Source of the DNA: Candidatus Multivorans sp.
GTDB taxonomy: Bacteria; Acidobacteriota; Thermoanaerobaculia; Multivoradales; Multivoraceae
Direction: 5' to 3'
Length of the DNA stretch: 64,000 bases
Assembly: GCA_965224025.1 (NCBI GenBank)
Contig: OZ245033.1
Coordinates: 2,336,001-2,400,000 of the forward strand
The notes under the pieces are model-generated. The model did not search any database and was not told where the DNA came from. It saw nothing but the letters and a program-made list of their open reading frames with translations. Position 1 is the stretch's first letter. Each line of letters begins with the position of its first letter. A program made the translations under genes and the position numbers. Below are positions 1-64,000 of this stretch, one piece after another.

Positions 1-643
1 CGGCGCCGTCGGCGCCGTCGGCTTCTTCACCGGTTTCGTCCTCCACTTCCTCGCCGTCCTCCTCCTCGCCGGGCGGGGTCTCCGGCGGCGTCGCGTTCTC
101 GAACTCCACGCCACCCACCAGAATGCGGGCGTCTCGCGGCAGGACCAGGAAGGAGACGCGGCCCACCAGTCTTTCCTTCCGACCCTTCAGACGGTCGGTC
201 AACTGCTTGCCGGCGGTCTCCTCGTCCAGCTCGAAGAGGGGATCGAGGCGGACGATCCGGTCGAGCGCGTCGTCGGCGGCCTCCCGGTCGCTGAGCGTCC
301 AATGGGCGGCGGCCAGGTAGAGCCAGGCGGTGCGCAGGGTCTCGAACAGGCGTGGGTCGTTGCCGGCGAGTTCTCGTCCGTCGCCCGTTGCCTCGGCGAG
401 CGGCGCCAGAGTCTCGACTACGCTTTGCAGGATGGGAATCGCTCCTTCGGAGTCGCCTTCCGCGTAGAGGTCGCCGGCCTCGGCCAACGCGGCCGTCGCC
501 TGCGGCGGCAGCCGGCTCGAGTGCTCGGTATCGAGATCGCTGCGGCCGATCTCCTGGACGCCGAAGCGCTGCGCGGCGAGGGGGCCGGAGAGGGCGAGGA
601 GCGCCGGCAGGATGGCCGCCGCGGCGGTGAGCTTGTGGCGCAT
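1..643 (-). CDS. Secreted TPR-like/PEGA-type protein, 5' part (runs off the window edge)
   Basis: Not in the ORF track. Hand translation from ATG at 643 gives MRHKLTAAAAILPALLALSGPLAAQ (signal peptide), then a helical TPR-like segment (YLAAAHWTLSDREAADDALDRIVRLDP) and PEGA-like GRVSFLVLPRDARILVGG. No stop before base 1. Confidence 0.6.
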   Translation of the reverse strand, partial: MRHKLTAAAAILPALLALSGPLAAQRFGVQEIGRSDLDTEHSSRLPPQATAALAEAGDLYAEGDSEGAIPILQSVVETLAPLAEATGDGRELAGNDPRLFETLRTAWLYLAAAHWTLSDREAADDALDRIVRLDPLFELDEETAGKQLTDRLKGRKERLVGRVSFLVLPRDARILVGGVEFENATPPETPPGEEEDGEEVEDETGEEADGADGA

Positions 644-667
644 CGCGCTATTGCTACTCCACATGAG

Positions 668-1996
668 CTACTCCACGACCAGGACGGTACCGAGCCGGCT
701 GTCGGCGATGAAGATGCGCGCCCGGGCGTCGACCGCGATGTCCTCCGGCGCCCGCAGCTCCTGGGCGCTCGGGAGGATGGGTCCGATGGTGGCGATGGGT
801 GTGGCAAACGGATCGTAGACCAGGACCTGGAGCTTTCCCGTGTCGAGCACGTAGCGGTTGCCGAACGGGTCGACATCGAGCGCCACCGGCCGCTTCCATT
901 CGGCGCGGAAGGACTCCTGGAACCTGCCGTCGGCGCCGAAGCGGAGCACCGATGGGGCTTGCGAGCGGGAACCCGCGTCCAGGACGTGGATGGCGCCGTC
1001 TTCGCCCAAGGCGAGGTCGATGGGCTCGGTCATCGCGGCCACCCGCAGGGTTTCTAGCGGGCGGCCGTCCGGGTCGTAGCGGAGCACTTCGGCGACGCGG
1101 CGCGAGAGCACGGTCCAGTTGCCGAACTCGTCCTGGTGGGCGGCGACGATCCGGTCGAGGGCGCCGGCCCGCGGGCGGGTGAAGGAGACGGTCGCGAGGT
1201 CCTGGAGCCGGGTCACTCCGTCGGCGGTGATCACGGCCGCGGCGCCGCGGGAAGCCTGGCTGGGCCGGACGATCCCGCGGAGGTCGCGGGCCGAGGACGG
1301 CATTCCGCCGGCATCCAGGATCGCCGCCCGGTTCGTGTCGGTGACCAGGAGCTCGCCGTCCGATCCGGCCGCGACTCCACGGGGCTTCTCGATTCCAACC
1401 TGCTCGGGCAGGTAGGGCCGGGACCGGCGCCAGGGTTCCTTTCCGGCCAGCGGGCGCAGGATCAGGCGGTGGATCAGGGTCATCCGCTCGAGCGCCGAAT
1501 CGGCGAGGTCGGTCAAAGGCCCCCCATCGGCGGCTGCGAGGCGTAGCCAGCCTTCCCGCGCCAGCCGTAGATGGTCGACTGCTTCCTGCCAGTCGCCCCT
1601 CGCGAGCAGCAGTTCGCCGAGTTCGAAGTGGGCCCGCGGCGTCCACTCGCTCTCGGCCTCGCGCTCCAGCACCCGCAGCAGCTCGCCGGCGGCTTGCGCC
1701 GCGTCGCCGGTGCGCCGGCCGAGTGCGGCTGCCTCGACCAGGGAGCGGCCGCGAATTGCCGATCGCGGGTGTTCGCTTTGCGGGAACCGCCGACTCAGCG
1801 CCAGCAACTGCCCGCGCGCTTCCACGAGGTCGTCGGTGCTGCGGGCGGTCTGCACGCTGGCGAGAACCGCGTCCACGGCCGCGGCCGCCTCCGGTTCGGC
1901 CGCCTCGTGCTGGGCCGGCAGAGCCGCGGCGACGAAGACAACGCCGACGCCGAGCCAGAGGTCGAGATTCCGGCCGCGCCGGAGGAGGCAGACCAA
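668..1996 (-). CDS. TPR + NHL-repeat (beta-propeller) protein
   Basis: TPR-like segment RAHFELGELLLARGDWQEAVDHL. NHL-like repeats PRGVAAGSDGELLVTD, PVALDVDPFGNRYVLD and PEDIAVDARARIFIAD. Start uncertain (TTG at 1996 chosen). Confidence 0.7.
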   Translation of the reverse strand: MVCLLRRGRNLDLWLGVGVVFVAAALPAQHEAAEPEAAAAVDAVLASVQTARSTDDLVEARGQLLALSRRFPQSEHPRSAIRGRSLVEAAALGRRTGDAAQAAGELLRVLEREAESEWTPRAHFELGELLLARGDWQEAVDHLRLAREGWLRLAAADGGPLTDLADSALERMTLIHRLILRPLAGKEPWRRSRPYLPEQVGIEKPRGVAAGSDGELLVTDTNRAAILDAGGMPSSARDLRGIVRPSQASRGAAAVITADGVTRLQDLATVSFTRPRAGALDRIVAAHQDEFGNWTVLSRRVAEVLRYDPDGRPLETLRVAAMTEPIDLALGEDGAIHVLDAGSRSQAPSVLRFGADGRFQESFRAEWKRPVALDVDPFGNRYVLDTGKLQVLVYDPFATPIATIGPILPSAQELRAPEDIAVDARARIFIADSRLGTVLVVE

Positions 1997-2024
1997 CCCA
2001 CTCGGCCTGCAGCCGGTCGGGCGG

Positions 2025-3851
2025 CTACGCGTCGAGTTGCTCGTTGAGCCGCTCGTCACTGATCCGTTGGGCGCTTGGCGAGAGAGGGGCATGAATGAGA
2101 ATCAGGTTGGCGCGCGCAATCGCCTTTGCCGCGTCGCCGAGATCCTGGTAGGTGAGCATCTCCTTGTAGAGCACGTCCGCGAGTCTGTTCAACTGCCCTT
2201 CGACCTCGCCCGCGTAGGGGCCGTCCGGGAAGCGCTCGAGATACTCCGACCCGCTTGTGATGTCGTCGTAGTCGGCGACCAATTTGCCCAGCCGATCCTC
2301 GGCTCGCTCGCCCAGTTCGGGGTCGCGTTGCTGGAGGGCCAGATGCTGGAGCGAGCCAAGACGGGTGAGCACCGGCGCCAGGTTGCGCAGCCCGCGCTGG
2401 GCGGCGGCCGCCGGACTGTCTCCGTCTTCCTCGATGGCCTCGGCCGGTTCCGATTCCCAGGCCTTGAGGAAATGCTCCACCGCGTCCGTCTCGCGGCCGA
2501 GCCGGCTGTAGGAGATCCCCAGCAGCAGGGCCACCCTGGGCGCCCGCGGAGAGTCGGGATAGTTGGAGAGGAATGCCTCGAGGAAGGGAGTCTCGAATAC
2601 GCCCCGGTCGAGGATCCCGATCGACTGGCCGTAGAGCTCTTCCGACTGGCGGCGAAGATCGGCCAGCTCGTTGCTGAGCACCGCCAGGAAGGGCGAGTCG
2701 GGGGTCAGGGCGCGCACGTTCTCCATCTGCCGGCGGTAGGCGGCGGTCACGCGGCCGAAGTCTCGCGAGGTGGCCAGACGCTCCAGTTCGACATCGCGAA
2801 GCTTGTGCAGCTTGTCGAGCCGCAACGACTCGGCGGCAGTGCCGGAGGGCCAGGCGTGAAGCGCCAGCTCCCCCAGCAGCTCGATTTCGGGCGACATTGG
2901 TGGCTGTCCCTGCGGGCCGCTGCGCCGCCGCTCCGTCGTCCCGCGTGCCCCGAACTCGAGTAGAACCGTCTGCGTCTCGGCGCGGTACGCATCGACTTCT
3001 TCGGAGGGCGCCGGCGCCAGGGTCGCCAGGTAGCGGCCGCGGGCTTCGGCGGCGTGGACGCGCGAGTCGAAGAAGGGGTGCGTCTGCCAGTAGCCGAGGA
3101 GGTTCAACTGCGAGATGCGTTCGCCCATCCTGGCCATCAACCGCGCCAGCCCGTTCGGGTCGAAGCCGGCGGCGGCCGCGTAGCGCTGCCCCTCCTCGTC
3201 GCTCTGGTCCTCGTGCTCGCGGGAGTAGCTGCGCATGAGCAGTTCGGTGAGCACCATGCCGCCGGTGAGAGCCGCCTGGGCGGCGGCGGCGGTCGACCCT
3301 TGGTCGCGCGTGTAGCCGTAGGGACCGACGTAGCCGTCGTCCCTGTCGGCCGCGCTGGCCGCGATCAGGCCCACGGAGAGCAGCGAACTCGCCACATTGA
3401 GCCAGGTCGCGCGCTTCTTCTGCTTCAGGAAGTGCTCTGAGGTGACATGCGCGATCTCGTGGCCGAGGAGCGCGGCCAGCATGTCATCCGAGAGCCCGAG
3501 GTCGAGCATGCCTCGGGTGACGAAGATCTGCCCGGCGGGTAGGGCGAAGGCGTTGGGAAGCGGCGTGTCGACGACCGCGAATGTAAAAGGATAACGGTCG
3601 AAATCAGAGTGATAGGCCACGCGGTAGCCGATCCGGTTGACCCGTTCCTGCGCCTCCGGGTCGTCGAGCAGCCCGTACTGCTTCACCGCCTGGGCGGCGG
3701 CGGCCAGGCTCTTCTGGAACAGGGCGGGATTCGAGATCTCGACGGCGGGCGCGGCCGTTGCATTCACGAGACACCAGACCAGGGCGACGGCGGTTGCGGA
3801 CCGCGCGGATGCCCTGGCGTGGGATGTTGGGTGGCTGCGTCGCACGCTCAT
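2025..3851 (-). CDS. M48 family zinc metalloprotease (BepA/YfgC-like) with C-terminal TPR-like region
   Basis: PNAFALPAGQIFVTRGML, HEXXH motif LGHEIAH, YSREHEDQSD and THP motifs, plus a signal-like N-terminus from ATG 3851. Confidence 0.88.
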   Translation of the reverse strand: MSVRRSHPTSHARASARSATAVALVWCLVNATAAPAVEISNPALFQKSLAAAAQAVKQYGLLDDPEAQERVNRIGYRVAYHSDFDRYPFTFAVVDTPLPNAFALPAGQIFVTRGMLDLGLSDDMLAALLGHEIAHVTSEHFLKQKKRATWLNVASSLLSVGLIAASAADRDDGYVGPYGYTRDQGSTAAAAQAALTGGMVLTELLMRSYSREHEDQSDEEGQRYAAAAGFDPNGLARLMARMGERISQLNLLGYWQTHPFFDSRVHAAEARGRYLATLAPAPSEEVDAYRAETQTVLLEFGARGTTERRRSGPQGQPPMSPEIELLGELALHAWPSGTAAESLRLDKLHKLRDVELERLATSRDFGRVTAAYRRQMENVRALTPDSPFLAVLSNELADLRRQSEELYGQSIGILDRGVFETPFLEAFLSNYPDSPRAPRVALLLGISYSRLGRETDAVEHFLKAWESEPAEAIEEDGDSPAAAAQRGLRNLAPVLTRLGSLQHLALQQRDPELGERAEDRLGKLVADYDDITSGSEYLERFPDGPYAGEVEGQLNRLADVLYKEMLTYQDLGDAAKAIARANLILIHAPLSPSAQRISDERLNEQLDA

Positions 3852-3895
3852 AGGATACCGCTGTGGCGGCCTCACAGCCGGTCGAGGCGTTGGCG

Positions 3896-4558
3896 ATGGC
3901 GGCGCGGAGCAGCCGCGGCCATGAGCCTTGGGTGTTCTACCCGCGCGATGGCCGCTGGCGGTGGTGGTCGTTTCAGCGCGGCTGGACCGAGGTCGAGCGC
4001 TGGCGGGCGGCGCTGGAGAGCGGTGAACGACCATCGGTCGACCGGATCCCGGCGCCCCAGTCCTCTCCGCAGGCGCTCTGTTGCCACCTCGCGGCGGCCT
4101 CGGCGGAGACCGTCGCTGCCGCTGTCTTCGACGAATTGCTGGCGCCGCGGCAGCCGGCGCGGGAGATCGTCGTCGTCACCCCGCCCGCGTCGGCGTCGCC
4201 GTCGCGGCTGGACAGCCTGGCCGTGCCGTGGCTGCATTGGTGCTGTGCGAATCTGGCGGTGCTGGTGCTCGAACCGAGCCGCGAGGCGCTGGTCGGTTCG
4301 GTGCTGTGGTGCCGGCCGACGGTGCTCCTTGCCGGCATGGCGCAGGAGCGCGCGCTCGCCGCCGCGGTGCGGGAGCGGAGCCGGAACCGTGAACGCCGGG
4401 CCGCGGCGATGCTCGACCGGCTCCGTGTCCTCCTGGTTGCGGCAGAAGATCCGGAGGACGGCGGCGAAGCGCCGGATACGGCCGCCTCGTGGCGCGCCTG
4501 GGGCGTCGAGCGGCGGTTCGTGTGTCGTGAGGACTCTGGATCGCCCTCTCGCCGGTGA
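3896..4558 (+). CDS. Hypothetical protein, weakly resembling the N-terminus of an AMP-binding acyl-CoA ligase
   Basis: Plausible codon usage. PWVFYPRDGRWRWWSF and RPTVLLAG segments recall ligase N-termini, but no intact AMP-binding motif is seen. Confidence 0.35.
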   Translation: MAARSSRGHEPWVFYPRDGRWRWWSFQRGWTEVERWRAALESGERPSVDRIPAPQSSPQALCCHLAAASAETVAAAVFDELLAPRQPAREIVVVTPPASASPSRLDSLAVPWLHWCCANLAVLVLEPSREALVGSVLWCRPTVLLAGMAQERALAAAVRERSRNRERRAAAMLDRLRVLLVAAEDPEDGGEAPDTAASWRAWGVERRFVCREDSGSPSRR

Positions 4559-4659
4559 CGCCCGCCGGGGCCGGGCCGTTGATACAGTGCCGGCAGTTGA
4601 ACACTGCAGGTCGGAGCGGCGCGGATGCGCCCCCGGCCGGTGCCCGAAGGAGGCCCAGG

Positions 4660-5712
4660 ATGAAGTTCCGGTTCTCGCCGCTGCTGGCGCTGCTCCTGAT
4701 TGCTGCGGCCGTAACCGCGCCGGCCGGCGCCGCGGGCTTTGCCATCAAGATGGCGACGCTGTCGCCCGACGGTTCGCCCTGGGATGGTTTCTTCGACACC
4801 ATGGGCCGCGATTGGGAGAAGGGCACCGATGGCCGGGTGAGCCTGACGGTCTATCCCGGCGGCGTGGCCGGAGACGAGCCGGACATCCTGCGCAAGATGA
4901 AGATCGGCCAGTACCACGCGGCCGCTCTTTCGGTCAGCGGTCTGGCCGACATCTCCAAGGACTTCACCGTCTTCGAGATACCCCTCTTCTTCCGCTCGGA
5001 GCAGGAGATGTTCCATGTCCTTGGGGAACTGACTCCCGGCTTGCGGGCGAAGCTGGACGAGAAGGGCTTCGTGCTCCTGGGCTGGGGCTACGTGGGGCAG
5101 GTGCATTTCTTCACGAATCGGCGGGCGCGCACCGTCGAGGAGATGCAGCGGCTCAAGATCTTCACCTGGGCCGGCGACGAGGCGATGACGGACTGGTGGC
5201 GGCGGGGCGGCTTCAAGCCGGTGGCGCTGGCCGCCACCGACATCGTCACCGGTCTGCAGACCGGCATGATCGATGCCCTCGCGGTGCCGCCGATCTACGC
5301 CATGTCGGTTCAGTTCTTCAAGCGGGCGAAGTACTTCGCCGATATTCCGCTGATCCCCATGATGGGCGCCATCGTGGTCACCAAGCGGGCCTGGAACCGT
5401 GTCTCGGAGGCGGATCGGAAGGTGCTGGTCGAGGGCGGCCAGCGGGCCGAGAACCGGATCTTCGAGACGATCCCCAGCATCGAGCAGGCGACGATCAAGC
5501 TGATGGCAAGCCAGGGGCTGGAAGTCGTTCCGATCGTGGGCACGGAGGTGGAGGACGACTGGAAGCGCATCGCCAATGACTTCGCCGAGGACATGCGCGG
5601 GAAGACGGTCCCGGAGGCGATCTTCGACCGGGCGACGGCGGTGCGGGACGCGTACCGCAAGCAGCAGGAGGCCGAAGCGGCCGCGCCTGCCGCCTCGGAC
5701 AGCGGCCGGTAG
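4660..5712 (+). CDS. dctP: TRAP transporter substrate-binding protein DctP
   Basis: RBS AAGGAGG, signal peptide, IKMATLSPDGSPW, YPGGVAGDE and GLQTGMID motifs. Confidence 0.9.
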   Translation: MKFRFSPLLALLLIAAAVTAPAGAAGFAIKMATLSPDGSPWDGFFDTMGRDWEKGTDGRVSLTVYPGGVAGDEPDILRKMKIGQYHAAALSVSGLADISKDFTVFEIPLFFRSEQEMFHVLGELTPGLRAKLDEKGFVLLGWGYVGQVHFFTNRRARTVEEMQRLKIFTWAGDEAMTDWWRRGGFKPVALAATDIVTGLQTGMIDALAVPPIYAMSVQFFKRAKYFADIPLIPMMGAIVVTKRAWNRVSEADRKVLVEGGQRAENRIFETIPSIEQATIKLMASQGLEVVPIVGTEVEDDWKRIANDFAEDMRGKTVPEAIFDRATAVRDAYRKQQEAEAAAPAASDSGR

Positions 5713-5737
5713 CAGCTTGCGCCGCTGGAATCGCAGC

Positions 5738-5855
5738 CCCCTGGGAACCCGTGTGGCGCGATTCCGCGCCACACGCGAACCACTCCGTGCGCCCGTCGGC
5801 GGGCGCACGGATGGAACGCGGGCATCCTGCCCGCATTCGGCGCGAAGCGCCGGCC
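5738..5855 (+). repeat. Modular palindromic REP-like element, full-length intergenic copy A
   Basis: CCCTGGGAAC, hairpin CGTGTGGCGCG/CGCGCCACACG, CGAACCAC, hairpin TCCGTGCGCCCG/CGGGCGCACGGA, TGGAAC, hairpin GCGGGCA-TCC-TGCCCGC, hairpin CGGCGC/GCGCCG. The same modules recur at 8 other sites. Confidence 0.9.
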
Positions 5856-5865
5856 GGGTCTTCGC

Positions 5866-7701
5866 TTGACGGAGAGCGTCGCCGCGGCCCGGCTCAGGGC
5901 CCCGGTGCGCTTTCTCCATCGCGTCGAGGACGGCCTCTCGAGCGTGCTGCTGGCCGCCATGGTGCTGCTGCCTCTGGCGGAGATCGTCGTCCGCCAGACC
6001 GGCACCGGCATTCCCGGCGCGCTTCCCTTCGAACAGCACCTGACCCTCTGGATCGCGTTCCTGGGCGCGGCCCTGGCGGCGCGCGAAGGGCGCCTGCTGG
6101 CCCTGGCCACCGGGACCCTGCTCCCCAAGGGCCGGTTTCGGAGCGCGGCTGCGGTTCTGACCGGCGGCGTCAGCGCGATGGTGGCGACGCTGCTGGGGCT
6201 GTCCAGCCTGGAACTGGTGCAGATAGAGCGCGAGGGCGGTATCGAGATGGCGGCCGGCGTACCCGTTTGGGTGGGGCAGGCGATCATGCCGGTCGGTTTC
6301 GGGCTGCTGGCGCTGCGGCTGGCGTGGAAGTCGTCGGATCGCCGGCTGGGGCGCGGTCTGGCGATGCTCGGGATCGCGCTGGGATTCTGGATCAACGCGA
6401 ACGCGGACGCCTTCGCCGATGGCACGGCGGTGCCCTGGCTGGTGCTGATTCTGGCTTCGACGCTGCTCGGGGGGCCTATCTTCGCCGCTCTTGGCGGAGC
6501 GGCGGTGTTCCTGTTCCTCGCCGACTGGGTGCCGCTCGCCGCCATCCCGGCGGAGAGCTACCGGCTCGCCGTCTCGCCGACCCTGGCGGCTATTCCGCTG
6601 TTCACGCTGACCGGGTTCCTGCTCGCCGAGGGCGGCGCGTCCGAACGGCTGTTGCGCGTCTTCCGCGCGATGTTCGGCTGGGCGCCGGGCGGGACGGCGG
6701 TGGTCTGCGCCGTCGTGTGCGCGTTCTTCACCGTGTTCACCGGCGGTTCCGGCGTGACCATCCTGGCGCTCGGGGGCGTTCTCTTCGCCGCCCTCTCGGC
6801 GGACGGCTATCGCGAGCGGTTCTCGCTCGGGCTCCTGACCTCGTCCGGATCCCTGGGTCTCCTGCTGCCGCCGGCCCTGCCGCTGATCCTGTTCGGCATC
6901 GTCGCGCAGGTGCCGATCGAGGACCTGTTCATCGGCGGCCTGCTGCCGGGCATGTTGTTGATCCTGCTGATCGCTGCCTGGGGTGTGCGGGAGGGCCTGC
7001 GCGGCGGCGCCCGCCGAAGCCGCACCTCGGTTGCCGAGATTGGTCGCGCCGTGTGGGCCGGCAAGTGGGAGCTGTTGCTGCCGGTAGTCATTCTGTTTGC
7101 GATCTTCAGCGGTGTGGCGACCCTGGTCGAGTCGGCCGCCCTGGCTGCTCTCTACGCCTTCATCGTCCAGTGCGTGATCCACCGCGACCTGAAGGTGGGG
7201 AAGCCGCTGATCGCGGTGTTCCGGCAGTGCACGGTGCTGGTCGGCGGCGTGCTGATCATCCTGGTGGTGGCGATGGGGCTCACGAGCTGGCTGGTGGATG
7301 CCCAGGCGGCCCAACATCTGGTCGAGCTGGTGCAGGACAACATCGAATCGAAGATCCTCTTCCTGCTGCTGCTCAACGTCTTTCTGCTCCTGGTCGGCTG
7401 CCTGATGGACATCTTCTCGGCCACCGTCGTCGTCGTACCCCTGATCATCCCGATCGGTCTGGCCTTCGGGGTCGACCCGATCCACCTCGGAATCATCTTC
7501 GTGGCCAACCTGGAGCTGGGCTACCTGACGCCGCCGGTGGGTCTCAACCTGTTCCTGGCGTCCTACCGCTTCGAGCGGCCGCTGCTTGTGATCTACCGGG
7601 CCGCGGTGCCCGCACTCGTCATACTCGGCGTCGGCGTGCTGCTGATCACCTACGTACCGGTTCTGACCCTGGGCCTGCTTGAGTTGTTGGGGAGATCGTG
7701 A
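5866..7701 (+). CDS. TRAP transporter fused small+large permease (DctQ-DctM)
   Basis: Very hydrophobic. DctM motifs AIPLFTLTG, SGSLGLLLPP, GVDPIHLGIIF and GYLTPPVGLNLF, with a DctQ-like N-terminus. Confidence 0.9.
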   Translation: MTESVAAARLRAPVRFLHRVEDGLSSVLLAAMVLLPLAEIVVRQTGTGIPGALPFEQHLTLWIAFLGAALAAREGRLLALATGTLLPKGRFRSAAAVLTGGVSAMVATLLGLSSLELVQIEREGGIEMAAGVPVWVGQAIMPVGFGLLALRLAWKSSDRRLGRGLAMLGIALGFWINANADAFADGTAVPWLVLILASTLLGGPIFAALGGAAVFLFLADWVPLAAIPAESYRLAVSPTLAAIPLFTLTGFLLAEGGASERLLRVFRAMFGWAPGGTAVVCAVVCAFFTVFTGGSGVTILALGGVLFAALSADGYRERFSLGLLTSSGSLGLLLPPALPLILFGIVAQVPIEDLFIGGLLPGMLLILLIAAWGVREGLRGGARRSRTSVAEIGRAVWAGKWELLLPVVILFAIFSGVATLVESAALAALYAFIVQCVIHRDLKVGKPLIAVFRQCTVLVGGVLIILVVAMGLTSWLVDAQAAQHLVELVQDNIESKILFLLLLNVFLLLVGCLMDIFSATVVVVPLIIPIGLAFGVDPIHLGIIFVANLELGYLTPPVGLNLFLASYRFERPLLVIYRAAVPALVILGVGVLLITYVPVLTLGLLELLGRS

Positions 7702-7767
7702 ACCCTGTTCTTCTTCTGGTTTCAGCCGCGGCGACCACGCCGCCCGGAACGTGAAGGGCGGAGCGGT

Positions 7768-8352
7768 ATGAGATTCCGGACGGCTACGACGAACTGGAAG
7801 CGCCTGCAGTCGGTCGCCGTCGTCTGGTCCACCGTCTTCGTGGTCGCCGCGATCCTGGCCGTGGTGGGTGTCCAGATCGTGCCGCGCGACGTTTCGGGGC
7901 TGGTCGGATCGTTGCACGTGCTGGTGGCGGCGATCGGTTTCTTCTGCGGCGTCGCGGCGACCCGGCGCCGGGCGGAGGTCGAGGCGGAACGATGGGAGCG
8001 CGTCGAGGACTCGGATCTCACCACGAGCGAGCGGGAGCACGCCCACCGGGAGGCGGAATCGGACCTGAAGCGGGCGAGCGCCCAGTTCCTGCTCGCCGGC
8101 GTGACCCTGGGGGGCTGGCTCGCCTACCAGTTGCGTGCCGAACGTCCGGAAGCCGGCGCCGCGGTCACGGAGCTTCTCGGCGGCGAGGCGCCCGAGGTGC
8201 CCGCTTCCGTCGAGACGCTGACGGAGACCCTGGCTGCTGAGCCCGTGTACAGCGTCAGCGCGTCCGATCTGCTCATCGCGACGCCGCTCATCGCCTTCGG
8301 TCTCGGCATGCTGTGGGCGCGATACCGGGTACCCGGGCCCTATGGGGGTTGA
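7768..8352 (+). CDS. Hypothetical membrane protein
   Basis: About four hydrophobic segments and host-like codon usage. Confidence 0.6.
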   Translation: MRFRTATTNWKRLQSVAVVWSTVFVVAAILAVVGVQIVPRDVSGLVGSLHVLVAAIGFFCGVAATRRRAEVEAERWERVEDSDLTTSEREHAHREAESDLKRASAQFLLAGVTLGGWLAYQLRAERPEAGAAVTELLGGEAPEVPASVETLTETLAAEPVYSVSASDLLIATPLIAFGLGMLWARYRVPGPYGG

Positions 8353-8609
8353 CGAGATCCTCGATGGATGGTCGCCGCGCAGCCGTCCAAGAAGCCAGAG
8401 TGGCCTCAGAGAGTCTTGTCCAGTCCTGGAACGAGCCAGACGGGACCGTGCTTGAGAGAAGAGCCGGTCGCGAGGAAGAAGGACTCTGAAGCTGTAGATG
8501 GCGCGTCAGCGGGGTCAGTCGCCCCGGGTTGGGCCTCGAGGTTGGCGGGAAGCAGCGGTTGGTGCTTCGGCTGGTGCGGACGGCGGCACGGGGACCAGGT
8601 ACAGATGGC

Positions 8610-9335
8610 TGCTGGATAGCCCCGCCAGACGCTCGAACCGCGCATCGCCGAAGACCTACGCGGTCTTCGAACCGACCGGCCGCTACCACCGCCGGCTGCA
8701 CCAGTGCCTTGCCGCGGACGGCTTGCGAAACTGCTCTGGTGCAACCGGCCCGTGCTCGTCGGTTCGCCCAGGCGTTCGGCAAACTCGCCAAGACGGATCG
8801 CGTCCATGCGACGATGTTGGCCCGGCTGGGACGTCTGGACGGGATGGAGGCGACGCCGCCAACGGCGCAGAGCCTCTATAGGCTCAAGGATCTCGTGCTG
8901 ATCCGTCGGCGATTTGTCGACGAACGCGCCGACCTGGGGAGGTTGGCTTCGGAACTCGAATCCAAGGCCGGTCTGCGGCAGGTACGGCTGCAACTGCGCT
9001 GTCTCGCCAACCGCGTTGCGGCGCTCGACCGGGACAAGCACCAGGGCCGTCGCCACGTGCGAGGCGGTCGCACTGCGCCTAGGCGAGCCATGTACATGGC
9101 TCGTCTGGCGGCCGTCCGCTTCAATCCCCCTCAGCGCGACTTCTACCGCCGATTCCGCGAAGCCGGCAAGGAACACAACGTGGCCCTCGTCGCGGTCATG
9201 AGAAAGCTCGTCATTCTCGCCAACGTCCTGTTGCAGCAAAGATCGCCTCTGGCTACCCCAACCGCCACCGCCGCCGAAGGCCGCAGAAACGCTCGAATGC
9301 TCCGGCCACCTGGCATCTTGACAACACGGTTGCTC
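8610..9335 (+). pseudogene. IS110-family transposase remnant (frameshifted, internally deleted)
   Basis: VFEPTGRYH in one frame. ARRFAQAFGKLAKTDRVHATMLA and RGGR..RRAMYMA...FYRRFREAGK...VALVAVMRKL in another. The N-terminal GIDVSK-type motif and the central PGIG region are missing. Confidence 0.8.
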
Positions 9336-9361
9336 ATCTCTCGTGGGACAAGGCTTGCTCA

Positions 9362-10731
9362 AGTCCAATCCAATCCTGAAATGAGCCTGAACGGGACGGT
9401 CGTTGGGAAGTGATCTGGTCCGGTTCCGGGAAGGTTCTGGAGCGGCAGACGGAGCGTCAGCGGAGTCTGCCGCCTAAAAGGTTGGGCCCGCTCGGCGGGC
9501 GGCGAGTACCGGCTGGGGCGCCGGCGGTCTGGGTTTCGGGTTGCATGGAGTTCAAGCGCTTCGTCGGCGGTGAGGGTCGGACTCTCGGTCGATGAGGTCG
9601 AAGAGTCTGGCACGAGCCTGGTTGAGAGCGAGGGCGGCATCGAGATCGCTTTCGGCCTTGGCTTGTTCTTCGAGGGCGGCGATGGTGAGGCCAGACTTCA
9701 GGTACTGCTCGACGTCGGGCAGGGACTTGAGCTTCTCGAACGGCGTCATCGTGTCCTGGTATCGGTAGCGGCTGGTCTTCTTTCCGCGCCGGTCGACAAC
9801 CTCGGTGGGGAACAGGCACGGGCGGTGGAAGTTCAGGTAGGGCGTTAGTGTTAGGGTGTCGCGGGAGAAGACGTTGACCTCGCGGGCGAACAGCTTCGGG
9901 ATGTGTCCGTAGCCGAAGTAGCGCCGGATCACGTTGCCGTTCTTGGACTCGACCAGCGCGTTGTCGTTGCTGTAGCGCGGCCGCGACTTGGTGAACTCCT
10001 CGACATGCAGGTTGGTCAACATCTCGGCCACGCGGTGGTTGATGTACTCCGATCCGTTGTCGGCGTGAAAGCCCAACACCCTGAACGGACAAGACTTGAT
10101 CGACTCCTCGAGCATCCGAAGCAGAAAGCGCTCCGAGATCGCCCGCACCGTGCCCACGTGCTCCCACTGCGTGACCTCGTCCACCAGGTTGATGTGGAAC
10201 ACGCCTTTCCGGCCGTCCTTCTCCCCCTGATCCACGGTGTCCACGCGCAGAAAGCCCGGCCGGCCCGAGGGCGCGGGCTTGCGCCGCTCGGCGATCCCGA
10301 CCTGCCGCGCCTTCGTCTTCCTGAAGACCGTGCGGCGCCGACTGTAGGCGGTCGAGTTGCGCAGGTTGTAGAAATGGCCGTTCGAGATCACAGCCAAGCG
10401 CTCGAAGCGCTCGTCGCCGTACTCCTCGACCATCCTCCGCATCACCGCCCGCGTGGCGTGGCCGCACATCTGGCCCAGCGCCGCATCGACCTCCGCCAAC
10501 AAGCCGATGTCGGCCTTGGTGAACCGCGCCTTGACGAGTAGGCGGACGACCGATCCGTATGCCGAAAGCTCGCCTCTCCGCCCGAGGACACGAACTCACG
10601 TACTTGATCCAGGGTCTGAAGACGGTGCGTCTGTAGCGACACGATCATCCTCCGATGATCCCCGATCCCACCGGCTCACGCTCACCTCTCGCTGGATTCA
10701 CGCTCCCCGTTCACGCTCACTTCTCGCTGGA
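9362..10731 (-). mobile_element. IS remnant with integrase-core (rve, DDE) transposase; CDS 9552-10648 broken near its 5' end
   Basis: DDE motifs PGFLRVDTV, FHADNGSEYIN and SRPRYSNDNALVESKN. The N-terminus MIVSLQTHRLQTLDQVREF is in a different frame. Imperfect inverted ends: AGTCCAATCCAATCCTGAAATGAGCCTGA (9362) vs TCACGCTCACCTCTCGCTGGATTCACGCT (10676). Confidence 0.8.
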
Positions 10732-10743
10732 CAGCACGGGCGC

Positions 10744-10771
10744 TTGACAGGCTTGACAGCCGTGCTAAAGT
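10744..10771 (+). promoter_or_regulatory. Putative sigma70 promoter for the small secreted-protein operon
   Basis: TTGACA (10744), 16 nt spacer, then TGcTAAAGT extended -10. AGGAGG follows at about 10786. Confidence 0.5.
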
Positions 10772-10802
10772 AATGGCCACACAACAGGAGGTCCTCCAAT
10801 AG

Positions 10803-11060
10803 AGGAAAGACAGTTGCTTCCGGGGCGCGCTACTGAGCGCGCTGTTCTTCGCTCTGATCGTCGGCGGCACGCCGAGCATCGCTGTAGCCCAAGCTCCTAC
10901 CGGAGTGGAGGTTGTCTGCGGCGGTCCGTTGACGATCTTGTCGTGCGCGGAGAAGCTGTGGCGCTGCGTGTTCAAGAACGGTCGGCCCGTCGGCGAGTGC
11001 GGTCGAGAATACGTCGATTGTATCGGTCCGTGGGGCGGTCCACACTTGGGCGGTGCCTAA
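10803..11060 (+). CDS. Small secreted Cys-rich peptide lacking a clean start codon (possible pseudogene)
   Basis: Not in the ORF track. Hand translation: RKDSCFRGALLSALFFALIVGGTPSIAVAQAPTGVEVVCGGPLTILSCAEKLWRCVFKNGRPVGECGREYVDCIGPWGGPHLGGA*. Signal peptide ends AVA-Q. An in-frame TAG sits at 10800, where the start is expected. Confidence 0.55.
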   Translation, partial: RKDSCFRGALLSALFFALIVGGTPSIAVAQAPTGVEVVCGGPLTILSCAEKLWRCVFKNGRPVGECGREYVDCIGPWGGPHLGGA

Positions 11061-11513
11061 GTGAGGCAGACTCTACGAGTCGCGCTGTTGAGTCTGCTGT
11101 TCTTTGGCGGGTTGGCGCTGCTTTCAGTGCCAGCGGTGGCTCAGGGGACGCCGGACAACATGGAATGTGAGGGCCTGGACTGCTCGGACGCAATAGCCGT
11201 CACTGACACTGACGATCCGAACGACCTCAACCATCTGGTGCCGATCTATGTTCCGCCGTACACTCCTCCGCCGCCACACCCGCTTCCGCCGGACTACCCG
11301 CCGCCTTCGGGGGATCAAGCACTAACAGCGGAAGATTGGGCCGCGATCGACGACTTGATGGGCGACCTATGCGAGGCAATCCGGAACGGTGATGACGCAG
11401 GAACGATAATCGCGGCGATCTTGGCGATCGCGAAGAAGAACGCAGTGCTGTTCGTGATAGTCAAGGGCGCTCTTGAGGTGGCGGAGGCAGGGTGCTCTCT
11501 TGCGGGGAAATGA
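11061..11513 (+). CDS. Secreted hypothetical protein (signal peptide, Pro-rich linker, helical hydrophobic C-terminus)
   Basis: Signal peptide ending AVA-Q and a PPYTPPPPHPLPP linker. Abuts the upstream stop codon. Confidence 0.65.
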   Translation: MRQTLRVALLSLLFFGGLALLSVPAVAQGTPDNMECEGLDCSDAIAVTDTDDPNDLNHLVPIYVPPYTPPPPHPLPPDYPPPSGDQALTAEDWAAIDDLMGDLCEAIRNGDDAGTIIAAILAIAKKNAVLFVIVKGALEVAEAGCSLAGK

Positions 11514-11514
11514 G

Positions 11515-11706
11515 ATGAAGGACTTTCGAGCTGTCATCTGTTTGGTGCTTCTCGCGCTTCTCGGCGGCCATGTGTGGAGTTTGATCAAGAATGCCGAATG
11601 GGGATCGTTGGCCGTTGTTTCGGTTGTCGCCGTTGGTGGGGTACTCCTAGCGCGCAGCCGGAGCTTGGCTCGATACTCGGCGGAGCGCCGAACAGGGCCG
11701 CAATAG
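11515..11706 (+). CDS. Small two-TM membrane protein
   Basis: MKDFRAVICLVLLALLGG...SLAVVSVVAVGGVLL, starting 1 nt after the previous stop. Confidence 0.55.
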   Translation: MKDFRAVICLVLLALLGGHVWSLIKNAEWGSLAVVSVVAVGGVLLARSRSLARYSAERRTGPQ

Positions 11707-11937
11707 ACGCGGAAAAGGGATTCAGTGAAGGTCCCGTTCGAAGAGTTCTCTGTCCTGTTCCCCAGTGAAGAGCTGGTCGGGTCGCTTGAGCAGATGAACT
11801 CTGAGCTCGGGGCCTTCCCTCATCCCTTGTTCGGCGCAAGTGCCGATGAGGATGAGCCGTCGCGTGCGGCGCTTGCGTTCGGCCGCTGTTACGCGGTGCT
11901 TGGCGCGCCTGATCCTGCGGTTTCAGCTCTTCTCGTC

Positions 11938-12215
11938 GCCGACCACCTGACCCGCGAGGGCGACTACTCCCGCGATGCCTCCGCGCTCGAAGGAGAGCGG
12001 CAACACGCCTGAGTGGGCCACGGACTCGCCTCGCGACTACTGGGCCGCGGCGGACGATCATGAGCGCGCCAACGGGCGGCTGCACCGCGAGGTTCACTTC
12101 GCGCTGCCGGCCGAGCTCGGCGACGGCGAAGCAGCGCGCCTTGGCACGGCGGTTCGCGCGGGACGTGACCGGCCAGGAGTTGTTTGCCGCACACCCTGGT
12201 GATTCCACGAGGGAG
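11938..12215 (+). pseudogene. MobA/MobL (MOBQ) relaxase remnant
   Basis: ADHLTREGDYSRD, then a frameshift to ESGNTPEWATDSPRDYWAAADDHERANGRLHREVHFALPAEL, then LPHTLVI. These match recalled RSF1010 MobA-type motifs (YWxAADxxERANGRL..EV.FALP.EL). Confidence 0.75.
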
Positions 12216-12371
12216 CACCTGGGGCGACAGGCGCTGTAAGGCCTCGTGGCTGAGCGTGGCAACTGCGTCGCGCCCCGCCAGTTCGGGCTCTGGCGTACGC
12301 CGTCGCGGTTCGAGCGTCGCGCCATCAGCCTCCGCGAGCGTCAGATGGGATTCCTCGCCGCCTTTTCTTCC

Positions 12372-12689
12372 CTAACGCATCCGCGCCACCGTGGCGCCCC
12401 ATCCACCGCCGCCGGGACCGCCGCTCCTGAACGACACGACCCGCGGGTCGCGCTCCAGCACCTTGCGCACGATCTGGCGCTGGACGCCGATCCCGCGGCC
12501 ATGGATGATCCGTACCTCGCGGAACCCCTTCTCGTACGCGGCGTCGAGATAGCTCTCGACGACGTCCTTCACCTCCCGGGGCTGGAACGGATGGAGGTCG
12601 ATCTCATCGCCGATGGGCACCTCGACAACGTCGTCGGAATCGATGGCGCCGCGCCGCGCATCGGGTTCGGAGTGGTCTTCGGGTGGCAC
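12372..12689 (-). CDS. Smr/MutS2 domain protein
   Basis: IDLH, VRIIHGRGIG and GGWGAT motifs. Confidence 0.9.
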   Translation of the reverse strand: MPPEDHSEPDARRGAIDSDDVVEVPIGDEIDLHPFQPREVKDVVESYLDAAYEKGFREVRIIHGRGIGVQRQIVRKVLERDPRVVSFRSGGPGGGGWGATVARMR

Positions 12690-12724
12690 GCCGGCATCGT
12701 AGCGCCGCAGGCTAGACTCGGTCC

Positions 12725-13717
12725 ATGGCCGATCCGCTCACCCGACGCCCGCCACGACGGCGCGAGCCGCTGCGCGAACTCGACGCGGCGGACTTTCCGG
12801 GGTGCCGGGCGGTGTCGATTCCCGCATCGGAGATCGAGGACTACGAGGGGCGCGTCGAGTACTGGGAGGCGCGTACGGAGACGGCGATGATCGCCGAGCC
12901 GACCACGACCTATCACGAGATTCCGTCGGCGGGAGTAGTGGGTCTGGTGGAGGTGATTTCCCTGGCACGTGGCTCGAAGATCCTGGCGCTCGGTTCGGCG
13001 GACCTGGTGCTGTTCGGGGAACGAGGGGGGCGTGAGGCCCTGATGCAGCCGGACGCGATGTTCTTTCTGGACCGCCCGTGGCCACAGGAGAAAGTGATCG
13101 ACATCGACACCGGCCCGCTGCCGGATGTGGTGCTGGAAGTGGACCACACGACCGACGCGCGGCGGCGGAAGCTGGAAATCTACGCGTCGTGGGGCCTTCC
13201 CGAGGTGTGGATCGAGGTGCCGGAACCGGCGTGGCTTGCGCCGCGGAAGTCGGGTCGGCCGCGCCTTGAAATCCGCCTGCTGAAAGGAGACGGCTACGTC
13301 GAGTCGGCGAGTAGCCGGACATTCCCGGGGTGGACGGCGGCGGAGATCCACCGAGCGCTGAACGAAGAGGTGCGTTCGGCGGACACGGCGGCGGCGCTCC
13401 GGCGGGTGGGCCGGCGGATGGGCCGGATGGCTGGAACCGGTCCGGACGACGACCTTTTCCTCGGCGCCGAGCGGGCCGAGAGCCGGGAGGAGGGTCACGC
13501 CGAGGGTCGTGCCGAGGGTCGAACAGTCGGACGCCTGGACGCGACGCGGTGTCTCGTCCGGCAGACGCTCGAAGCGCGCGGCGTCCCGGTGACCGACAGC
13601 ATCGAGGATTGGCTTGCCGGACTCGAGACAGTTCCCTCTGCCGCGTCTCTGATGGCGGCGGCCGTTGGCTGCCAGGATGCGGACGACTTCCTCCGCCGGG
13701 TGCTCAGAACAGCTTGA
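12725..13717 (+). CDS. Uma2 (DUF820) family endonuclease-like protein
   Basis: QPDAMF, PDVVLEVD and RRKLEIYASWGLPEVW motifs, with a C-terminal EGRAEG repeat. Confidence 0.85.
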   Translation: MADPLTRRPPRRREPLRELDAADFPGCRAVSIPASEIEDYEGRVEYWEARTETAMIAEPTTTYHEIPSAGVVGLVEVISLARGSKILALGSADLVLFGERGGREALMQPDAMFFLDRPWPQEKVIDIDTGPLPDVVLEVDHTTDARRRKLEIYASWGLPEVWIEVPEPAWLAPRKSGRPRLEIRLLKGDGYVESASSRTFPGWTAAEIHRALNEEVRSADTAAALRRVGRRMGRMAGTGPDDDLFLGAERAESREEGHAEGRAEGRTVGRLDATRCLVRQTLEARGVPVTDSIEDWLAGLETVPSAASLMAAAVGCQDADDFLRRVLRTA

Positions 13718-16703
13718 GCACCGCGATGAAGGCGCTCCAGCCGTCGTCCGGTCCGGCGAGCGCGGTGCCCACGTCCATGTTGACCACCGTGCCCCAGGGG
13801 CCGATGAAGGTGCCGACGATGCCGGCGCCGGCGAGCAGCTCGTTGTCCAGGCCGGAGGCCATGTCCGTCGCCCAGGCGGCGTCGCCGACCAGGTCGATGC
13901 GGAAGAGCTGGCCGAGTTCGAAGCCGTAGCTCAGGTGCGCCGCCGCCGCCCGTTCCGCGCGCACCTTGTCGCTCTGGTAGCCGTGGACGGTGACGTCCGA
14001 GAAGAACCCGAACTCGTACTTGCTGAAGCGGTCCAGGTCGGCGCCGTCCACGTACTCGAAGGACAGGCCGACCTTCTGGAACTTCGGCAGGTGCCAGGTC
14101 TTGGCGACGCCCGCGTTCCAGAGAGTGTAGGTGTCCGGGGTCACGTTGGCGGCGTCGAAACCCCAGGGCTCCCAGCCGCCTCGCAGGTTCCAGGTGCCGC
14201 CGAGCACCAACCGGTAGCCGGAACGCGTGTAGCGGAGGGTGGTTCCCAGGCTGTGACTCAGGTGATCCGCCGGCAGAACGAAGTCCTCACCGGTCTCGTC
14301 GGCCCGCTGGAAGTTGTTCCAGGACAACTCGTAGCGGAAGTCGAGCTTGGTGTAGCTGCCGAGCGGCCGGCCGAGGCTGAAGTCCATGTTCGGGCGCAGC
14401 CGTTCCACGTTCTCCCGAGGCGACTCCCGGCCGTCGCGGTAGAGGGTGTCCTGGCCCGCGAAGGCGAGCGCGAAGATGTCGACGCCGGCATCCCACCGCG
14501 AGCCGAACAGGCTCGGGTTCGCGATGTTGGCGAGGATCAGCGGACCGGCGATGAACAGGTCGGCCTGCATTCCCGTTCCCCGCCAGTCGAAGGCGAGCCA
14601 GTTCACGCCGCCCAGCGGCAGGGGACCATCCTGGGCCTCGTCGTAGAAAGCGCCGCCGACGATGAACATGCGGGTCTTGTCGTCCTCCTTGACCACCCGT
14701 TCGCCGGTCTCGTTGTCGACGGCCAGGTAGCGAAGCCCCACCTCGGTGTCGCGCACCATCGTCGCTTCGGAGGCCAGGACCGCCTGCCGGCGGGTTTCGA
14801 AGTCGCCGGGATTGATCCGGATGCCGGTGAGTTCGGTCAACCCCTCGACGACCGTGGTCGCGTTCAGCAGCGAGAACAGCCGCTGGCTGACGACGCGGGC
14901 CGGCAGCCAGTACGAGGACCGCTCCCACGCCGCCGGGTCGCCTTCCTCGTCGACCGGTGTGTAGACCGTCGTTTCGTCGTTTGAGAGAACATCGCCGGTC
15001 AGCCCGAGCTGGATCGCGCGGGTCTTCACCCGGGCGTAGATCTCGCGGTCCACCCATACCGTGCCGCGGAACAGGCTGCGGCCCTCGGCCAGCGCCGCCG
15101 CCGGCTCGAAATCCACGACCCAGGTGTCCCGGCCCTCGACGGTCGCGGTGCCCCGCAGCCGGTAGCGGTACTCCTTCGTGAAGGTGATCGCGGCCGGCAT
15201 CGCGGCCGCCTTTTCCGGCTGGATCAGGGGGATCTCGGGGATCTTCTTGCGCCGCCAGCGGATGCCGTTGACGAAGAAGTTGTCCCAGGCCCAGTCGAAA
15301 CCGGCCTTGCATTGAGCAGGTCTCTTCCCGTGCGTCAGCGCCGCGCAGACGCCGCGACTTGACTCCTGGCGGAAGAAGAAGGGGCCCTGGAAGGTCACGT
15401 CGACCGTCTGGATGCCGGTGCCGAGTTGGAAGCGCAGGGAGGTCGTGTTCGTGGCGCTGTAGTTCGCGATCCGTCTGGACTGATCGTCCTCGAAGGCCTG
15501 CAGCCGCCTCAGGATCTCGCCGACCGGCACCTGCCGGGTGTCGGCAACGGTCAATGCCTCCTCGATGCTCTCCGCCCCGTCGAGGCCAACCGCCAAGTCG
15601 CGCTCGAGCCGGAAGACGAAGGGACCGTCCGTTTCGGCCAGTTCGAGTTGATAGCCGCTTCGGGTGCGCCGGCCGCCGAAGAGCAGGTCGGTTTCGCCGG
15701 TCGCGAGGTCGAAGCGAGCGGCCGAGCCGAGCTGCCGGTCGCTGAAACTGAGCGTGACCGGCGCGCCTTCTGCCGGCGGCGACACGACGATCCGCAGGCT
15801 CAGGTCCTCGCCGTGGACGAAGCTCCAGGCCGTGGCACCCGAGGGCGTCGAGTAGGGATCGAAGGCGACGTCCCCCGAGAATTCCCGAGCGACCAGGCGG
15901 GCGGCTCGAACCGCCGCCGCGTCGCCGTCCCCGTCGCCGGGGAGTGGAAACAGGGACAGGGTGGCGCCGGCCTCCGCCTCCGCCGCGGCGCGCACGAGCA
16001 GGTCGCCGCCGGCGTCCGCGGCCGCGGTCGGCTCGCGCTCCACCGCCATCAGGGCGTCCGGATCGAGGTCGCGGAGCAATCGCCTGAGTGCGGCCAGGTC
16101 GATCTCGCCGGCCGCTCCGTCGACGCTGAACGAGACGCCGTCAAGATAGGCGTCGAGTTCCTGCCCGTAGAGGCTGCGAATCAAACCGTCATCGGCGGGA
16201 AACGACTGGGAGACGACGAGGGCATCGGGCTGTGCGCCGGAGACCGCCACCGCGGCCCGCTTCAGGGCGAGGGCGTACTCCTGGACTTGTAGGGGTTCGT
16301 CCTGAATCTCCACTGGCCAGATGATCTGGAAGAAGGCGCCGGGCGACGCCGTCCGCGCGAGGTCGGCGAGCCGCTCCAGCTCCGTCGCCAGTTCGTCGCC
16401 GCGGCCGGCCGCCGGCGGGGGCTCGGCGAAGCGAACCGCGTACCACGGCACGGCGCCGCTGTCGCGCAGCCGCGACGCCGCCTCGACCGCCGCGCCGACC
16501 TCGGCCTCATCCGCGAGGTCGACGGGCCACTTGACCACGAGCAGCGCCTCCTCCGGCAGCTCCGGCAAGGTGCCCAGGATCTCTGCCGCCCCCGCGGGGT
16601 CCTCCGTGGCCAGACCGACGCAGGGATTGCACGGCAACTGCCCGGCCGCTGGCAGAGCGCCAGCAAGCAGGAAGACTGAGGCAAGCAGGGGTCGCTTCAT
16701 CAT
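13704..16703 (-). CDS. Large outer-membrane protein (N-terminal GH-like region, central sorting-like domain, C-terminal beta-barrel)
   Basis: 999 aa ORF with a signal peptide, a GTVWVDREIYARVK segment, amphipathic beta-strands and a terminal F. Confidence 0.7.
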   Translation of the reverse strand: MMKRPLLASVFLLAGALPAAGQLPCNPCVGLATEDPAGAAEILGTLPELPEEALLVVKWPVDLADEAEVGAAVEAASRLRDSGAVPWYAVRFAEPPPAAGRGDELATELERLADLARTASPGAFFQIIWPVEIQDEPLQVQEYALALKRAAVAVSGAQPDALVVSQSFPADDGLIRSLYGQELDAYLDGVSFSVDGAAGEIDLAALRRLLRDLDPDALMAVEREPTAAADAGGDLLVRAAAEAEAGATLSLFPLPGDGDGDAAAVRAARLVAREFSGDVAFDPYSTPSGATAWSFVHGEDLSLRIVVSPPAEGAPVTLSFSDRQLGSAARFDLATGETDLLFGGRRTRSGYQLELAETDGPFVFRLERDLAVGLDGAESIEEALTVADTRQVPVGEILRRLQAFEDDQSRRIANYSATNTTSLRFQLGTGIQTVDVTFQGPFFFRQESSRGVCAALTHGKRPAQCKAGFDWAWDNFFVNGIRWRRKKIPEIPLIQPEKAAAMPAAITFTKEYRYRLRGTATVEGRDTWVVDFEPAAALAEGRSLFRGTVWVDREIYARVKTRAIQLGLTGDVLSNDETTVYTPVDEEGDPAAWERSSYWLPARVVSQRLFSLLNATTVVEGLTELTGIRINPGDFETRRQAVLASEATMVRDTEVGLRYLAVDNETGERVVKEDDKTRMFIVGGAFYDEAQDGPLPLGGVNWLAFDWRGTGMQADLFIAGPLILANIANPSLFGSRWDAGVDIFALAFAGQDTLYRDGRESPRENVERLRPNMDFSLGRPLGSYTKLDFRYELSWNNFQRADETGEDFVLPADHLSHSLGTTLRYTRSGYRLVLGGTWNLRGGWEPWGFDAANVTPDTYTLWNAGVAKTWHLPKFQKVGLSFEYVDGADLDRFSKYEFGFFSDVTVHGYQSDKVRAERAAAAHLSYGFELGQLFRIDLVGDAAWATDMASGLDNELLAGAGIVGTFIGPWGTVVNMDVGTALAGPDDGWSAFIAVLKLF

Positions 16704-16819
16704 TTCTCTCTGAGTTCCTCCAGCCCGGTGTCGGACCTTAGCCCGGATAACACCCTGAAGCGGCTCAGATTCCCGGTTCGCGGAGAGTGTCGGTCTACGT
16801 TTGCCTCGTGTACCAGCGC

Positions 16820-17224
16820 TCTCGGCACCGCCGTCCAGCCCAGTCGGGGAAAGAAGAATGGGCTGAGTAGCGGGACTGACCCGGATGCCGCCCGCGGCGG
16901 ATGCGGACCAGAAGGTCCGCGCACCCAGAGAACGGCCTCAGGTGTGGCGGAGTTCTCTACATGCAGATGAGATGACATCGCTCAGGCGCTGCGGACCAGA
17001 GGGAATCACCCAGAGGCAGGTCGGTGCCTGGCCTTGCACTCGGCACCGCCGTCCAGCCCAGTCGGGTCAGGAGGGGTCTGCTCCCAGGTGCCTCTGAACG
17101 AGCGACGCCCGACGACATCGCACTCACCGACGCCCAACCGGAGCGAGTGAAGCGGAGTGAGCGCCACCCCTTCCCATCTCCTCTCAAGCGCTCACGTCAC
17201 CTGGGAGCTGACCCCTCCTGACCC
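16820..17224. repeat. Intergenic repeat cluster: 27 bp direct repeat plus 27 bp inverted repeat
   Basis: TCGGCACCGCCGTCCAGCCCAGTCGGG at about 16822 and 17040. GGGTCAGGAGGGGTCTGCTCCCAGGTG (17064-17090) is inverted with CACCTGGGAGCTGACCCCTCCTGACCC (17198-17224), 1 mismatch. Confidence 0.85.
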
Positions 17225-17277
17225 CAAGACGGGCGGGTGCGTCCTCCGCCGCCGCCGTCCTCCGCCTCCGCCGCCGG

Positions 17278-18345
17278 CTAGCCGGCGGCCGCCGTCTGCT
17301 CGCCGGACTCGGCGGCGGCGACGATCGCCGGCAGGCCCATCTCGGAGCGGAGGTGCGCCTCGATCTCGTCGGCCAGGTCCGGGTTGTCGCGGAGGAACCG
17401 CTTCGCGTTCTCGCGGCCCTGGCCAAGCCTCACGTCGCCGGCCGAGAACCAGGCGCCGCTCTTCATGACCCGCTTGTGCTGGATGCCTAGGTCGATCAGC
17501 TCACCGACGCGGGAGATGCCCTCGCCGTAGTCGATGTCGAACTCGGCGAGCCGGAAGGGGGGCGCGACCTTGTTCTTGACCACCTTGATCCGCACCCGCG
17601 AGCCAACCACCTGGTCGCCGTCCTTGAGCGCGCCGATGCGGCGGATGTCGATGCGGACGGAAGAGTAGAACTTGAGCGCCCGGCCGCCCGTCGTCGTCTC
17701 GGGCGAGCCGAACATGACGCCGATCTTCTCGCGGATCTGGTTGATGAACACCACCGTCGTCCGCGACTTGGCGATGATGGCGGTCAGCTTCCGCAGCGCC
17801 TGGGACATGAGACGGGCCTGGAGGCCGACATGGGAGTCCCCCATCTCGCCTTCCAGTTCGGCGCGCGGCACCAGGGCGGCGACCGAGTCGATCACGACGA
17901 TGTCGAGCGCGTTCGAACGCACCAGCATCTCGGCGATCTCGAGCGCCTGCTCGCCGCTGTCGGGCTGGGAGACCAGGAGGTCGTCGATGTTGACGCCGAT
18001 CTTCTCGGCGTACTCGGCGTCCAGCGCGTGCTCCGCGTCGATGAATGCCGCGGCGCCGCCGGTGCGCTGGGCCTGTCCGACGACCGACAGGGCCAGGGTC
18101 GTCTTGCCGCTCGATTCCGGACCGTAGACCTCGACGACGCGGCCGCGGGGGAAGCCGCCGGTGCCGATGGCGTGGTCGACGGCCAGCGAACCGGTCGAGA
18201 TCGATTCGACGCCGAGGTTCTCCTGTTCGCCGAGGCGCATGATCGCGCCTTTTCCGAACTGACGTTCGATCTGGGTGAGCGCGCCCGCGATGCCTTCCTC
18301 GCGGCCGACTTGCTGCTTGCGCGCATTCGCGCGGGTGGGGGTCAT
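17278..18345 (-). CDS. recA: Recombinase RecA
   Basis: [23 protein letters not shown] and [16 protein letters not shown] motifs. Confidence 0.99.
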
Positions 18346-18581
18346 GGGTTTCTTGTTCCTCTTGTGTGGCTATCGGCGCGTTGGCGGTGTTCGGGGGTGG
18401 AAGTTCGGGCGTGATCGGCGGCCTTCGAGGGGGCGGCGACGCGCTCCCGGCGGCGTCGCCGAAGGCTGTGCGTGGCTATACTTCCGCGCGACCGATGCGG
18501 CGGTCCCCTGGATCGTCAGACGGTTGAACGGAAGGCGGGACCTGGCCGCTGCGGACGCTCGGCGACGTGGCGTAGAACAAC

Positions 18582-19592
18582 GTGACAGCCGACATCGACA
18601 AGGGCGCAGTCAGCGTATTGCAGCCCCCCTTGGGCGTCAACCGCGAGGCTCGGGACCGGCTCTCTGCGACCCCCGGCGTCCATGTCCGCGAGGCGGTTCC
18701 GCTGGCCTCGGTGACGACGCTGCGGATCGGCGGTGCAGCGGATCTCTTCGTCCGGGTCGAGTCCGAAACGGCCCTTGCGGCGGTGATGACCGTGGCCCGC
18801 GAGTGTGCGGTCCCGCTTCACCTGCACGGTCACGGTTCGAACGTCCTGTTCCCGGACAGGGGCATTCGCGGCCTCGTCTGCCGGTTGCGAGGCGAGCTCG
18901 AACTCGTCGAAGTGGAGGGCGAAATGGTGCGGGCCGGCGCCGGAGTCACGCTTGCCAGACTGGCGCGGGACACGGCGAAGCAGGGTCTGCTCGGGCTCGA
19001 GGCCCTGTCCGGTTTTCCCTCGACCGTGGGAGGCGCCGTGGTGATGAACGCCGGGTGCTACGGCACGGAGATCGGAGACGTCCTCACCGAGGTTCGCGTG
19101 GCGCGGCCGGCGCGGCCGGTCGAGGCCGTGCCGGTCGCCCGGCTCGATCCCGGCTACCGGACCACGAACCTGCAGGGGACCGACGCGGTCATAACGGGAG
19201 CGGAGTTCCGGCTCCGGAGCGGGGACGGCGCCGCGGCGCTCAAGCGGATCAACGAGTTGAACAAGCGGCGGTGGCAGAGCCTGCCGTCCGGCAAGCCGAA
19301 TGCCGGTTCCGTGTTCCGCAATCCCCAGGACGATTTCGCCGGCCGGCTGATCGAAGCCTGCGGTCTGAAGGGCCTGCGCCGTGGCGGCGCCGAGATCAGT
19401 CAGCGCCATGCGAACGTGATCGTCAACCGGGAGAAGGCGCGCGCCGCCGACGTACTCGATCTGATGGTGGCCGCGCACCGGGCGGTTCGAGACCGGTTCG
19501 GCGTCGAACTGCGGCCCGAGATCGTGCTGGCCGGCGGTCTGGCCGAGGAGTTCTGGGACCGCGCTAGGAACTTGCGCGGTAGAACGATCTGA
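18582..19592 (+). CDS. murB: UDP-N-acetylenolpyruvoylglucosamine reductase
   Basis: TTLRIGGAAD, GSNVL, GGAVVMNAGCYG, NAGSVFRNP and HANVIVN motifs. Confidence 0.95.
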   Translation: MTADIDKGAVSVLQPPLGVNREARDRLSATPGVHVREAVPLASVTTLRIGGAADLFVRVESETALAAVMTVARECAVPLHLHGHGSNVLFPDRGIRGLVCRLRGELELVEVEGEMVRAGAGVTLARLARDTAKQGLLGLEALSGFPSTVGGAVVMNAGCYGTEIGDVLTEVRVARPARPVEAVPVARLDPGYRTTNLQGTDAVITGAEFRLRSGDGAAALKRINELNKRRWQSLPSGKPNAGSVFRNPQDDFAGRLIEACGLKGLRRGGAEISQRHANVIVNREKARAADVLDLMVAAHRAVRDRFGVELRPEIVLAGGLAEEFWDRARNLRGRTI

Positions 19593-19639
19593 CCTGGGAA
19601 CGCGGTCATCCTGCCCGCATCCGGCGCGGAGCGCCGGCC
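19593..19639 (+). repeat. REP-like element, short copy B
   Basis: CCTGGGAACGCGGTCATCCTGCCCGCATCCGGCGCGGAGCGCCGG, immediately after the murB stop. Confidence 0.85.
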
Positions 19640-19741
19640 TCCGGTCGTTCTTCCGCGCCCGTTCCGGGTGATACAGGCTATCCTCAGAGGTCCACGCGAA
19701 CCGAAGGCCAGACGAGGCTGATGGAAGGGAAGGGAGAGACG

Positions 19742-20308
19742 ATGAAGGGGACTTTGAATCGGACATCGTGGCGGCGACCGGAAGTGGTCGTGGCGTTTGT
19801 TGCGGCCATCGCGCTGCTCGCCCTCGCCTGCGGCGGCGGGGGCGGTGTGGCCGAGACCCGCGCCGGCTTTATCGCGCAGTTGCAGTCGTTCACGGTTCAG
19901 GCACCGGCTGCCGAGGAGGCGATGGCATCCGAGGAGGCCGAAGCCGAAGCCGAAGCCGAAGCCGAAGCCGAAGCCGAAGCCGATACAGACGCCGAAGCGG
20001 AAGGCGACATGCCGGCCGAGCCCGCCATGGTGAGTGTCATGCTCGACATTCTGGTTCACAACGAGGGCTCCGGAACGCTCGACGGCGTCACGGTCGACCT
20101 CACGATCGCCGACCCGGACGGCGGAGAGAAGGAACGCCGGCTGCTCTGGATCGAGACCGCCGGGCTCACCAAGGGCTCCCAGACACAGGTCGTCTACGAC
20201 CTGAACGATGTCGCCTATAGCGAGGGCGACGGCTTCCACGTCGAGGTCCGCCACCCGATCCCGATGGAAGAGCGCGGCGACTACCGCGAGTTCGACGCCG
20301 AAGACTGA
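19742..20308 (+). CDS. Putative lipoprotein with an (EA)n acidic linker
   Basis: Lipobox LALA-C and (GCCGAA)7 at 19937-19978. Confidence 0.75.
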   Translation: MKGTLNRTSWRRPEVVVAFVAAIALLALACGGGGGVAETRAGFIAQLQSFTVQAPAAEEAMASEEAEAEAEAEAEAEAEADTDAEAEGDMPAEPAMVSVMLDILVHNEGSGTLDGVTVDLTIADPDGGEKERRLLWIETAGLTKGSQTQVVYDLNDVAYSEGDGFHVEVRHPIPMEERGDYREFDAED

Positions 20309-20464
20309 GCCGGCTTGGCTATAGCTATCTAGCTAAGCTAGCTACCGATCGGGCGAGCTTGTCGAGAGCCTGGATTCGGGCATCTTCTCGGCTGACGTGG
20401 GCTGCGAGGAGGCCGAACAGGGCAAGGGGTACATTTTGGGGAGGCCGCCTACAGCATTCCGTGG

Positions 20465-22211
20465 ATGGCTAGTCGGCGGGTGATCGATGACGTCGACTCC
20501 TGCGCTCCGCGACGTGTAGTGCCCGGTGAGGACGCAACCCGGGTGTGTGAGAACCAAGCCGGCACCCGTCGGCTAACGATTCGGTTGTCTCCTTCGGACG
20601 GAGACAGTGGTCTACCTGCCGGTGCAGAAGCACCACTCGGCACGACCGAGATAGTCGCGGCACCGGCGGAGATGTGGCGGGAGACGCCGGTCAGCCTGTT
20701 GCCAAGGTGGCTCGCCGATTCGAAGGCACTGGTCCTCACGCGCACCCGTGAGCGGTGGAGGGTGCAGGCCCTCGGCGAGGATCAACTCTCCGAGTTGCGC
20801 GACGTGCCGGCGGATGAGGATGCGGTGGAGCTTGCACTAGGGCCTGCGGCCGATGTTCCCGTGCAGGTGACGGCGGATCGCTCGCCGCTCTTTGGCGCCC
20901 GCCCGTCCCTGGTACGCCCGGGAGCTTCGCAGACAGGCGGGCGGGGATCTACGTTGCGGCCGATGGGCGCACTGCCGCTGCCGGAGGCCGGTTCATGGCC
21001 CGCCGCGAGACGGACAACATGAGTAGCCACCGTCCTCTCGCGCCAGACGGCTCGTTCTCCATCGATCTGCCGGGCGGCGCCTACGAGCTGGAGTTGTCTG
21101 CCGGCAACACCGGTTCGCGGCGTCTCAGGGTTAGCGGAGTGGCGGGGGAGACTCGGGACCTGGGCGTCGTTGCGGCTTCGGCTTCCGCCTGGGTCTCTGG
21201 TTCGTTCTGAGTCCCGAATACCTGCCGGTGGCAGGGGCATCCGTGTCGCGTGAGCGTTCGGACGAGATGGGCCCACTATGGGCCTGGGCTCTCGGCAACG
21301 TCGACCAGGTGACGACGAACGCCGAGGGCTACTTCGAACTGTTCGGGCTGGAATTGGGCTCCTCGATCATTCGGGTGGAGGCAGACGGTTTCGCACCACT
21401 GGAGTTCTCCGTAGAGGCGGCCGGACTTGAGTGAGTGGATGCCGGTACGGTTGAGCTCTCCCGCGGTCGCCGCGTTCTGGTGCGGTCCGACGTGAAAAGA
21501 GGTGAGGTGGTCATTGATACGGGCGGAATCGGACATCCGCGGGAACTCGTCCACAAAGCACTCAGCGAAGCGGAGGCGTTGCTTGAGGCAATCCCCGACG
21601 GTTCGTTTGTCGTGCAGGTTCTGGAAGATGGCGTTCCGGTCTGCGAGCTGGACGAGGAGAGGGAAGAGGGAGATATCGCGGTGCGCTGCAACCGCGGCAC
21701 GGTCTCGGTCTCCGGCCGGGTAGCGATCGGCGAGCAGCCGGGAGATGGCATGCTCGTTTGGCGGCAGAAGAGCCGGGCAGCTCTACCCGAAGGCGGCTTG
21801 ACTACTCGCGGGGTCCCCTTACCCAGTACGCAAGTCGTATCCAACCGGCCGCGGGAGAGGGAGGCGATGCTCGATGGCGAGGGCCGCTACCGGGCCGACG
21901 GCCGCTGGGTCTTCTCGCCCTGGCAGGATCTGCGGCGGGCGCTCGACGAGGGAGTGGAGCTGGATCCGTATGAGTCCGCTTCAACCCTTGTCCTCGCCGG
22001 CGAGAGCCCCGAAACGAGGGTCGAGGTCATTGGTCCCGGCGACTGGAATCTCGGCGCGCTCCGGATTTGGTTCGGTGGTGCGATGGTATTCCGGGTCGGG
22101 GAAGCGATCCCGCATCTCCCGGTCGGCAGCTACACGGTCCGCTGGAATGATCGGTCTCGGACCGTGCACACTGAACGAGGGCGTACCGTCGAGGTCGAAA
22201 TCGACGGCTGA
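20465..22211 (+). pseudogene. Fragmented protein with carboxypeptidase-regulatory-like (beta-sandwich) repeats
   Basis: Consecutive short ORFs with DGSFSIDLPGGAYEL, TTNAEGYFELFGLELG..IRVEADGFAP and LPVGSYTVRW, broken by stops and frameshifts. Confidence 0.55.
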
Positions 22212-22565
22212 CCGCGTCGGAGTCTCGTAGCCTGAGACAGGGCGTAGTGGGTCAGCAAAGCGTCTACGCTGGACCCATAATCGGGCCGCCCGCATCAGCT
22301 CCGAGAGCGTCGCGCCGACGGGCTCGGCCTTGGCCCGCCACTCTCACCTGGTCGCCCTCGATCGGGAGGTCCGCGAGCTCCTGCAGCTTGATCGCGGTGA
22401 CTATGCGAGGCGATCCTCGCAACCCGGAGTCCGCAAGAGCCGGCCCCACGGCCGCTCGAGCCGAAAGGCGTACGGAAAGGTCAGTCCGGCGCCGCCGGAA
22501 GACTGGGGCGCCGCGAGCGCCGTCTCCGGAGCAAGGAGCCGCCGCGGCTGCCCTCCCTGCTGACC

Positions 22566-22666
22566 CTAGTGTTGTGTCTCCGACTTGACGTGCCACTTAG
22601 GGTTGCCCAAAGGTGGGCGCTTGAGGCTCGGCTACCTGTAAACCGGTATCGGAGACACAACACTAG
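22566..22666. mobile_element. MITE with 14 bp perfect TIRs flanked by CTAG
   Basis: CTAG-TGTTGTGTCTCCGA ... TCGGAGACACAACA-CTAG with a 65 bp non-coding interior. Confidence 0.85.
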
Positions 22667-22671
22667 CTTGG

Positions 22672-24099
22672 CTAGTAAGCGTTCTTGGTCAGACCCCGGC
22701 GCAGGGTCAGCCACAGGATCTGGAAGTCGAGACGGAGACTCCAGTTCTCGATGTAGTAGAGGTCGTACTGGATCCGCTTGCTGATCGAGGTGTTGCCCCG
22801 CCAGCCGTGGACCTGGGCCCAGCCGGTCAGCCCCGACTTCACGCGGTGGCGCAGCATGTACTGCGGGATCTCGTTGCGGAACTTGCGGACGAACGCGGGA
22901 CGCTCGGGGCGGGGGCCGACGATCGACATGTCGCCGCGGAAGATGTTCCAGAGCTGGGGCAGCTCGTCGATCGACCAGCGCCGCAGGAAGGCGCCGATTC
23001 GGGTGCGACGGGGATCGTCCTCGACCGCCCACACCGGCCCGGTGGTGGATTCGGCGCCCATCCGCATCGAGCGAAACTTGAGGATCATGAAGGAGCGGCC
23101 GTCGAGCCCCATACGCTCCTGCCGGTAGAACAGCGGTCCGCGGTCCTCAAGCTTGATCAGCACCAGAACGACCGGCAGCAGGGGCAGCAGCACGGCCATG
23201 GCCGCCAGGGAGGCGCCGATGTCGATCGTCCGCTTGGCCAGACTCGACCAGCCCTCCATCGGCACGTGGGAAAGGTTGATCACCGGCGTGCCGTCCACGT
23301 CCTCCATGTCGGCGCGCAGCGTCGAGTACTGCAGGACGTTCGGCACCAGTCGGATCTCGATCAGCTCGTTGCCGATGCGGTCGAGCAGGTTGAGGATCTT
23401 CCGGTGCGCCTCGAACGGCAGGGCGATCATGACCTGATCGACGTGGTATCGCTCGATTGCTGCTTCCAGGTCGTCGAGAGTGCCGACCACGCTGACGCCG
23501 CTGACGCGCTCGCCGGATTGCCTGTCCGGGTCGTCGTCCAGGAAGCCCACGACCTCGTAGCCGAGCTCCCGGTGCCGGACCAGTTTGACGGCGATCTCCT
23601 CGCCGCTGTCGCCGGCGCCGATGATCAGGATGCGGCGCACGTTGTGCCCTCGTCGCCGGACCACGCGCAGGAAGGCGCGGGTGACGAAGCGGAGCAGTGC
23701 GACCAGGAAGATGTCGCTGACCGCGAACAGAGCAAAGAAGGCGCGGCTGTAGGAGAATGGGTCGTCGCTGCCGGCCTGAGTCACGCGGTCGAAGGTGAGG
23801 ACTGCGGTCAGGATCACGAGCGCCAGCACGGTGGCGACGACGATGCTGATCAACTCGTCCACCCGGCTGTGTCCGCGCCGGATGCGGTAGAGGCCGTGGA
23901 AGTAGTAGACCGTGGGCCAGATCAGCAGGATGAAGGGCAGCATCCTGAGATACGGCTCGAAGTCCGGCACGGACTTCGTCACTTCGATCACGGGCTGCAC
24001 GAAGCGCAGGTACCAGGCCAGGAAGAAGGCGCCGACCGTGGCGGCGACATCGCCGGCGATGTTCAGCGTGGCGGTAACGCGGAGTCGCTTCTGGAGCAC
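22672..24099 (-). CDS. Undecaprenyl-phosphate glucose phosphotransferase (WcaJ-type priming glycosyltransferase)
   Basis: KFRSM, DDPRRTRIGAFLRRWSIDELPQLWN, GPRPERP, VKSGLTGWAQV and YDLYYIENWS motifs. Confidence 0.93.
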   Translation of the reverse strand: MLQKRLRVTATLNIAGDVAATVGAFFLAWYLRFVQPVIEVTKSVPDFEPYLRMLPFILLIWPTVYYFHGLYRIRRGHSRVDELISIVVATVLALVILTAVLTFDRVTQAGSDDPFSYSRAFFALFAVSDIFLVALLRFVTRAFLRVVRRRGHNVRRILIIGAGDSGEEIAVKLVRHRELGYEVVGFLDDDPDRQSGERVSGVSVVGTLDDLEAAIERYHVDQVMIALPFEAHRKILNLLDRIGNELIEIRLVPNVLQYSTLRADMEDVDGTPVINLSHVPMEGWSSLAKRTIDIGASLAAMAVLLPLLPVVLVLIKLEDRGPLFYRQERMGLDGRSFMILKFRSMRMGAESTTGPVWAVEDDPRRTRIGAFLRRWSIDELPQLWNIFRGDMSIVGPRPERPAFVRKFRNEIPQYMLRHRVKSGLTGWAQVHGWRGNTSISKRIQYDLYYIENWSLRLDFQILWLTLRRGLTKNAY

Positions 24100-24189
24100 G
24101 GTTCTGGGATCGTGGGAATGGAGGCGCCCGACTCTGGCGGACGCTGGATGTTAGCAATCCGGGCTAGGAGTGGCGCCGCGGGACGGCGG

Positions 24190-25329
24190 TCAGTATCCCG
24201 TCTCCCCGAGCACGTCGCGGTAGATCGCGAGGGTGCTCTCGGCGGCCGCCTGCCACTGGAATCCGGCGGCGCGGGAGGCGGCGCGGTCGGCGAGCCGCCG
24301 GGCGTGGTCCCGGTCCATCATGCAGCGTTCGATGGCTCTCGCGATCTCCTCCACCTCGAGGGGATTGACGAGTTCCGCGTAGCCTCGGGCAATCTCCTTG
24401 AGCGACGACGTGTTTGACGTGATCACAGGCGCCCGTGAGGCCATCGCCTCGACCACGGGCAGACCGAAACCCTCGTACAGGGTGGGGTAGAGGAACAGGC
24501 TCGCGCCCTGGTAGAGCGCCGGAAGGGCGCGCGCCGGCACATGGCCGGCGAGGTGGACGTGATCGCCGACCCCGAGCTGGCGGGCGCGGCGCTCGAGCTT
24601 GAAGTCGCTGCCGGGCCGCGCGCCGACGCAGACGAGGGGCGCTTCGAAGCCGGCCCGCGAACGGGCCCTGGCGTACGCCTTGAGCACCCGGTCCAGGTTC
24701 TTGTGGGGCTTCGGATTGCCGACGAACAGCAGGTACGGCTGCTGGACTCCGACGGCCTCCAGACGGGCGCCGAGTTCTTCCGCGCCGAGCACTTGCCGGA
24801 AACGATCCTCGACGCCGTTGTACACGACCTTGATCTTCTCTTCCGGGATGTCGAAGTAGTCGAGAACGTCGCTGCTCGTGTTCTGGGACACGGCAATGAT
24901 CCGGTCGGCTCGGTTGACGCTGTGGCGAAACATGCGTTGAGCGTAGAGGGACGCCATGCGACTCGGCAGGAAGCCGGGGTAGAGCAGGTGGATGATGTCG
25001 TGGATCGTGACCACCGTCGTACACGGAACGATCGCCGGCAGGACGTAGTGGGTGGCGTGGTAGAGGTCCAGGCGCGACCGCGAGATGCGCCAGGTCATCA
25101 TCCCGATCTCGCGCAGCGAGTAGACCGGCGACCGTTCGACGACGCAGCGGAAGTTTGCCGGCAGATCGGCAGCGAAGTCGCGATCCTCGGGGCGGACGAA
25201 GAGGACGTACTCGTTGGCGCCAGCTTCCTGCTCGCCCTGGATCCGAGCGAGACCGCGGATCAGGTTGGAGACGTAGACGCCAATCCCGAAATCGCGGACC
25301 TTGCGGGCATCGATGCCGATTCGGGCCAC
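24190..25329 (-). CDS. GT4 family glycosyltransferase
   Basis: RIGIDAR, VVTIHD, PHKNL and YEGFGLPVVEAMA motifs. Confidence 0.92.
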   Translation of the reverse strand: MARIGIDARKVRDFGIGVYVSNLIRGLARIQGEQEAGANEYVLFVRPEDRDFAADLPANFRCVVERSPVYSLREIGMMTWRISRSRLDLYHATHYVLPAIVPCTTVVTIHDIIHLLYPGFLPSRMASLYAQRMFRHSVNRADRIIAVSQNTSSDVLDYFDIPEEKIKVVYNGVEDRFRQVLGAEELGARLEAVGVQQPYLLFVGNPKPHKNLDRVLKAYARARSRAGFEAPLVCVGARPGSDFKLERRARQLGVGDHVHLAGHVPARALPALYQGASLFLYPTLYEGFGLPVVEAMASRAPVITSNTSSLKEIARGYAELVNPLEVEEIARAIERCMMDRDHARRLADRAASRAAGFQWQAAAESTLAIYRDVLGETGY

Positions 25330-25433
25330 GGTGCAAGCGTAGCGCGGAGACCCGCGGAAGGCAGGCGCCCGACCCTGATAGGGTCCTGCACCACGGCCCT
25401 GCCTGCTGCCCGATTCTGGTAGCGTATTCCGCC

Positions 25434-25685
25434 ATGACGACCGCGACGTTCGACACCTTGGCAACGGCCCGCAAGCTGACGGAGTCCGGTCTGGAAACCG
25501 CTCAGGCTGAGGCTGTCACCGAGGCCATCCGCGCCGCGGTAACGGAGGGTGTCGCGATGAAGGCGGACTTGGCGGCATTGAGGGCGGATGTCGCGGCCAT
25601 GGAGTTGCGTCTCACATGGCGGATTCTCGGCGGAGTGGCCGTGTTGCTCGCGCTTGCGACTGCTCTGGGTCGACTGCTTGGGTGA
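25434..25685 (+). CDS. Small DUF1640/CCDC90-like coiled-coil membrane protein
   Basis: FDTLATARKLTESG...QAEAV, with a C-terminal TM segment. Confidence 0.7.
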   Translation: MTTATFDTLATARKLTESGLETAQAEAVTEAIRAAVTEGVAMKADLAALRADVAAMELRLTWRILGGVAVLLALATALGRLLG

Positions 25686-25750
25686 GTTCCCGGCGCGACC
25701 TGAACTTGCAGTCGCGGTTTGAGGCAGCGGACGCTCGGCGGTGAACTGGC

Positions 25751-26305
25751 ATGCTTCTACAGCTTGACCAGGCCCGCAACGGCCCCCTGCGTTGGCAAGA
25801 CGCCATAGCGGTTCCGGCCGCTGATCTCTTGCGGGACCAGGCTCTCATCCTGGGCAATGTCGAATGCGAGGGCAGCCTGACCTTCACCGGGCCGGATTTC
25901 CTGCTTGAAACCCGGCTGCGCTATCGCCACCGGCTCCATTGCGACCGTTGCCTCACTGCGTTCAAGGAGGATGTCGAACTGCCGCTCATGTTCGTCGTCA
26001 CCGTGCACGGCGGGGCCGCCCCTGCAAACGGGACGGGTAGCGTCGACGAACACGGCGGCCGAGAGCTGGCGCCGGAGGATTTGTCCACCCTGACCGCGGT
26101 GGACGGCGCGTTCGACCTCGGCTCTCTCGTGCGGGAGCAGGTCGAGTTGAACGTGCCGATGAAACCGATCTGCAAAGCCTCCTGCAGCGGCCTGTGCCCG
26201 CAGTGCGGCGCCGACCGGAACAGGGAGGCCTGCGCCTGCTCCGCCGACCGGGTCGACCCGCGCTGGTCGGGCCTGGAGGCGATCCGCGAACGAGTTGGGC
26301 GCTAG
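25751..26305 (+). CDS. yceD: DUF177/YceD family protein
   Basis: CDRCL, PMKPICKASCSGLCPQCG and DPRW motifs; lies upstream of rpmF. Confidence 0.9.
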   Translation: MLLQLDQARNGPLRWQDAIAVPAADLLRDQALILGNVECEGSLTFTGPDFLLETRLRYRHRLHCDRCLTAFKEDVELPLMFVVTVHGGAAPANGTGSVDEHGGRELAPEDLSTLTAVDGAFDLGSLVREQVELNVPMKPICKASCSGLCPQCGADRNREACACSADRVDPRWSGLEAIRERVGR

Positions 26306-26377
26306 GATTGCGCGCCGGCGAAGCAACGGTGCAGCCCGCTGACAATCAAGCTGAACACTCAGAAAGGAACCCTTGAA

Positions 26378-26563
26378 ATGCCAAACCCCAAACGACGGCA
26401 CTCGAAGGCGCGTCGCGACCGGAGACGGGCCCATGACGGGCTCAAGCGGCCAGCCGGCTCGGTATGCCCGAACTGCGGCGAAACCAAGCTGCCGCATCGC
26501 GCCTGCAGCCACTGCGGCCACTATCGTGGGCGCGACGTGGTCGATATCGACGACGTGCTGTAG
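26378..26563 (+). CDS. rpmF: 50S ribosomal protein L32
   Basis: [17 protein letters not shown]...[20 protein letters not shown]. Confidence 0.98.
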
Positions 26564-26608
26564 CCGACGGTTGGAGGGCGCTAGACTGGTGGTTTCCGAA
26601 GGACAGAG

Positions 26609-27679
26609 TTGGCCCTGAAATTGACGGATCGAGCCTCCACGCGAACTCCGACCGTGATCGCCGTCGACGCGATGGGCGGGGACCACGCTCCCCGGACGGT
26701 GGTTGAGGGCGCGCTGCTGGCGGCGCGCCAGCGCGAGCTGCGGCTCCTCCTGGTGGGGCGCCGGCCGATCCTCGAGCAGGAGATCGAGAAGTTCGATCCC
26801 GGGGATGGTGTTCGGCGCCGGGTCGAGATCGTGCATGCCGGCGAGGTCGTCGGCATGTGCGAGTCCGCGCTCGCGGTGCGGCGCAAGCGCGACTCTTCGG
26901 TGCGTGTCTGCGCCCGCCTGGTCAAGGACGGCCGGGCGCAGGCCATGGTGACCGCGGGCAACACCGGCGCCGCACTGGTCGCCGGCAAGATGGTGATCGG
27001 CGTCGCCCCCGGAGTCGATCGCCCGGCGCTGGCCGTGACCATGCCGCGGCGCGTCGGTCGAACCATCCTGCTGGACGCGGGCGCCAACGTCGACTCGAAG
27101 CCCGACCAGCTCCGTCAGTTCGCGGTCATGGGCCACTACCTGGCCCAGCAACTGCTGCGGATGAACTCGCCGCGCATCGGCCTGTTGTCGATCGGCGAGG
27201 AAGCCGGGAAGGGCACCGACCTGGTCCGCGAGGTGTTCAAGTCGCTCGACGCCACGGGACTCAACTTCGTCGGCAACGTCGAGGGCCGCGACGTCTTCAG
27301 CGGCACGACCGATGTCGTCGTCTGCGACGGCTTCGTCGGCAACGCGATCCTGAAGAGCGCCGAAGCGCTCGCGGAGTTCGTGGGCGGCCAGTTGCGCGAG
27401 GAGATGGGCCGCACACTCCGGTCGCGGCTCGGCTATCTGCTGGCCCGGCCCGCCTTCGACCGCTTCAAGAGCCGGATCGACTACAGCGAGTACGGCGGCG
27501 CGCCGCTGCTCGGCCTGCGCGGCGGTTGCTTCGTCGCCCACGGCCGTTCGTCCGCCCACGCGATCTGCAGCGCGGTGCGGCGCGCGGTGGAGTTCTGCGA
27601 GGCGGACATTCACGTCAAGGTCAGCGCCAAACTGTCGGAGGTCGCCTTCGAGGCGGCGCCAGAGGCGGTAGCGGGATGA
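26609..27679 (+). CDS. plsX: Phosphate acyltransferase PlsX
   Basis: IAVDAMGGDHAP, AGNTGA, DGFVGN and YGGAPLLG motifs. Confidence 0.97.
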   Translation: MALKLTDRASTRTPTVIAVDAMGGDHAPRTVVEGALLAARQRELRLLLVGRRPILEQEIEKFDPGDGVRRRVEIVHAGEVVGMCESALAVRRKRDSSVRVCARLVKDGRAQAMVTAGNTGAALVAGKMVIGVAPGVDRPALAVTMPRRVGRTILLDAGANVDSKPDQLRQFAVMGHYLAQQLLRMNSPRIGLLSIGEEAGKGTDLVREVFKSLDATGLNFVGNVEGRDVFSGTTDVVVCDGFVGNAILKSAEALAEFVGGQLREEMGRTLRSRLGYLLARPAFDRFKSRIDYSEYGGAPLLGLRGGCFVAHGRSSAHAICSAVRRAVEFCEADIHVKVSAKLSEVAFEAAPEAVAG

Positions 27680-28719
27680 CAAACGGACTCAGGCCAGCTT
27701 CTACCAACCATGCACGGCGGGTCTGGATCGCCGGCACCGGGAAGGCCGTGCCGGACAAGATTCTCACCAACGCCGACTTCGAGCGCATGATCGACACCTC
27801 GGACGAGTGGATCGTCGCCCGAACCGGGATCCACGAACGACGGGTCGCCACCGACGACGAGTACACGTCGGTCTTCGCTGTCAAAGCCGCGCGCGAGGCG
27901 ATGGAGATGGCGGGCGTGCAGTCCGCGGAGGTGGATCTCGTCCTGATCTCGACGGTGACGCCGGACATGCCCTTCCCTTCCACTGCCTGCCTGGTGCAGG
28001 AAGAGATCGGTGCGAAGGAGGCGACCTCCTTCGATCTGAACGCGGGCTGCACCGGCTTCATCTACGGTCTTTCAGTCGGGCAGCAGTACGTCGCGAGCGG
28101 CGCTGCCTCGACGGCTCTGGTGATCGGCGCCGAGTCGCTGACCAAGTTCACGGACTATGAGGACCGCTCGACCTGCGTTCTGTTCGGCGACGGCGCGGGC
28201 GCGGTTGTGCTACGGGGTGAAGACCCCCCGGCGCCGAGTTCGGAGAACGGGCTGCCGGGCGTCCTCTCCGTGGCGATCCACAGCGATGGTTCGCTGGCCC
28301 GCCTCCTCGAGATGCCGGGCGGCGGCAGCCGAAATCCTCCGAACCGTCCAGAGACGCTGGAAGCGCGGCTGCCCTTCATCCGGATGCTCGGCAACGAGAC
28401 CTTCAAGGTGGCGGTCCGCACGCTGGCCGAAGTCTCGGGCGAAGTGCTCGCCGACGCCGGTCAGGCGCCGGAAGACGTCAAGTGGCTCATTCCCCATCAG
28501 GCGAACCGCCGGATCATCGACGCCGTGGGTCGCCGCATCGACGTGCCCGCCGACCGCGTGTACGTCAACGTCGATCGCTACGGCAACACATCGGCCGCGT
28601 CCATCCCGATCGCGCTCGACGAACTGAACCGCGACGGTCGGATCGACTCCGGGGACCTGGTCCTGATGGCGGCCTTCGGCGCCGGGTTGACCTGGGGCGC
28701 CGCCGCAGTCCGCTTCTAG
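27676..28719 (+). CDS. fabH: 3-oxoacyl-ACP synthase III
   Basis: DTSDEWIVARTGI, AGCTGF, PHQAN, YGNTSAAS and FGAGLTW motifs. Confidence 0.97.
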   Translation: MTNGLRPASTNHARRVWIAGTGKAVPDKILTNADFERMIDTSDEWIVARTGIHERRVATDDEYTSVFAVKAAREAMEMAGVQSAEVDLVLISTVTPDMPFPSTACLVQEEIGAKEATSFDLNAGCTGFIYGLSVGQQYVASGAASTALVIGAESLTKFTDYEDRSTCVLFGDGAGAVVLRGEDPPAPSSENGLPGVLSVAIHSDGSLARLLEMPGGGSRNPPNRPETLEARLPFIRMLGNETFKVAVRTLAEVSGEVLADAGQAPEDVKWLIPHQANRRIIDAVGRRIDVPADRVYVNVDRYGNTSAASIPIALDELNRDGRIDSGDLVLMAAFGAGLTWGAAAVRF

Positions 28720-28733
28720 TGTCCCGCCGCCGT

Positions 28734-28780
28734 CCCCTGGGAACGCGGGCGTCTCGCCCGCATCCGGCGCCGAGCGTCGG
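28734..28780 (+). repeat. REP-like element, short copy C
   Basis: CCCCTGGGAACGCGGGCGTCTCGCCCGCATCCGGCGCCGAGCGTCGG between fabH and fabD. Confidence 0.85.
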
Positions 28781-28801
28781 ACCTTGGAATGGTCCTGTTG
28801 G

Positions 28802-29728
28802 ATGAGTGGGGTGGCGTACGTCTTTCCGGGTCAGGGCTCGCAGTGGGTCGGCATGGGCCGGGCGTTGGCTTTGGCCTTTCCGGAGGCGCGGGAGGTCTTC
28901 GAGGAAGCGGACGACACCCTCGGTTTTTCGCTGTCCGTGCTCTGCTTCGAGGGGCCCGAGGACGAGCTTCAACTAACGGCCAACACGCAGCCCGCGATCG
29001 TCGCCGCGTCGGTGGCGGCGATCCGCTGCTACCGGGCTCAGGGTCTGGAGACGGAGACGCCGGACTTCGTCGCCGGCCACAGCCTGGGCGAGTATTCGGC
29101 GCTCGTCGCTGCCGGCGCCCTCGAACTCGGCGACGCTCTGCGCCTGGTCCGGGCCCGGGGCGAGGCGATGCAGAAGGCGGTGCCGGTGGGCGAAGGCGCG
29201 ATGGCCGCGGTACTTGGCCTGAGCGTCGAGGACACGGCGGAGGTCGCCGCCGAGGCGGCGGGCGACACCGGCGGTGTCTGCCAGCTCGCCAACCTGAACG
29301 CGCCGGGGCAGATCGTGATCGCCGGCGCCGGGGAATCGGTGGAGCGGGCAATGGTGCTGGCGAGTGGCCGGGGCGCGCGCCGGGCGATTTTGCTGCCCGT
29401 CTCGGCCCCCTTCCACTGCGCCCTGATGGCGCCGGCCCGCCGGGCAATGGCGCCGCTGATTCAGGCGGCGCCGATGGCGGACCCACAGGTACCGGTGGTC
29501 TGCAACGTGGATGCGGCGCCGGTGACCAGCGCTTCCGCGGCCAGGTACGCGCTGGTCCGGCAGATCGACGGCCCCGTGCGCTGGGCGGAGTCGGTGACGG
29601 TCATGGCGGCCGAAGGCGTCGGCCGGCTGATCGAGTTTGGCCCGGGTAAGGTGCTTTCCGGCCTCGCGCGGCGGATCGATCGAAAGCTGAAGGTCCGGTC
29701 GGTGGCCGAGCCGGGCGACATGGAGTGA
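28802..29728 (+). CDS. fabD: Malonyl-CoA-ACP transacylase
   Basis: FPGQGSQ, GHSLGEY and VSAPFH motifs. Confidence 0.97.
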   Translation: MSGVAYVFPGQGSQWVGMGRALALAFPEAREVFEEADDTLGFSLSVLCFEGPEDELQLTANTQPAIVAASVAAIRCYRAQGLETETPDFVAGHSLGEYSALVAAGALELGDALRLVRARGEAMQKAVPVGEGAMAAVLGLSVEDTAEVAAEAAGDTGGVCQLANLNAPGQIVIAGAGESVERAMVLASGRGARRAILLPVSAPFHCALMAPARRAMAPLIQAAPMADPQVPVVCNVDAAPVTSASAARYALVRQIDGPVRWAESVTVMAAEGVGRLIEFGPGKVLSGLARRIDRKLKVRSVAEPGDME

Positions 29729-30480
29729 CGACCGTGAGCATCTTCGACTTGAGCGGACGGACGGCGCTGGTCACCGGCGCCTCGCGCGGGATCGGCCGCG
29801 CCTGTGCCGTGCTGCTGGCGCGCCAGGGCGCCCGCGTGGTGCTGGCGGCCCGGAACGAGGAGCTGCTGGGGGAAGTCGCGGCCGAAATCGCCGCCTCGGG
29901 AGGCGAGGCCCATGCCATGGCGCTCGATCTGGCCGATCACGAACAGGTACCCGGCGCGGTGCGGCAACTTCCGAAGGAGTTCGCGGCGGTCGACATCCTC
30001 GTCAACAACGCCGGCATCACGGCCGACAACCTGTTGGCCCGCATGACCCTGGACCAGTGGCAGCGGGTGCAGGACGTGAACCTGACCGGCGTCTTCGTCC
30101 TCACCAAGGCGCTCGTGCGGGGTATGATGCGCCGCCGCTTCGGGCGGGTCGTTTCCGTGTCATCCGTCGCCGGTGTGCTCGGAAACGCCGGGCAGGCGAA
30201 CTATGCCGCCTCGAAGGCCGGGCTGATCGGATTCAGCAAGTCCCTCGCCCGTGAGCTGCTGAGCCGGGGGATCACGGTGAACGTCGTCGCGCCGGGCTTC
30301 ATCGAGACGGACATGACCGCCGCGATGCCGGATGGCGCCGGCGAGCGCTTCCTGGAGCAGTACGGCGTGGTGCGCCTCGGCACGGTAAACGACATTGCGC
30401 CCGCGGTGTTGTTCCTGGCAAGCGACGAAGCGTCGTACGTCACCGGCGAGGTCCTGAGCGTCAGCGGTGGGATGACTTGA
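29725..30480 (+). CDS. fabG: 3-oxoacyl-ACP reductase
   Basis: TGASRGIG, NNAGIT, NYAASK and PGFIETDMT motifs. Confidence 0.95.
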   Translation: MTTVSIFDLSGRTALVTGASRGIGRACAVLLARQGARVVLAARNEELLGEVAAEIAASGGEAHAMALDLADHEQVPGAVRQLPKEFAAVDILVNNAGITADNLLARMTLDQWQRVQDVNLTGVFVLTKALVRGMMRRRFGRVVSVSSVAGVLGNAGQANYAASKAGLIGFSKSLARELLSRGITVNVVAPGFIETDMTAAMPDGAGERFLEQYGVVRLGTVNDIAPAVLFLASDEASYVTGEVLSVSGGMT

Positions 30481-30520
30481 GAACAGCACTGGAGCGCGGC
30501 AGAACTGCCGGAAGCCGACT

Positions 30521-30559
30521 CTTCGCGCCGGATGCGGGCAAGATGCCCGCGTTCCCAGG
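30521..30559 (-). repeat. REP-like element, short copy D (reverse orientation)
   Basis: The reverse complement reads CCTGGGAACGCGGGCATCTTGCCCGCATCCGGCGCGAAG. Confidence 0.85.
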
Positions 30560-30653
30560 TCAGACCATTCTGCAGTGCAAGCTTGTATAGTCTCCGTCTG
30601 TCAGCGGGCCGGAGACGTCAACCCTGCGCGAATTTCCCTAAAGAGGAACCAGA

Positions 30654-30893
30654 ATGTCCGTAGTCGAAAAGGTCAATAGCATCATTGTCGAGCAGCTCGG
30701 AGTCGATGCCGACGAAGTCACTCCGCAGGCCAGTTTCACCGACGACCTCGGTGCGGACTCGCTCGACATCGTCGAGTTGGTCATGGCCTTCGAGGAAGAG
30801 TTCGGCATCGAGATTCCCGATGAGGATGCCGAGAAGATCGGCTCCGTCAAGGAAGCCACCGACTACATCCAGGCGCACGGGGGCGATAACTAG
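30654..30893 (+). CDS. acpP: Acyl carrier protein
   Basis: [20 protein letters not shown] motif. Confidence 0.98.
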
Positions 30894-30959
30894 CTGCCAG
30901 AGGCCGGCGCCCTGGCCGGGTCCGGCCGCCCCAAGCGGGTCCGCTGACGGATTCGTGTC

Positions 30960-32207
30960 ATGCACATGAACGACCGTAGACGCGTCGTCATCACCGGTGT
31001 CGGTCTGGTGTCACCGCTTGCGGTAGGCACCGAAGCTACCTGGTCCGGCCTGATGGAGGGCCGGAGCGGCGTCGGTGCGTTGACGCGGGTCGACGCGGAC
31101 CTGTATACGACCAAGATCGCCGCCGAGGTAAGCGACTTCGACGCGGAGCGGTTCATGCCTCGCAAGGACATTCGCCGGGTCGATCTCTTCATCCAGTTCG
31201 CCGTCGCGGCGGCGGCGCTGGCCCGCGAGGACTCGGGGCTCGAGATCGATGACGGCAACGCCGATCGTGTCGCCACCGTCGTCGGCTCGGGCATGGGCGG
31301 GCTGCCGCTGATCGAGCACATGCACGACATCTGGCGCGACCGGGGACCGCGCAGGGTGTCGCCGTTCTTCATCCCCGGCCTGATCGCCAACATGGCGTCC
31401 GGCCAGATCTCGATCCGGCATGGCGCCAAGGGGCCGAACACGTGCCCCACGACTGCCTGTACCACCGGCCTCCACGGTGTCGGCGATGCGTTCCGTCAGA
31501 TTCAGCACGGGTACGCCGACGCTGCCTTCGCCGGCGGCACGGAGGCCACGACCTGCGATCTGGCGATGGCCGGCTTCGGGGCGATGAAGGCGCTGTCGGT
31601 CCGCAACGACGAGCCGGCCAGGGCGTCCCGGCCCTGGGACGGCGGCCGCGACGGTTTCGTTCTGGGCGAGGGCTCGGGCGTGCTGATCCTGGAGGAGCGC
31701 GAGGCAGCCCTTGCCCGCGGCGCCCACGCCTATGCCGAGATTCTGGGCTACGGCATGAGCGGCGACGCCTACCACGTGTCGGCGCCAGAGCCCACGGGCG
31801 ACGGCGCGTCGCGCGTCATGCGGGCGACGCTCGATGACGCCGGCATCGCGGCGGAACGGATCGACTACATCAACGCCCACGGCACTTCGACACCGCTGGG
31901 CGACATCGCCGAGGTCCGGGCGATCAAGCGCGTCTTCGGGGATCACGCCTACCGGCTGGCCGTGTCATCCACAAAATCTTCCACCGGCCACCTTCTGGGA
32001 GCGGCCGGCGGCGTCGAGGCCGGCATCCTGGCGCTCGCCATCGACCGTCAGGTGCTGCCGGCGACGCTCAATCTGGACGAGCCCGACGAGGAGTGCGATC
32101 TGGACTTCGTGCCCCACGAGCCCCGCGAGGCGAACGTCGAGGTCGCGCTGACCAACTCTTTCGGCTTCGGCGGCACGAATGGCGCCCTGATCATGGCTCG
32201 GGCGTAG
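30960..32207 (+). CDS. fabF: 3-oxoacyl-ACP synthase II
   Basis: RRVVITGVG, TACTTG, NAHGTST, GHLLGAAG and NSFGFGG motifs. Confidence 0.97.
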   Translation: MHMNDRRRVVITGVGLVSPLAVGTEATWSGLMEGRSGVGALTRVDADLYTTKIAAEVSDFDAERFMPRKDIRRVDLFIQFAVAAAALAREDSGLEIDDGNADRVATVVGSGMGGLPLIEHMHDIWRDRGPRRVSPFFIPGLIANMASGQISIRHGAKGPNTCPTTACTTGLHGVGDAFRQIQHGYADAAFAGGTEATTCDLAMAGFGAMKALSVRNDEPARASRPWDGGRDGFVLGEGSGVLILEEREAALARGAHAYAEILGYGMSGDAYHVSAPEPTGDGASRVMRATLDDAGIAAERIDYINAHGTSTPLGDIAEVRAIKRVFGDHAYRLAVSSTKSSTGHLLGAAGGVEAGILALAIDRQVLPATLNLDEPDEECDLDFVPHEPREANVEVALTNSFGFGGTNGALIMARA

Positions 32208-32296
32208 CGCAATCCGGCTGGCGGGGCGCCGGCGTTTCCGCTGCTTGTATCCGCGCGGGTTTCTTGGGCGAGTGCGCGACACGGTAGGACTGCGGG

Positions 32297-32531
32297 CTAC
32301 TCATCTTCGTCCTCAAAGTACCTCGCGACGGCGCCGCGCCCGGCCAGTTCGTTCGCGGCATAGCGGGTCGCGGTCGCGGCGTCGGTCCATCTTCCGGCCT
32401 GCGTGAGCTCGGCGGTGGAGGCGCCGGCGGCGACCAGGGACTGAGCGCTGCCGACGCGCAGAGAGTGCCCGCTCACGCGGCCGGTGGCGCCGGCAATCGC
32501 TGCACGAACCGCGGCGGCACGGCGGACGATT
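32297..32531 (-). pseudogene. Tyrosine recombinase C-terminal remnant
   Basis: Not in the ORF track. Hand translation: GRVSGHSLRVGSAQSLVAAGASTAELTQAGRWTDAATATRYAANELAGRGAVARYFEDEDE*, containing HxLR, GRW and the catalytic Y (Cre-like pattern). Confidence 0.8.
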
Positions 32532-32683
32532 CATGGAGCGGCACGCTTGATGAACGTGTCGAGTTCTCGCACCTGGGTGTGTAGAGGCGCGCGAGAAATG
32601 GCCTCCGATCTCGTGTGAGAAACCCTGCGCAGCCGCGTAGGCACGGCCAACACACTGTTGGCGCACGGGCGGGATGACGCTGC

Positions 32684-33193
32684 TCAGCCGGCGAACCGGA
32701 GGCCGCGCGGCAGGCCCAGCGGGAACTCGGCCACCGGCGCCAGCAAGTACTCCACGTTGCGCCCCGGCAGTTCTTCGTCGTCGAGCATCACGGGGCGCAC
32801 GGCGTAGTTCACCGTCGCTTCCACGACGCCCAGATTGTAGAGCCAGCGGGCGACGTCGCCGACCAGGTCGATCACCTTCGCCGGATGGCAGTGGTCGGCA
32901 ACCACTCCGGCCTCGATGGTCGCCAGTCGCCGGGGGCCGGCCTCAGACAGCATCACTTTCACGACGCCGATTCGCCGGCCTCGCTGCACGGCGATCACCG
33001 CGCGCGCTCCGCTGGACCATTTCGCGTAGTCGGCCTCGCTGTCGGCGACAAGCTGGGCGGACAGTCCGGTGAGGATCGACAGGTAGGTGGGATCGGTAGG
33101 CTCCCCGTGGCGAAACGCGTCGTAGATCGCCTTCTCGTCCCCCCGCTCGCAGGGTCGATAGATCAGCGACTCCTCGGGAACGAGGATCCTCAT
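32684..33193 (-). CDS. Phage hypothetical protein (last gene of the tail operon)
   Basis: ATG at 33193 overlaps the stop of the tail-tip gene (ATGA). No clear family. Confidence 0.6.
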   Translation of the reverse strand: MRILVPEESLIYRPCERGDEKAIYDAFRHGEPTDPTYLSILTGLSAQLVADSEADYAKWSSGARAVIAVQRGRRIGVVKVMLSEAGPRRLATIEAGVVADHCHPAKVIDLVGDVARWLYNLGVVEATVNYAVRPVMLDDEELPGRNVEYLLAPVAEFPLGLPRGLRFAG

Positions 33194-36100
33194 TCCCAGT
33201 CCCTCTCCCAGCGGGTCAGGACGCCGCCGGCGTCGCCGTAGAGGCGCATTCGGAACGTGCCGTCGCCGGCGTCTGCGACGGACACGCCGCAGACGTGCGG
33301 ACGGCCAGCGGGGCCGTGGGAGACGCCGCTCATTCCCCACAGGCCGGTCCCGCCGGCCGCTCGCCACGCTGGGTCGTCCAGGTCCTCAGGCATCAGGTTG
33401 AGCCATGGAAGGTACGTGCCGTGCCACCCGAGCGGATCGAGGGAAGCGTAGCGCATGTTGTTGGCGGCGGAGCCCAAACTCTGGGCGAACACAACGCTGG
33501 CGCCAAGGGCAGTGTACCGGATCGCCCATCCCGTGGTTGCGGCCCCCACCCACACATCAGCAGTGTTGTCGTCCCAGCGCTGGACCCCTCTTACTCCGGC
33601 CGCCACGTCGTCGATGTCGGCCAGGATCGGCGGCGTGACCACCGCGGGGGCGCCCCAGGCCCCCCAGGCCGCCGCCGGCGCGGGCTCCACCGTGAATGGC
33701 CCGGCGGCCGCGCTGTAGTCCGAGGAGCCGTTGCTGTTCCGCGATTGGACCCGGTACCAGTAGCTGCCGTCAGCGAGGTTCAGATCCGAGTACGAGGTCT
33801 GCGCGGCGGTGGCGATCGTGGCCCAGGCCCCGGACGTGCCCAGACGCCGCTGCAGCCGGTAGCTCGTCGCGCCTGTCGAGGCGTTCCACTCGACCGCGAT
33901 GTCGTCGTCGCTGACGGACCCGCTCAGCCCGGTCGGCGTCGCCGGCGGCCGCGGCGGCGGCGTGGTGTCGATCGTCCCGCTGGCCAATGCCGGCCCGGAC
34001 ACCAACTCATTGCCGTCGACGATCTGGACGGCGTAGACCTCCACGACGATCGTGGGGCTGTCGATCTGCTCCGAAAACAGGTGGAACGTCTGGGTCGGCC
34101 CGGCCTCACCCGGATCGACCGTCTTTGCGACGCCCCCGACCACTTCCAGGACGACCGTGTAGTTGTCGGCTTCGGCCACTTCGGTCCATTCGACAGTGAT
34201 CGCATTGTCCTGGACGTCGAGTCCGCCGAGCGGATAGCGCGAGTAGCTGCCGCTGATCGTGACAGGGCCGGGGCTGGGCAGGGCATCCTCGCCGTCCGCG
34301 CCGAAACGGCCGACCGCGACGGGTGCGCTCCACAGAGCCGCAACTGCGTCGCCGATCGCCGGGTTGCCGATCACGTCGCGCTCCGCGCGCATCAGGTAGC
34401 TGGCCTCGGGCGTCAGTTCGGGCGAGGCGCCGTCATGCCAGTTGAGCCCATCGACCGCCACCGGCCCAGCGTTCAGCTCATCGAACCCCCAGGTGTCGAG
34501 CGGTCGCTTGGACGCCGGCACGCTGTCCGAGGACCAAGCCGCGAACGCGTACTCCGGAGCGCCGTTGCCGTCGCTCCCGTCGCCTCCCTCGACCCCGTCC
34601 ACTCCGTATCGGGCGATGACGGTCGGCACGGTCCACTGATCGGCCACCGCCTGGCCCCTCGCGAGGGCGCCCCGCGGTGGCCGCCGCTGCGCACGCAGCA
34701 GCCGCGGGTACGCCGGGCTCAGGTCCGGCGCTGCGTCGTGCCAGGTCAGGCCGTTGACCGTGCCCGGCTCGTCGAACCCCCAATCGTTTGACGGCCGGCG
34801 ATTCGCCGGCAGGGCCTCGTCCGCGTACGCGGCGAACACGTACTCGGGCGCGTTCTCGCCGTCCTCGCCCGGAAGGCCGTCCTCGCCGGCCGCGCCCGGA
34901 ATGCCGTCCGCCGGGTCCTTGGGCGTGACGCCCACTTCGCGCGCCTCGGACCGAATCTCCGACGTGTCCACGTGGCGCACCGCCACCCGCAGCGCGTCCG
35001 TCCCGATCACGCCCGCTCGCGTAAACCCCGTGCCGGCGATCCCGCCTCGATAGGTCCAGCCGGCGGCGCTCACGAGCACGTCCGCCGTCGGCGGTCCTGG
35101 CTCGCCCACCCGATCGTAGATCTCGCTGTAGGCGTAGTCCGGCGCCGTCGACGGATTCCAGTAAGCCCAATAGCCCTCGGCAACGCCGACGGCCCCGAGG
35201 CCCGCCGGGGGATCGATCGAGTCCGATTTCCCGTCCGCGAGCGCCGGCGGGCTGGACGTCCACGCCGATCGCCGCCGCCGGCCCAGGAAGCGCGCACGCA
35301 CGCGGTAGCCACCCAGCGCCACGTCGCGCAACACGATGCTCCGAGCCGTCGTCCTTTTGAGCGGCTCCCACGGGCCGCGCGGCAGCACCGACCAGTCCCC
35401 CGCCGCTATCTCCGCCGGCGTCGCCCGCCGGCGCGGACGCTGAATGTGGTAGTTGAGGTGATCGATCCGAGGGTCGTCGCCACCCTGCACGCCGATCTCC
35501 AGCAGACTCCGCACCTGATCGCGGTCCACGTACGTCCGCTCCCTCACCGTCACCGCCGTCGGCGCCAGGATCGCCGCGGCCGGATCGACCAACGGCGGCG
35601 CCAGTCGCCGGCGCTGCTCGACAGCCGTGTATTTGCCCGCGTCGTAGCGGCGCGCCTCGACCTGCACCTCCAGCTTGTCCCGCTCTCCGACTCTGGTGAC
35701 GATCCAATCCACGCCGGCGTCAGCGTTCGTGACCAGGTCGCCGACGCTGAGGCCCGTCGGCGCGTCATCGGTCTGCAGGCGGTCGGCCGCCGGCGCCTCG
35801 AGCGACAACGTCGTCCCACTCGCGTCGAGAGAGAGAGAGCGACCAGCAACGTTCCGATCTCCGCCGTCTGCGCGGAGGACCACTCGTACGGAGCATCCGC
35901 GTCGCGCAGCGGGTTCTGCGCGTTGTCCGGAGGCGGCAGCGTGATCGACTGGCCGCCGATCTCCAGAATGAGGCGCCCATGCCTCTCCCACGCAGCCGGC
36001 AGATCGCCCGTCGCCCACAGCAGCAGGCGATTGTCCGCGGCGGTGTACTGGATTTCGATCGCCGTTATCTGGGGGCCGTCCGGCACGGCGAGCGACAGCG

Positions 36101-38465
36101 CGGACCACCGCGCATAGGTCACCAACCCGAGGTCCGTGGTCGCGGTGCTGATTTCGGGCACTCCGAGATCCCAGCTCCCCAGAGCCGCAGTGGCGGCCGC
36201 CACTGCCGCCGACTGACCCGCGCCCCACGCGATCCGTCCGCCGGCGGCCAGGCGCGGAGACGCCTGATCGAGCGTCAGCGTCTCCTGACCGGGCGTCGAG
36301 TCATCTATCTCGAGGATCCTGAACGCGGCGGGCGCCTCGTACCGCTGCTCGTCCGCGATCCTCACCCGGTCGCCGGGACGCAAGTGCATCCCCTCGAGCG
36401 CCATCCGGAACTTCACCGTTTCCGATTCGTTCTCCTGCTCGCTCAGCGCCAGCAGGCCCATCCTGTGGGCCTGGCCGCGCGACGTGCAGCCCACGGCCGC
36501 GACGTCGCGCTGCCGGAATTCGTACCGCGCCACCAGGCCGTCGCTCACCACCAGCTCGATGCCGGACCGGTAGGCGTCGTCAGGGTCCTGCCACGTCACC
36601 GCGACCGCCGAGTACCGCTCCTGCCAGCGCAGGCCCTGGTACTCGAACTCGCCGTCGACCACGTTCGCGGACCCCAGCGCGGCCGTGACGTCGCCCTCGC
36701 CGTCGATCGCCAACGACGCCGCGCCGGCGCTCCACAACGCACCCGCCCGGCACGCCGACAGGACCCAATCGACCGCCTTGCGCGCCTGCTCCCGCCGCTT
36801 GATCACCCCGTTGAAGCGCCACCGCGGCTCCATGTCCGCCGCGCTGTTGGGCGCCGGCACCAGCGCGTCGCAGCGCCGCGAGAGCTCGAGAAACTCCGCG
36901 CGCGCCGACCGGACGGCCTCCACCATGCCGGGGATGCCGCCCAGCCCGGCACGCCGATCCGTCAGGAGGTCGTAGACGACCCAGGCCGGGTTGTCCGTCC
37001 ACACCCGGCGCATGGTGCCGTCCCAGATCCCCGCACCGTACCGCGCCGCCGAATCAGACGTCGGCGCCGTCGGGTCCCACACCGCCGGCGGCGGCGCCAA
37101 CACCCTGCGGCCGTCGACCTCGTACTCCCGGCGGCTGACGTTCACGCCGTCGGCTCGGTCGGTCTCCATCACCAGCCCGATCACCGCCGAGTGCGGGTAG
37201 CTCTGCTTCACGTCCCGCAACCCCGCCAGGCGCTGCCAGTAGAACCCGTCCACCACCCGCGTCGACGTCGAGTCCTCCGTGAGGCGAGACACCTCGATCT
37301 CCCACGTGCCGCCCGTGCCGACGCTCTCCGGACGCTCCACCCGCCAGGACTGCTCCTGGACCTCCAACGAGAGGTCCCGCACCGTCTGCGTCAGCACCGT
37401 CGTCCAGTTCCCGCCGGACGGCCGCGACCTGATCCGGAGCTCCACCGCGGTCGCCGTTTCGTTGCCGCTCTCGTCGTACGCCGCCAGACGCGGCCACTGG
37501 AGCGTCACCCGCGCCGCGTCGTAGCCCGCCGGCACCGACCGCACCACCGGCGCGCCGCGGGAGACCTGCTCGCGCAGGTGCGTGCCGATGCCGGTCACCG
37601 TGGCGTCGAATCCCAGGAGAGCCTCCTGGCCCGACTCGTCGTGAGCCAAGCCCTTGCGCTCCTGGACCGTCACCCCCTCGATGTTGCGGTCGCCGGACGA
37701 ATCCTCGACCGCGACGCCGTCGATGAACACGGACTGGAGCCCGGCGACCAGACCCTCGATCTCGCCCTCGCCGAGCAGATCGATCACCCGGAGCACCGAG
37801 CGCTCCTCCGACGCCGCGCCGCCGGTCGTCGGCGGCTCCTCCGCGTCCCAATCCCGCCGCGGCCGCTCGGCGCCGGCCGGCAGCTCACCGCCCAGGCCGA
37901 TGTCGGGAGGCGCCGCGCTATCGCCGCCCGTCGGCCGCTCCTGGGTGATGCCGCCGGACACGACCGTCGACCCGACTCTCGTCCGACCGTAGATGAGAGG
38001 CACCGCGCCGCCCTGGGCGACCGAGTTCACCGGACCCGAGAACAGGGTGCGACCGCTGCCGGTCTCCAGGTGATCCGTGTCCGGGATGTCCGGAATCAGC
38101 GCCGGCAGGGCCGCGTAGCCCACGGCCAGACTGCCGATCGTCCACCAGACGGCCGCCGGCACCGCCGCAAGGAAGCCGCTGCCGGCCACCACCGGCGCCA
38201 CCGAGACGTACGCCCGGTCCGGCACTTGCACGTCGAGCTCGCGCGGGCCGATCGCCGTGCCGTCGACCGTGACCCGCCAGGCGCCGAAACGCAACAGCCA
38301 CTTCATCTCCGGCGCCTGCGGCGCCAGCAGCCGAAACGCCTCCGCCACAGAGACCGCATCGAGCTCGAGCACAGCCTCGCCGGTGCTTGAGCGCCGCGCC
38401 GACGCCTCGTCCAGGCGGTTCCGCACGCAGCTGGCCAGCGAGCCCTGCAGACGCAGCGTGATCAT
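33190..38465 (-). CDS. Tail assembly protein I / tail tip (host specificity) protein J fusion, split by a frameshift at the (CT)6 tract 35827-35839
   Basis: gpI-like FSGPVNSVAQGGAVPLIYGRTRVGS, then gpJ-like IDLLGEGEIEGL, WTDNPAWVVYDLLT, GCTSRGQAHRMG and LRPGD. The C-terminal half, in another frame, has ARRYDAGKY, Fn3-like domains and two tandem ~100 aa repeats. Confidence 0.85.
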
Positions 38466-39235
38466 GCGCGGATCTCCCTGCCAGGCGGCCGGGCGACCTC
38501 GACCACGTGCCGCGCCAGCCGAGACGCCGCCGTGCGCCGCGACAGGCTGGTCGGATCGCACGGGCGCAGCGACGGGTGGTGCAGGAGCTGGCCGGCCTCG
38601 AGCAGCACGCCGGCGTGGTTCGCGGGCTTCGCGCCCCCCATCGCGAGCAGCACCAGGTCGCCGACCTGGGCGGAGGACGGCTCGATCCGCCGCCAGCCCA
38701 GGCGACGCCGCGACGACGAGTACAGGTCGAGCTCGGGCGACGTCACGTCCCAGCGCCAGTCGTACGCCACCGCCGGCAGCTCGATCCCGCACTCGCGCTC
38801 GTACCAGTCCCGGACCAAGGTGTAGCAGTCCGTGACGCCGTGACGGTACGGCCGGGCCAGATAGGGGCGGGACCGATCCGGCCAGAAGAACGGCTCACCG
38901 GCCACCGGCGCACCACAAGATGCAGTGGTGGCGACCGGCACCACGCCGTACGGCACGCCCGCCGCGATCTGGGACTCGAGGTCCTCCCGCGACGGGAACG
39001 ACGCGCCCGAGGGATGCGAGTGGATCACCGCGGCCGCGCCCTCGAGCGACCCCGGCTCGCCTTCGAAGCCGGACCGCGGGTCCGGCGCGACGTTACGCAG
39101 CCGCCGGTACTCGAGACGGCGCTCGAAGCCGCGGAGGCCAGGGCGCCGCACCAGCACGCCCAGCGACTCCTCGGGCCACGCCGTCACCGCGTGGTCCTGC
39201 ATCGCGGCGATCGCCTCGTGGTCGTGAGGGATCAT
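38462..39235 (-). CDS. Tail assembly protein K (JAB + NlpC/P60)
   Basis: PEESLG, IHSHP..PSREDL, GVTDCYTLVRDWY and NHAGV..LLHH motifs. Confidence 0.92.
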   Translation of the reverse strand: MIPHDHEAIAAMQDHAVTAWPEESLGVLVRRPGLRGFERRLEYRRLRNVAPDPRSGFEGEPGSLEGAAAVIHSHPSGASFPSREDLESQIAAGVPYGVVPVATTASCGAPVAGEPFFWPDRSRPYLARPYRHGVTDCYTLVRDWYERECGIELPAVAYDWRWDVTSPELDLYSSSRRRLGWRRIEPSSAQVGDLVLLAMGGAKPANHAGVLLEAGQLLHHPSLRPCDPTSLSRRTAASRLARHVVEVARPPGREIRA

Positions 39236-39927
39236 CGCCGCAATTGGCTCACCCCGGCGAAGCCGCCGAACGGCAGCACGCCGTCATCGCCAAACCTCAG
39301 CTTGCAGCCCGACAACCGGCGCGAGCAGACGTCGTTCGCCGGGTTCGACACCGGCTCGTCCTCAGCGTTCCAGAGCGCCGCGCCGCGATAGGGGCAGCCG
39401 TCGTCCTCGGCCGGATTCACCCAGGCGTTCCCCTCGCGGCGCCGGTAGGCCCACTGGCACACGTCGCGCAACACCTGCCGCCGCGGGATCATCGCCAGCT
39501 CCAGATCGAGCGGCGACGACAATTGCCACACCACTTCCTCGCGCCCCTGGCTCGACAGCCGGTCCACCACCCAGGATTCCGTCGGCCAGTGGCGGGTAGG
39601 GTCCGCCTCCGATCCACCGTCCAGATAGCGACCCAGCGTGCGCAGGCGCTCGATTGTGGCGCCCTGCCAGTCCGCGGGGAATGCCGCGCCGTCCAGCACC
39701 GACACGCGCAGCGTCGGCCGCACGGAGGCCCCGGAGGAGCCGAAGCCGGCGCCGTCCAGGGCGATCGGCAGCGGACGGTACTCCTGGCCGCCGTACATCG
39801 CCGACTCGACGCCCCGATGGCCCGTCGTGTACCGCTCGACCGTCCCGGACGGCAGCGTCACCGTGAACAGGTCCACCACCGGACCCGCGTCCAGCCTGCT
39901 CGCCTGGACCGATGACGTCGGGCTCAC
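39232..39927 (-). CDS. Phage minor tail protein L
   Basis: IPRRQV...CQWAYR...CPYRG...DVCSRRLSGCKLRFG...LPFGGF. Confidence 0.92.
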   Translation of the reverse strand: MSPTSSVQASRLDAGPVVDLFTVTLPSGTVERYTTGHRGVESAMYGGQEYRPLPIALDGAGFGSSGASVRPTLRVSVLDGAAFPADWQGATIERLRTLGRYLDGGSEADPTRHWPTESWVVDRLSSQGREEVVWQLSSPLDLELAMIPRRQVLRDVCQWAYRRREGNAWVNPAEDDGCPYRGAALWNAEDEPVSNPANDVCSRRLSGCKLRFGDDGVLPFGGFAGVSQLRR

Positions 39928-40283
39928 GGACTGAAGTCCTCCACCAGATCCACCTCCATGTCCCGGCGCGTCGCCGACACGTACGACGGACCGCTGAAAC
40001 GCTCACAGCGCCACTGGGCGTCAGGCATCCCCGGAGGCAGCGGATCGGGCGACAGGAACGGCTCGTGGCCGCCGCGGGCCTCCAGGAACGTCTTGAGCGA
40101 TTCCGCGTCGGCCGCCAGGATGCTCCGGTACACGCACCGGTACCGCCGCTGCACGTTGTGGACGCCGTCCGCCGCCACCTGCTCGTAGCCGCCGCCCAGG
40201 CGAGCCCGCCGCAGCCTGAAGGCCGTTCGCGGACCCGAACCCTTAGACATGCCGATCGACGGCAAACGGATCGCCGCGGGCAT
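39924..40283 (-). CDS. Phage minor tail protein M (distal tail)
   Basis: LGGGYEQVAADGVHN and FLEARGGHEPF motifs; lies between the tape measure gene and L. Confidence 0.85.
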   Translation of the reverse strand: MPAAIRLPSIGMSKGSGPRTAFRLRRARLGGGYEQVAADGVHNVQRRYRCVYRSILAADAESLKTFLEARGGHEPFLSPDPLPPGMPDAQWRCERFSGPSYVSATRRDMEVDLVEDFSP

Positions 40284-43243
40284 CAGGCCGCCCGGTCCGT
40301 GCGGTTGAGCGCCCCGCCGGGGCGCTGCTCGTCCAGCAACAACTCGCGGATCACCGGCCGCAGCGCCCGCGTCAGCCCGTAGGCCGCCTCGCGGCCGAAG
40401 GAATCGGGATCGTCGATGCCCGCGGGCGCCTGGACGGTGACGCCGCCGACATTGATCTCGATCACGCGGCCGCCGCCGCCGATCGCCTCCACGCCCAGAC
40501 GGCCGCCCACGCCGCGGCGAAGCGGCAGGATCGCCTCCAGACCCGCCTCGCCGGCGACGCCGCGGCGGCCGCCGCCGAAACCGAACTCGCTCCGCCGGTC
40601 GATGACGCCGCCGTAACGGAACGCCGTCGGCGGCGCCTGCGCGCGGATCGCGGCGATCTGGAGGGCGCCGGCCGCGGCGACCGCGGCGGCCAGGACGAAG
40701 TTGAGCGGCGGATCCTTCGCGAGCGCCCGGCTGACGCCTTCGGCCGTCGAGACGACGGCGGTTGCGAGCGACGCCGCCTTCTGAAACCGGAATGCGCGCT
40801 TGGACTGTCCGGCGAAGTGCCCCAGGCTCCCCGTGATGCGACGCAGCGCCTCGCCGGTCACGCCGAGCGCTTCGTCCAGGCCGCTTACGGATGCCGTGTA
40901 CCCAATCGTGCCGCCCGTCAGATCCGGCAGCATCTCCAGGCTGCCGGCGGCCGCCGTCTGGACCTTCTCTCGCGCTGCCGACTCGGCCTCCAGCGCGGTG
41001 ACGAGCTCGCCGCGGCGCAGCGTTTCCTCGTACACCGCGTTGATCACGTCCGGCGCCGCTTGCGGATACCGCTCCAGGATGTCCTGCAGCAGCTCCCGCT
41101 CCTCCCGCTCACGTTCGATCCGCTGGAACGCGACCTCCCCGCCCGCCGCGATGCGCGCGTTCTCGTCAGCGAGCTGCGCCAGGACATCGATCGCGGCCTG
41201 CCGATTCGCCGTCGCCTTCGCCTCGGCCGCCGCGAGCTTCTCCGCGGCCGCGGCGGCGCGCTCGTATACCTTCTCGACCGACGCATCCCGGATCCGAGCG
41301 GCTCGCTGCAGCAACCGCTCGCGCTGCTCGCCGTCCGCTACCGACTCGATTTTCCGGACGTTCGCCTGGTAGTCGAGCTGAATCCGCTCCCGCTCCGTCG
41401 CGAGCTGCCGCTCGAGCCTCAGCACTTCGGCCAGACGATCCCCCTCCGCCTCGACGGCGCGGTCCAGGTCCTCGGCTGCGAGCTCGCCGCCGCCGGATCC
41501 GAACTCGCGCGCGGCGAGCCTGGCGACCGTCACGCCGTCCTCGGTCGCGATCCTGATGGCCGAAACCGCCGCCGCGGCAGACGCCTCGACCAGGTCGACC
41601 TGGGCGGCCGAAAAGCGGCCGAGCCGCTGCCGGAGGGCGTCCAGATTGCCCTGGACAGTGTCCACCTCGGCCTCCGCCAGGGACACCCTCCGTGCGTCGA
41701 CGAGATTCGGATCGCCGCCGAGCCGGCCGCCGGCCCCGACACCGCCGATCCGCGCCCGCAGCAGACGGTCCCGGGCGTCCTCGAGCTCCTGGACAGCCGC
41801 GTCGATCCGGTCCTCGATGCCGATCCGCACCGCCTCCCGTTGCGCTTCGGTCAGTGCCTCCAGTTCCTCGCGGGTCTCTCTGATCGAGTCGCCCCAACGG
41901 TCAAAACCTTCCGGCAGAACGGCCAGGCTGTCGTCGAGATCCCGGTTCGCGCGCACGAGCTCGACCACGCCGTAGGCGGCGAGCAGCGCCAGGCCGACCG
42001 GACCACCCAGGAAAGCCATCGCGGCGCTCAGTCCGCGCGTGGCCGTCGTCGCAGTGCGCGTGGCCGCCGTGTACACCCCGGCCGCGACAGCTCCCCGCTG
42101 CTGAGCGATCGCCTGGGCGCGCGTCGCCTGGGCCGCGGTCAGCGCCGCGGGCCGCAGCGCCTCGAGTGCCCGGCGGCCGGCATCCGTCGCCGCCGCGTAC
42201 CGGAGCAGCCGAACAACAGAGATTGCAGCCGTCGCCTGCGCAAGCGCGGTCAACGCGCGCGGATTGATCGTCTCGAGCACGGACGCCACGCCGCCGAGAG
42301 AAGCGGAGGCTAGATCCGCGGCGAGCGACGTCTCCGCCGACCGCCCGATCAGGACCGTGAGAGCGTTGTCGATCCTCGTCCGCGCCTGGTCGAACGTCGC
42401 CCCGGCCCGGTCGAACTCCGCCTGCAGCTCCGGCAAGCCGGCCTCGATCGCCTCGAAGAACTCCCGGCTCTCCACCTCCCCGTCACGGACCTGTTGCCGC
42501 AACCGCGCCACCGAGCCGCCGGCGCCGTCAATGTGCCTGGCGGCCACCCGCAAGAGCACGGGCATGCCGTCGATCAGGCTGTTGAACTCCTCCGCCTCGA
42601 CCCGGCCGCTTCCGAGCGCCTGGGCCAGCTGCAGCAGCGATCCCCCCGCCTGCGCCGAGGAGGTGCCCTGCACCGCGAGAGACTGCGAGACGCCCTCCGT
42701 CACCGCGAGCAACCGCGCCTGCGACGCATCGAGTTCGGACGACGACAGCTCCAACCGCTGGTACAACTGGGCGACCCCGCCCAGTGAACCGCGGGTCCGT
42801 TGCGCCACGGCGTACACGGCCTGCAGCGTCTCGGCGTAGTTGCCCTCGGCCGCCGACGCCTGCCGCGCGCTGTTCGTCACCTGGGTGTAGGCGTCCGCGC
42901 GGCGGATCACCGATCCGATGCCGCGGCGGAGGACTTCCACGCCCGCAAACCCGGCCAGGTATCGGACGTGACGGCCATGAGCTTCCAGGAACGTCTTGCC
43001 GGCCCGGTCCGTCGCCTCCGTCACCTGGTCGGTTGCCCGCGCCATGCCCCGCGACACCGTCGATACGACCTGCCCCTGGGCCCCGTAGAGCCGGAACGCG
43101 CCGGCCGCGCCGCGCGATGCCGCGGCGCCCCGGACCTGGGCCGCCGACAAGCGGTTGACCTGGCCTTCCAGGGCCCTGATGCGGGGCTGGCCGTTGACGT
43201 CGACGTCGACGCGAATTCCCAGGCGAAGATCGCGCTCAGGCAT
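40283..43243 (-). CDS. Tape measure protein
   Basis: QLAQALGSGRVEAEEFNSL tape-measure domain, Ala-rich helical body and C-terminal GEAGLEAILPL. Confidence 0.93.
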   Translation of the reverse strand: MPERDLRLGIRVDVDVNGQPRIRALEGQVNRLSAAQVRGAAASRGAAGAFRLYGAQGQVVSTVSRGMARATDQVTEATDRAGKTFLEAHGRHVRYLAGFAGVEVLRRGIGSVIRRADAYTQVTNSARQASAAEGNYAETLQAVYAVAQRTRGSLGGVAQLYQRLELSSSELDASQARLLAVTEGVSQSLAVQGTSSAQAGGSLLQLAQALGSGRVEAEEFNSLIDGMPVLLRVAARHIDGAGGSVARLRQQVRDGEVESREFFEAIEAGLPELQAEFDRAGATFDQARTRIDNALTVLIGRSAETSLAADLASASLGGVASVLETINPRALTALAQATAAISVVRLLRYAAATDAGRRALEALRPAALTAAQATRAQAIAQQRGAVAAGVYTAATRTATTATRGLSAAMAFLGGPVGLALLAAYGVVELVRANRDLDDSLAVLPEGFDRWGDSIRETREELEALTEAQREAVRIGIEDRIDAAVQELEDARDRLLRARIGGVGAGGRLGGDPNLVDARRVSLAEAEVDTVQGNLDALRQRLGRFSAAQVDLVEASAAAAVSAIRIATEDGVTVARLAAREFGSGGGELAAEDLDRAVEAEGDRLAEVLRLERQLATERERIQLDYQANVRKIESVADGEQRERLLQRAARIRDASVEKVYERAAAAAEKLAAAEAKATANRQAAIDVLAQLADENARIAAGGEVAFQRIEREREERELLQDILERYPQAAPDVINAVYEETLRRGELVTALEAESAAREKVQTAAAGSLEMLPDLTGGTIGYTASVSGLDEALGVTGEALRRITGSLGHFAGQSKRAFRFQKAASLATAVVSTAEGVSRALAKDPPLNFVLAAAVAAAGALQIAAIRAQAPPTAFRYGGVIDRRSEFGFGGGRRGVAGEAGLEAILPLRRGVGGRLGVEAIGGGGRVIEINVGGVTVQAPAGIDDPDSFGREAAYGLTRALRPVIRELLLDEQRPGGALNRTDRAA

Positions 43244-43275
43244 CTGCTACGCTGTCCTCGATGGCCCGGGACAAG

Positions 43276-43455
43276 ATGGCGGAACGCTTCGTCGGCATCG
43301 GCACCGGCGTGGTGCTGGGCGGGCTCGTGCTCTCGGAGATCTGGCCGGCCGCCGGCGCGGCGCTCGTGTTCGCGGTCGGTGGCGCGCTCGCCTTTTCCGG
43401 CCTCTGCTTCCTGCTCGGCCTGATGGGCGCCCTTTCCGGCCCCGTCCGGCGCTGA
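43276..43455 (+). CDS. Small hydrophobic membrane protein antisense to the tail operon (moron-like)
   Basis: 59 aa with two TM-like segments, in the gap between the chaperone and tape measure genes. Confidence 0.5.
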   Translation: MAERFVGIGTGVVLGGLVLSEIWPAAGAALVFAVGGALAFSGLCFLLGLMGALSGPVRR

Positions 43456-43571
43456 CCGCGTTCTTCAGCCTGAGCCGGCATCGTCGGCCGCCTCGGTTGC
43501 GGCCGTCGCGGCCAGCAAACGCGCGAGCCGTTCGCGCGGTGCAGGGCCTGCAGACCAGCCCGATCGCATCA

Positions 43572-44281
43572 TCACCATTGCCTCCCCTCGTCAGCAGTCG
43601 CTCGGCGATCGAGCTCCTTCAGCACCGCGGCCTCGATGGCGCCCACGCCGGCGAACACCCGGCGCCAGCGCAGCCGCCGGCCGCGCCTCTCCATCCCGCC
43701 GCCGTCCGCCCTCACCGCCCGAAGCGCGGCCCGGACCGCGGCGTAGTCCAGGCCGACGTATCCCGCGGGACCTGTCCGCCACTGTGTCTGCGCAGCCAGA
43801 AACACCCGCACCGCATCCCAGTTTTCCGGCAGCACCCAACATGAATCGTCCTCGCCCGGGAGTTCGCCCTCGATCCGGATTCCCAGCGCCGCGGCGTCTG
43901 CCGCTACCTCGTCGCCCCCTGAGCGGCCGGCGCACCAGTGCCGTCCGACGGCACGGAGGTTTTTCCCGGCAGGCCAGCCTGGAAACGCGCGTGAGCGTTG
44001 ATCGCCGCGCGCACGAAGTAGGGAATCCGCGCCAGCAGAGCGATGGTCTCGGGCGTGCACTCCAGCGGCTTGCCCTCGGCGTCCGAGACTTCGTCCCAAT
44101 CGTCGATCGCCGCCGCGAGATACGCCTCGTCGCTCTCGAGAGCCAGCTCACGGGCCCGGTCCGCGGACAGCAGCCGGAAGTGCAGCGTGCATTCCTGGCG
44201 CTCCGTACCGCCGGACGTCGGGACGTCGATCGGCGCCGGCGTCGGGTACGTCGCGTACGGATCGGCCAACCTGAACGTCAT
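43572..44281 (-). CDS. Tail assembly chaperones G (43904-44281) and GT via -1 frameshift
   Basis: G ends ...LPGKTSV. Slippery G-GGA-AAA at 43961-43967. The -1 frame continues GKNL...VLPENWDAVRVFLAAQTQWR...GLDYAAV (DUF1799-like). Confidence 0.85.
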
Positions 44282-45264
44282 CGGACCGACACCGTGATCT
44301 CGTCGTTGCCGGCCATCGGGAGCGCCCGGAACGGGATGCTCACCTGCTGGATGCCGCTGTCCTCGCCGTACGTCGGCTCCCCGATCTGGATGCGCGGACA
44401 GTCGATCTCGATCAATTTGCCCACGCTCGCGGCGGTGTCCGGACCGCCGTGGACGATCTCGAGCGCGTCCGTCGTGCCCGCCGCGGCCACGTCGAACGGG
44501 TTCCAGGTGGCGAGCGGCGACATGTCGAGCACGATCGTCCCGCTGGGATCGCGGTCCACGATCACCACCTCGTTGTCGGCGCCGATCACCTCGCGGTGCG
44601 TCACCTCGGCGGCCAGGTCGAGTTCGAACGACCGCATCTTGAGATTCGCCTGGCCGAACAGGCTCACGGTCGGCGTGTCCCGCGTCGACCCCGGGCGCGG
44701 CGCCTTGAACGCGGCGTAGTCGCCGGCGATCGCCGCCACGCTCGACGGAACCCGCCAGAGGCCGGTCAGCGTGAACCGCAGTCTCGGGATGTCCGCGGCC
44801 CGCAGGCTGAGCGCCACGCTGCCGCGGCAGCCGGCCAGCACGTGCTGCTGGCCGTCCCAGTTGCCGCGCACCGTCAGCGACGGCTCGGAGCCGGTGATCG
44901 GCTTGTACTCGACGAGGTTGTTGTGCGGATCGGCGGCGGCCTTCTTCTTCGAAGTCTCCGAGAATCCGCACGCGCGCAGCAGCCGGCCCCACCTCGGCGC
45001 CGTGATCGCCTTGGCGGCCGGATCGTATTTCCCGGGGCCGGCCAGCTCCACGCCGAACTCGATCTGTTGGTGGGTGTTGACCGGGATCTGGTCCGAGGAG
45101 CCGTAGTAGCTCCGCACCAGGTCACGGTCGGCCGTGCCGCCCGTCAGCGGCGTCAGCGACGGGTCGTGGGCAAGCATCGCGTCCGCGCCCGCCGTGGCCA
45201 CGGTGGTGCCGTAGACGGCCTCGATCGCCGCCAGGATCAGCTTTCGTCTCGCGCTCAGCGCCAT
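44278..45264 (-). CDS. Phage major tail tube protein
   Basis: RKLILAAIEAVYGT, ELAGPG..APRWGRLLRACGF and C-terminal GNDEITV; position upstream of the chaperones. Confidence 0.85.
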   Translation of the reverse strand: MALSARRKLILAAIEAVYGTTVATAGADAMLAHDPSLTPLTGGTADRDLVRSYYGSSDQIPVNTHQQIEFGVELAGPGKYDPAAKAITAPRWGRLLRACGFSETSKKKAAADPHNNLVEYKPITGSEPSLTVRGNWDGQQHVLAGCRGSVALSLRAADIPRLRFTLTGLWRVPSSVAAIAGDYAAFKAPRPGSTRDTPTVSLFGQANLKMRSFELDLAAEVTHREVIGADNEVVIVDRDPSGTIVLDMSPLATWNPFDVAAAGTTDALEIVHGGPDTAASVGKLIEIDCPRIQIGEPTYGEDSGIQQVSIPFRALPMAGNDEITVSVR

Positions 45265-45277
45265 GACCGTCCCTCCG

Positions 45278-45706
45278 TCATTCCTGCTCCACTTCCTGCT
45301 CCCGCAGCTCCGTCACGTGCCAGACGTCCAGCCACCACTGCTCCTCTTTCCTCGCGGCCGGCTGCAGCCGGCCGCGGCGGTGCTCCACCCGCCCCCACGC
45401 CGAGTCCGGCTGCCAGCCCAGCACGGCCCGGCGCACCTCGGAGCGGGCCGCCTCGATCTCCGTCGCGGCGCCCTCGCCGCGGTCGTCCCGCCGGTTGCGC
45501 GCCCTGAGCAGGACGCCGATCTCGACATCCACGACCTGACGGACGAGGCCGACGACATCCGAGGGGCGCGAATCGTCCGCCAACAGGAACACCCAGGCGG
45601 AGTCGCGTCGCGCCGACCGCTGCGCCGCCGCCTCGCTCAGGGCGCCGCGCACCTCGAGGTCCGTCCGCGCGCGCAGCCGCGCCGCGAACTCCGACACGAG
45701 GGTCAC
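45278..45706 (-). CDS. Putative tail terminator protein
   Basis: VRRAVLGWQPD motif; position upstream of the tube gene. Confidence 0.65.
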   Translation of the reverse strand: MTLVSEFAARLRARTDLEVRGALSEAAAQRSARRDSAWVFLLADDSRPSDVVGLVRQVVDVEIGVLLRARNRRDDRGEGAATEIEAARSEVRRAVLGWQPDSAWGRVEHRRGRLQPAARKEEQWWLDVWHVTELREQEVEQE

Positions 45707-45810
45707 CGCGCATAGCCGCCCCCGGACGGCGAGTCGACGAAGCCGGCCAGCGACCGGCGCGTGAAGACGCGCTCCGGCGCGTCGATCCGGATGCCGCTGC
45801 CGGCGTCCGC
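45703..45810 (-). pseudogene. C-terminal remnant of a Mu gp36-like head-tail protein
   Basis: ADAGSGIRIDAPERVFTRRSLAGF...*, with the stop overlapping the GTG of the next gene. Truncated at the strand switch. Confidence 0.45.
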
Positions 45811-46347
45811 CTACTGCCGGCTGACTGGGTGCGCCGCGCAAACCTCGGACCCGGCGTCACGGTGAGGGCGGCCGGCCGCTCAAAGCGACGGAGCGGCTCC
45901 TACTCCTCGGCGCACAAGCACGTCAATATCTACGCTGGAGCGGACGACAGTACTCTGCTGCACGAGTACGTCCATCATCTCCAGGAAATGCACCCCGACA
46001 TCGACGGGCTGTTCTACGCCTTTCATCGCCGGCAGACACGAGCCGGGCGCGGCCGGTACGTCGGCACTTACCGGTTCAGAGGCTATGCCGAAACCGAGTA
46101 CGACTACCGCGGCTGGCCAAGTTACGGCAGTGTAGTCGGCGGCGTCGAGGCGATGGGGCGCGCACGCTACGGCCCACGACGAGGCGCTGCGGACGAAGCC
46201 GGTCTCTACGGACATCCTAAGGAACTGATGACGACAGCGCTGCGGTCCATCCTCACCGGATGGCCGCCTGGATCGCTGAACAAGATGATCATGGAAGATC
46301 GCGAACTCTTCGAGTTCGTCCTTGGCCTGCTAGGATGGGAACCGTGA
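45811..46347 (+). pseudogene. C-terminal HEXXH metallopeptidase-like domain, probably from a MuF head-morphogenesis protein
   Basis: LPADWVRRAN...LLHEYVHHLQE...ELMTTAL...DRELFEFVLGLL. No start upstream; lies two genes before a gpG-like gene. Confidence 0.55.
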
Positions 46348-46718
46348 GGCACGCAATCGAACATGTCCGAAAGGGCGTCTGGGCACCGGCCGTCATGGTC
46401 TGGGACGACCTGGCCGGCACCCTTGAGTGGACCCGCGGACCGGACGTCGAGGACCCGATGAATCCGATCCTGATGCAGGCCGTGGTCGACTCGGTCGAGC
46501 GGGTCCGCAGAGAGGGCCGCATCGTCCTCCAGACAGAACCCGAGCCCCACCGCTTCGTCCTCGAGGACGCCGCCCACGACCCGGCCGACTTCCTGCGCCT
46601 GATCGACTATGAACAAGGCTGGATTCGCTGCGGCGACGTACGCCTGCCGCCGTCGCTCCAGGACGTTGAGATGACGCCGCCCGAGGTCTTCGATCTGCCG
46701 CCCGGCGTGATCGCCTGA
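46344..46718 (+). CDS. Hypothetical protein coupled to the peptidase domain (candidate immunity protein)
   Basis: GTGA overlap with the peptidase stop; 124 aa, acidic. Confidence 0.55.
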   Translation: MRHAIEHVRKGVWAPAVMVWDDLAGTLEWTRGPDVEDPMNPILMQAVVDSVERVRREGRIVLQTEPEPHRFVLEDAAHDPADFLRLIDYEQGWIRCGDVRLPPSLQDVEMTPPEVFDLPPGVIA

Positions 46719-46747
46719 CGGCCCGGGACTGAGGAGCCACGCCTCAA

Positions 46748-47206
46748 TTGACGACGATCGACATCACGGTCGACGACGACGCGGTCTCCTCGGCGCTCGG
46801 TCGGCTCCAGCAGCGCGCCTCCGATTTGTCGCCCGCGATGGCAGTCGTTGCCTCCCTGCTGCGCGAGAGCGCCGAAGAGAGTTTCGAGCGCCAGGCCGCC
46901 TCCGACGGCACGCCTTGGGCGCCGCTCGCGCCGGCCACGGCAGCCCGTAAGGCCCGCAAGGGCTACTCCCCCCTGGCACTTGTGCGCGACGGTTACCTGC
47001 GCAGCCTCACCGCGCTGTCGACCCCTACTACGGCCGTCGCCGGCACCAACCTCATCTATGCCGCCACCCATCAGTTCGGCCACGAGCACGACAACCTGTT
47101 CGGCCGCGGCATCGAGGCCACGATCCCCGCTCGCCCCTTCCTCGGCCTGCGGCGCGACTACGTGGACGACATCGTCGACGTCATCATTCAGCACCTCACG
47201 GCCTAG
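46748..47206 (+). CDS. Phage virion morphogenesis protein (Mu gpG-like)
   Basis: DGTPWAPLAPAT, GTNLIYAATHQFG and IPARPFLG motifs. Confidence 0.9.
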   Translation: MTTIDITVDDDAVSSALGRLQQRASDLSPAMAVVASLLRESAEESFERQAASDGTPWAPLAPATAARKARKGYSPLALVRDGYLRSLTALSTPTTAVAGTNLIYAATHQFGHEHDNLFGRGIEATIPARPFLGLRRDYVDDIVDVIIQHLTA

Positions 47207-47391
47207 AAACGTCCCGCCAGATTCCGCGAAATTCCCGTTGGTACCGCCAACACCCTGTTGACGCCGTCCCTTCGGTCGCCGATTTGCGCAGCGTTTCTCG
47301 CACGAGATCTCTGCGGGTTTCTCCAATTTCTCTACTGTGTGAGCCACTAGCTGAGCCGCCCCCCCGCGTCCGACGGGCGTAGCGCAATCAC

Positions 47392-47421
47392 TTGACACCC
47401 CAGCGCCTTCCGGTGTCTAAT
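47392..47421 (+). promoter_or_regulatory. Putative sigma70 promoter of the aro-his-trp operon
   Basis: TTGACA at 47392, 18 nt spacer, TCTAAT at 47416. Confidence 0.55.
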
Positions 47422-47466
47422 CCGGCGTTCTGGAACACTTCGGTTCCCAGCGACCTTCGCCACGCC

Positions 47467-47571
47467 ATGAATACACCGGCCCGCGACATCGTGATCTCGA
47501 CCGTCTCCGTCGCTTCGACGACCAGCGTCGCGTCGAAGGTCTGGTGGGCTCACGGTCACGGCAAGGGCTGA
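47467..47571 (+). CDS. Leader peptide with tandem Trp and two His codons
   Basis: MNTPARDIVISTVSVASTTSVASKVWWAHGHGKG*. TGG TGG GCT CAC GGT CAC cluster just before the stop, upstream of the his/trp genes. Confidence 0.8.
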   Translation: MNTPARDIVISTVSVASTTSVASKVWWAHGHGKG

Positions 47572-47617
47572 ATCCGGGCCAAGTCCCGGTTCGTGGTCCG
47601 GGACGAGGGTGAACTAA

Positions 47618-47649
47618 GAAGACCTCCTTTCGGATCGAAGGAGGTCTTC
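47618..47649 (+). terminator. Attenuator / SD-sequestering hairpin
   Basis: 12 bp stem GAAGACCTCCTT / AAGGAGGTCTTC. The 3' arm contains AAGGAGG 7 nt before TTG 47652. The U-tract is weak. Confidence 0.75.
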
Positions 47650-47651
47650 CG

Positions 47652-49193
47652 TTGCACTCGACAACCGACGAACCGCGAACCGCCACGCCTGCGGAGGTCG
47701 CGCGGAGCGCGACGTTGGTTGCGTCGTTGACCGAGGCGCCCAGCGCGTCCGGCGACGAGTTGCGCGTGCTCTCGGAGCGCGCCGACTGCCTCGAGGTGCG
47801 CGTGGATCTGGTCGGTGAGATCGGCGCCGAGTGGTTGCGGGAACGATTTGCCGGCGAGCTGCTCTACACCTTGCGCAGCGAAGCGGAAGGCGGCCGCGGA
47901 CCGGTCGATGCGGGTCGGCGGGCCGTGCGGCTGGCTGCGGCCAACGGGTACGACCTGGTCGATCTCGAGGCAGACCGGGATCTCGGCCGCGACTCGCTGG
48001 CCGCGGTCGAGCCGAGCCGCCGGCTGGTGTCATGGCACGGCCGCGGCGCCAGCCTCAGGGCGCTGCGGGGCCGGCTCAGACAGTTCTCGGACGCGGAGGC
48101 GCGCCTCTACAAGCTCGTCACCGCTCCGAAGAGATCGGGTGAGGAACTGGCGCCGCTCGAACTGCTGCTCGAAACGGGCCGCACGGACGTCGCCGCGTTC
48201 GCGATGGGCGCCATCGGCGCCTGGACCCGGCAGGTGGCGCCACGGCTCGGGGCGCCGTGGGTCTACGCCGCCGCGGGCTCGGTCGCCGCCGCGCCCGGTC
48301 AACCGTCCATCGAGCGGCTGCGGGCCGACTACGGCCTGCCGGGCCTGCCCCAGGTGTCGAGGTTGTTCGGCGTCGTCGGGCGCCCGGCGGCGCACAGCCT
48401 GTCGCCGCGGCTCCACAACGCCGGCTACCGCGACCGCGGCGAGGCCGCGCTCTACGTCGCCTTCGACGCGCCGTGCTTCGAGACGTTCTGGAGCGAGGTC
48501 GCGCTGAGCGACTTCTTTGAGCGTGCGGGCATACCCCTGAGCGGCCTGAGCGTCACCGCGCCGCACAAGGCGGCGGCTCTGGCCGCCGCGGCGGAGGCCG
48601 GCGGCCTGGCGGCGCGAACCGGGGGCGCGAACACGCTGCTCCCGGGCCCCGGCGCCGCCGCCGACAGGCAATGGCGGGCCGAGAGCACGGACCCGGAGGG
48701 CGTCGTGGGGCCGCTGCGCCGGCGCGGGGTCGAGCTTTCGGGCCGCACTGTCGTGGTCATCGGCGCCGGCGGCGCCGGCCGGGCAGCGGCGGCGGGCCTG
48801 GCCGCCGCGGGCGCGGAGGTCGCGCTCGCCAACCGCACCGTCTCCAGCGGCCGGGCCGCCGCGGAGTTGCTCGGCGTGGCCTTCGTCCCGCTCGACGACC
48901 TGGCGCCCGGCGCGTTCGACGTCGTCGTCAACGCCACCTCGCTCGGCCACGATCCGGACGACCCGCTTCCCTGCGACCCGGATGCGCTGGGCGCCACGGC
49001 TGCCGCGGTGGAGCTGGTCTACGGCGGCGGACCGACCCCCTGGCGCCGGGCGCTTCGCGCGCGCGGCGTCCGGGTCGTGGACGGCCGGGAAGTGTTGCTG
49101 CACCAGGGTCTGGCGCAGTTCGCGGCGATGACGGGGAAGCGGCTTCCGTTCGAGGTCGGCGCCGCGGTGCTGGGGTTGGAGGCGACCCGATGA
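47652..49193 (+). CDS. Bifunctional type I 3-dehydroquinate dehydratase / shikimate dehydrogenase (AroD-AroE fusion)
   Basis: N-terminal DCLEVRVD, YTLRS..EGG, LVSWH and FAMG motifs. C-terminal HSLSPRLHN, SVTAPHK, IGAGGAGRA and VNATSLG motifs. Confidence 0.9.
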   Translation: MHSTTDEPRTATPAEVARSATLVASLTEAPSASGDELRVLSERADCLEVRVDLVGEIGAEWLRERFAGELLYTLRSEAEGGRGPVDAGRRAVRLAAANGYDLVDLEADRDLGRDSLAAVEPSRRLVSWHGRGASLRALRGRLRQFSDAEARLYKLVTAPKRSGEELAPLELLLETGRTDVAAFAMGAIGAWTRQVAPRLGAPWVYAAAGSVAAAPGQPSIERLRADYGLPGLPQVSRLFGVVGRPAAHSLSPRLHNAGYRDRGEAALYVAFDAPCFETFWSEVALSDFFERAGIPLSGLSVTAPHKAAALAAAAEAGGLAARTGGANTLLPGPGAAADRQWRAESTDPEGVVGPLRRRGVELSGRTVVVIGAGGAGRAAAAGLAAAGAEVALANRTVSSGRAAAELLGVAFVPLDDLAPGAFDVVVNATSLGHDPDDPLPCDPDALGATAAAVELVYGGGPTPWRRALRARGVRVVDGREVLLHQGLAQFAAMTGKRLPFEVGAAVLGLEATR

Positions 49194-50212
49194 AGATCTC
49201 CGCCGGCCTGCCGACCGGAGTGTCGGCTGCCCTCTTCGACAGCGTGAAGCGCCGCCGCCGGCTGGAGGCGCGTTTGACCGGGCTGCTCGAGCAACGCGGC
49301 TTCGGCGAGGTCCTTCTGCCCATCCTCGACTACTTCGAGCCGTACCGGCCGCTGCTGCAGGGGCGCCGGCTGGAGCAGCTCTACCGCTTCGTCGACCGGG
49401 ACGGTCAATTGCTCGTTCTGCGCGGCGACTTCACGCCGATGCTCGCGCGGCTGTTGGCCCCCCACCTGGACGACCTGGAACTGCCGCTCCGGCTCTACTA
49501 CCGCGGCGACGTGGTGCGGCACCAGCCTCTACGTCCCGGCCGGATGCGCGAGTACTCGCAGTTGGGCGCGGAGCTCTTGGGCGGCGACCGCACCGAGGCG
49601 GACGAACAGATGCTGACCCTGTTCCTCGACCTGCTGCTACAAGCCCGCGGCGGCGTCCCTGCGAACCCGGGTGGCGCGATCCGCGCACCCGGCGAAGTGG
49701 ATGACGCCGCGCTCCGGGTCGTCCTCGGCGTCGCCGGCGCCCTCGACGAGCCCCTGCTCTCCGCGGCCGGAGATGGCGCCGCCGGCGAACTGGCGCTGCG
49801 GATCGCAAGCCGCGACCGGCGGGCCGCGCGCCGGGCCGGTCTCGCCGATGTCGTAGAGGGCGGCTATCCGGAAGACGTCTCCGTGCTCGGGGGCGCCGCC
49901 GCCGCGGTGGCTGAACTGCTCTTGCTCCGCGACCGGCTTTCCGCCGAGTACCGCGACCTCGGCATCGAGGTAGAGGTCGATCTCGCCGAGTTCGCCGCCG
50001 CCGCCCTCGATCCGAGGGTCGGTGTTTCGGCTGGGCCGCGCGGCTACTACGACGGCCTCATGTTCGCGGCCTACGCGCCGGGTACGGCCTTGGCCTTGGG
50101 GGTCGGCGGCCGGTACGACAGGGTGTTCCGGTCGCTCAGCGGCGACTGCTCGGCGGTCGGCTTCTCGTTCGGCCTCGACCTGTTGACCGAACTGGCGGAG
50201 GGCCCGGCATGA
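49190..50212 (+). CDS. hisZ: ATP phosphoribosyltransferase regulatory subunit
   Basis: LPTGV, YRFVDRDGQLLVLRGDFT, REYSQLGAEL, YYDGLMF and GGRYD motifs; precedes a short hisG. Contains REP copy E. Confidence 0.9.
   Translation: MKISAGLPTGVSAALFDSVKRRRRLEARLTGLLEQRGFGEVLLPILDYFEPYRPLLQGRRLEQLYRFVDRDGQLLVLRGDFTPMLARLLAPHLDDLELPLRLYYRGDVVRHQPLRPGRMREYSQLGAELLGGDRTEADEQMLTLFLDLLLQARGGVPANPGGAIRAPGEVDDAALRVVLGVAGALDEPLLSAAGDGAAGELALRIASRDRRAARRAGLADVVEGGYPEDVSVLGGAAAAVAELLLLRDRLSAEYRDLGIEVEVDLAEFAAAALDPRVGVSAGPRGYYDGLMFAAYAPGTALALGVGGRYDRVFRSLSGDCSAVGFSFGLDLLTELAEGPA
49657..49696 (+). repeat. REP-like element copy E, in frame inside hisZ
   Basis: CCCTGCGAACCCGGGTGGCGCGATCCGCGCACCCGGCGAA, read as PANPGGAIRAPGE. 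Confidence 0.75.
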
Positions 50213-50847
50213 TCACGTTCGGCCTGCCGAAGGGACGCAACCTGGGACCGGCACGCGACGCGCTTGCCGCCGCGGGCATGGGTCTCACCGATCTCGATGC
50301 CTCGCGCCTGCGCCAGCGCTTCGGAGGCGTTGGGGTGTTGGGGGTCGAGGTCGAGGTGCTGCTGCTCAAGGACTGGGACCTGCCGCTCTATGTCGAGCAC
50401 GGGATCGTCGACTGCGCGATCGTCGGCAGCGACGTGCTGGAGGAGACCCGGCCCGACGTCTTCCAGCCATTGCGCCTCCTGGACGGCCGTAGCCGCCTGT
50501 CGTTGATTGCCGAGACGCCGGAACTGCCGCGGCGGAGCGGCCAACTCCGCGCGGCGACGCGCTATCCGGCGTGGGCGGCGCGGCTTCTTGCCGCCCGCAA
50601 CCTGCACGTCGAGGTGCTGAGCCTGACCAGCTCGATCGAACTCGGGCCCCTGCTCGATCTCACCGACATTGCGGTCGACATCGTGCAGACCGGCGCCACG
50701 CTCAGGACCCACGACCTGCACGAGGTCGAGGTGCTGGCAGAGGTGGCGCCGACCTTCGTGGTCAACCGGGCTTCGCTCCACGCCCACCGGCGCCGGCTGA
50801 GCCGGCTGCTGCGCGCGCTCGAAGAAACGGGGGCCGCCGGTGACTGA
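50209..50847 (+). CDS. hisG: ATP phosphoribosyltransferase, short form
   Basis: LPKGR, DLPLYVEHGIVDCAIVGSDVL and DIVQTGATL motifs. Confidence 0.95.
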   Translation: MITFGLPKGRNLGPARDALAAAGMGLTDLDASRLRQRFGGVGVLGVEVEVLLLKDWDLPLYVEHGIVDCAIVGSDVLEETRPDVFQPLRLLDGRSRLSLIAETPELPRRSGQLRAATRYPAWAARLLAARNLHVEVLSLTSSIELGPLLDLTDIAVDIVQTGATLRTHDLHEVEVLAEVAPTFVVNRASLHAHRRRLSRLLRALEETGAAGD

Positions 50848-52276
50848 GGTCCGTAGCGGGGGAGCGTTGCAGGTCCTGGCGGCGGACAGCCGTGCCGGGC
50901 GGGAGCGCCTGGGACTCCTCGACCGGCGCGGCCGGGGCGGTATCGCGGCCGAGATCGGCCGTGCCGCCGCGGAGATCGTCGACCGTGTCCGCAGCGGCGG
51001 GGACGCGGCCCTTGTCGAGGCGGTCCGCCGCTACGACGGCTTCGACGCGCCTTCGGCCGGCGCGTTGCGACTAGGCGGCGCCCCCGGGAACCCGGGTGAC
51101 GCGATCCGCGCCATTCGCGAACCACTCCGTGCGCCCGTCATCGGGCGCACGGATGGAACGCGGGCGTCTCGCCCGCATCCGGATTCTGAGAGCATCGACC
51201 CCGCCGTCCTCACCGCCATCGAACGCGCACGGACCGCCATCGACGTCTACCACCGCGCACAGCCGCACGGTCCGGGTGTCCAGCGCCTGGAACGGGACGG
51301 CGTGTCGATCGAGGAGCGCCGGCTGCCGATCCGCCGGGTCGGGATCTATGTGCCGGGCGGGCGGTTCCCCTATTCCTCTACGGTCCTGATGACCGCGGTG
51401 CCGGCACGGCTCGCGGGCGTCGAGGAACTCGTCGTCGCCACGCCGCCCGGTGCCTACCTCGAGAGCCCGGTGCTGCGGCACGTGCTCGACCTGGTCGGAG
51501 TGGACGAGGTCTGGGGGATGGGCGGCGCGCACGGCATTGCGGCGCTGGCCTACGGCACCGAGTCGGTCCGGCCGGTCGACCTGATCGCCGGCCCCGGGAA
51601 CGCCTGGGTGGCGGCCGCGAAGCAGCACGTGGCGGTCGACGTGGGCGTGGACCGCGACGCGGGTCCGTCCGAGGTCGTCATCGTGGCGGCCGATGGCGCT
51701 CCCGCCGGCTGGGTCGCGGCCGACCTGCTGGCCCAGGCGGAGCACGATCCCCTGGCGGTCGCGGTCCTGGTCACGGACTCCGCGGCGCTTGCCGACCGGG
51801 TCGCGTCGGAGGTGGACGGGCAGCTCGCGCAGCTTTCCACCGCCGACACCGCCGCGGCGGCGCTCGAAGCGCACGGCGCGGCCTTCGTCGCGGCCGACCT
51901 GGACGGTGCGCTCGTGCTGGCCGAACGGCTGGCGCCGGAGCATCTGCAACTGATCGGCGCGGACGCGGAAGCGCGCGCGGACGAGGTGCGCCATGCCGGC
52001 GCGGTGTTCGTGGGAGCTCCGTCGCCGGTGGTGTTCGGGGACTACGTGGCCGGACCCAGCCACGTGTTGCCCACGGGCGGCAGCGCTCGCTTCGCCTCCG
52101 GTCTCGGGATTGAGGACTTCGTGCGGCGCAGTCACACGGTTCGCTTTTCCGACGAGGCCTCGAAGGCTTGGGCCGGCGCCGCCGCGACGCTGGCGGCCAC
52201 CGAGGGCCTGGCGGCCCATGCCGCGGCGGCCAGATTGCGTCTCGGTGGGGGAAAGTGTCGGGAGGAAGAGCCGTGA
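50840..52276 (+). CDS. hisD: Histidinol dehydrogenase (with in-frame repeat insertion)
   Basis: VGIYVPGG, GPGNAWVAAAK, AGPSE, QAEHD, APEHL and GPSHVLPT motifs. Confidence 0.96.
   Translation: MTEVRSGGALQVLAADSRAGRERLGLLDRRGRGGIAAEIGRAAAEIVDRVRSGGDAALVEAVRRYDGFDAPSAGALRLGGAPGNPGDAIRAIREPLRAPVIGRTDGTRASRPHPDSESIDPAVLTAIERARTAIDVYHRAQPHGPGVQRLERDGVSIEERRLPIRRVGIYVPGGRFPYSSTVLMTAVPARLAGVEELVVATPPGAYLESPVLRHVLDLVGVDEVWGMGGAHGIAALAYGTESVRPVDLIAGPGNAWVAAAKQHVAVDVGVDRDAGPSEVVIVAADGAPAGWVAADLLAQAEHDPLAVAVLVTDSAALADRVASEVDGQLAQLSTADTAAAALEAHGAAFVAADLDGALVLAERLAPEHLQLIGADAEARADEVRHAGAVFVGAPSPVVFGDYVAGPSHVLPTGGSARFASGLGIEDFVRRSHTVRFSDEASKAWAGAAATLAATEGLAAHAAAARLRLGGGKCREEEP
51081..51182 (+). repeat. REP-like element copy F, near full length, in frame inside hisD
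   Basis: Colinear with copy A, including the identical CGCGAACCACTCCGTGCGCCCGTC..CGGGCGCACGGATGGAACGCGGGC core. Confidence 0.92.
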
Positions 52277-53385
52277 GCGCCTCCAACCAGGGCGCCGGCG
52301 CCTTCGTCAGGCCTGAGTTCCACCGCCTGCCGGCGTACTCGCTCCACCGGGTGACGTGCCGCTACCGGCTCGACCAGAACGAGGCGCCGTGGGATCTGCC
52401 GCGCGCGCTCAAGCGCGAGGCGCTGGCGCGTCTGGCCGAGCGCACCTGGGCCCATTACCCGGACTTCCACGCCGAGCGTCTGCGGCGTCTGCTCGGCGGC
52501 CTCAACGACTGGCCGGCGGAGGGCGTGCTGGTCGGGAACGGTTCCGGCGAGCTCCTCACGACGGTGCTCGAAGGCGTCGTGCGCCCCGGCCAGGAGGTGC
52601 TCGCCTGCGAGCCGTGCTTCAGTCTCTACGAGACCTTCGTCCGGCGGGCCGCCGGCGTGCCGCGGTTCCTCGAACCGGCGCCGGACCTGGCGCTGCAGAC
52701 CGACGAGCTCCAGGCCCAGACCGAGCGCGACCCGAGCCGGCCGGTGATCCTGTGTACGCCGAACAACCCGACCGGTACGGCCGCGGATCCCGCTACGGTG
52801 GAGCGCCTTCTGGGCGCACTCGAGGCGCCGCTGCTGCTCGACAACGCGTACGGCGAGTTCTGCCGCCACGACTACCGGCCGCTGCTGCGCGGCCACTCGA
52901 ACCTGATCCTGTTCCGGACCCTGTCCAAGGCCTGGTCCCTGGCCGGTATCCGCCTCGGCTACGTGCTTGCGGACCCGGACCTGGTGGCGGAGCTGATCAA
53001 GGTCAAGCTGCCTTACAACGTCGGCCACGCGGCGGCGGTCATCGGCGAAGTGGCGCTCGAACACGCCGACCGGCTTCTGCCGCGCGTCGCCCAGGTGCGG
53101 GCGCGCAGGGAGCAGTGGGCGGTCATGCTGCGGGAGTTCGGTTTCGAGGTCCTCGACTCGGAGGCCAACTTCCTGCTCGCGCGCCATCCCCGCTGCGCCG
53201 AGATCCGCGACGGTCTTGCCACCGGGGGTGTGCTGGTGCGCGACGTGAGCCGGTACCCGGGTCTGGCCAACTGCCTGAGAATCGGAATCGGCGGCGGTCC
53301 GGCGTTGCGCGCGACGCGACGCGCCCTGGTCGGGATGCTGACGCCGACCGGAAGCGACGGCACGAGTGAGGGAGAGATGCCATGA
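52273..53385 (+). CDS. hisC: Histidinol-phosphate aminotransferase
   Basis: LDQNE, GNGSGE, PNNPTG and RTLSKAWSLAGIRLGY motifs. Confidence 0.95.
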   Translation: MSASNQGAGAFVRPEFHRLPAYSLHRVTCRYRLDQNEAPWDLPRALKREALARLAERTWAHYPDFHAERLRRLLGGLNDWPAEGVLVGNGSGELLTTVLEGVVRPGQEVLACEPCFSLYETFVRRAAGVPRFLEPAPDLALQTDELQAQTERDPSRPVILCTPNNPTGTAADPATVERLLGALEAPLLLDNAYGEFCRHDYRPLLRGHSNLILFRTLSKAWSLAGIRLGYVLADPDLVAELIKVKLPYNVGHAAAVIGEVALEHADRLLPRVAQVRARREQWAVMLREFGFEVLDSEANFLLARHPRCAEIRDGLATGGVLVRDVSRYPGLANCLRIGIGGGPALRATRRALVGMLTPTGSDGTSEGEMP

Positions 53386-53981
53386 GACGAGCGTCCATCG
53401 ATCGAAAGACGTCCGAAACCCACGTCCGCGCCGACCTGTCGCTCGACGGCGGCCCGTGCCGGCTGGACACGCCGAACGGTTTCTTCTCGCACATGCTGGA
53501 CGCGCTGTCGCGCCACGGCGGTCTCGGGCTCGACCTCGAAGCCCACGGCGATACGGACATCGACCTCCACCACACGGTGGAGGACGTAGGCATCGTGCTC
53601 GGCGACGCGCTGCGGGAGGCCCTCGGCGACCGCGCCGGGGTGCGGCGCTTCGCCCACGCCTTCGCACCGCTCGACGAGGCGCTGGCGCGCGCCGTGATCG
53701 ACCTCTCGGGCCGCGGCTCGTTCCACTTCCGGTTGCCCGCGGAGCTGGAGCACGCCTGGGTCACGACCGAGTTCCCGCTCACCCTGATGGGCGACTTCTT
53801 CGGCGCCTTCGCCGGCCGCGGACGGCTGACGCTGCACCTGGACGTCCTCTGTGGCCGCAACCCGCACCATGTCGCGGAGGCGTCGTTCAAGGCGGTGGCT
53901 CTGGCGCTGCGGGAGGCGGTGTCCCTGCGGCCGGGGAATGCGGCCGAGGCGCCGAGCACGAAGGGGAGCCTGACGGCATGA
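53382..53981 (+). CDS. hisB: Imidazoleglycerol-phosphate dehydratase
   Basis: RKTSET, FFSHML, DLHHTVED and NPHHVAEASFKA motifs. Confidence 0.96.
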   Translation: MRRASIDRKTSETHVRADLSLDGGPCRLDTPNGFFSHMLDALSRHGGLGLDLEAHGDTDIDLHHTVEDVGIVLGDALREALGDRAGVRRFAHAFAPLDEALARAVIDLSGRGSFHFRLPAELEHAWVTTEFPLTLMGDFFGAFAGRGRLTLHLDVLCGRNPHHVAEASFKAVALALREAVSLRPGNAAEAPSTKGSLTA

Positions 53982-54676
53982 CCGGAGCGGCGAGCAATAC
54001 CCCGGCGAGCAACCCGGCAATCCACGCGACGGTGATCGACGCCGGCGTCGGCAACATCGGCAACCTGGTGCGGGCGCTCCGCCACTTGGGCGCCGAGGTC
54101 GAGACCACCTGCGACCCGGCGGTGATTCGCAAGGCTCGCTGCCTGGTGCTGCCGGGCGTCGGCGCCTTCCGGCCGCCGCGCGAAGTACTGCGCGGGGCGC
54201 CCGAGGAGGCGATCCGGACCGCGCTCGAAGACGGCGCCTGCCTGCTCGGCATCTGCATCGGCTACCAACTCCTGTTCGACAGCAGCGAGGAGTTCGGCAT
54301 GACGGACGGTCTCGGCCTTCTCACAGGCCGCGTCACCAAGTTGCCGGGCGGCGTGCCCTTGCCTCACATCGGCTGGAACCGCGTCTTCGGCGTCGCGGAT
54401 CATCCCCTGCTCGCCGGCGCGGCCGAGGACGACCACTACTACTTCGTCCACTCGTTCGCGCCCGAGGCCGTGCCGGAGGAGAGCGTGCTGGGCCGCTGCC
54501 GGCACGGCCGCAGTTTCCCCGCGATCACGGGCCGCGGCCGCATCGCGGGCACCCAGTTTCATCCCGAGAAGAGCGGCGCCGCCGGCCTGGGGCTGTTGCG
54601 CAACTACCTGGCCTGGGCCGGCGGCGCGGCTGACGGAGCCGACGGAGGAAACGGTGCAACTGCTGCCGGCGATTGA
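53978..54676 (+). CDS. hisH: Imidazole glycerol phosphate synthase, glutaminase subunit
   Basis: LPGVGAF, LGICIGYQ, PHIGWN, YFVHS and QFHPEKS motifs. Confidence 0.96.
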   Translation: MTGAASNTPASNPAIHATVIDAGVGNIGNLVRALRHLGAEVETTCDPAVIRKARCLVLPGVGAFRPPREVLRGAPEEAIRTALEDGACLLGICIGYQLLFDSSEEFGMTDGLGLLTGRVTKLPGGVPLPHIGWNRVFGVADHPLLAGAAEDDHYYFVHSFAPEAVPEESVLGRCRHGRSFPAITGRGRIAGTQFHPEKSGAAGLGLLRNYLAWAGGAADGADGGNGATAAGD

Positions 54677-55412
54677 TCTGCGCGGCGGTCAGATCGTGCG
54701 TCTCGAACGCGGCGACGACGGTCGGCGCACGGTCTACGGCGCCGATCCCTGTAACGCGCTTCGCCGCTACCGCCAGGCCGGGGTGTCCCGTATCCACATC
54801 GTCGACCTGGACGCGGCGTTCGGCGGCGCCCAACAGCGCGAACTGGCCGGGGAACTCGCGCGGCGGGCTGCGCCCGGCGGTATTCAGCTCGGTGGCGGCC
54901 TGCGCGACCGCGAGTCCGTCGAGTGGGCCTTCGCCGCCGGCTGCGAGCGGGCGGTGGTGACCTCCCTGATCGTCCGCAACTTCGACGTGTTCGCCGGCCT
55001 CTGTCGCGACTACCCGGGGCGCATGGTGGCGGCGCTCGACATCGACGGCGGCGAAGTGCGGCTGGCGGGCTGGACCGAATCGGCCGACCGCTCGCCCGCC
55101 GCCCTGTGCGCGCAACTTGCCGGACTGCCGATCGCGGCCGTGCTGGTCACCGACATCTCGCGCGACGGGATGATGCAGGGCCCGAACATCGACCTGGCCT
55201 GCGAGATCGGCGCCATGGCAGGCGCGCCGGCGATCCTCTCGGGCGGCGTGCGTTCGGCGGCTGACCTGGAGGCCGCGGCCCGGCGACCCGAGCTCGAAGC
55301 CGCGATCGTCGGCCGCGCGCTCTACGACGGTTCGCTGACCCTCGACCAGGGGATAGCGGCCTGCGACGGGGCGGGAACACGCGCCGGAGCCGCTTCGGGG
55401 AGCGCGTCGTGA
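54654..55412 (+). CDS. hisA: ProFAR isomerase
   Basis: [23 protein letters not shown] and TDISRDG motifs. Confidence 0.95.
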
Positions 55413-56197
55413 GAGCCACCATCGAACCGACCGGCCTCACGCGCCGCATCATCCCCTGCCTGGACGTAGCCGCCGGCCGGGTGGTCAAGGGCGTCCAGTT
55501 CAAGAACCTGACCGATCACGGCGACCCGACCGAGGCCGCGGCCCGCTACGCCGCGGAAGGCGCCGACGAGATCGTGTTCCTCGACATCACCGCCGCGCCC
55601 GAGCGGCGCGACACGGACCTCGACTGGGTGCGCCGGACCGCCGAGCAGGTGTTCATTCCGCTCAGCGTCGGCGGCGGCGTGCGCAGCACGGGCGACGGCC
55701 GCAAGTTGCTCCTCGCCGGCGCCGACAAGCTGGGGATCAACACCGCCGCGGTCGCCGAGCCCGAGCTGCTGACGCGCCTCGCCGAGCGCTTCGGAAGTCA
55801 GTGCGTCGTGCTCTCGGTCGACGCCAAGCGGCACCAGGAAGCCGGGGCCGACCAGAGCTGGGAGGTCGTCACGCACGGCGGCCGCACGCCGACCGGGCTC
55901 GACGCGCTGGAGTGGATCGAGGAGGGAATCGAGCGCGGCGCCGGCGAGATCCTGCTCACCAGCATCGACAGCGACGGCATGAAGAGCGGTTACGACCTGG
56001 AGCTGCTGCGGCGGGCGTCGGCGCTGTCGCCGGCGCCGGTCATCGCCTCCGGCGGCGCCGGCACCCTGGAACACCTGGCCGACGCCCTGGAGACCGACGC
56101 CGCGGCCGTGCTCGCCGCGTCGATCTTCCATCAGTCCACCTACTCGGTGGGCGCGGTCAAGGAGTACCTCGGCCGCCGCTATCCGATCCGCATGTGA
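55409..56197 (+). CDS. hisF: Imidazole glycerol phosphate synthase, cyclase subunit
   Basis: [26 protein letters not shown] and LAASIFH motifs. Confidence 0.97.
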
Positions 56198-56220
56198 TGA
56201 GGAATCGAGGAGACCAGGAC

Positions 56221-56283
56221 ATGACGGCGACGGCGATCGACCCCGCGGCGCTCACCTACTTCGACCGAGGTCTGCTGCCGTGA
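56221..56283 (+). other. 20-codon duplicate of the HisI N-terminus as a separate mini-ORF
   Basis: MTATAIDPAALTYFDRGLLP* with its own RBS (GAGGAG). The stop overlaps the GTG of hisIE. Confidence 0.75.
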
Positions 56284-56933
56284 CCGCAACCGCCATCGAC
56301 CCGGCGGCTCTCGCCTACGACGACCGGGGCCTGCTGCCCGTCGTGGTTCAGGACGTGCTCTCGGGCGCGGTGCTGATGCTTGCCTGCGCCAACCGGGAGG
56401 CGGTGGAGCTCACGCTCGCCACCGGCGAGGCCCACTTCTACAGCCGCTCGCGGCAGGAGCTCTGGCGCAAGGGCGCGACCTCGGGCAACACGCTGGCAGT
56501 GGTCGAAGTGCTCCAGGACTGCGACCGGGACGCGCTCCTGGTGCGGGCGCTGCCGGCCGGTCCTGCCTGCCACAACAACACGAGGAGCTGCTTCGAGCCG
56601 AACGCCGCCGAGTGCGAACTCGGCTGGCTGGCGCGTGTGCTCGCCGAACGGGCGTCCGCGTCGCCGGAGGCGAGCTACACGGCCCGCCTCCTCGACCAGG
56701 GAGTCGACCGGATCGCACGCAAGGTCGCGGAGGAAGCGGGCGAGACCGTGATCGCCGGCGTCCGGGCCGACGCCGAGCCCGAGTCAGCCGAGCGCCGCGC
56801 CGATCTCGCGGCCGAAGCCGCCGATCTCGCCTACCACCTTCTGGTGCTGCTCCAGGCGACCGGCGTCGGGATCGCCGACGTGGCCGCCGAGTTGGGTCGC
56901 CGCCACCACGCCGCGGGAAGGTCGTCGTCATGA
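56280..56933 (+). CDS. hisIE: Bifunctional PR-AMP cyclohydrolase / PR-ATP pyrophosphatase
   Basis: SRSRQELWRKGATSGN, DCDRD, GPACH, SYTARL, KVAEEA and EAADLAYH motifs. Confidence 0.95.
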   Translation: MTATAIDPAALAYDDRGLLPVVVQDVLSGAVLMLACANREAVELTLATGEAHFYSRSRQELWRKGATSGNTLAVVEVLQDCDRDALLVRALPAGPACHNNTRSCFEPNAAECELGWLARVLAERASASPEASYTARLLDQGVDRIARKVAEEAGETVIAGVRADAEPESAERRADLAAEAADLAYHLLVLLQATGVGIADVAAELGRRHHAAGRSSS

Positions 56934-57001
56934 GCGCGCGCGGCAGTGCCCCTGGGAACGCGGGCGTCTCGCCCGCACTCCGAGCCGGGAGTCCATCATG
57001 A
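56930..57001 (+). repeat. REP-like copy G (56949-56983) inside a 23 aa mini-ORF bridging hisIE and trpE
   Basis: MSARGSAPGNAGVSPALRAGSPS*, with ATGA overlaps at both ends. Confidence 0.8.
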
Positions 57002-58487
57002 GCCGGCCCGCCGCGGCCATCGCCCATACGCGGGAGTTCCTGGCCGACACCTCGACGCCGCTCGGCGTCTACAGCAAGCTGGCCGCGCATGCGGAGGGCG
57101 ACTCCGGGGCGCGGCGCTTTCTGCTCGAGAGCATCACCGGCGGCGAGCACGTATCGCGCTACAGCTTTCTCGGCGCGAGCCCGTCCCAGGTCTGCCGCGT
57201 GTACATCGACCGGCTCGAGACCCTTGACCTCCGTTCCGGCGGCGGCGTTCAGGTGGAGGCCGGCGATCCACTGCCGAAGCTGCGGCGTCTGCTCGACGGT
57301 GTGACCGCGCATCCGCCGCCGCCGCTGCCGTTCGCGGGGGGTTGGACCTTTGCCTTCGGCTTCGACGCGATCCGGCTCGTCGAGCCGTGCCTGGTCGATC
57401 ACTCGGCCGGCCGGCCACCCGACCCGTTCGGCCTGCCGATCGCGATCCTCGCCCGCTTCGACGACGTGCTCGTGTTCGACCACGCCCGCCAGCGCATCGT
57501 CGCGGTGGCGAACGAGATCGAGGGCGAGTCGACGGCAGCGGAGGCCGAAGTCCGGCTCGATGCGCTGCAGGCGGTTCTCGAGAGCCGCGGTGAGGCGATG
57601 GCGGCGAGGGTCGAGGACCTCGGCGTCAAGGCGGAGACCGCCGACCCCACCCTGAACGACGAGGAGCACAGCCGGGCGGTCAACGCAGCGAAGGAGTACA
57701 TCGCCGCCGGCGACATCTTCCAGGTCGTGCTGGCACGGCGCTGGAAGATCGACCTGGACGTGCCGCCGGCCACCGTCTACCGGGCGTTGCGCCTGGTCAA
57801 CCCGTCGCCGTACATGGTGCTCTTCGAGGCGCCGGAAGTGTCGTTGATCGGTGCTTCACCCGAGATGCTGGTACGGCGCACGGGGAGGCGCCTCGAGGTG
57901 CGGCCGATCGCCGGCACCCGCCCGCGCGGCAGGACCGCGGCGGAGGATCGGGTCCTGGCCGAGGAGTTGATGGCGGACCCGAAGGAGCGCGCGGAGCATG
58001 TGATGCTGGTCGACCTTGGCCGGAACGACCTCGGGCGGGTGGCGTCGCCCGGCGGGGTTTCGGTCGCCGACTTCATGGTGATCGAGCACTACAGCGACGT
58101 GATGCACATCGTCAGCTCGGTCGAGGCGGAGCAGTCCGCCGAGGCCGGAAACGGCGCCGGCTCGGCCCTCGACGCCCTCTTGGCCTGCTTCCCGGCCGGC
58201 ACGCTGTCCGGGGCGCCGAAGATCCGCGCGGTCGAGATCATCGACGAACTCGAGCCGGAGGCGCGGGGCATGTACGGCGGCTCGGTGGGCTACTTCTCGT
58301 TCGGCGGCGACATGGATGCCTGCATCACGATCCGGACGCTGGCGGTCGTGAACGGCGAAGCCTCGATCACCGCCGGCGGCGGCATCGTCGCCGATTCCGA
58401 CCCGGCGCGCGAGGCTCAGGAAACCCGCGACAAGGCCGCGGCGTTGCTGCGGGCGGTGGCGCTGGCGCGTGACCTGGAGGGCCGGGC

Positions 58488-58491
<4 letters not shown>
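56998..58491 (+). CDS. trpE: Anthranilate synthase component I
   Basis: FLLES, GDIFQVV, NPSPYM, KERAEHVMLVDLGRND and PAGTLSGAPK motifs. Confidence 0.96.
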
Positions 58492-59093
<602 letters not shown>

Positions 59094-59219
59094 CTAGGCG
59101 CGACGATGGAACATGCCGGGCTGTACCTGACTGAGGAGCAACGACTCACGCGCGATGCACCGCCGGTCGAATGCCGCGGAGTTTCTCCGCGGACTGCCGG
59201 AACTACTGTGAGGCGACGA

Positions 59220-60260
59220 ATGACTGATCTCGATCTTTCGACCCTGTTGCGAACGGCGATCGCCGGCGAGGACCTCCCCGCCGCGACGGTGGAGGAGCTG
59301 TTCGGCCGCCTGATGGACGGCGAACTCTCCGAGGTGTGGAAGAGCGCGTTCCTGGTCGCGCTGGCGGCCAAGGGCGAGTCGGTGGGCGAGATCGCAGGCG
59401 CCGCCCGGGCGATGCGGGCGCGGGCGGCGCGGGTGCGGCGCACGAGTTCCGGGGTGATCGACACCTGCGGCACTGGCGGCGACGGCCGGGGCACGTTCAA
59501 CATCTCGACCGCGGCCGCGCTGGTGGCGGCGGCGGGCGGCGCGCGGGTGGCCAAGCACGGCAACCGCGCGGTGTCGAGCCGCTCCGGTTCGGCGGACGTG
59601 CTCGACGCTCTCGGCGTGCAGCTCTCCGGCGACACGGCGGCGCTCGGGCGTTGCCTCGACGAGGTCGGCATCGCGTTTCTGTTCGCGCCCATGCTCCACC
59701 CGGCCATGGCCCAGGTGATGCCGGTGCGGCGCGAGCTCGGCGTGCGCACGCTGTTCAACGTGCTGGGGCCGCTGACCAACCCGGCGGGCGCGAAGCGGCA
59801 GTTGATCGGCGTCTTCGCGTCGGAGTTGGTCGAACCGATCGCGCACGTGCTGCTCGAGCTCGGAAGCGAGCACGCCCTGGTCGTTCACGGCGACGGTCTG
59901 GACGAGATCACGACCACCGGGACGACCGCGGTCGCCGAGGTGCGGGGCGGCGAGGTCCGCACGTTCGAAGTTCATCCGCGCGACTTCGGGATCGCCGAGG
60001 CGTCGCCGGACGACCTGGTCGGCGGCGACCCCGAGCGGAACGTGGAGCTGATGCGGGGCGTGCTGGGTGGCGGCGGCGGCGCCCTTGCCGACATCACCTG
60101 CCTCAACGCCGGGGCCGCGCTCTTGGTCGCCGGCAGGGCGGACGACCTCGCCGCGGGTGTTGCCGCCGCATTCGAGGTTCAGCGCTCGGGAGCGGCCGCC
60201 GGCAAGCTCGAACAGCTCGCGGGTTGGTCCGGCTGGGAGCACGGAGGCGGTGGAGACTGA
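59220..60260 (+). CDS. trpD: Anthranilate phosphoribosyltransferase
   Basis: DTCGTGGD..FNIST, KHGNRAVSSRSGSAD and GPLTNP motifs. Confidence 0.96.
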   Translation: MTDLDLSTLLRTAIAGEDLPAATVEELFGRLMDGELSEVWKSAFLVALAAKGESVGEIAGAARAMRARAARVRRTSSGVIDTCGTGGDGRGTFNISTAAALVAAAGGARVAKHGNRAVSSRSGSADVLDALGVQLSGDTAALGRCLDEVGIAFLFAPMLHPAMAQVMPVRRELGVRTLFNVLGPLTNPAGAKRQLIGVFASELVEPIAHVLLELGSEHALVVHGDGLDEITTTGTTAVAEVRGGEVRTFEVHPRDFGIAEASPDDLVGGDPERNVELMRGVLGGGGGALADITCLNAGAALLVAGRADDLAAGVAAAFEVQRSGAAAGKLEQLAGWSGWEHGGGGD

Positions 60261-60261
60261 G

Positions 60262-61230
60262 GTGTCCGAAGTACCCGACATCCTGCGCCGCATCTGCGAA
60301 CAGCGTCGCCAGCGCGTCTCGCCCGCATCTGGCTCCGCCCCTGGGAACCCGGGTGGCGCGATCCGCGCACCCGGCGCGCCGACGGGGCTCGGATCGCGCC
60401 ACCCGCGAACCACTCCGGGCACCCGTCATCGGGCGCCCGGATGGCACCCGGGCATCCTGCCCGCATCCGGCTCTGCCTCGCCAGGCCTCGCCGCCGACGC
60501 TCCCGGCCGCCGTTTCCTCGACGCCATCTCCACCCGTCGCGGCCGTGCCGTGATCGCCGAGATCAAGATGGGCTCGCCCAAGCTCGGCGACCTCCGCGGC
60601 CTCTTCGACCCGGTCGCGCGGGCCGAAACCTACGCGGCGGCCGGCGCCGCCTGCCTGTCGGTGGTGGTCGAGCCGGACCACTTCTACGGCAGCTACGAGC
60701 TGCTCGCGGACTGCGCCGCCGCCTCCGGCCTGCCCGCGGTGGCGAAGGATTTCGTGGTCTCCGACGTGCAGCTCGAATGGGCGCGCGACGCCGGCGCCTC
60801 CGCGGTCCTCCTGCTCGCCGCGCTCTACGATGCCGCGGAGCTGCGGCGACTGGCGGCGCTTGCCCGGGGCTTGAGTCTCGTGCCCCTGATCGAGGCTCAC
60901 GACGACGAGGACTTCGAGAAGCTGCGGCCGAGCGGTCGCGACGGAGACGGGGGCGGCGACCACGAATGGGAACTCGTCGGGATCAACAACCGCGACCTCC
61001 GCACCTTCGAGGTCGACCTGGAACGGAGCGCCGACCGCGTCGGCCGCCTGCCGGCGTCCGCTCTCAAGGTCGCCGAGTCCGGGATTCACAATGCCGCCGA
61101 CGTTGCGAAGCTGCGCAGGGCCGGTTTCGACGCCTTCCTCATCGGCGAACGCCTGGTGCTCTCCGGCGACCCGGCGGCCGCGCTCGCGGAACTGCTGGGC
61201 GAGCCGGCAATCTCCGGAGTGACCCCATGA
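60262..61230 (+). CDS. trpC: Indole-3-glycerol phosphate synthase (with in-frame repeat insertion)
   Basis: DILRRI, IAEIKMGSP, KDF, GINNRDL and VAESGI motifs. The start could instead be GTG 60250. Confidence 0.93.
   Translation: MSEVPDILRRICEQRRQRVSPASGSAPGNPGGAIRAPGAPTGLGSRHPRTTPGTRHRAPGWHPGILPASGSASPGLAADAPGRRFLDAISTRRGRAVIAEIKMGSPKLGDLRGLFDPVARAETYAAAGAACLSVVVEPDHFYGSYELLADCAAASGLPAVAKDFVVSDVQLEWARDAGASAVLLLAALYDAAELRRLAALARGLSLVPLIEAHDDEDFEKLRPSGRDGDGGGDHEWELVGINNRDLRTFEVDLERSADRVGRLPASALKVAESGIHNAADVAKLRRAGFDAFLIGERLVLSGDPAAALAELLGEPAISGVTP
60314..60471 (+). repeat. REP-like element copy H (composite), in frame inside trpC
   Basis: GCGTCTCGCCCGCATCTGG, then CCCCTGGGAACCCGGGTGGCGCGATCCGCGCACCCGG ... 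CGCGAACCACTCCGGGCACCCGTCATCGGGCGCCCGGATGGCACCCGGGCATCCTGCCCGCATCCGG. Confidence 0.9.
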
Positions 61231-61864
61231 AGGTCAAGATCTGCGGCGTCACCACGCCCGCGGACGCCCGGCTCGCCGTCGACCTCGGCGCCGACTTCGT
61301 CGGCCTCAACTTCTACCGTCCCAGCCCACGCTGGATCGCCGTCGACGAGGCCGCCCGCATCCGCCGCGCAGTCGGGGACCAGGCGCAAGCCGTCGGCATC
61401 TTCGTGAACCTCCCGCGCGAGCAGGTCGAGGCGATCGACCGGCAGGTCGGCCTGGACTACCTCCAGTTCAGCGGCGACGAGAGCCCGGAACTTGTTGCCG
61501 AGTTCAGGGACCGCGCGATCCGCGTCCGCCGCCTCGGCGGCGCGGCCGCCGCTCCGGCCCCGATCTCCGAGGAGGACTGCTGGGCGGTCCTGATCGACCG
61601 GGCCCACGACCGCCTCTACGGCGGTTCCGGCGAGAGCTGGAACTACGCGGCGGCGGCCGATCTCGCGCTGGCGCCGGCCGGGGAAAGGGCGCGGCGCGTC
61701 TTCATAGCCGGCGGCATCGGCCCCGGCAATATCGCGGAGGTCGTCGCGGCAGTGCCCGGCGCCTACGCCGTCGACACATGTTCGGGGGTCGAGTCCTCGC
61801 CCGGACACAAGGACCGCGCCAAGCTTGAGCAACTGTTCGCCAACCTCGCCGGGAGACCCGCACG

Positions 61865-61868
<4 letters not shown>
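61227..61868 (+). CDS. trpF: Phosphoribosylanthranilate isomerase
   Basis: [24 protein letters not shown] and [11 protein letters not shown] motifs. Confidence 0.95.
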
Positions 61869-63156
<1,288 letters not shown>

Positions 63157-63160
<4 letters not shown>

Positions 63161-63987
63161 GCCCTCTCCGCAAGCGCTCGTCCCGCAACGGCGCCATCGC
63201 CGCCGCATTCGCCGGCTGCTCCAGGCAGAAGCGAGCCGCCTTCATCCCCTTCCTGGTCGCCGGCGATCCCTCGCTCGACGCCACGCCCGACCTGCTGCGC
63301 GCCCTGGTGGCCGGTGGCGCCGACGTGATCGAACTCGGCGTCGCCTTCAGCGATCCGATCGCCGACGGGCCGACGATCCAGCGTGCCTCGCACCGCGCCC
63401 TCGCCGCCGGCTCGTCGCTCAGCACCGTGCTGGGAATCGTCGAGCGCCACCGGGACGAACTCGGCGTTCCGATCGTCCTCTTCACCTACTACAACCCCGT
63501 CCACGCCCGCGGCGCCCTGACCTTCGCCGCTCAGGCCGCCGACAGCGGCGTCGATGGCGTGTTGTGCGTCGACCTGCCGCCCGACGAGGGCCTGCGCGAA
63601 CTCCAGCCGGCCCTCTCAGAGAGCGGCGTCGACTCGATCTACCTGATCGCCGCCACCAGCACGAAGAAGCGCATCGACCGCGCTTCCGCGGCATCGAACG
63701 GCTTCGTGTACTACACCGCCCGCTCCGACGTCACCGGCGAGCGCGACGACCTGATCCCCACGCTGGCGCGGGAAGTGAAGCGCGTACGCCGGCGGGTGCG
63801 CCTTCCCGTCGCCGTCGGCTTCGGCATCTCGACGCCTACGCAGGTCGAGGAAGTGGCCCAGGTGGCCCACGGCGTCGTCGTCGGCAGTTCCCTGGTGCGT
63901 CTGGTCGAGGAGAACGCAGCCGAGCCGGATCTGGCGGCGCGGCTCGAACGCCGCGTCGGCGAGTTGACGGCTGCCCTGGGCCGCTAA
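63157..63987 (+). CDS. trpA: Tryptophan synthase alpha chain
   Basis: [30 protein letters not shown] and VGFGIS motifs. Confidence 0.97.
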
Positions 63988-64000
63988 CGCCGCTCTCGGC

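Follow-up and report, generated by a model that had tools for sequence, protein, structure and literature searches.

Most documented cases of leader-peptide attenuation come from Proteobacteria, Actinobacteria and a part of the Firmicutes. In the his attenuator of Salmonella and E. coli (hisL), a leader peptide with seven His codons in a row is combined with more than three alternative helices, of which B:C and D:E together give readthrough and C:D and E:F give termination, the latter being imposed once a ribosome sits at the stop codon. The short trpL leader of E. coli has tandem Trp codons close to its end, and the position of the ribosome sets the choice between terminator and antiterminator. 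Leaders responding to several amino acids are known from enterobacteria (thrL for Thr and Ile, ilvL and ivbL for Leu, Val and Ile), where any shortage derepresses the shared operon. The His and Trp pathways are for their part linked by PRPP. Excerpts of PMC4833913 and PMC1262725 describe trp attenuators from Actinobacteria whose short leaders likewise have tandem Trp codons towards the end, and in which the ribosome position decides between terminator and antiterminator. SD-sequestering leaders, namely the actinobacterial LEU element and the ileS T-boxes, are described in excerpts of PMC1262725.

The locus considered here lies in a stretch of 64,000 nt (the window) from 'Candidatus Multivorans', an organism represented by metagenome-assembled genomes (MAGs) only. 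According to Pfam matches, it contains a 17-gene operon in the order aroDE-hisZGDCBHAFIE-trpEGDCFBA, the end products of which are His and Trp (Table 1). As a first-pass annotation had proposed, this merged operon is fronted by a single leader containing both Trp and His codons, which is borne out by translation and Pfam. The promoter, the upstream ORF (uORF), its Trp and His codons, both hairpins and the Shine-Dalgarno (SD) sequence of the first gene were all recovered where the annotation had placed them, although the second hairpin folds as 13 bp and not as the 12 bp proposed. The locus is, with high probability, a two-input (Trp and His) ribosome-mediated leader-peptide attenuator controlling the 17-gene aroDE-his-trp operon.

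It resembles hisL in having a leader peptide with His codons and a chain of alternative helices in which a ribosome at the stop codon would force the terminator. It differs from hisL in also containing Trp codons, in having only 2–5 His codons instead of seven consecutive ones, in lacking a detectable helix that joins the regulatory codons to the segment after them, in a terminator that contains the SD and start codon of the first gene, and in its phylum, Acidobacteriota. With trpL it shares tandem Trp codons towards the end of the leader and a choice between terminator and antiterminator that the ribosome position would set, but there are five segments and not four, which would invert the default of an untranslated leader, while His codons have been added and the his and shikimate genes are controlled as well. 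One leader with codons for several amino acids is also what thrL and ilvL/ivbL have, but these serve one branched pathway, whereas here the two pathways are biochemically separate and the Trp and His inputs are joined only by operon fusion and PRPP. As in translational attenuation of the ermC type, the LEU element and the ileS T-boxes, the first gene has its SD concealed in the regulated hairpin; unlike in those systems, this hairpin is also a canonical intrinsic terminator in most relatives, and the sensing is done by amino-acid-specific codons and not by an antibiotic or a tRNA as for ermC and the ileS T-boxes. The control principle is classical, and no report was found of its Trp + His version or of its acidobacterial occurrence: a literature search, with subscription journals outside its scope, returned neither a published Trp + His leader or this RNA, nor two-amino-acid Trp/His attenuation in Acidobacteria or 'Candidatus Multivorans'. 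The consulted excerpts of PMC4833913, PMC2965389 and PMC1262725 contain no Trp + His leader and no such RNA.

Table 1. Leader and operon features, numbered from the first nucleotide of the window.
Feature	Position	Strand	Basis or remark
Sigma-70-type promoter	47392..47421	+	-35 TTGACA 47392-97, 18-nt spacer, -10 TCTAAT 47416-21 (read in sequence)
Predicted 5'-UTR hairpin, GGAAC/GUUCC core, before the leader ORF	47426..47452	+	MFE fold
Leader ORF (uORF), 34 sense codons + TGA	47467..47571	+	Translation; ATG 47467, TGA 47569-47571
Trp codons of the uORF (the only ones)	47542-47547	+	Translation
His codons of the uORF (the only ones)	47551-47553, 47557-47559	+	Translation
Segment B, CCGGG, 2 nt after the stop codon	47574..47578	+	Pairs with C (ON); alignment pairing, energies
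Segment C, GUCCCGG	47583..47589	+	Pairs with B (ON) or D (OFF); alignment pairing, energies
Segment D/E, CCGGGAC GAGG	47598..47608	+	D:C (OFF), D/E:F (ON); alignment pairing, energies
First hairpin, GTCCCGG/CCGGGAC	47583-89 with 47598-604	+	
Segment F, anti-SD-like strand GAAGACCUCCUUUCGG	47618..47633	+	Pairs with D/E (ON) or G (OFF); fold, pairing, energies
Segment G, 3' arm + SD + U-tract	47637..47654	+	Fold, pairing, energies
Second hairpin	47618-47630 with 47637-47649	+	13 bp when folded
SD AAGGAGG	47638-44	+	In the 3' arm of the second hairpin, 7 nt before the TTG start at 47652
aroD-aroE fusion (3-dehydroquinase + shikimate dehydrogenase), first operon gene	47652..49193	+	PF01487, PF08501, PF01488, PF18317
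his genes	49190..56933	+	Pfam matches; exact starts unrefined
hisZ	to 50212	+	Start not fixed; listed ORF 48671-50212 overlaps aroDE
hisG	50209-50847	+	Pfam
hisD	50840-52276	+	Pfam
hisC	about 52356-53369	+	Pfam
hisB	53382-53981	+	Pfam
hisH	to 54676	+	Pfam
hisA	54654-55412	+	Pfam
hisF	55409-56197	+	Pfam
hisIE	56280-56933	+	Pfam
trp genes	56998..63987	+	Pfam matches
trpE	56998-58491	+	Pfam
trpG	58488-59093	+	Pfam
trpD	59106-60260	+	Pfam
trpC	within 60067-61230	+	Pfam
trpF	to 61868	+	Pfam
trpB	61865-63160	+	Pfam
trpA	to 63987	+	Pfam

The uORF lies between the TTGACA-N18-TCTAAT promoter, from which transcription presumably starts, and aroDE. Among 46 related leaders, 43 have a TTGAC[AC] box 74–217 nt upstream of the RNA motif, and in 19 of the 46 it is accompanied by an nAnnnT box at N16–19. 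No promoter was called at the window's leader by a consensus scanner (its -10 box has a C at position 2), and inspection of the window sequence gave no recognisable SD before the leader ATG. The peptide that the uORF would encode reads MNTPARDIVISTVSVASTTSVASKVWWAHGHGKG and ends in the tail WWAHGHGKG followed by the stop codon.

The annotation had suggested checking whether the WW/HxH codons recur upstream of orthologous operons, and this is the case. The reading frame of each tail was assigned by a rule blind to W and H, the stop nearest the covariance-model start being chosen, and 36 of the 37 distinct tails before aroDE/hisZ contain at least one Trp and at least two His in the last 16 codons. 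The single exception, L067, is a frame mis-pick, and its alternative frame reads ...CWRSSAHHHAH. In the pooled tails, W and H amount to 11.8% and 18.8%, compared with 0.64% and 2.16% in the proteins of the window's operon. A search for WW (as a regular expression) located an ORF with a W/H-rich tail at 23 of 25 same-genus loci, the other two (L003 and L017) having a one-Trp variant of the tail. The uORF and its Trp/His codons are retained in relatives within the Thermoanaerobaculia (Acidobacteriota), throughout an order and beyond it, and in other families, while the remaining peptide diverges: leaders are 12 to about 97 codons long and their sequence outside the tail varies freely. In L002, for example, an in-frame insertion results in a 97-codon leader with an unchanged tail. 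Only L146, a duplicate with fragmentary matches to the operon genes, has its leader ATG out of frame.

Leaders of the genus hardly vary in their last 10 codons, even at third positions, in a background of aroDE proteins that are only 72–88% identical. This suggests a constraint beyond codon identity, as would be expected if the tail arrested translation as a nascent peptide or worked as a small protein in its own right (such as a TnaC-like sensor of free Trp), with no readout of tRNA charging. Across families, however, only W and H persist, whereas their spacing, order and neighbours vary (the His codons precede Trp in L144 and L149), and no TnaC-type peptide conserved beyond codon identity is found. 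The codons also change with the content of the operon, and the nucleotide invariance may reflect RNA or spacing constraints beside segment B, which makes the arrest-peptide explanation highly improbable compared with attenuation by codon reading.

In six operons without his genes seen downstream, four leaders have at most one His (3 His in L099, 1 in L083, 2 in L072, none in L079, 1 in L069 and none in L148). The exceptions are L099, which keeps HHH, and L072, with two His, neither having a his gene within the locus. No hisD was found in the L099 and L072 genomes, and a single one of the five genomes whose operon lacks his genes has hisD by both protein and PF00815 searches; since these genomes are MAGs and may be incomplete, such an absence is not evidence of auxotrophy. 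A leader ending in ...SWWFRRS and a stop codon precedes aroDE-trpE. In another family of the class, leaders ending in ...AYYYGFYT and ...FSFYYGYYT, each before a stop codon and with related RNAs, precede chorismate mutase, which is followed by DAHP synthase in the one Tyr/Phe-leader case examined further. The comparison supports the view that the codon content of the leader tracks the content of the operon.

The RNA following the uORF is a conserved five-segment switch located entirely 3' of the stop codon, with an ON state formed by B:C and DE:F and an OFF state formed by C:D and F:G. A covariance model of it has a single match in the window (68.5 bits, E 1.4e-16) and also matches 40 of 83 other loci searched. 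Like the conserved uORF, these matches go beyond what chance would give. The OFF helices are paired at 97.0% in alignment A2 and 96.4% in alignment A3, with double changes at 11 of 18 pairs in A3, which was fitted to the OFF structure and includes two spurious reverse-strand rows. The ON helices are paired at 95.3% (A2) and 89.2% (A3), with double changes at 4 of 16 and 7 of 16 pairs, respectively; the small number of compensatory changes in A2 is explained by how conserved these helices are. Slid controls are paired at only 33–67%. Taken individually, B:C, which shows compensatory changes, is paired at 94.8% (A2) and 91.0% (A3), DE:F at 95.6% and 88.2%, and F:G at 96.6% with double changes at 8 of 11 pairs (A3). 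The four helices are mutually exclusive and partly covarying, with less covariation in the ON than in the OFF helices. In the L144/L149 family all five segments are recoded to a CGGGG/CCCCG core which, to judge from the sequences, would still allow all four pairings. Segment D/E (CCGGGACGAGG) is an imperfect, near copy of the SD arm, and in the model it would act as a decoy of that arm, being both anti-terminator and anti-sequestor.

These pairings differ from those proposed earlier. The annotation had AGGTCT, at the K-V-W codons, pairing with AGACCT in the second hairpin, together with alternative pairings among CGAAGGTC, GACCTTCG and CTTCGACG. Both sets can form in the window and neither is conserved, AGGTCT preceding the Trp codons in 1 of 25 same-genus leaders, namely the window's own. 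They make use of the N-terminal part, which is variable, as well as the K-V-W codons, and leave unpaired two segments that the switch uses, the CCGGG right after the stop codon and D/E. The anti-sequestor built from them (CGAAGGTC with 47452 or 47513, and AGGTCT with AGACCT) was rejected as unconserved and as having inverted logic, because it would lie underneath any ribosome that stalls on the Trp codons. A codon-overlapping 'A' helix, of the kind known as 1:2 in trp or A:B in his, was also discarded: judged by duplex energies against shuffled sequences, pairing of the coding region with B was undetectable (mean z -0.06, n = 32 leaders), with only 6 of 32 leaders having a z below -1. An untranslated leader would consequently default to ON, unlike that of E. 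coli trp. The MFE of the whole leader is unremarkable (z -1.55; 13 of 200 shuffles fold equally well).

Conservation is much higher in the RNA 3' of the stop than in the peptide, which could also point to a riboregulator binding a ligand, tRNA or protein (riboswitch, T-box-like or TRAP-like), with an incidental uORF. We regard this as very unlikely, given that the four helices explain all conserved segments, leaving no conserved loops or bulges, and that the ORF, its frame and its stop beside B are conserved, with codons that track the pathway. Moreover, no relevant Rfam family (His_leader, Trp_leader, T-box) is present in 46500–48500 at E up to 10, and none reaches its gathering score in the loci of five relatives. 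The attenuator reading also fits the geometry of the stop codon. In the 27 measured leaders whose frame was correct, segment B starts 0–6 nt past the stop, so it would be masked only by a ribosome reaching the stop. The last His codon lies 9–18 nt before B in the measured leaders whose tail has His; in the window the Trp codons are 32 nt and the His codons 17–23 nt upstream of B.

The calculated energies in the window are -8.1 kcal/mol for B:C, -14.4 for C:D, -12.7 for DE:F (10 pairs flanking one C:C mismatch) and -21.1 for F:G. Before G is made, the ON state (-20.8 kcal/mol) is favoured over C:D alone (-14.4), whereas C:D beats DE:F once B is masked; the full-length OFF state reaches -35.5 kcal/mol. 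In a folding test on 46 leaders with G not yet made, the MFE structure is the ON state in 36 with B free and C:D in 24 with the stop and 12 nt masked, and the window switches as expected in both settings. With B masked, the MFE contains DE:F and not C:D in about 20 of the 46, the two helices being nearly isoenergetic. The fold under a ribosome mask, a check that the annotation had recommended, gave a mixed answer. With the last His codon in the A site and G unmade, DE:F is predicted in the window, and the masks at the last His codon (ON) and at the stop (C:D) behaved as the attenuator reading requires. This did not hold for the first-Trp mask with longer upstream context, where the first-Trp or first-His mask gives C:D as MFE and the last-His mask alone gives ON. 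In the full-length RNA, F:G forms under every ribosome mask, which means that regulation must be kinetic.

Under the attenuator reading, RNA polymerase would start at the TTGACA/TCTAAT promoter and a ribosome would translate the 34-codon leader. With plentiful charged tRNA-Trp and tRNA-His, the ribosome would proceed to the stop codon and its footprint would cover B, so that C and D could pair and F would be left for G. The GC-rich F:G helix would then bury the SD and start codon of aroDE (OFF), and in most relatives the U-tract that follows would stop transcription. If either charged tRNA were scarce, the ribosome would be expected to stall at the Trp or His codons with B exposed; B:C would form first, releasing D/E to grab F on its emergence, and with F held in this way the terminator or sequestor would form too late (ON). 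As either stall would be sufficient, the device would amount to an OR gate. Translation of the uORF, the stalling, the kinetic order in which the helices fold and what the switch does in this genus are all inferred.

The annotation had remarked on a weak U-tract, and this applies to the genus, where at least 5 U in 8 are found in 1 of 8 leaders (median 4, the window having 4 U in 8 after the hairpin); the eroded tract of segment G, CUUCCGUUG, includes the TTG start of aroDE (47652–54). Outside the genus, the median is 6/8, and five or more of the eight nucleotides after the hairpin are U in 32 of 38 homologous switches. The last hairpin has a canonical U-tract in other genera and an eroded one in the window's genus. 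The consensus scanner called the L080 switch terminator-like, and called no terminator at the window's leader. The U-tracts of the homologues together with this call suggest that the ancestral output was classic termination plus SD occlusion, and because the U-tract is eroded here, SD occlusion, perhaps with Rho, may outweigh intrinsic termination in the window's genus. In a stronger form of this idea, which is the one the annotation had favoured, the sensor is the same and works in this genus mainly by hiding or exposing the SD and start codon of aroDE, and transcription of the untranslated operon would be ended by Rho. In addition to the eroded tract and the missing terminator call, this would be consistent with the GAAGA/UCUUC pairs which lengthen the stem by using up the former U-tract, and with an SD and TTG start within or directly after the hairpin. 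On the other hand, canonical terminators are found in the homologous switches of other genera, and F:G always wins at equilibrium, so that a purely translational switch would also need a kinetic window or an opening maintained by the ribosome. We consider this version rather unlikely.

A broader reading, which we put forward tentatively and hold to be somewhat doubtful as a whole, joins these observations: an undescribed, class-wide family in the Thermoanaerobaculia would consist of a five-segment scaffold retargeted by its codons, ON by default and working as an OR gate over two pathways, with the window's genus caught in mid-transition. If this is true, swapping codons would retarget the scaffold, Trp + His codons serving aroDE-his-trp, Trp codons aroDE-trp, and Tyr/Phe codons chorismate mutase and DAHP synthase. 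The scaffold would have no codon-overlapping first helix, unlike the trp and his paradigms, and would be ON when untranslated, and the genus would be giving up intrinsic termination in favour of SD occlusion or control by Rho.

With the locus described here, an uncultured acidobacterial class gains a concrete and comparatively well-supported candidate family of attenuators, with one leader that would integrate two unrelated amino acids following operon fusion. The leader codons which shift with operon content across lineages constitute a natural experiment on attenuator evolution, in which one lineage appears to lose the U-tract yet keep SD occlusion. Some 40 small ORFs in public MAGs, so far without annotation, can now be given labels together with their RNAs, and for synthetic biology the scaffold might offer a compact, codon-programmable OR gate.

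At the level of the operon, the covariance model picked up no further switch elsewhere in the 64-kb window, and the operon contains 3 internal terminator-like sites compared with 5.2 expected, which is not above chance for the scanner used. Searched across the window's genome, the model matches solely before its two copies of aroDE.

The leader region of the window and the operon that follows it are listed in the table. A first-pass annotation had proposed a promoter, a short open reading frame (ORF), two hairpins and a Shine-Dalgarno (SD) sequence inside the second hairpin, and all of these were confirmed, the second stem counting 13 bp; the merged aro-his-trp operon it had placed 3' of the leader was recovered as 17 genes which extend to the window's end. 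A consensus scanner called neither a promoter nor a terminator at the leader, the leader as a whole has an ordinary fold energy (z -1.55), and no Rfam family matched the leader region at E-values up to 10. Of 46 leaders, 43 have a TTGAC[AC] box 74-217 nt 5' of the RNA motif, and 19 also have an nAnnnT box at N16-19 from it. This recurrence supports the putative promoter, although the -10 box of the window is a poor one. A hairpin is also predicted in the stretch from the putative transcription start to the leader ATG, and one of different sequence appeared to occupy the matching place in relatives.

Features of the leader locus and operon in the window
Feature	Coordinates	Strand	Description	Basis
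Phage_tube_2	44278-45264	-	with Phage_tail_S, directly 5' of the promoter (44278-47206)	
Phage_tail_S	46748-47206	+		
-35 box	47392-97	+	TTGACA, 18-nt spacer	sequence reading
-10 box	47416-21	+	TCTAAT	sequence reading
5'-UTR hairpin	47426-47452			predicted
Leader ORF	47467-47571	+	ATG 47467 to TGA 47569-71; peptide MNTPARDIVISTVSVASTTSVASKVWWAHGHGKG	translation
Trp and His codons	47542-47559		all those of the leader ORF	
Leader RNA	47570-47658		one match, 68.5 bits	covariance model R1
First hairpin	47583-47604		GTCCCGG/CCGGGAC	
Second hairpin	47618-30 with 47637-49		13 bp; contains AAGGAGG, 7 nt 5' of the start codon	
Start codon	47652		TTG	
Unit at aroDE 5' end	47680-47720		about 24 nt (...CGGAGGTCGCGCGGAGC...), SD-like GGAGGT	
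Operon	to window's end	+	aroD-aroE fusion, hisZ, hisG, hisD, hisC, hisB, hisH, hisA, hisF, hisIE, trpE, trpG, trpD, trpC, trpF, trpB, trpA	Pfam

That the predicted leader peptide reads both Trp and His, as the first-pass annotation claimed, is well supported by comparison with relatives, whose records are all metagenome-assembled genomes (MAGs) and place the window in Acidobacteriota, class Thermoanaerobaculia, 'Candidatus Multivorans'. The conservation of these codons before orthologous operons, which it had suggested checking, is seen both within and beyond the genus. A tail of the form (S/A)WW(A/V/T)(H/R)GHGKG was found with a WW regular expression in 23 of 25 same-genus loci, and the remaining two (L003 and L017) have a one-Trp variant of it, while the peptide varies over its N-terminal two thirds, with length differences in frame. 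One leader before aroDE (L002, genome G003) has 97 codons compared to about 34 in its relatives, and retains its MNTPAR... start and WWAHGHGKG tail despite the long in-frame insertion responsible. Outside the genus, the leader peptides are unrelated except for a W/H-rich tail, such as ...QWRWHGHVHP, ...GPWWGWMHHHV, ...GTWRRAHHHAVS, ...HGWWWHGVHHFGS or, with the order reversed, ...THAHRHSTWAWPERR. When the frame was chosen by a rule blind to W and H (the stop codon nearest the start of the RNA model), 36 of the 37 distinct tails found ahead of aroDE or hisZ had at least one Trp and at least two His in their last 16 codons. The his genes themselves are visible only in loci with enough flank, since some of the loci end at aroDE. 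The one exception (L067) comes from picking the wrong frame. Together, the tails contain 11.8% W and 18.8% H, against 0.64% and 2.16% in the proteins of the window's own operon. In two loci, L144 and L149 (genomes G174 and G122), the His codons precede the Trp codons (MRMYG(T/P)HAHRH..WAWP..RR, then stop); since the leader ATG follows the end of a -10-like box, TAGGAT, by only about 7 nt, this mRNA may be leaderless.

The specific pairings drawn in the first-pass annotation are replaced by a conserved switch of five RNA segments 3' of the leader stop. In an alignment of 32 leaders from stop codon to tail (A2), these are B (GCCGGG, immediately 3' of the stop), C (GUCCCGGC), D/E (CCGGGACGAGG), F (CCUCCUUCCGG, similar to the anti-SD) and G (CCGGAAGGAGG and a U-rich tail holding the start codon). 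Two segments have a choice of partner: B or D for C, and D/E or G for F. D/E copies G imperfectly, which gives 10 pairs with a single C:C mismatch among them. The ON structure (B:C and DE:F) is paired in 95.3% of cells with double changes in 4 of 16 pairs, and the OFF structure (C:D and F:G) in 97.0%, with double changes in 6 of 18. A model-based alignment of 48 hits (A3) was fitted to OFF, and two of its rows are spurious, from the reverse strand. Its values are 89.2% and 7/16 for ON, and 96.4% and 11/18 for OFF; slid controls for all four counts gave 33-67% paired. The L144/L149 family has all five segments recoded to a CGGGG/CCCCG core, and by reading of the sequences the four pairings still appear possible there, in a register which the fixed-column count partly misses.

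In the 27 leaders that were measured and correctly framed, the distance from the stop to the start of B is 0-6 nt (2 nt in the window), and the last His codon lies 9-18 nt 5' of B (17 nt in the window). A ribosome reaching the stop would cover B, leaving C:D and F:G to pair, and the F:G hairpin would both terminate transcription and bury the SD and start codon. If translation instead stalls at a codon for Trp or His, B would stay available to form B:C, freeing D/E to take F before G is synthesised, so that the operon would be transcribed with its SD open. The calculated energies for the window agree with this mechanism: B:C -8.1, C:D -14.4, DE:F -12.7 and F:G -21.1 kcal/mol, with ON at -20.8 kcal/mol versus C:D alone before G is made, C:D stronger than DE:F when B is masked, and full-length OFF at -35.5 kcal/mol. 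Median helix energies outside the genus are similar. Among 46 leaders folded after truncation before G, the minimum free energy structure was ON in 36 with B free, and C:D in 24 with the stop plus 12 nt masked; both outcomes were correct in 17, including the window. In the others, the two helices DE:F and C:D differ little in energy, and the outcome must then depend on C:D being synthesised first. The masked folding which the first-pass annotation had suggested bears out the switch in the window before G is made. It does not do so in a longer context with the mask placed at the first codon for Trp or for His, where C:D and not ON still resulted, nor for the full-length RNA, which always ends in F:G whatever the ribosome mask; in these models the switch thus has to be kinetic. 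A helix joining the coding region to B was looked for and not found (mean z -0.06, n=32 leaders), so we infer that an untranslated leader should default to ON, unlike that of E. coli trp.

The weak U-tract remarked on in the first-pass annotation is shared by the window's genus, where 5 or more of the 8 nt that follow the hairpin are U in only 1 of 8 leaders (median 4; CUUCCGUUG in the window), versus 32 of 38 outside the genus (median 6), one of which the scanner called terminator-like. The stem in the window's genus is lengthened by extra GAAGA/UCUUC pairs. Because the U-tract is canonical outside the genus and eroded within it, the ancestral device is, on this comparison, a classic terminator doubling as SD sequestor; in the window's genus termination may have lost strength and SD occlusion or Rho may have taken its place, an output the first-pass annotation had suggested.

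The covariance model of the leader RNA (R1) matches 40 of the 83 other loci searched. Across the class, 151 genomes were sampled and 41 have a match, among them all 23 from the family of the window. Its only matches in the window's own genome are two aroDE leaders. The second of these (L113, G000:C2:38172-39846; 70.9 bits) ends in ...AQAWWAHGHGKG before the stop and precedes an aroDE 87% identical to the first; as the contamination of the assembly is given as 5.66%, it may belong to a second strain or species rather than to a true paralogous operon. Another same-genus genome carries a second switch copy 24 kb from the first (L146, G066:C1:386600-390600), before aroDE-hisZ-hisG matches split into several pieces and with a leader ATG out of frame with its WWAHGHGKG tail, which looks like a decaying duplicate operon. 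In four loci the switch is located 3' of aroDE, directly before hisZ (L045, L027, L057) or before trpE (L072).

The codons of the leader tend to follow the content of the operon. In loci that lack a his gene, the tails before aroDE-trpEGD or trpE have 3 (L099), 1 (L083), 0 (L079), 1 (L069) and 2 (L072) His codons, and in another family (L148/L151, genome G119) the leader MNASRNSWWFRRS, a Trp-only version with the tail ...SWWFRRS, one Phe and no His codon, precedes aroDE-trpE followed by unrelated genes. At most one His codon is thus found in 4 of 6 operons without a his gene in the locus (L099 and L072 being the exceptions), versus at least two in 36 of the 37 tails that do or may precede his genes, these counts being non-independent events in related lineages. 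The pattern nevertheless matches the prediction of codon-level sensing. A hisD gene is found elsewhere in one of the five genomes with a his-less switch operon; the search with the window's HisD and Pfam PF00815 detected no histidinol dehydrogenase in those of L099, L083, L069 and L072 (G041, G043, G044, G045), which could reflect histidine auxotrophy or merely incomplete MAGs. In three loci of the same family as L148/L151 (L147, L150 and L152; genomes G116 and G055), a chorismate mutase gene is preceded by related RNA with a leader rich in Tyr and Phe (...AYYYGFYT, ...FSFYYGYYT), and a DAHP synthase gene follows in G116, the one such case extended. This looks like a candidate Tyr/Phe attenuator on a related scaffold.

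In function, the device is probably a multivalent leader-peptide attenuator. The multi-helix his attenuator is closest to it in architecture, and thrL and ilvL in logic. It differs from his and trp leaders and the T-box in combining Trp and His in one leader, in the absence of a first codon-overlapping helix, in the SD and start codon embedded in the terminator, and in its phylum, Acidobacteriota. The window region (E-values up to 10) and the loci of five relatives (at gathering score) fall outside the Rfam His_leader, Trp_leader and T-box models. No description of a Trp and His leader or its RNA was found in the open full-text literature (main texts of open papers), or in passages of PMC4833913, PMC2965389 and PMC1262725, one of which describes acidobacterial attenuators as essentially unannotated in 2010. 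The Trp and His attenuator would then be a known principle in a new combination, of solid interest and not paradigm-changing.

Two further observations concern the flanks of the leader. The 5' neighbour of the second leader copy in the window's assembly is, by reading, the 3' end of a ketoacyl-synthase-like gene instead of the phage-like genes in the window, so a prophage or its remnant may have inserted upstream of the window's operon. The unit of about 24 nt at the 5' end of aroDE is present in one copy in the window and as tandem repeats in some relatives (L113 1600-1680; upstream extracts of L009 and L019), and could pair with the anti-SD-like segment F.
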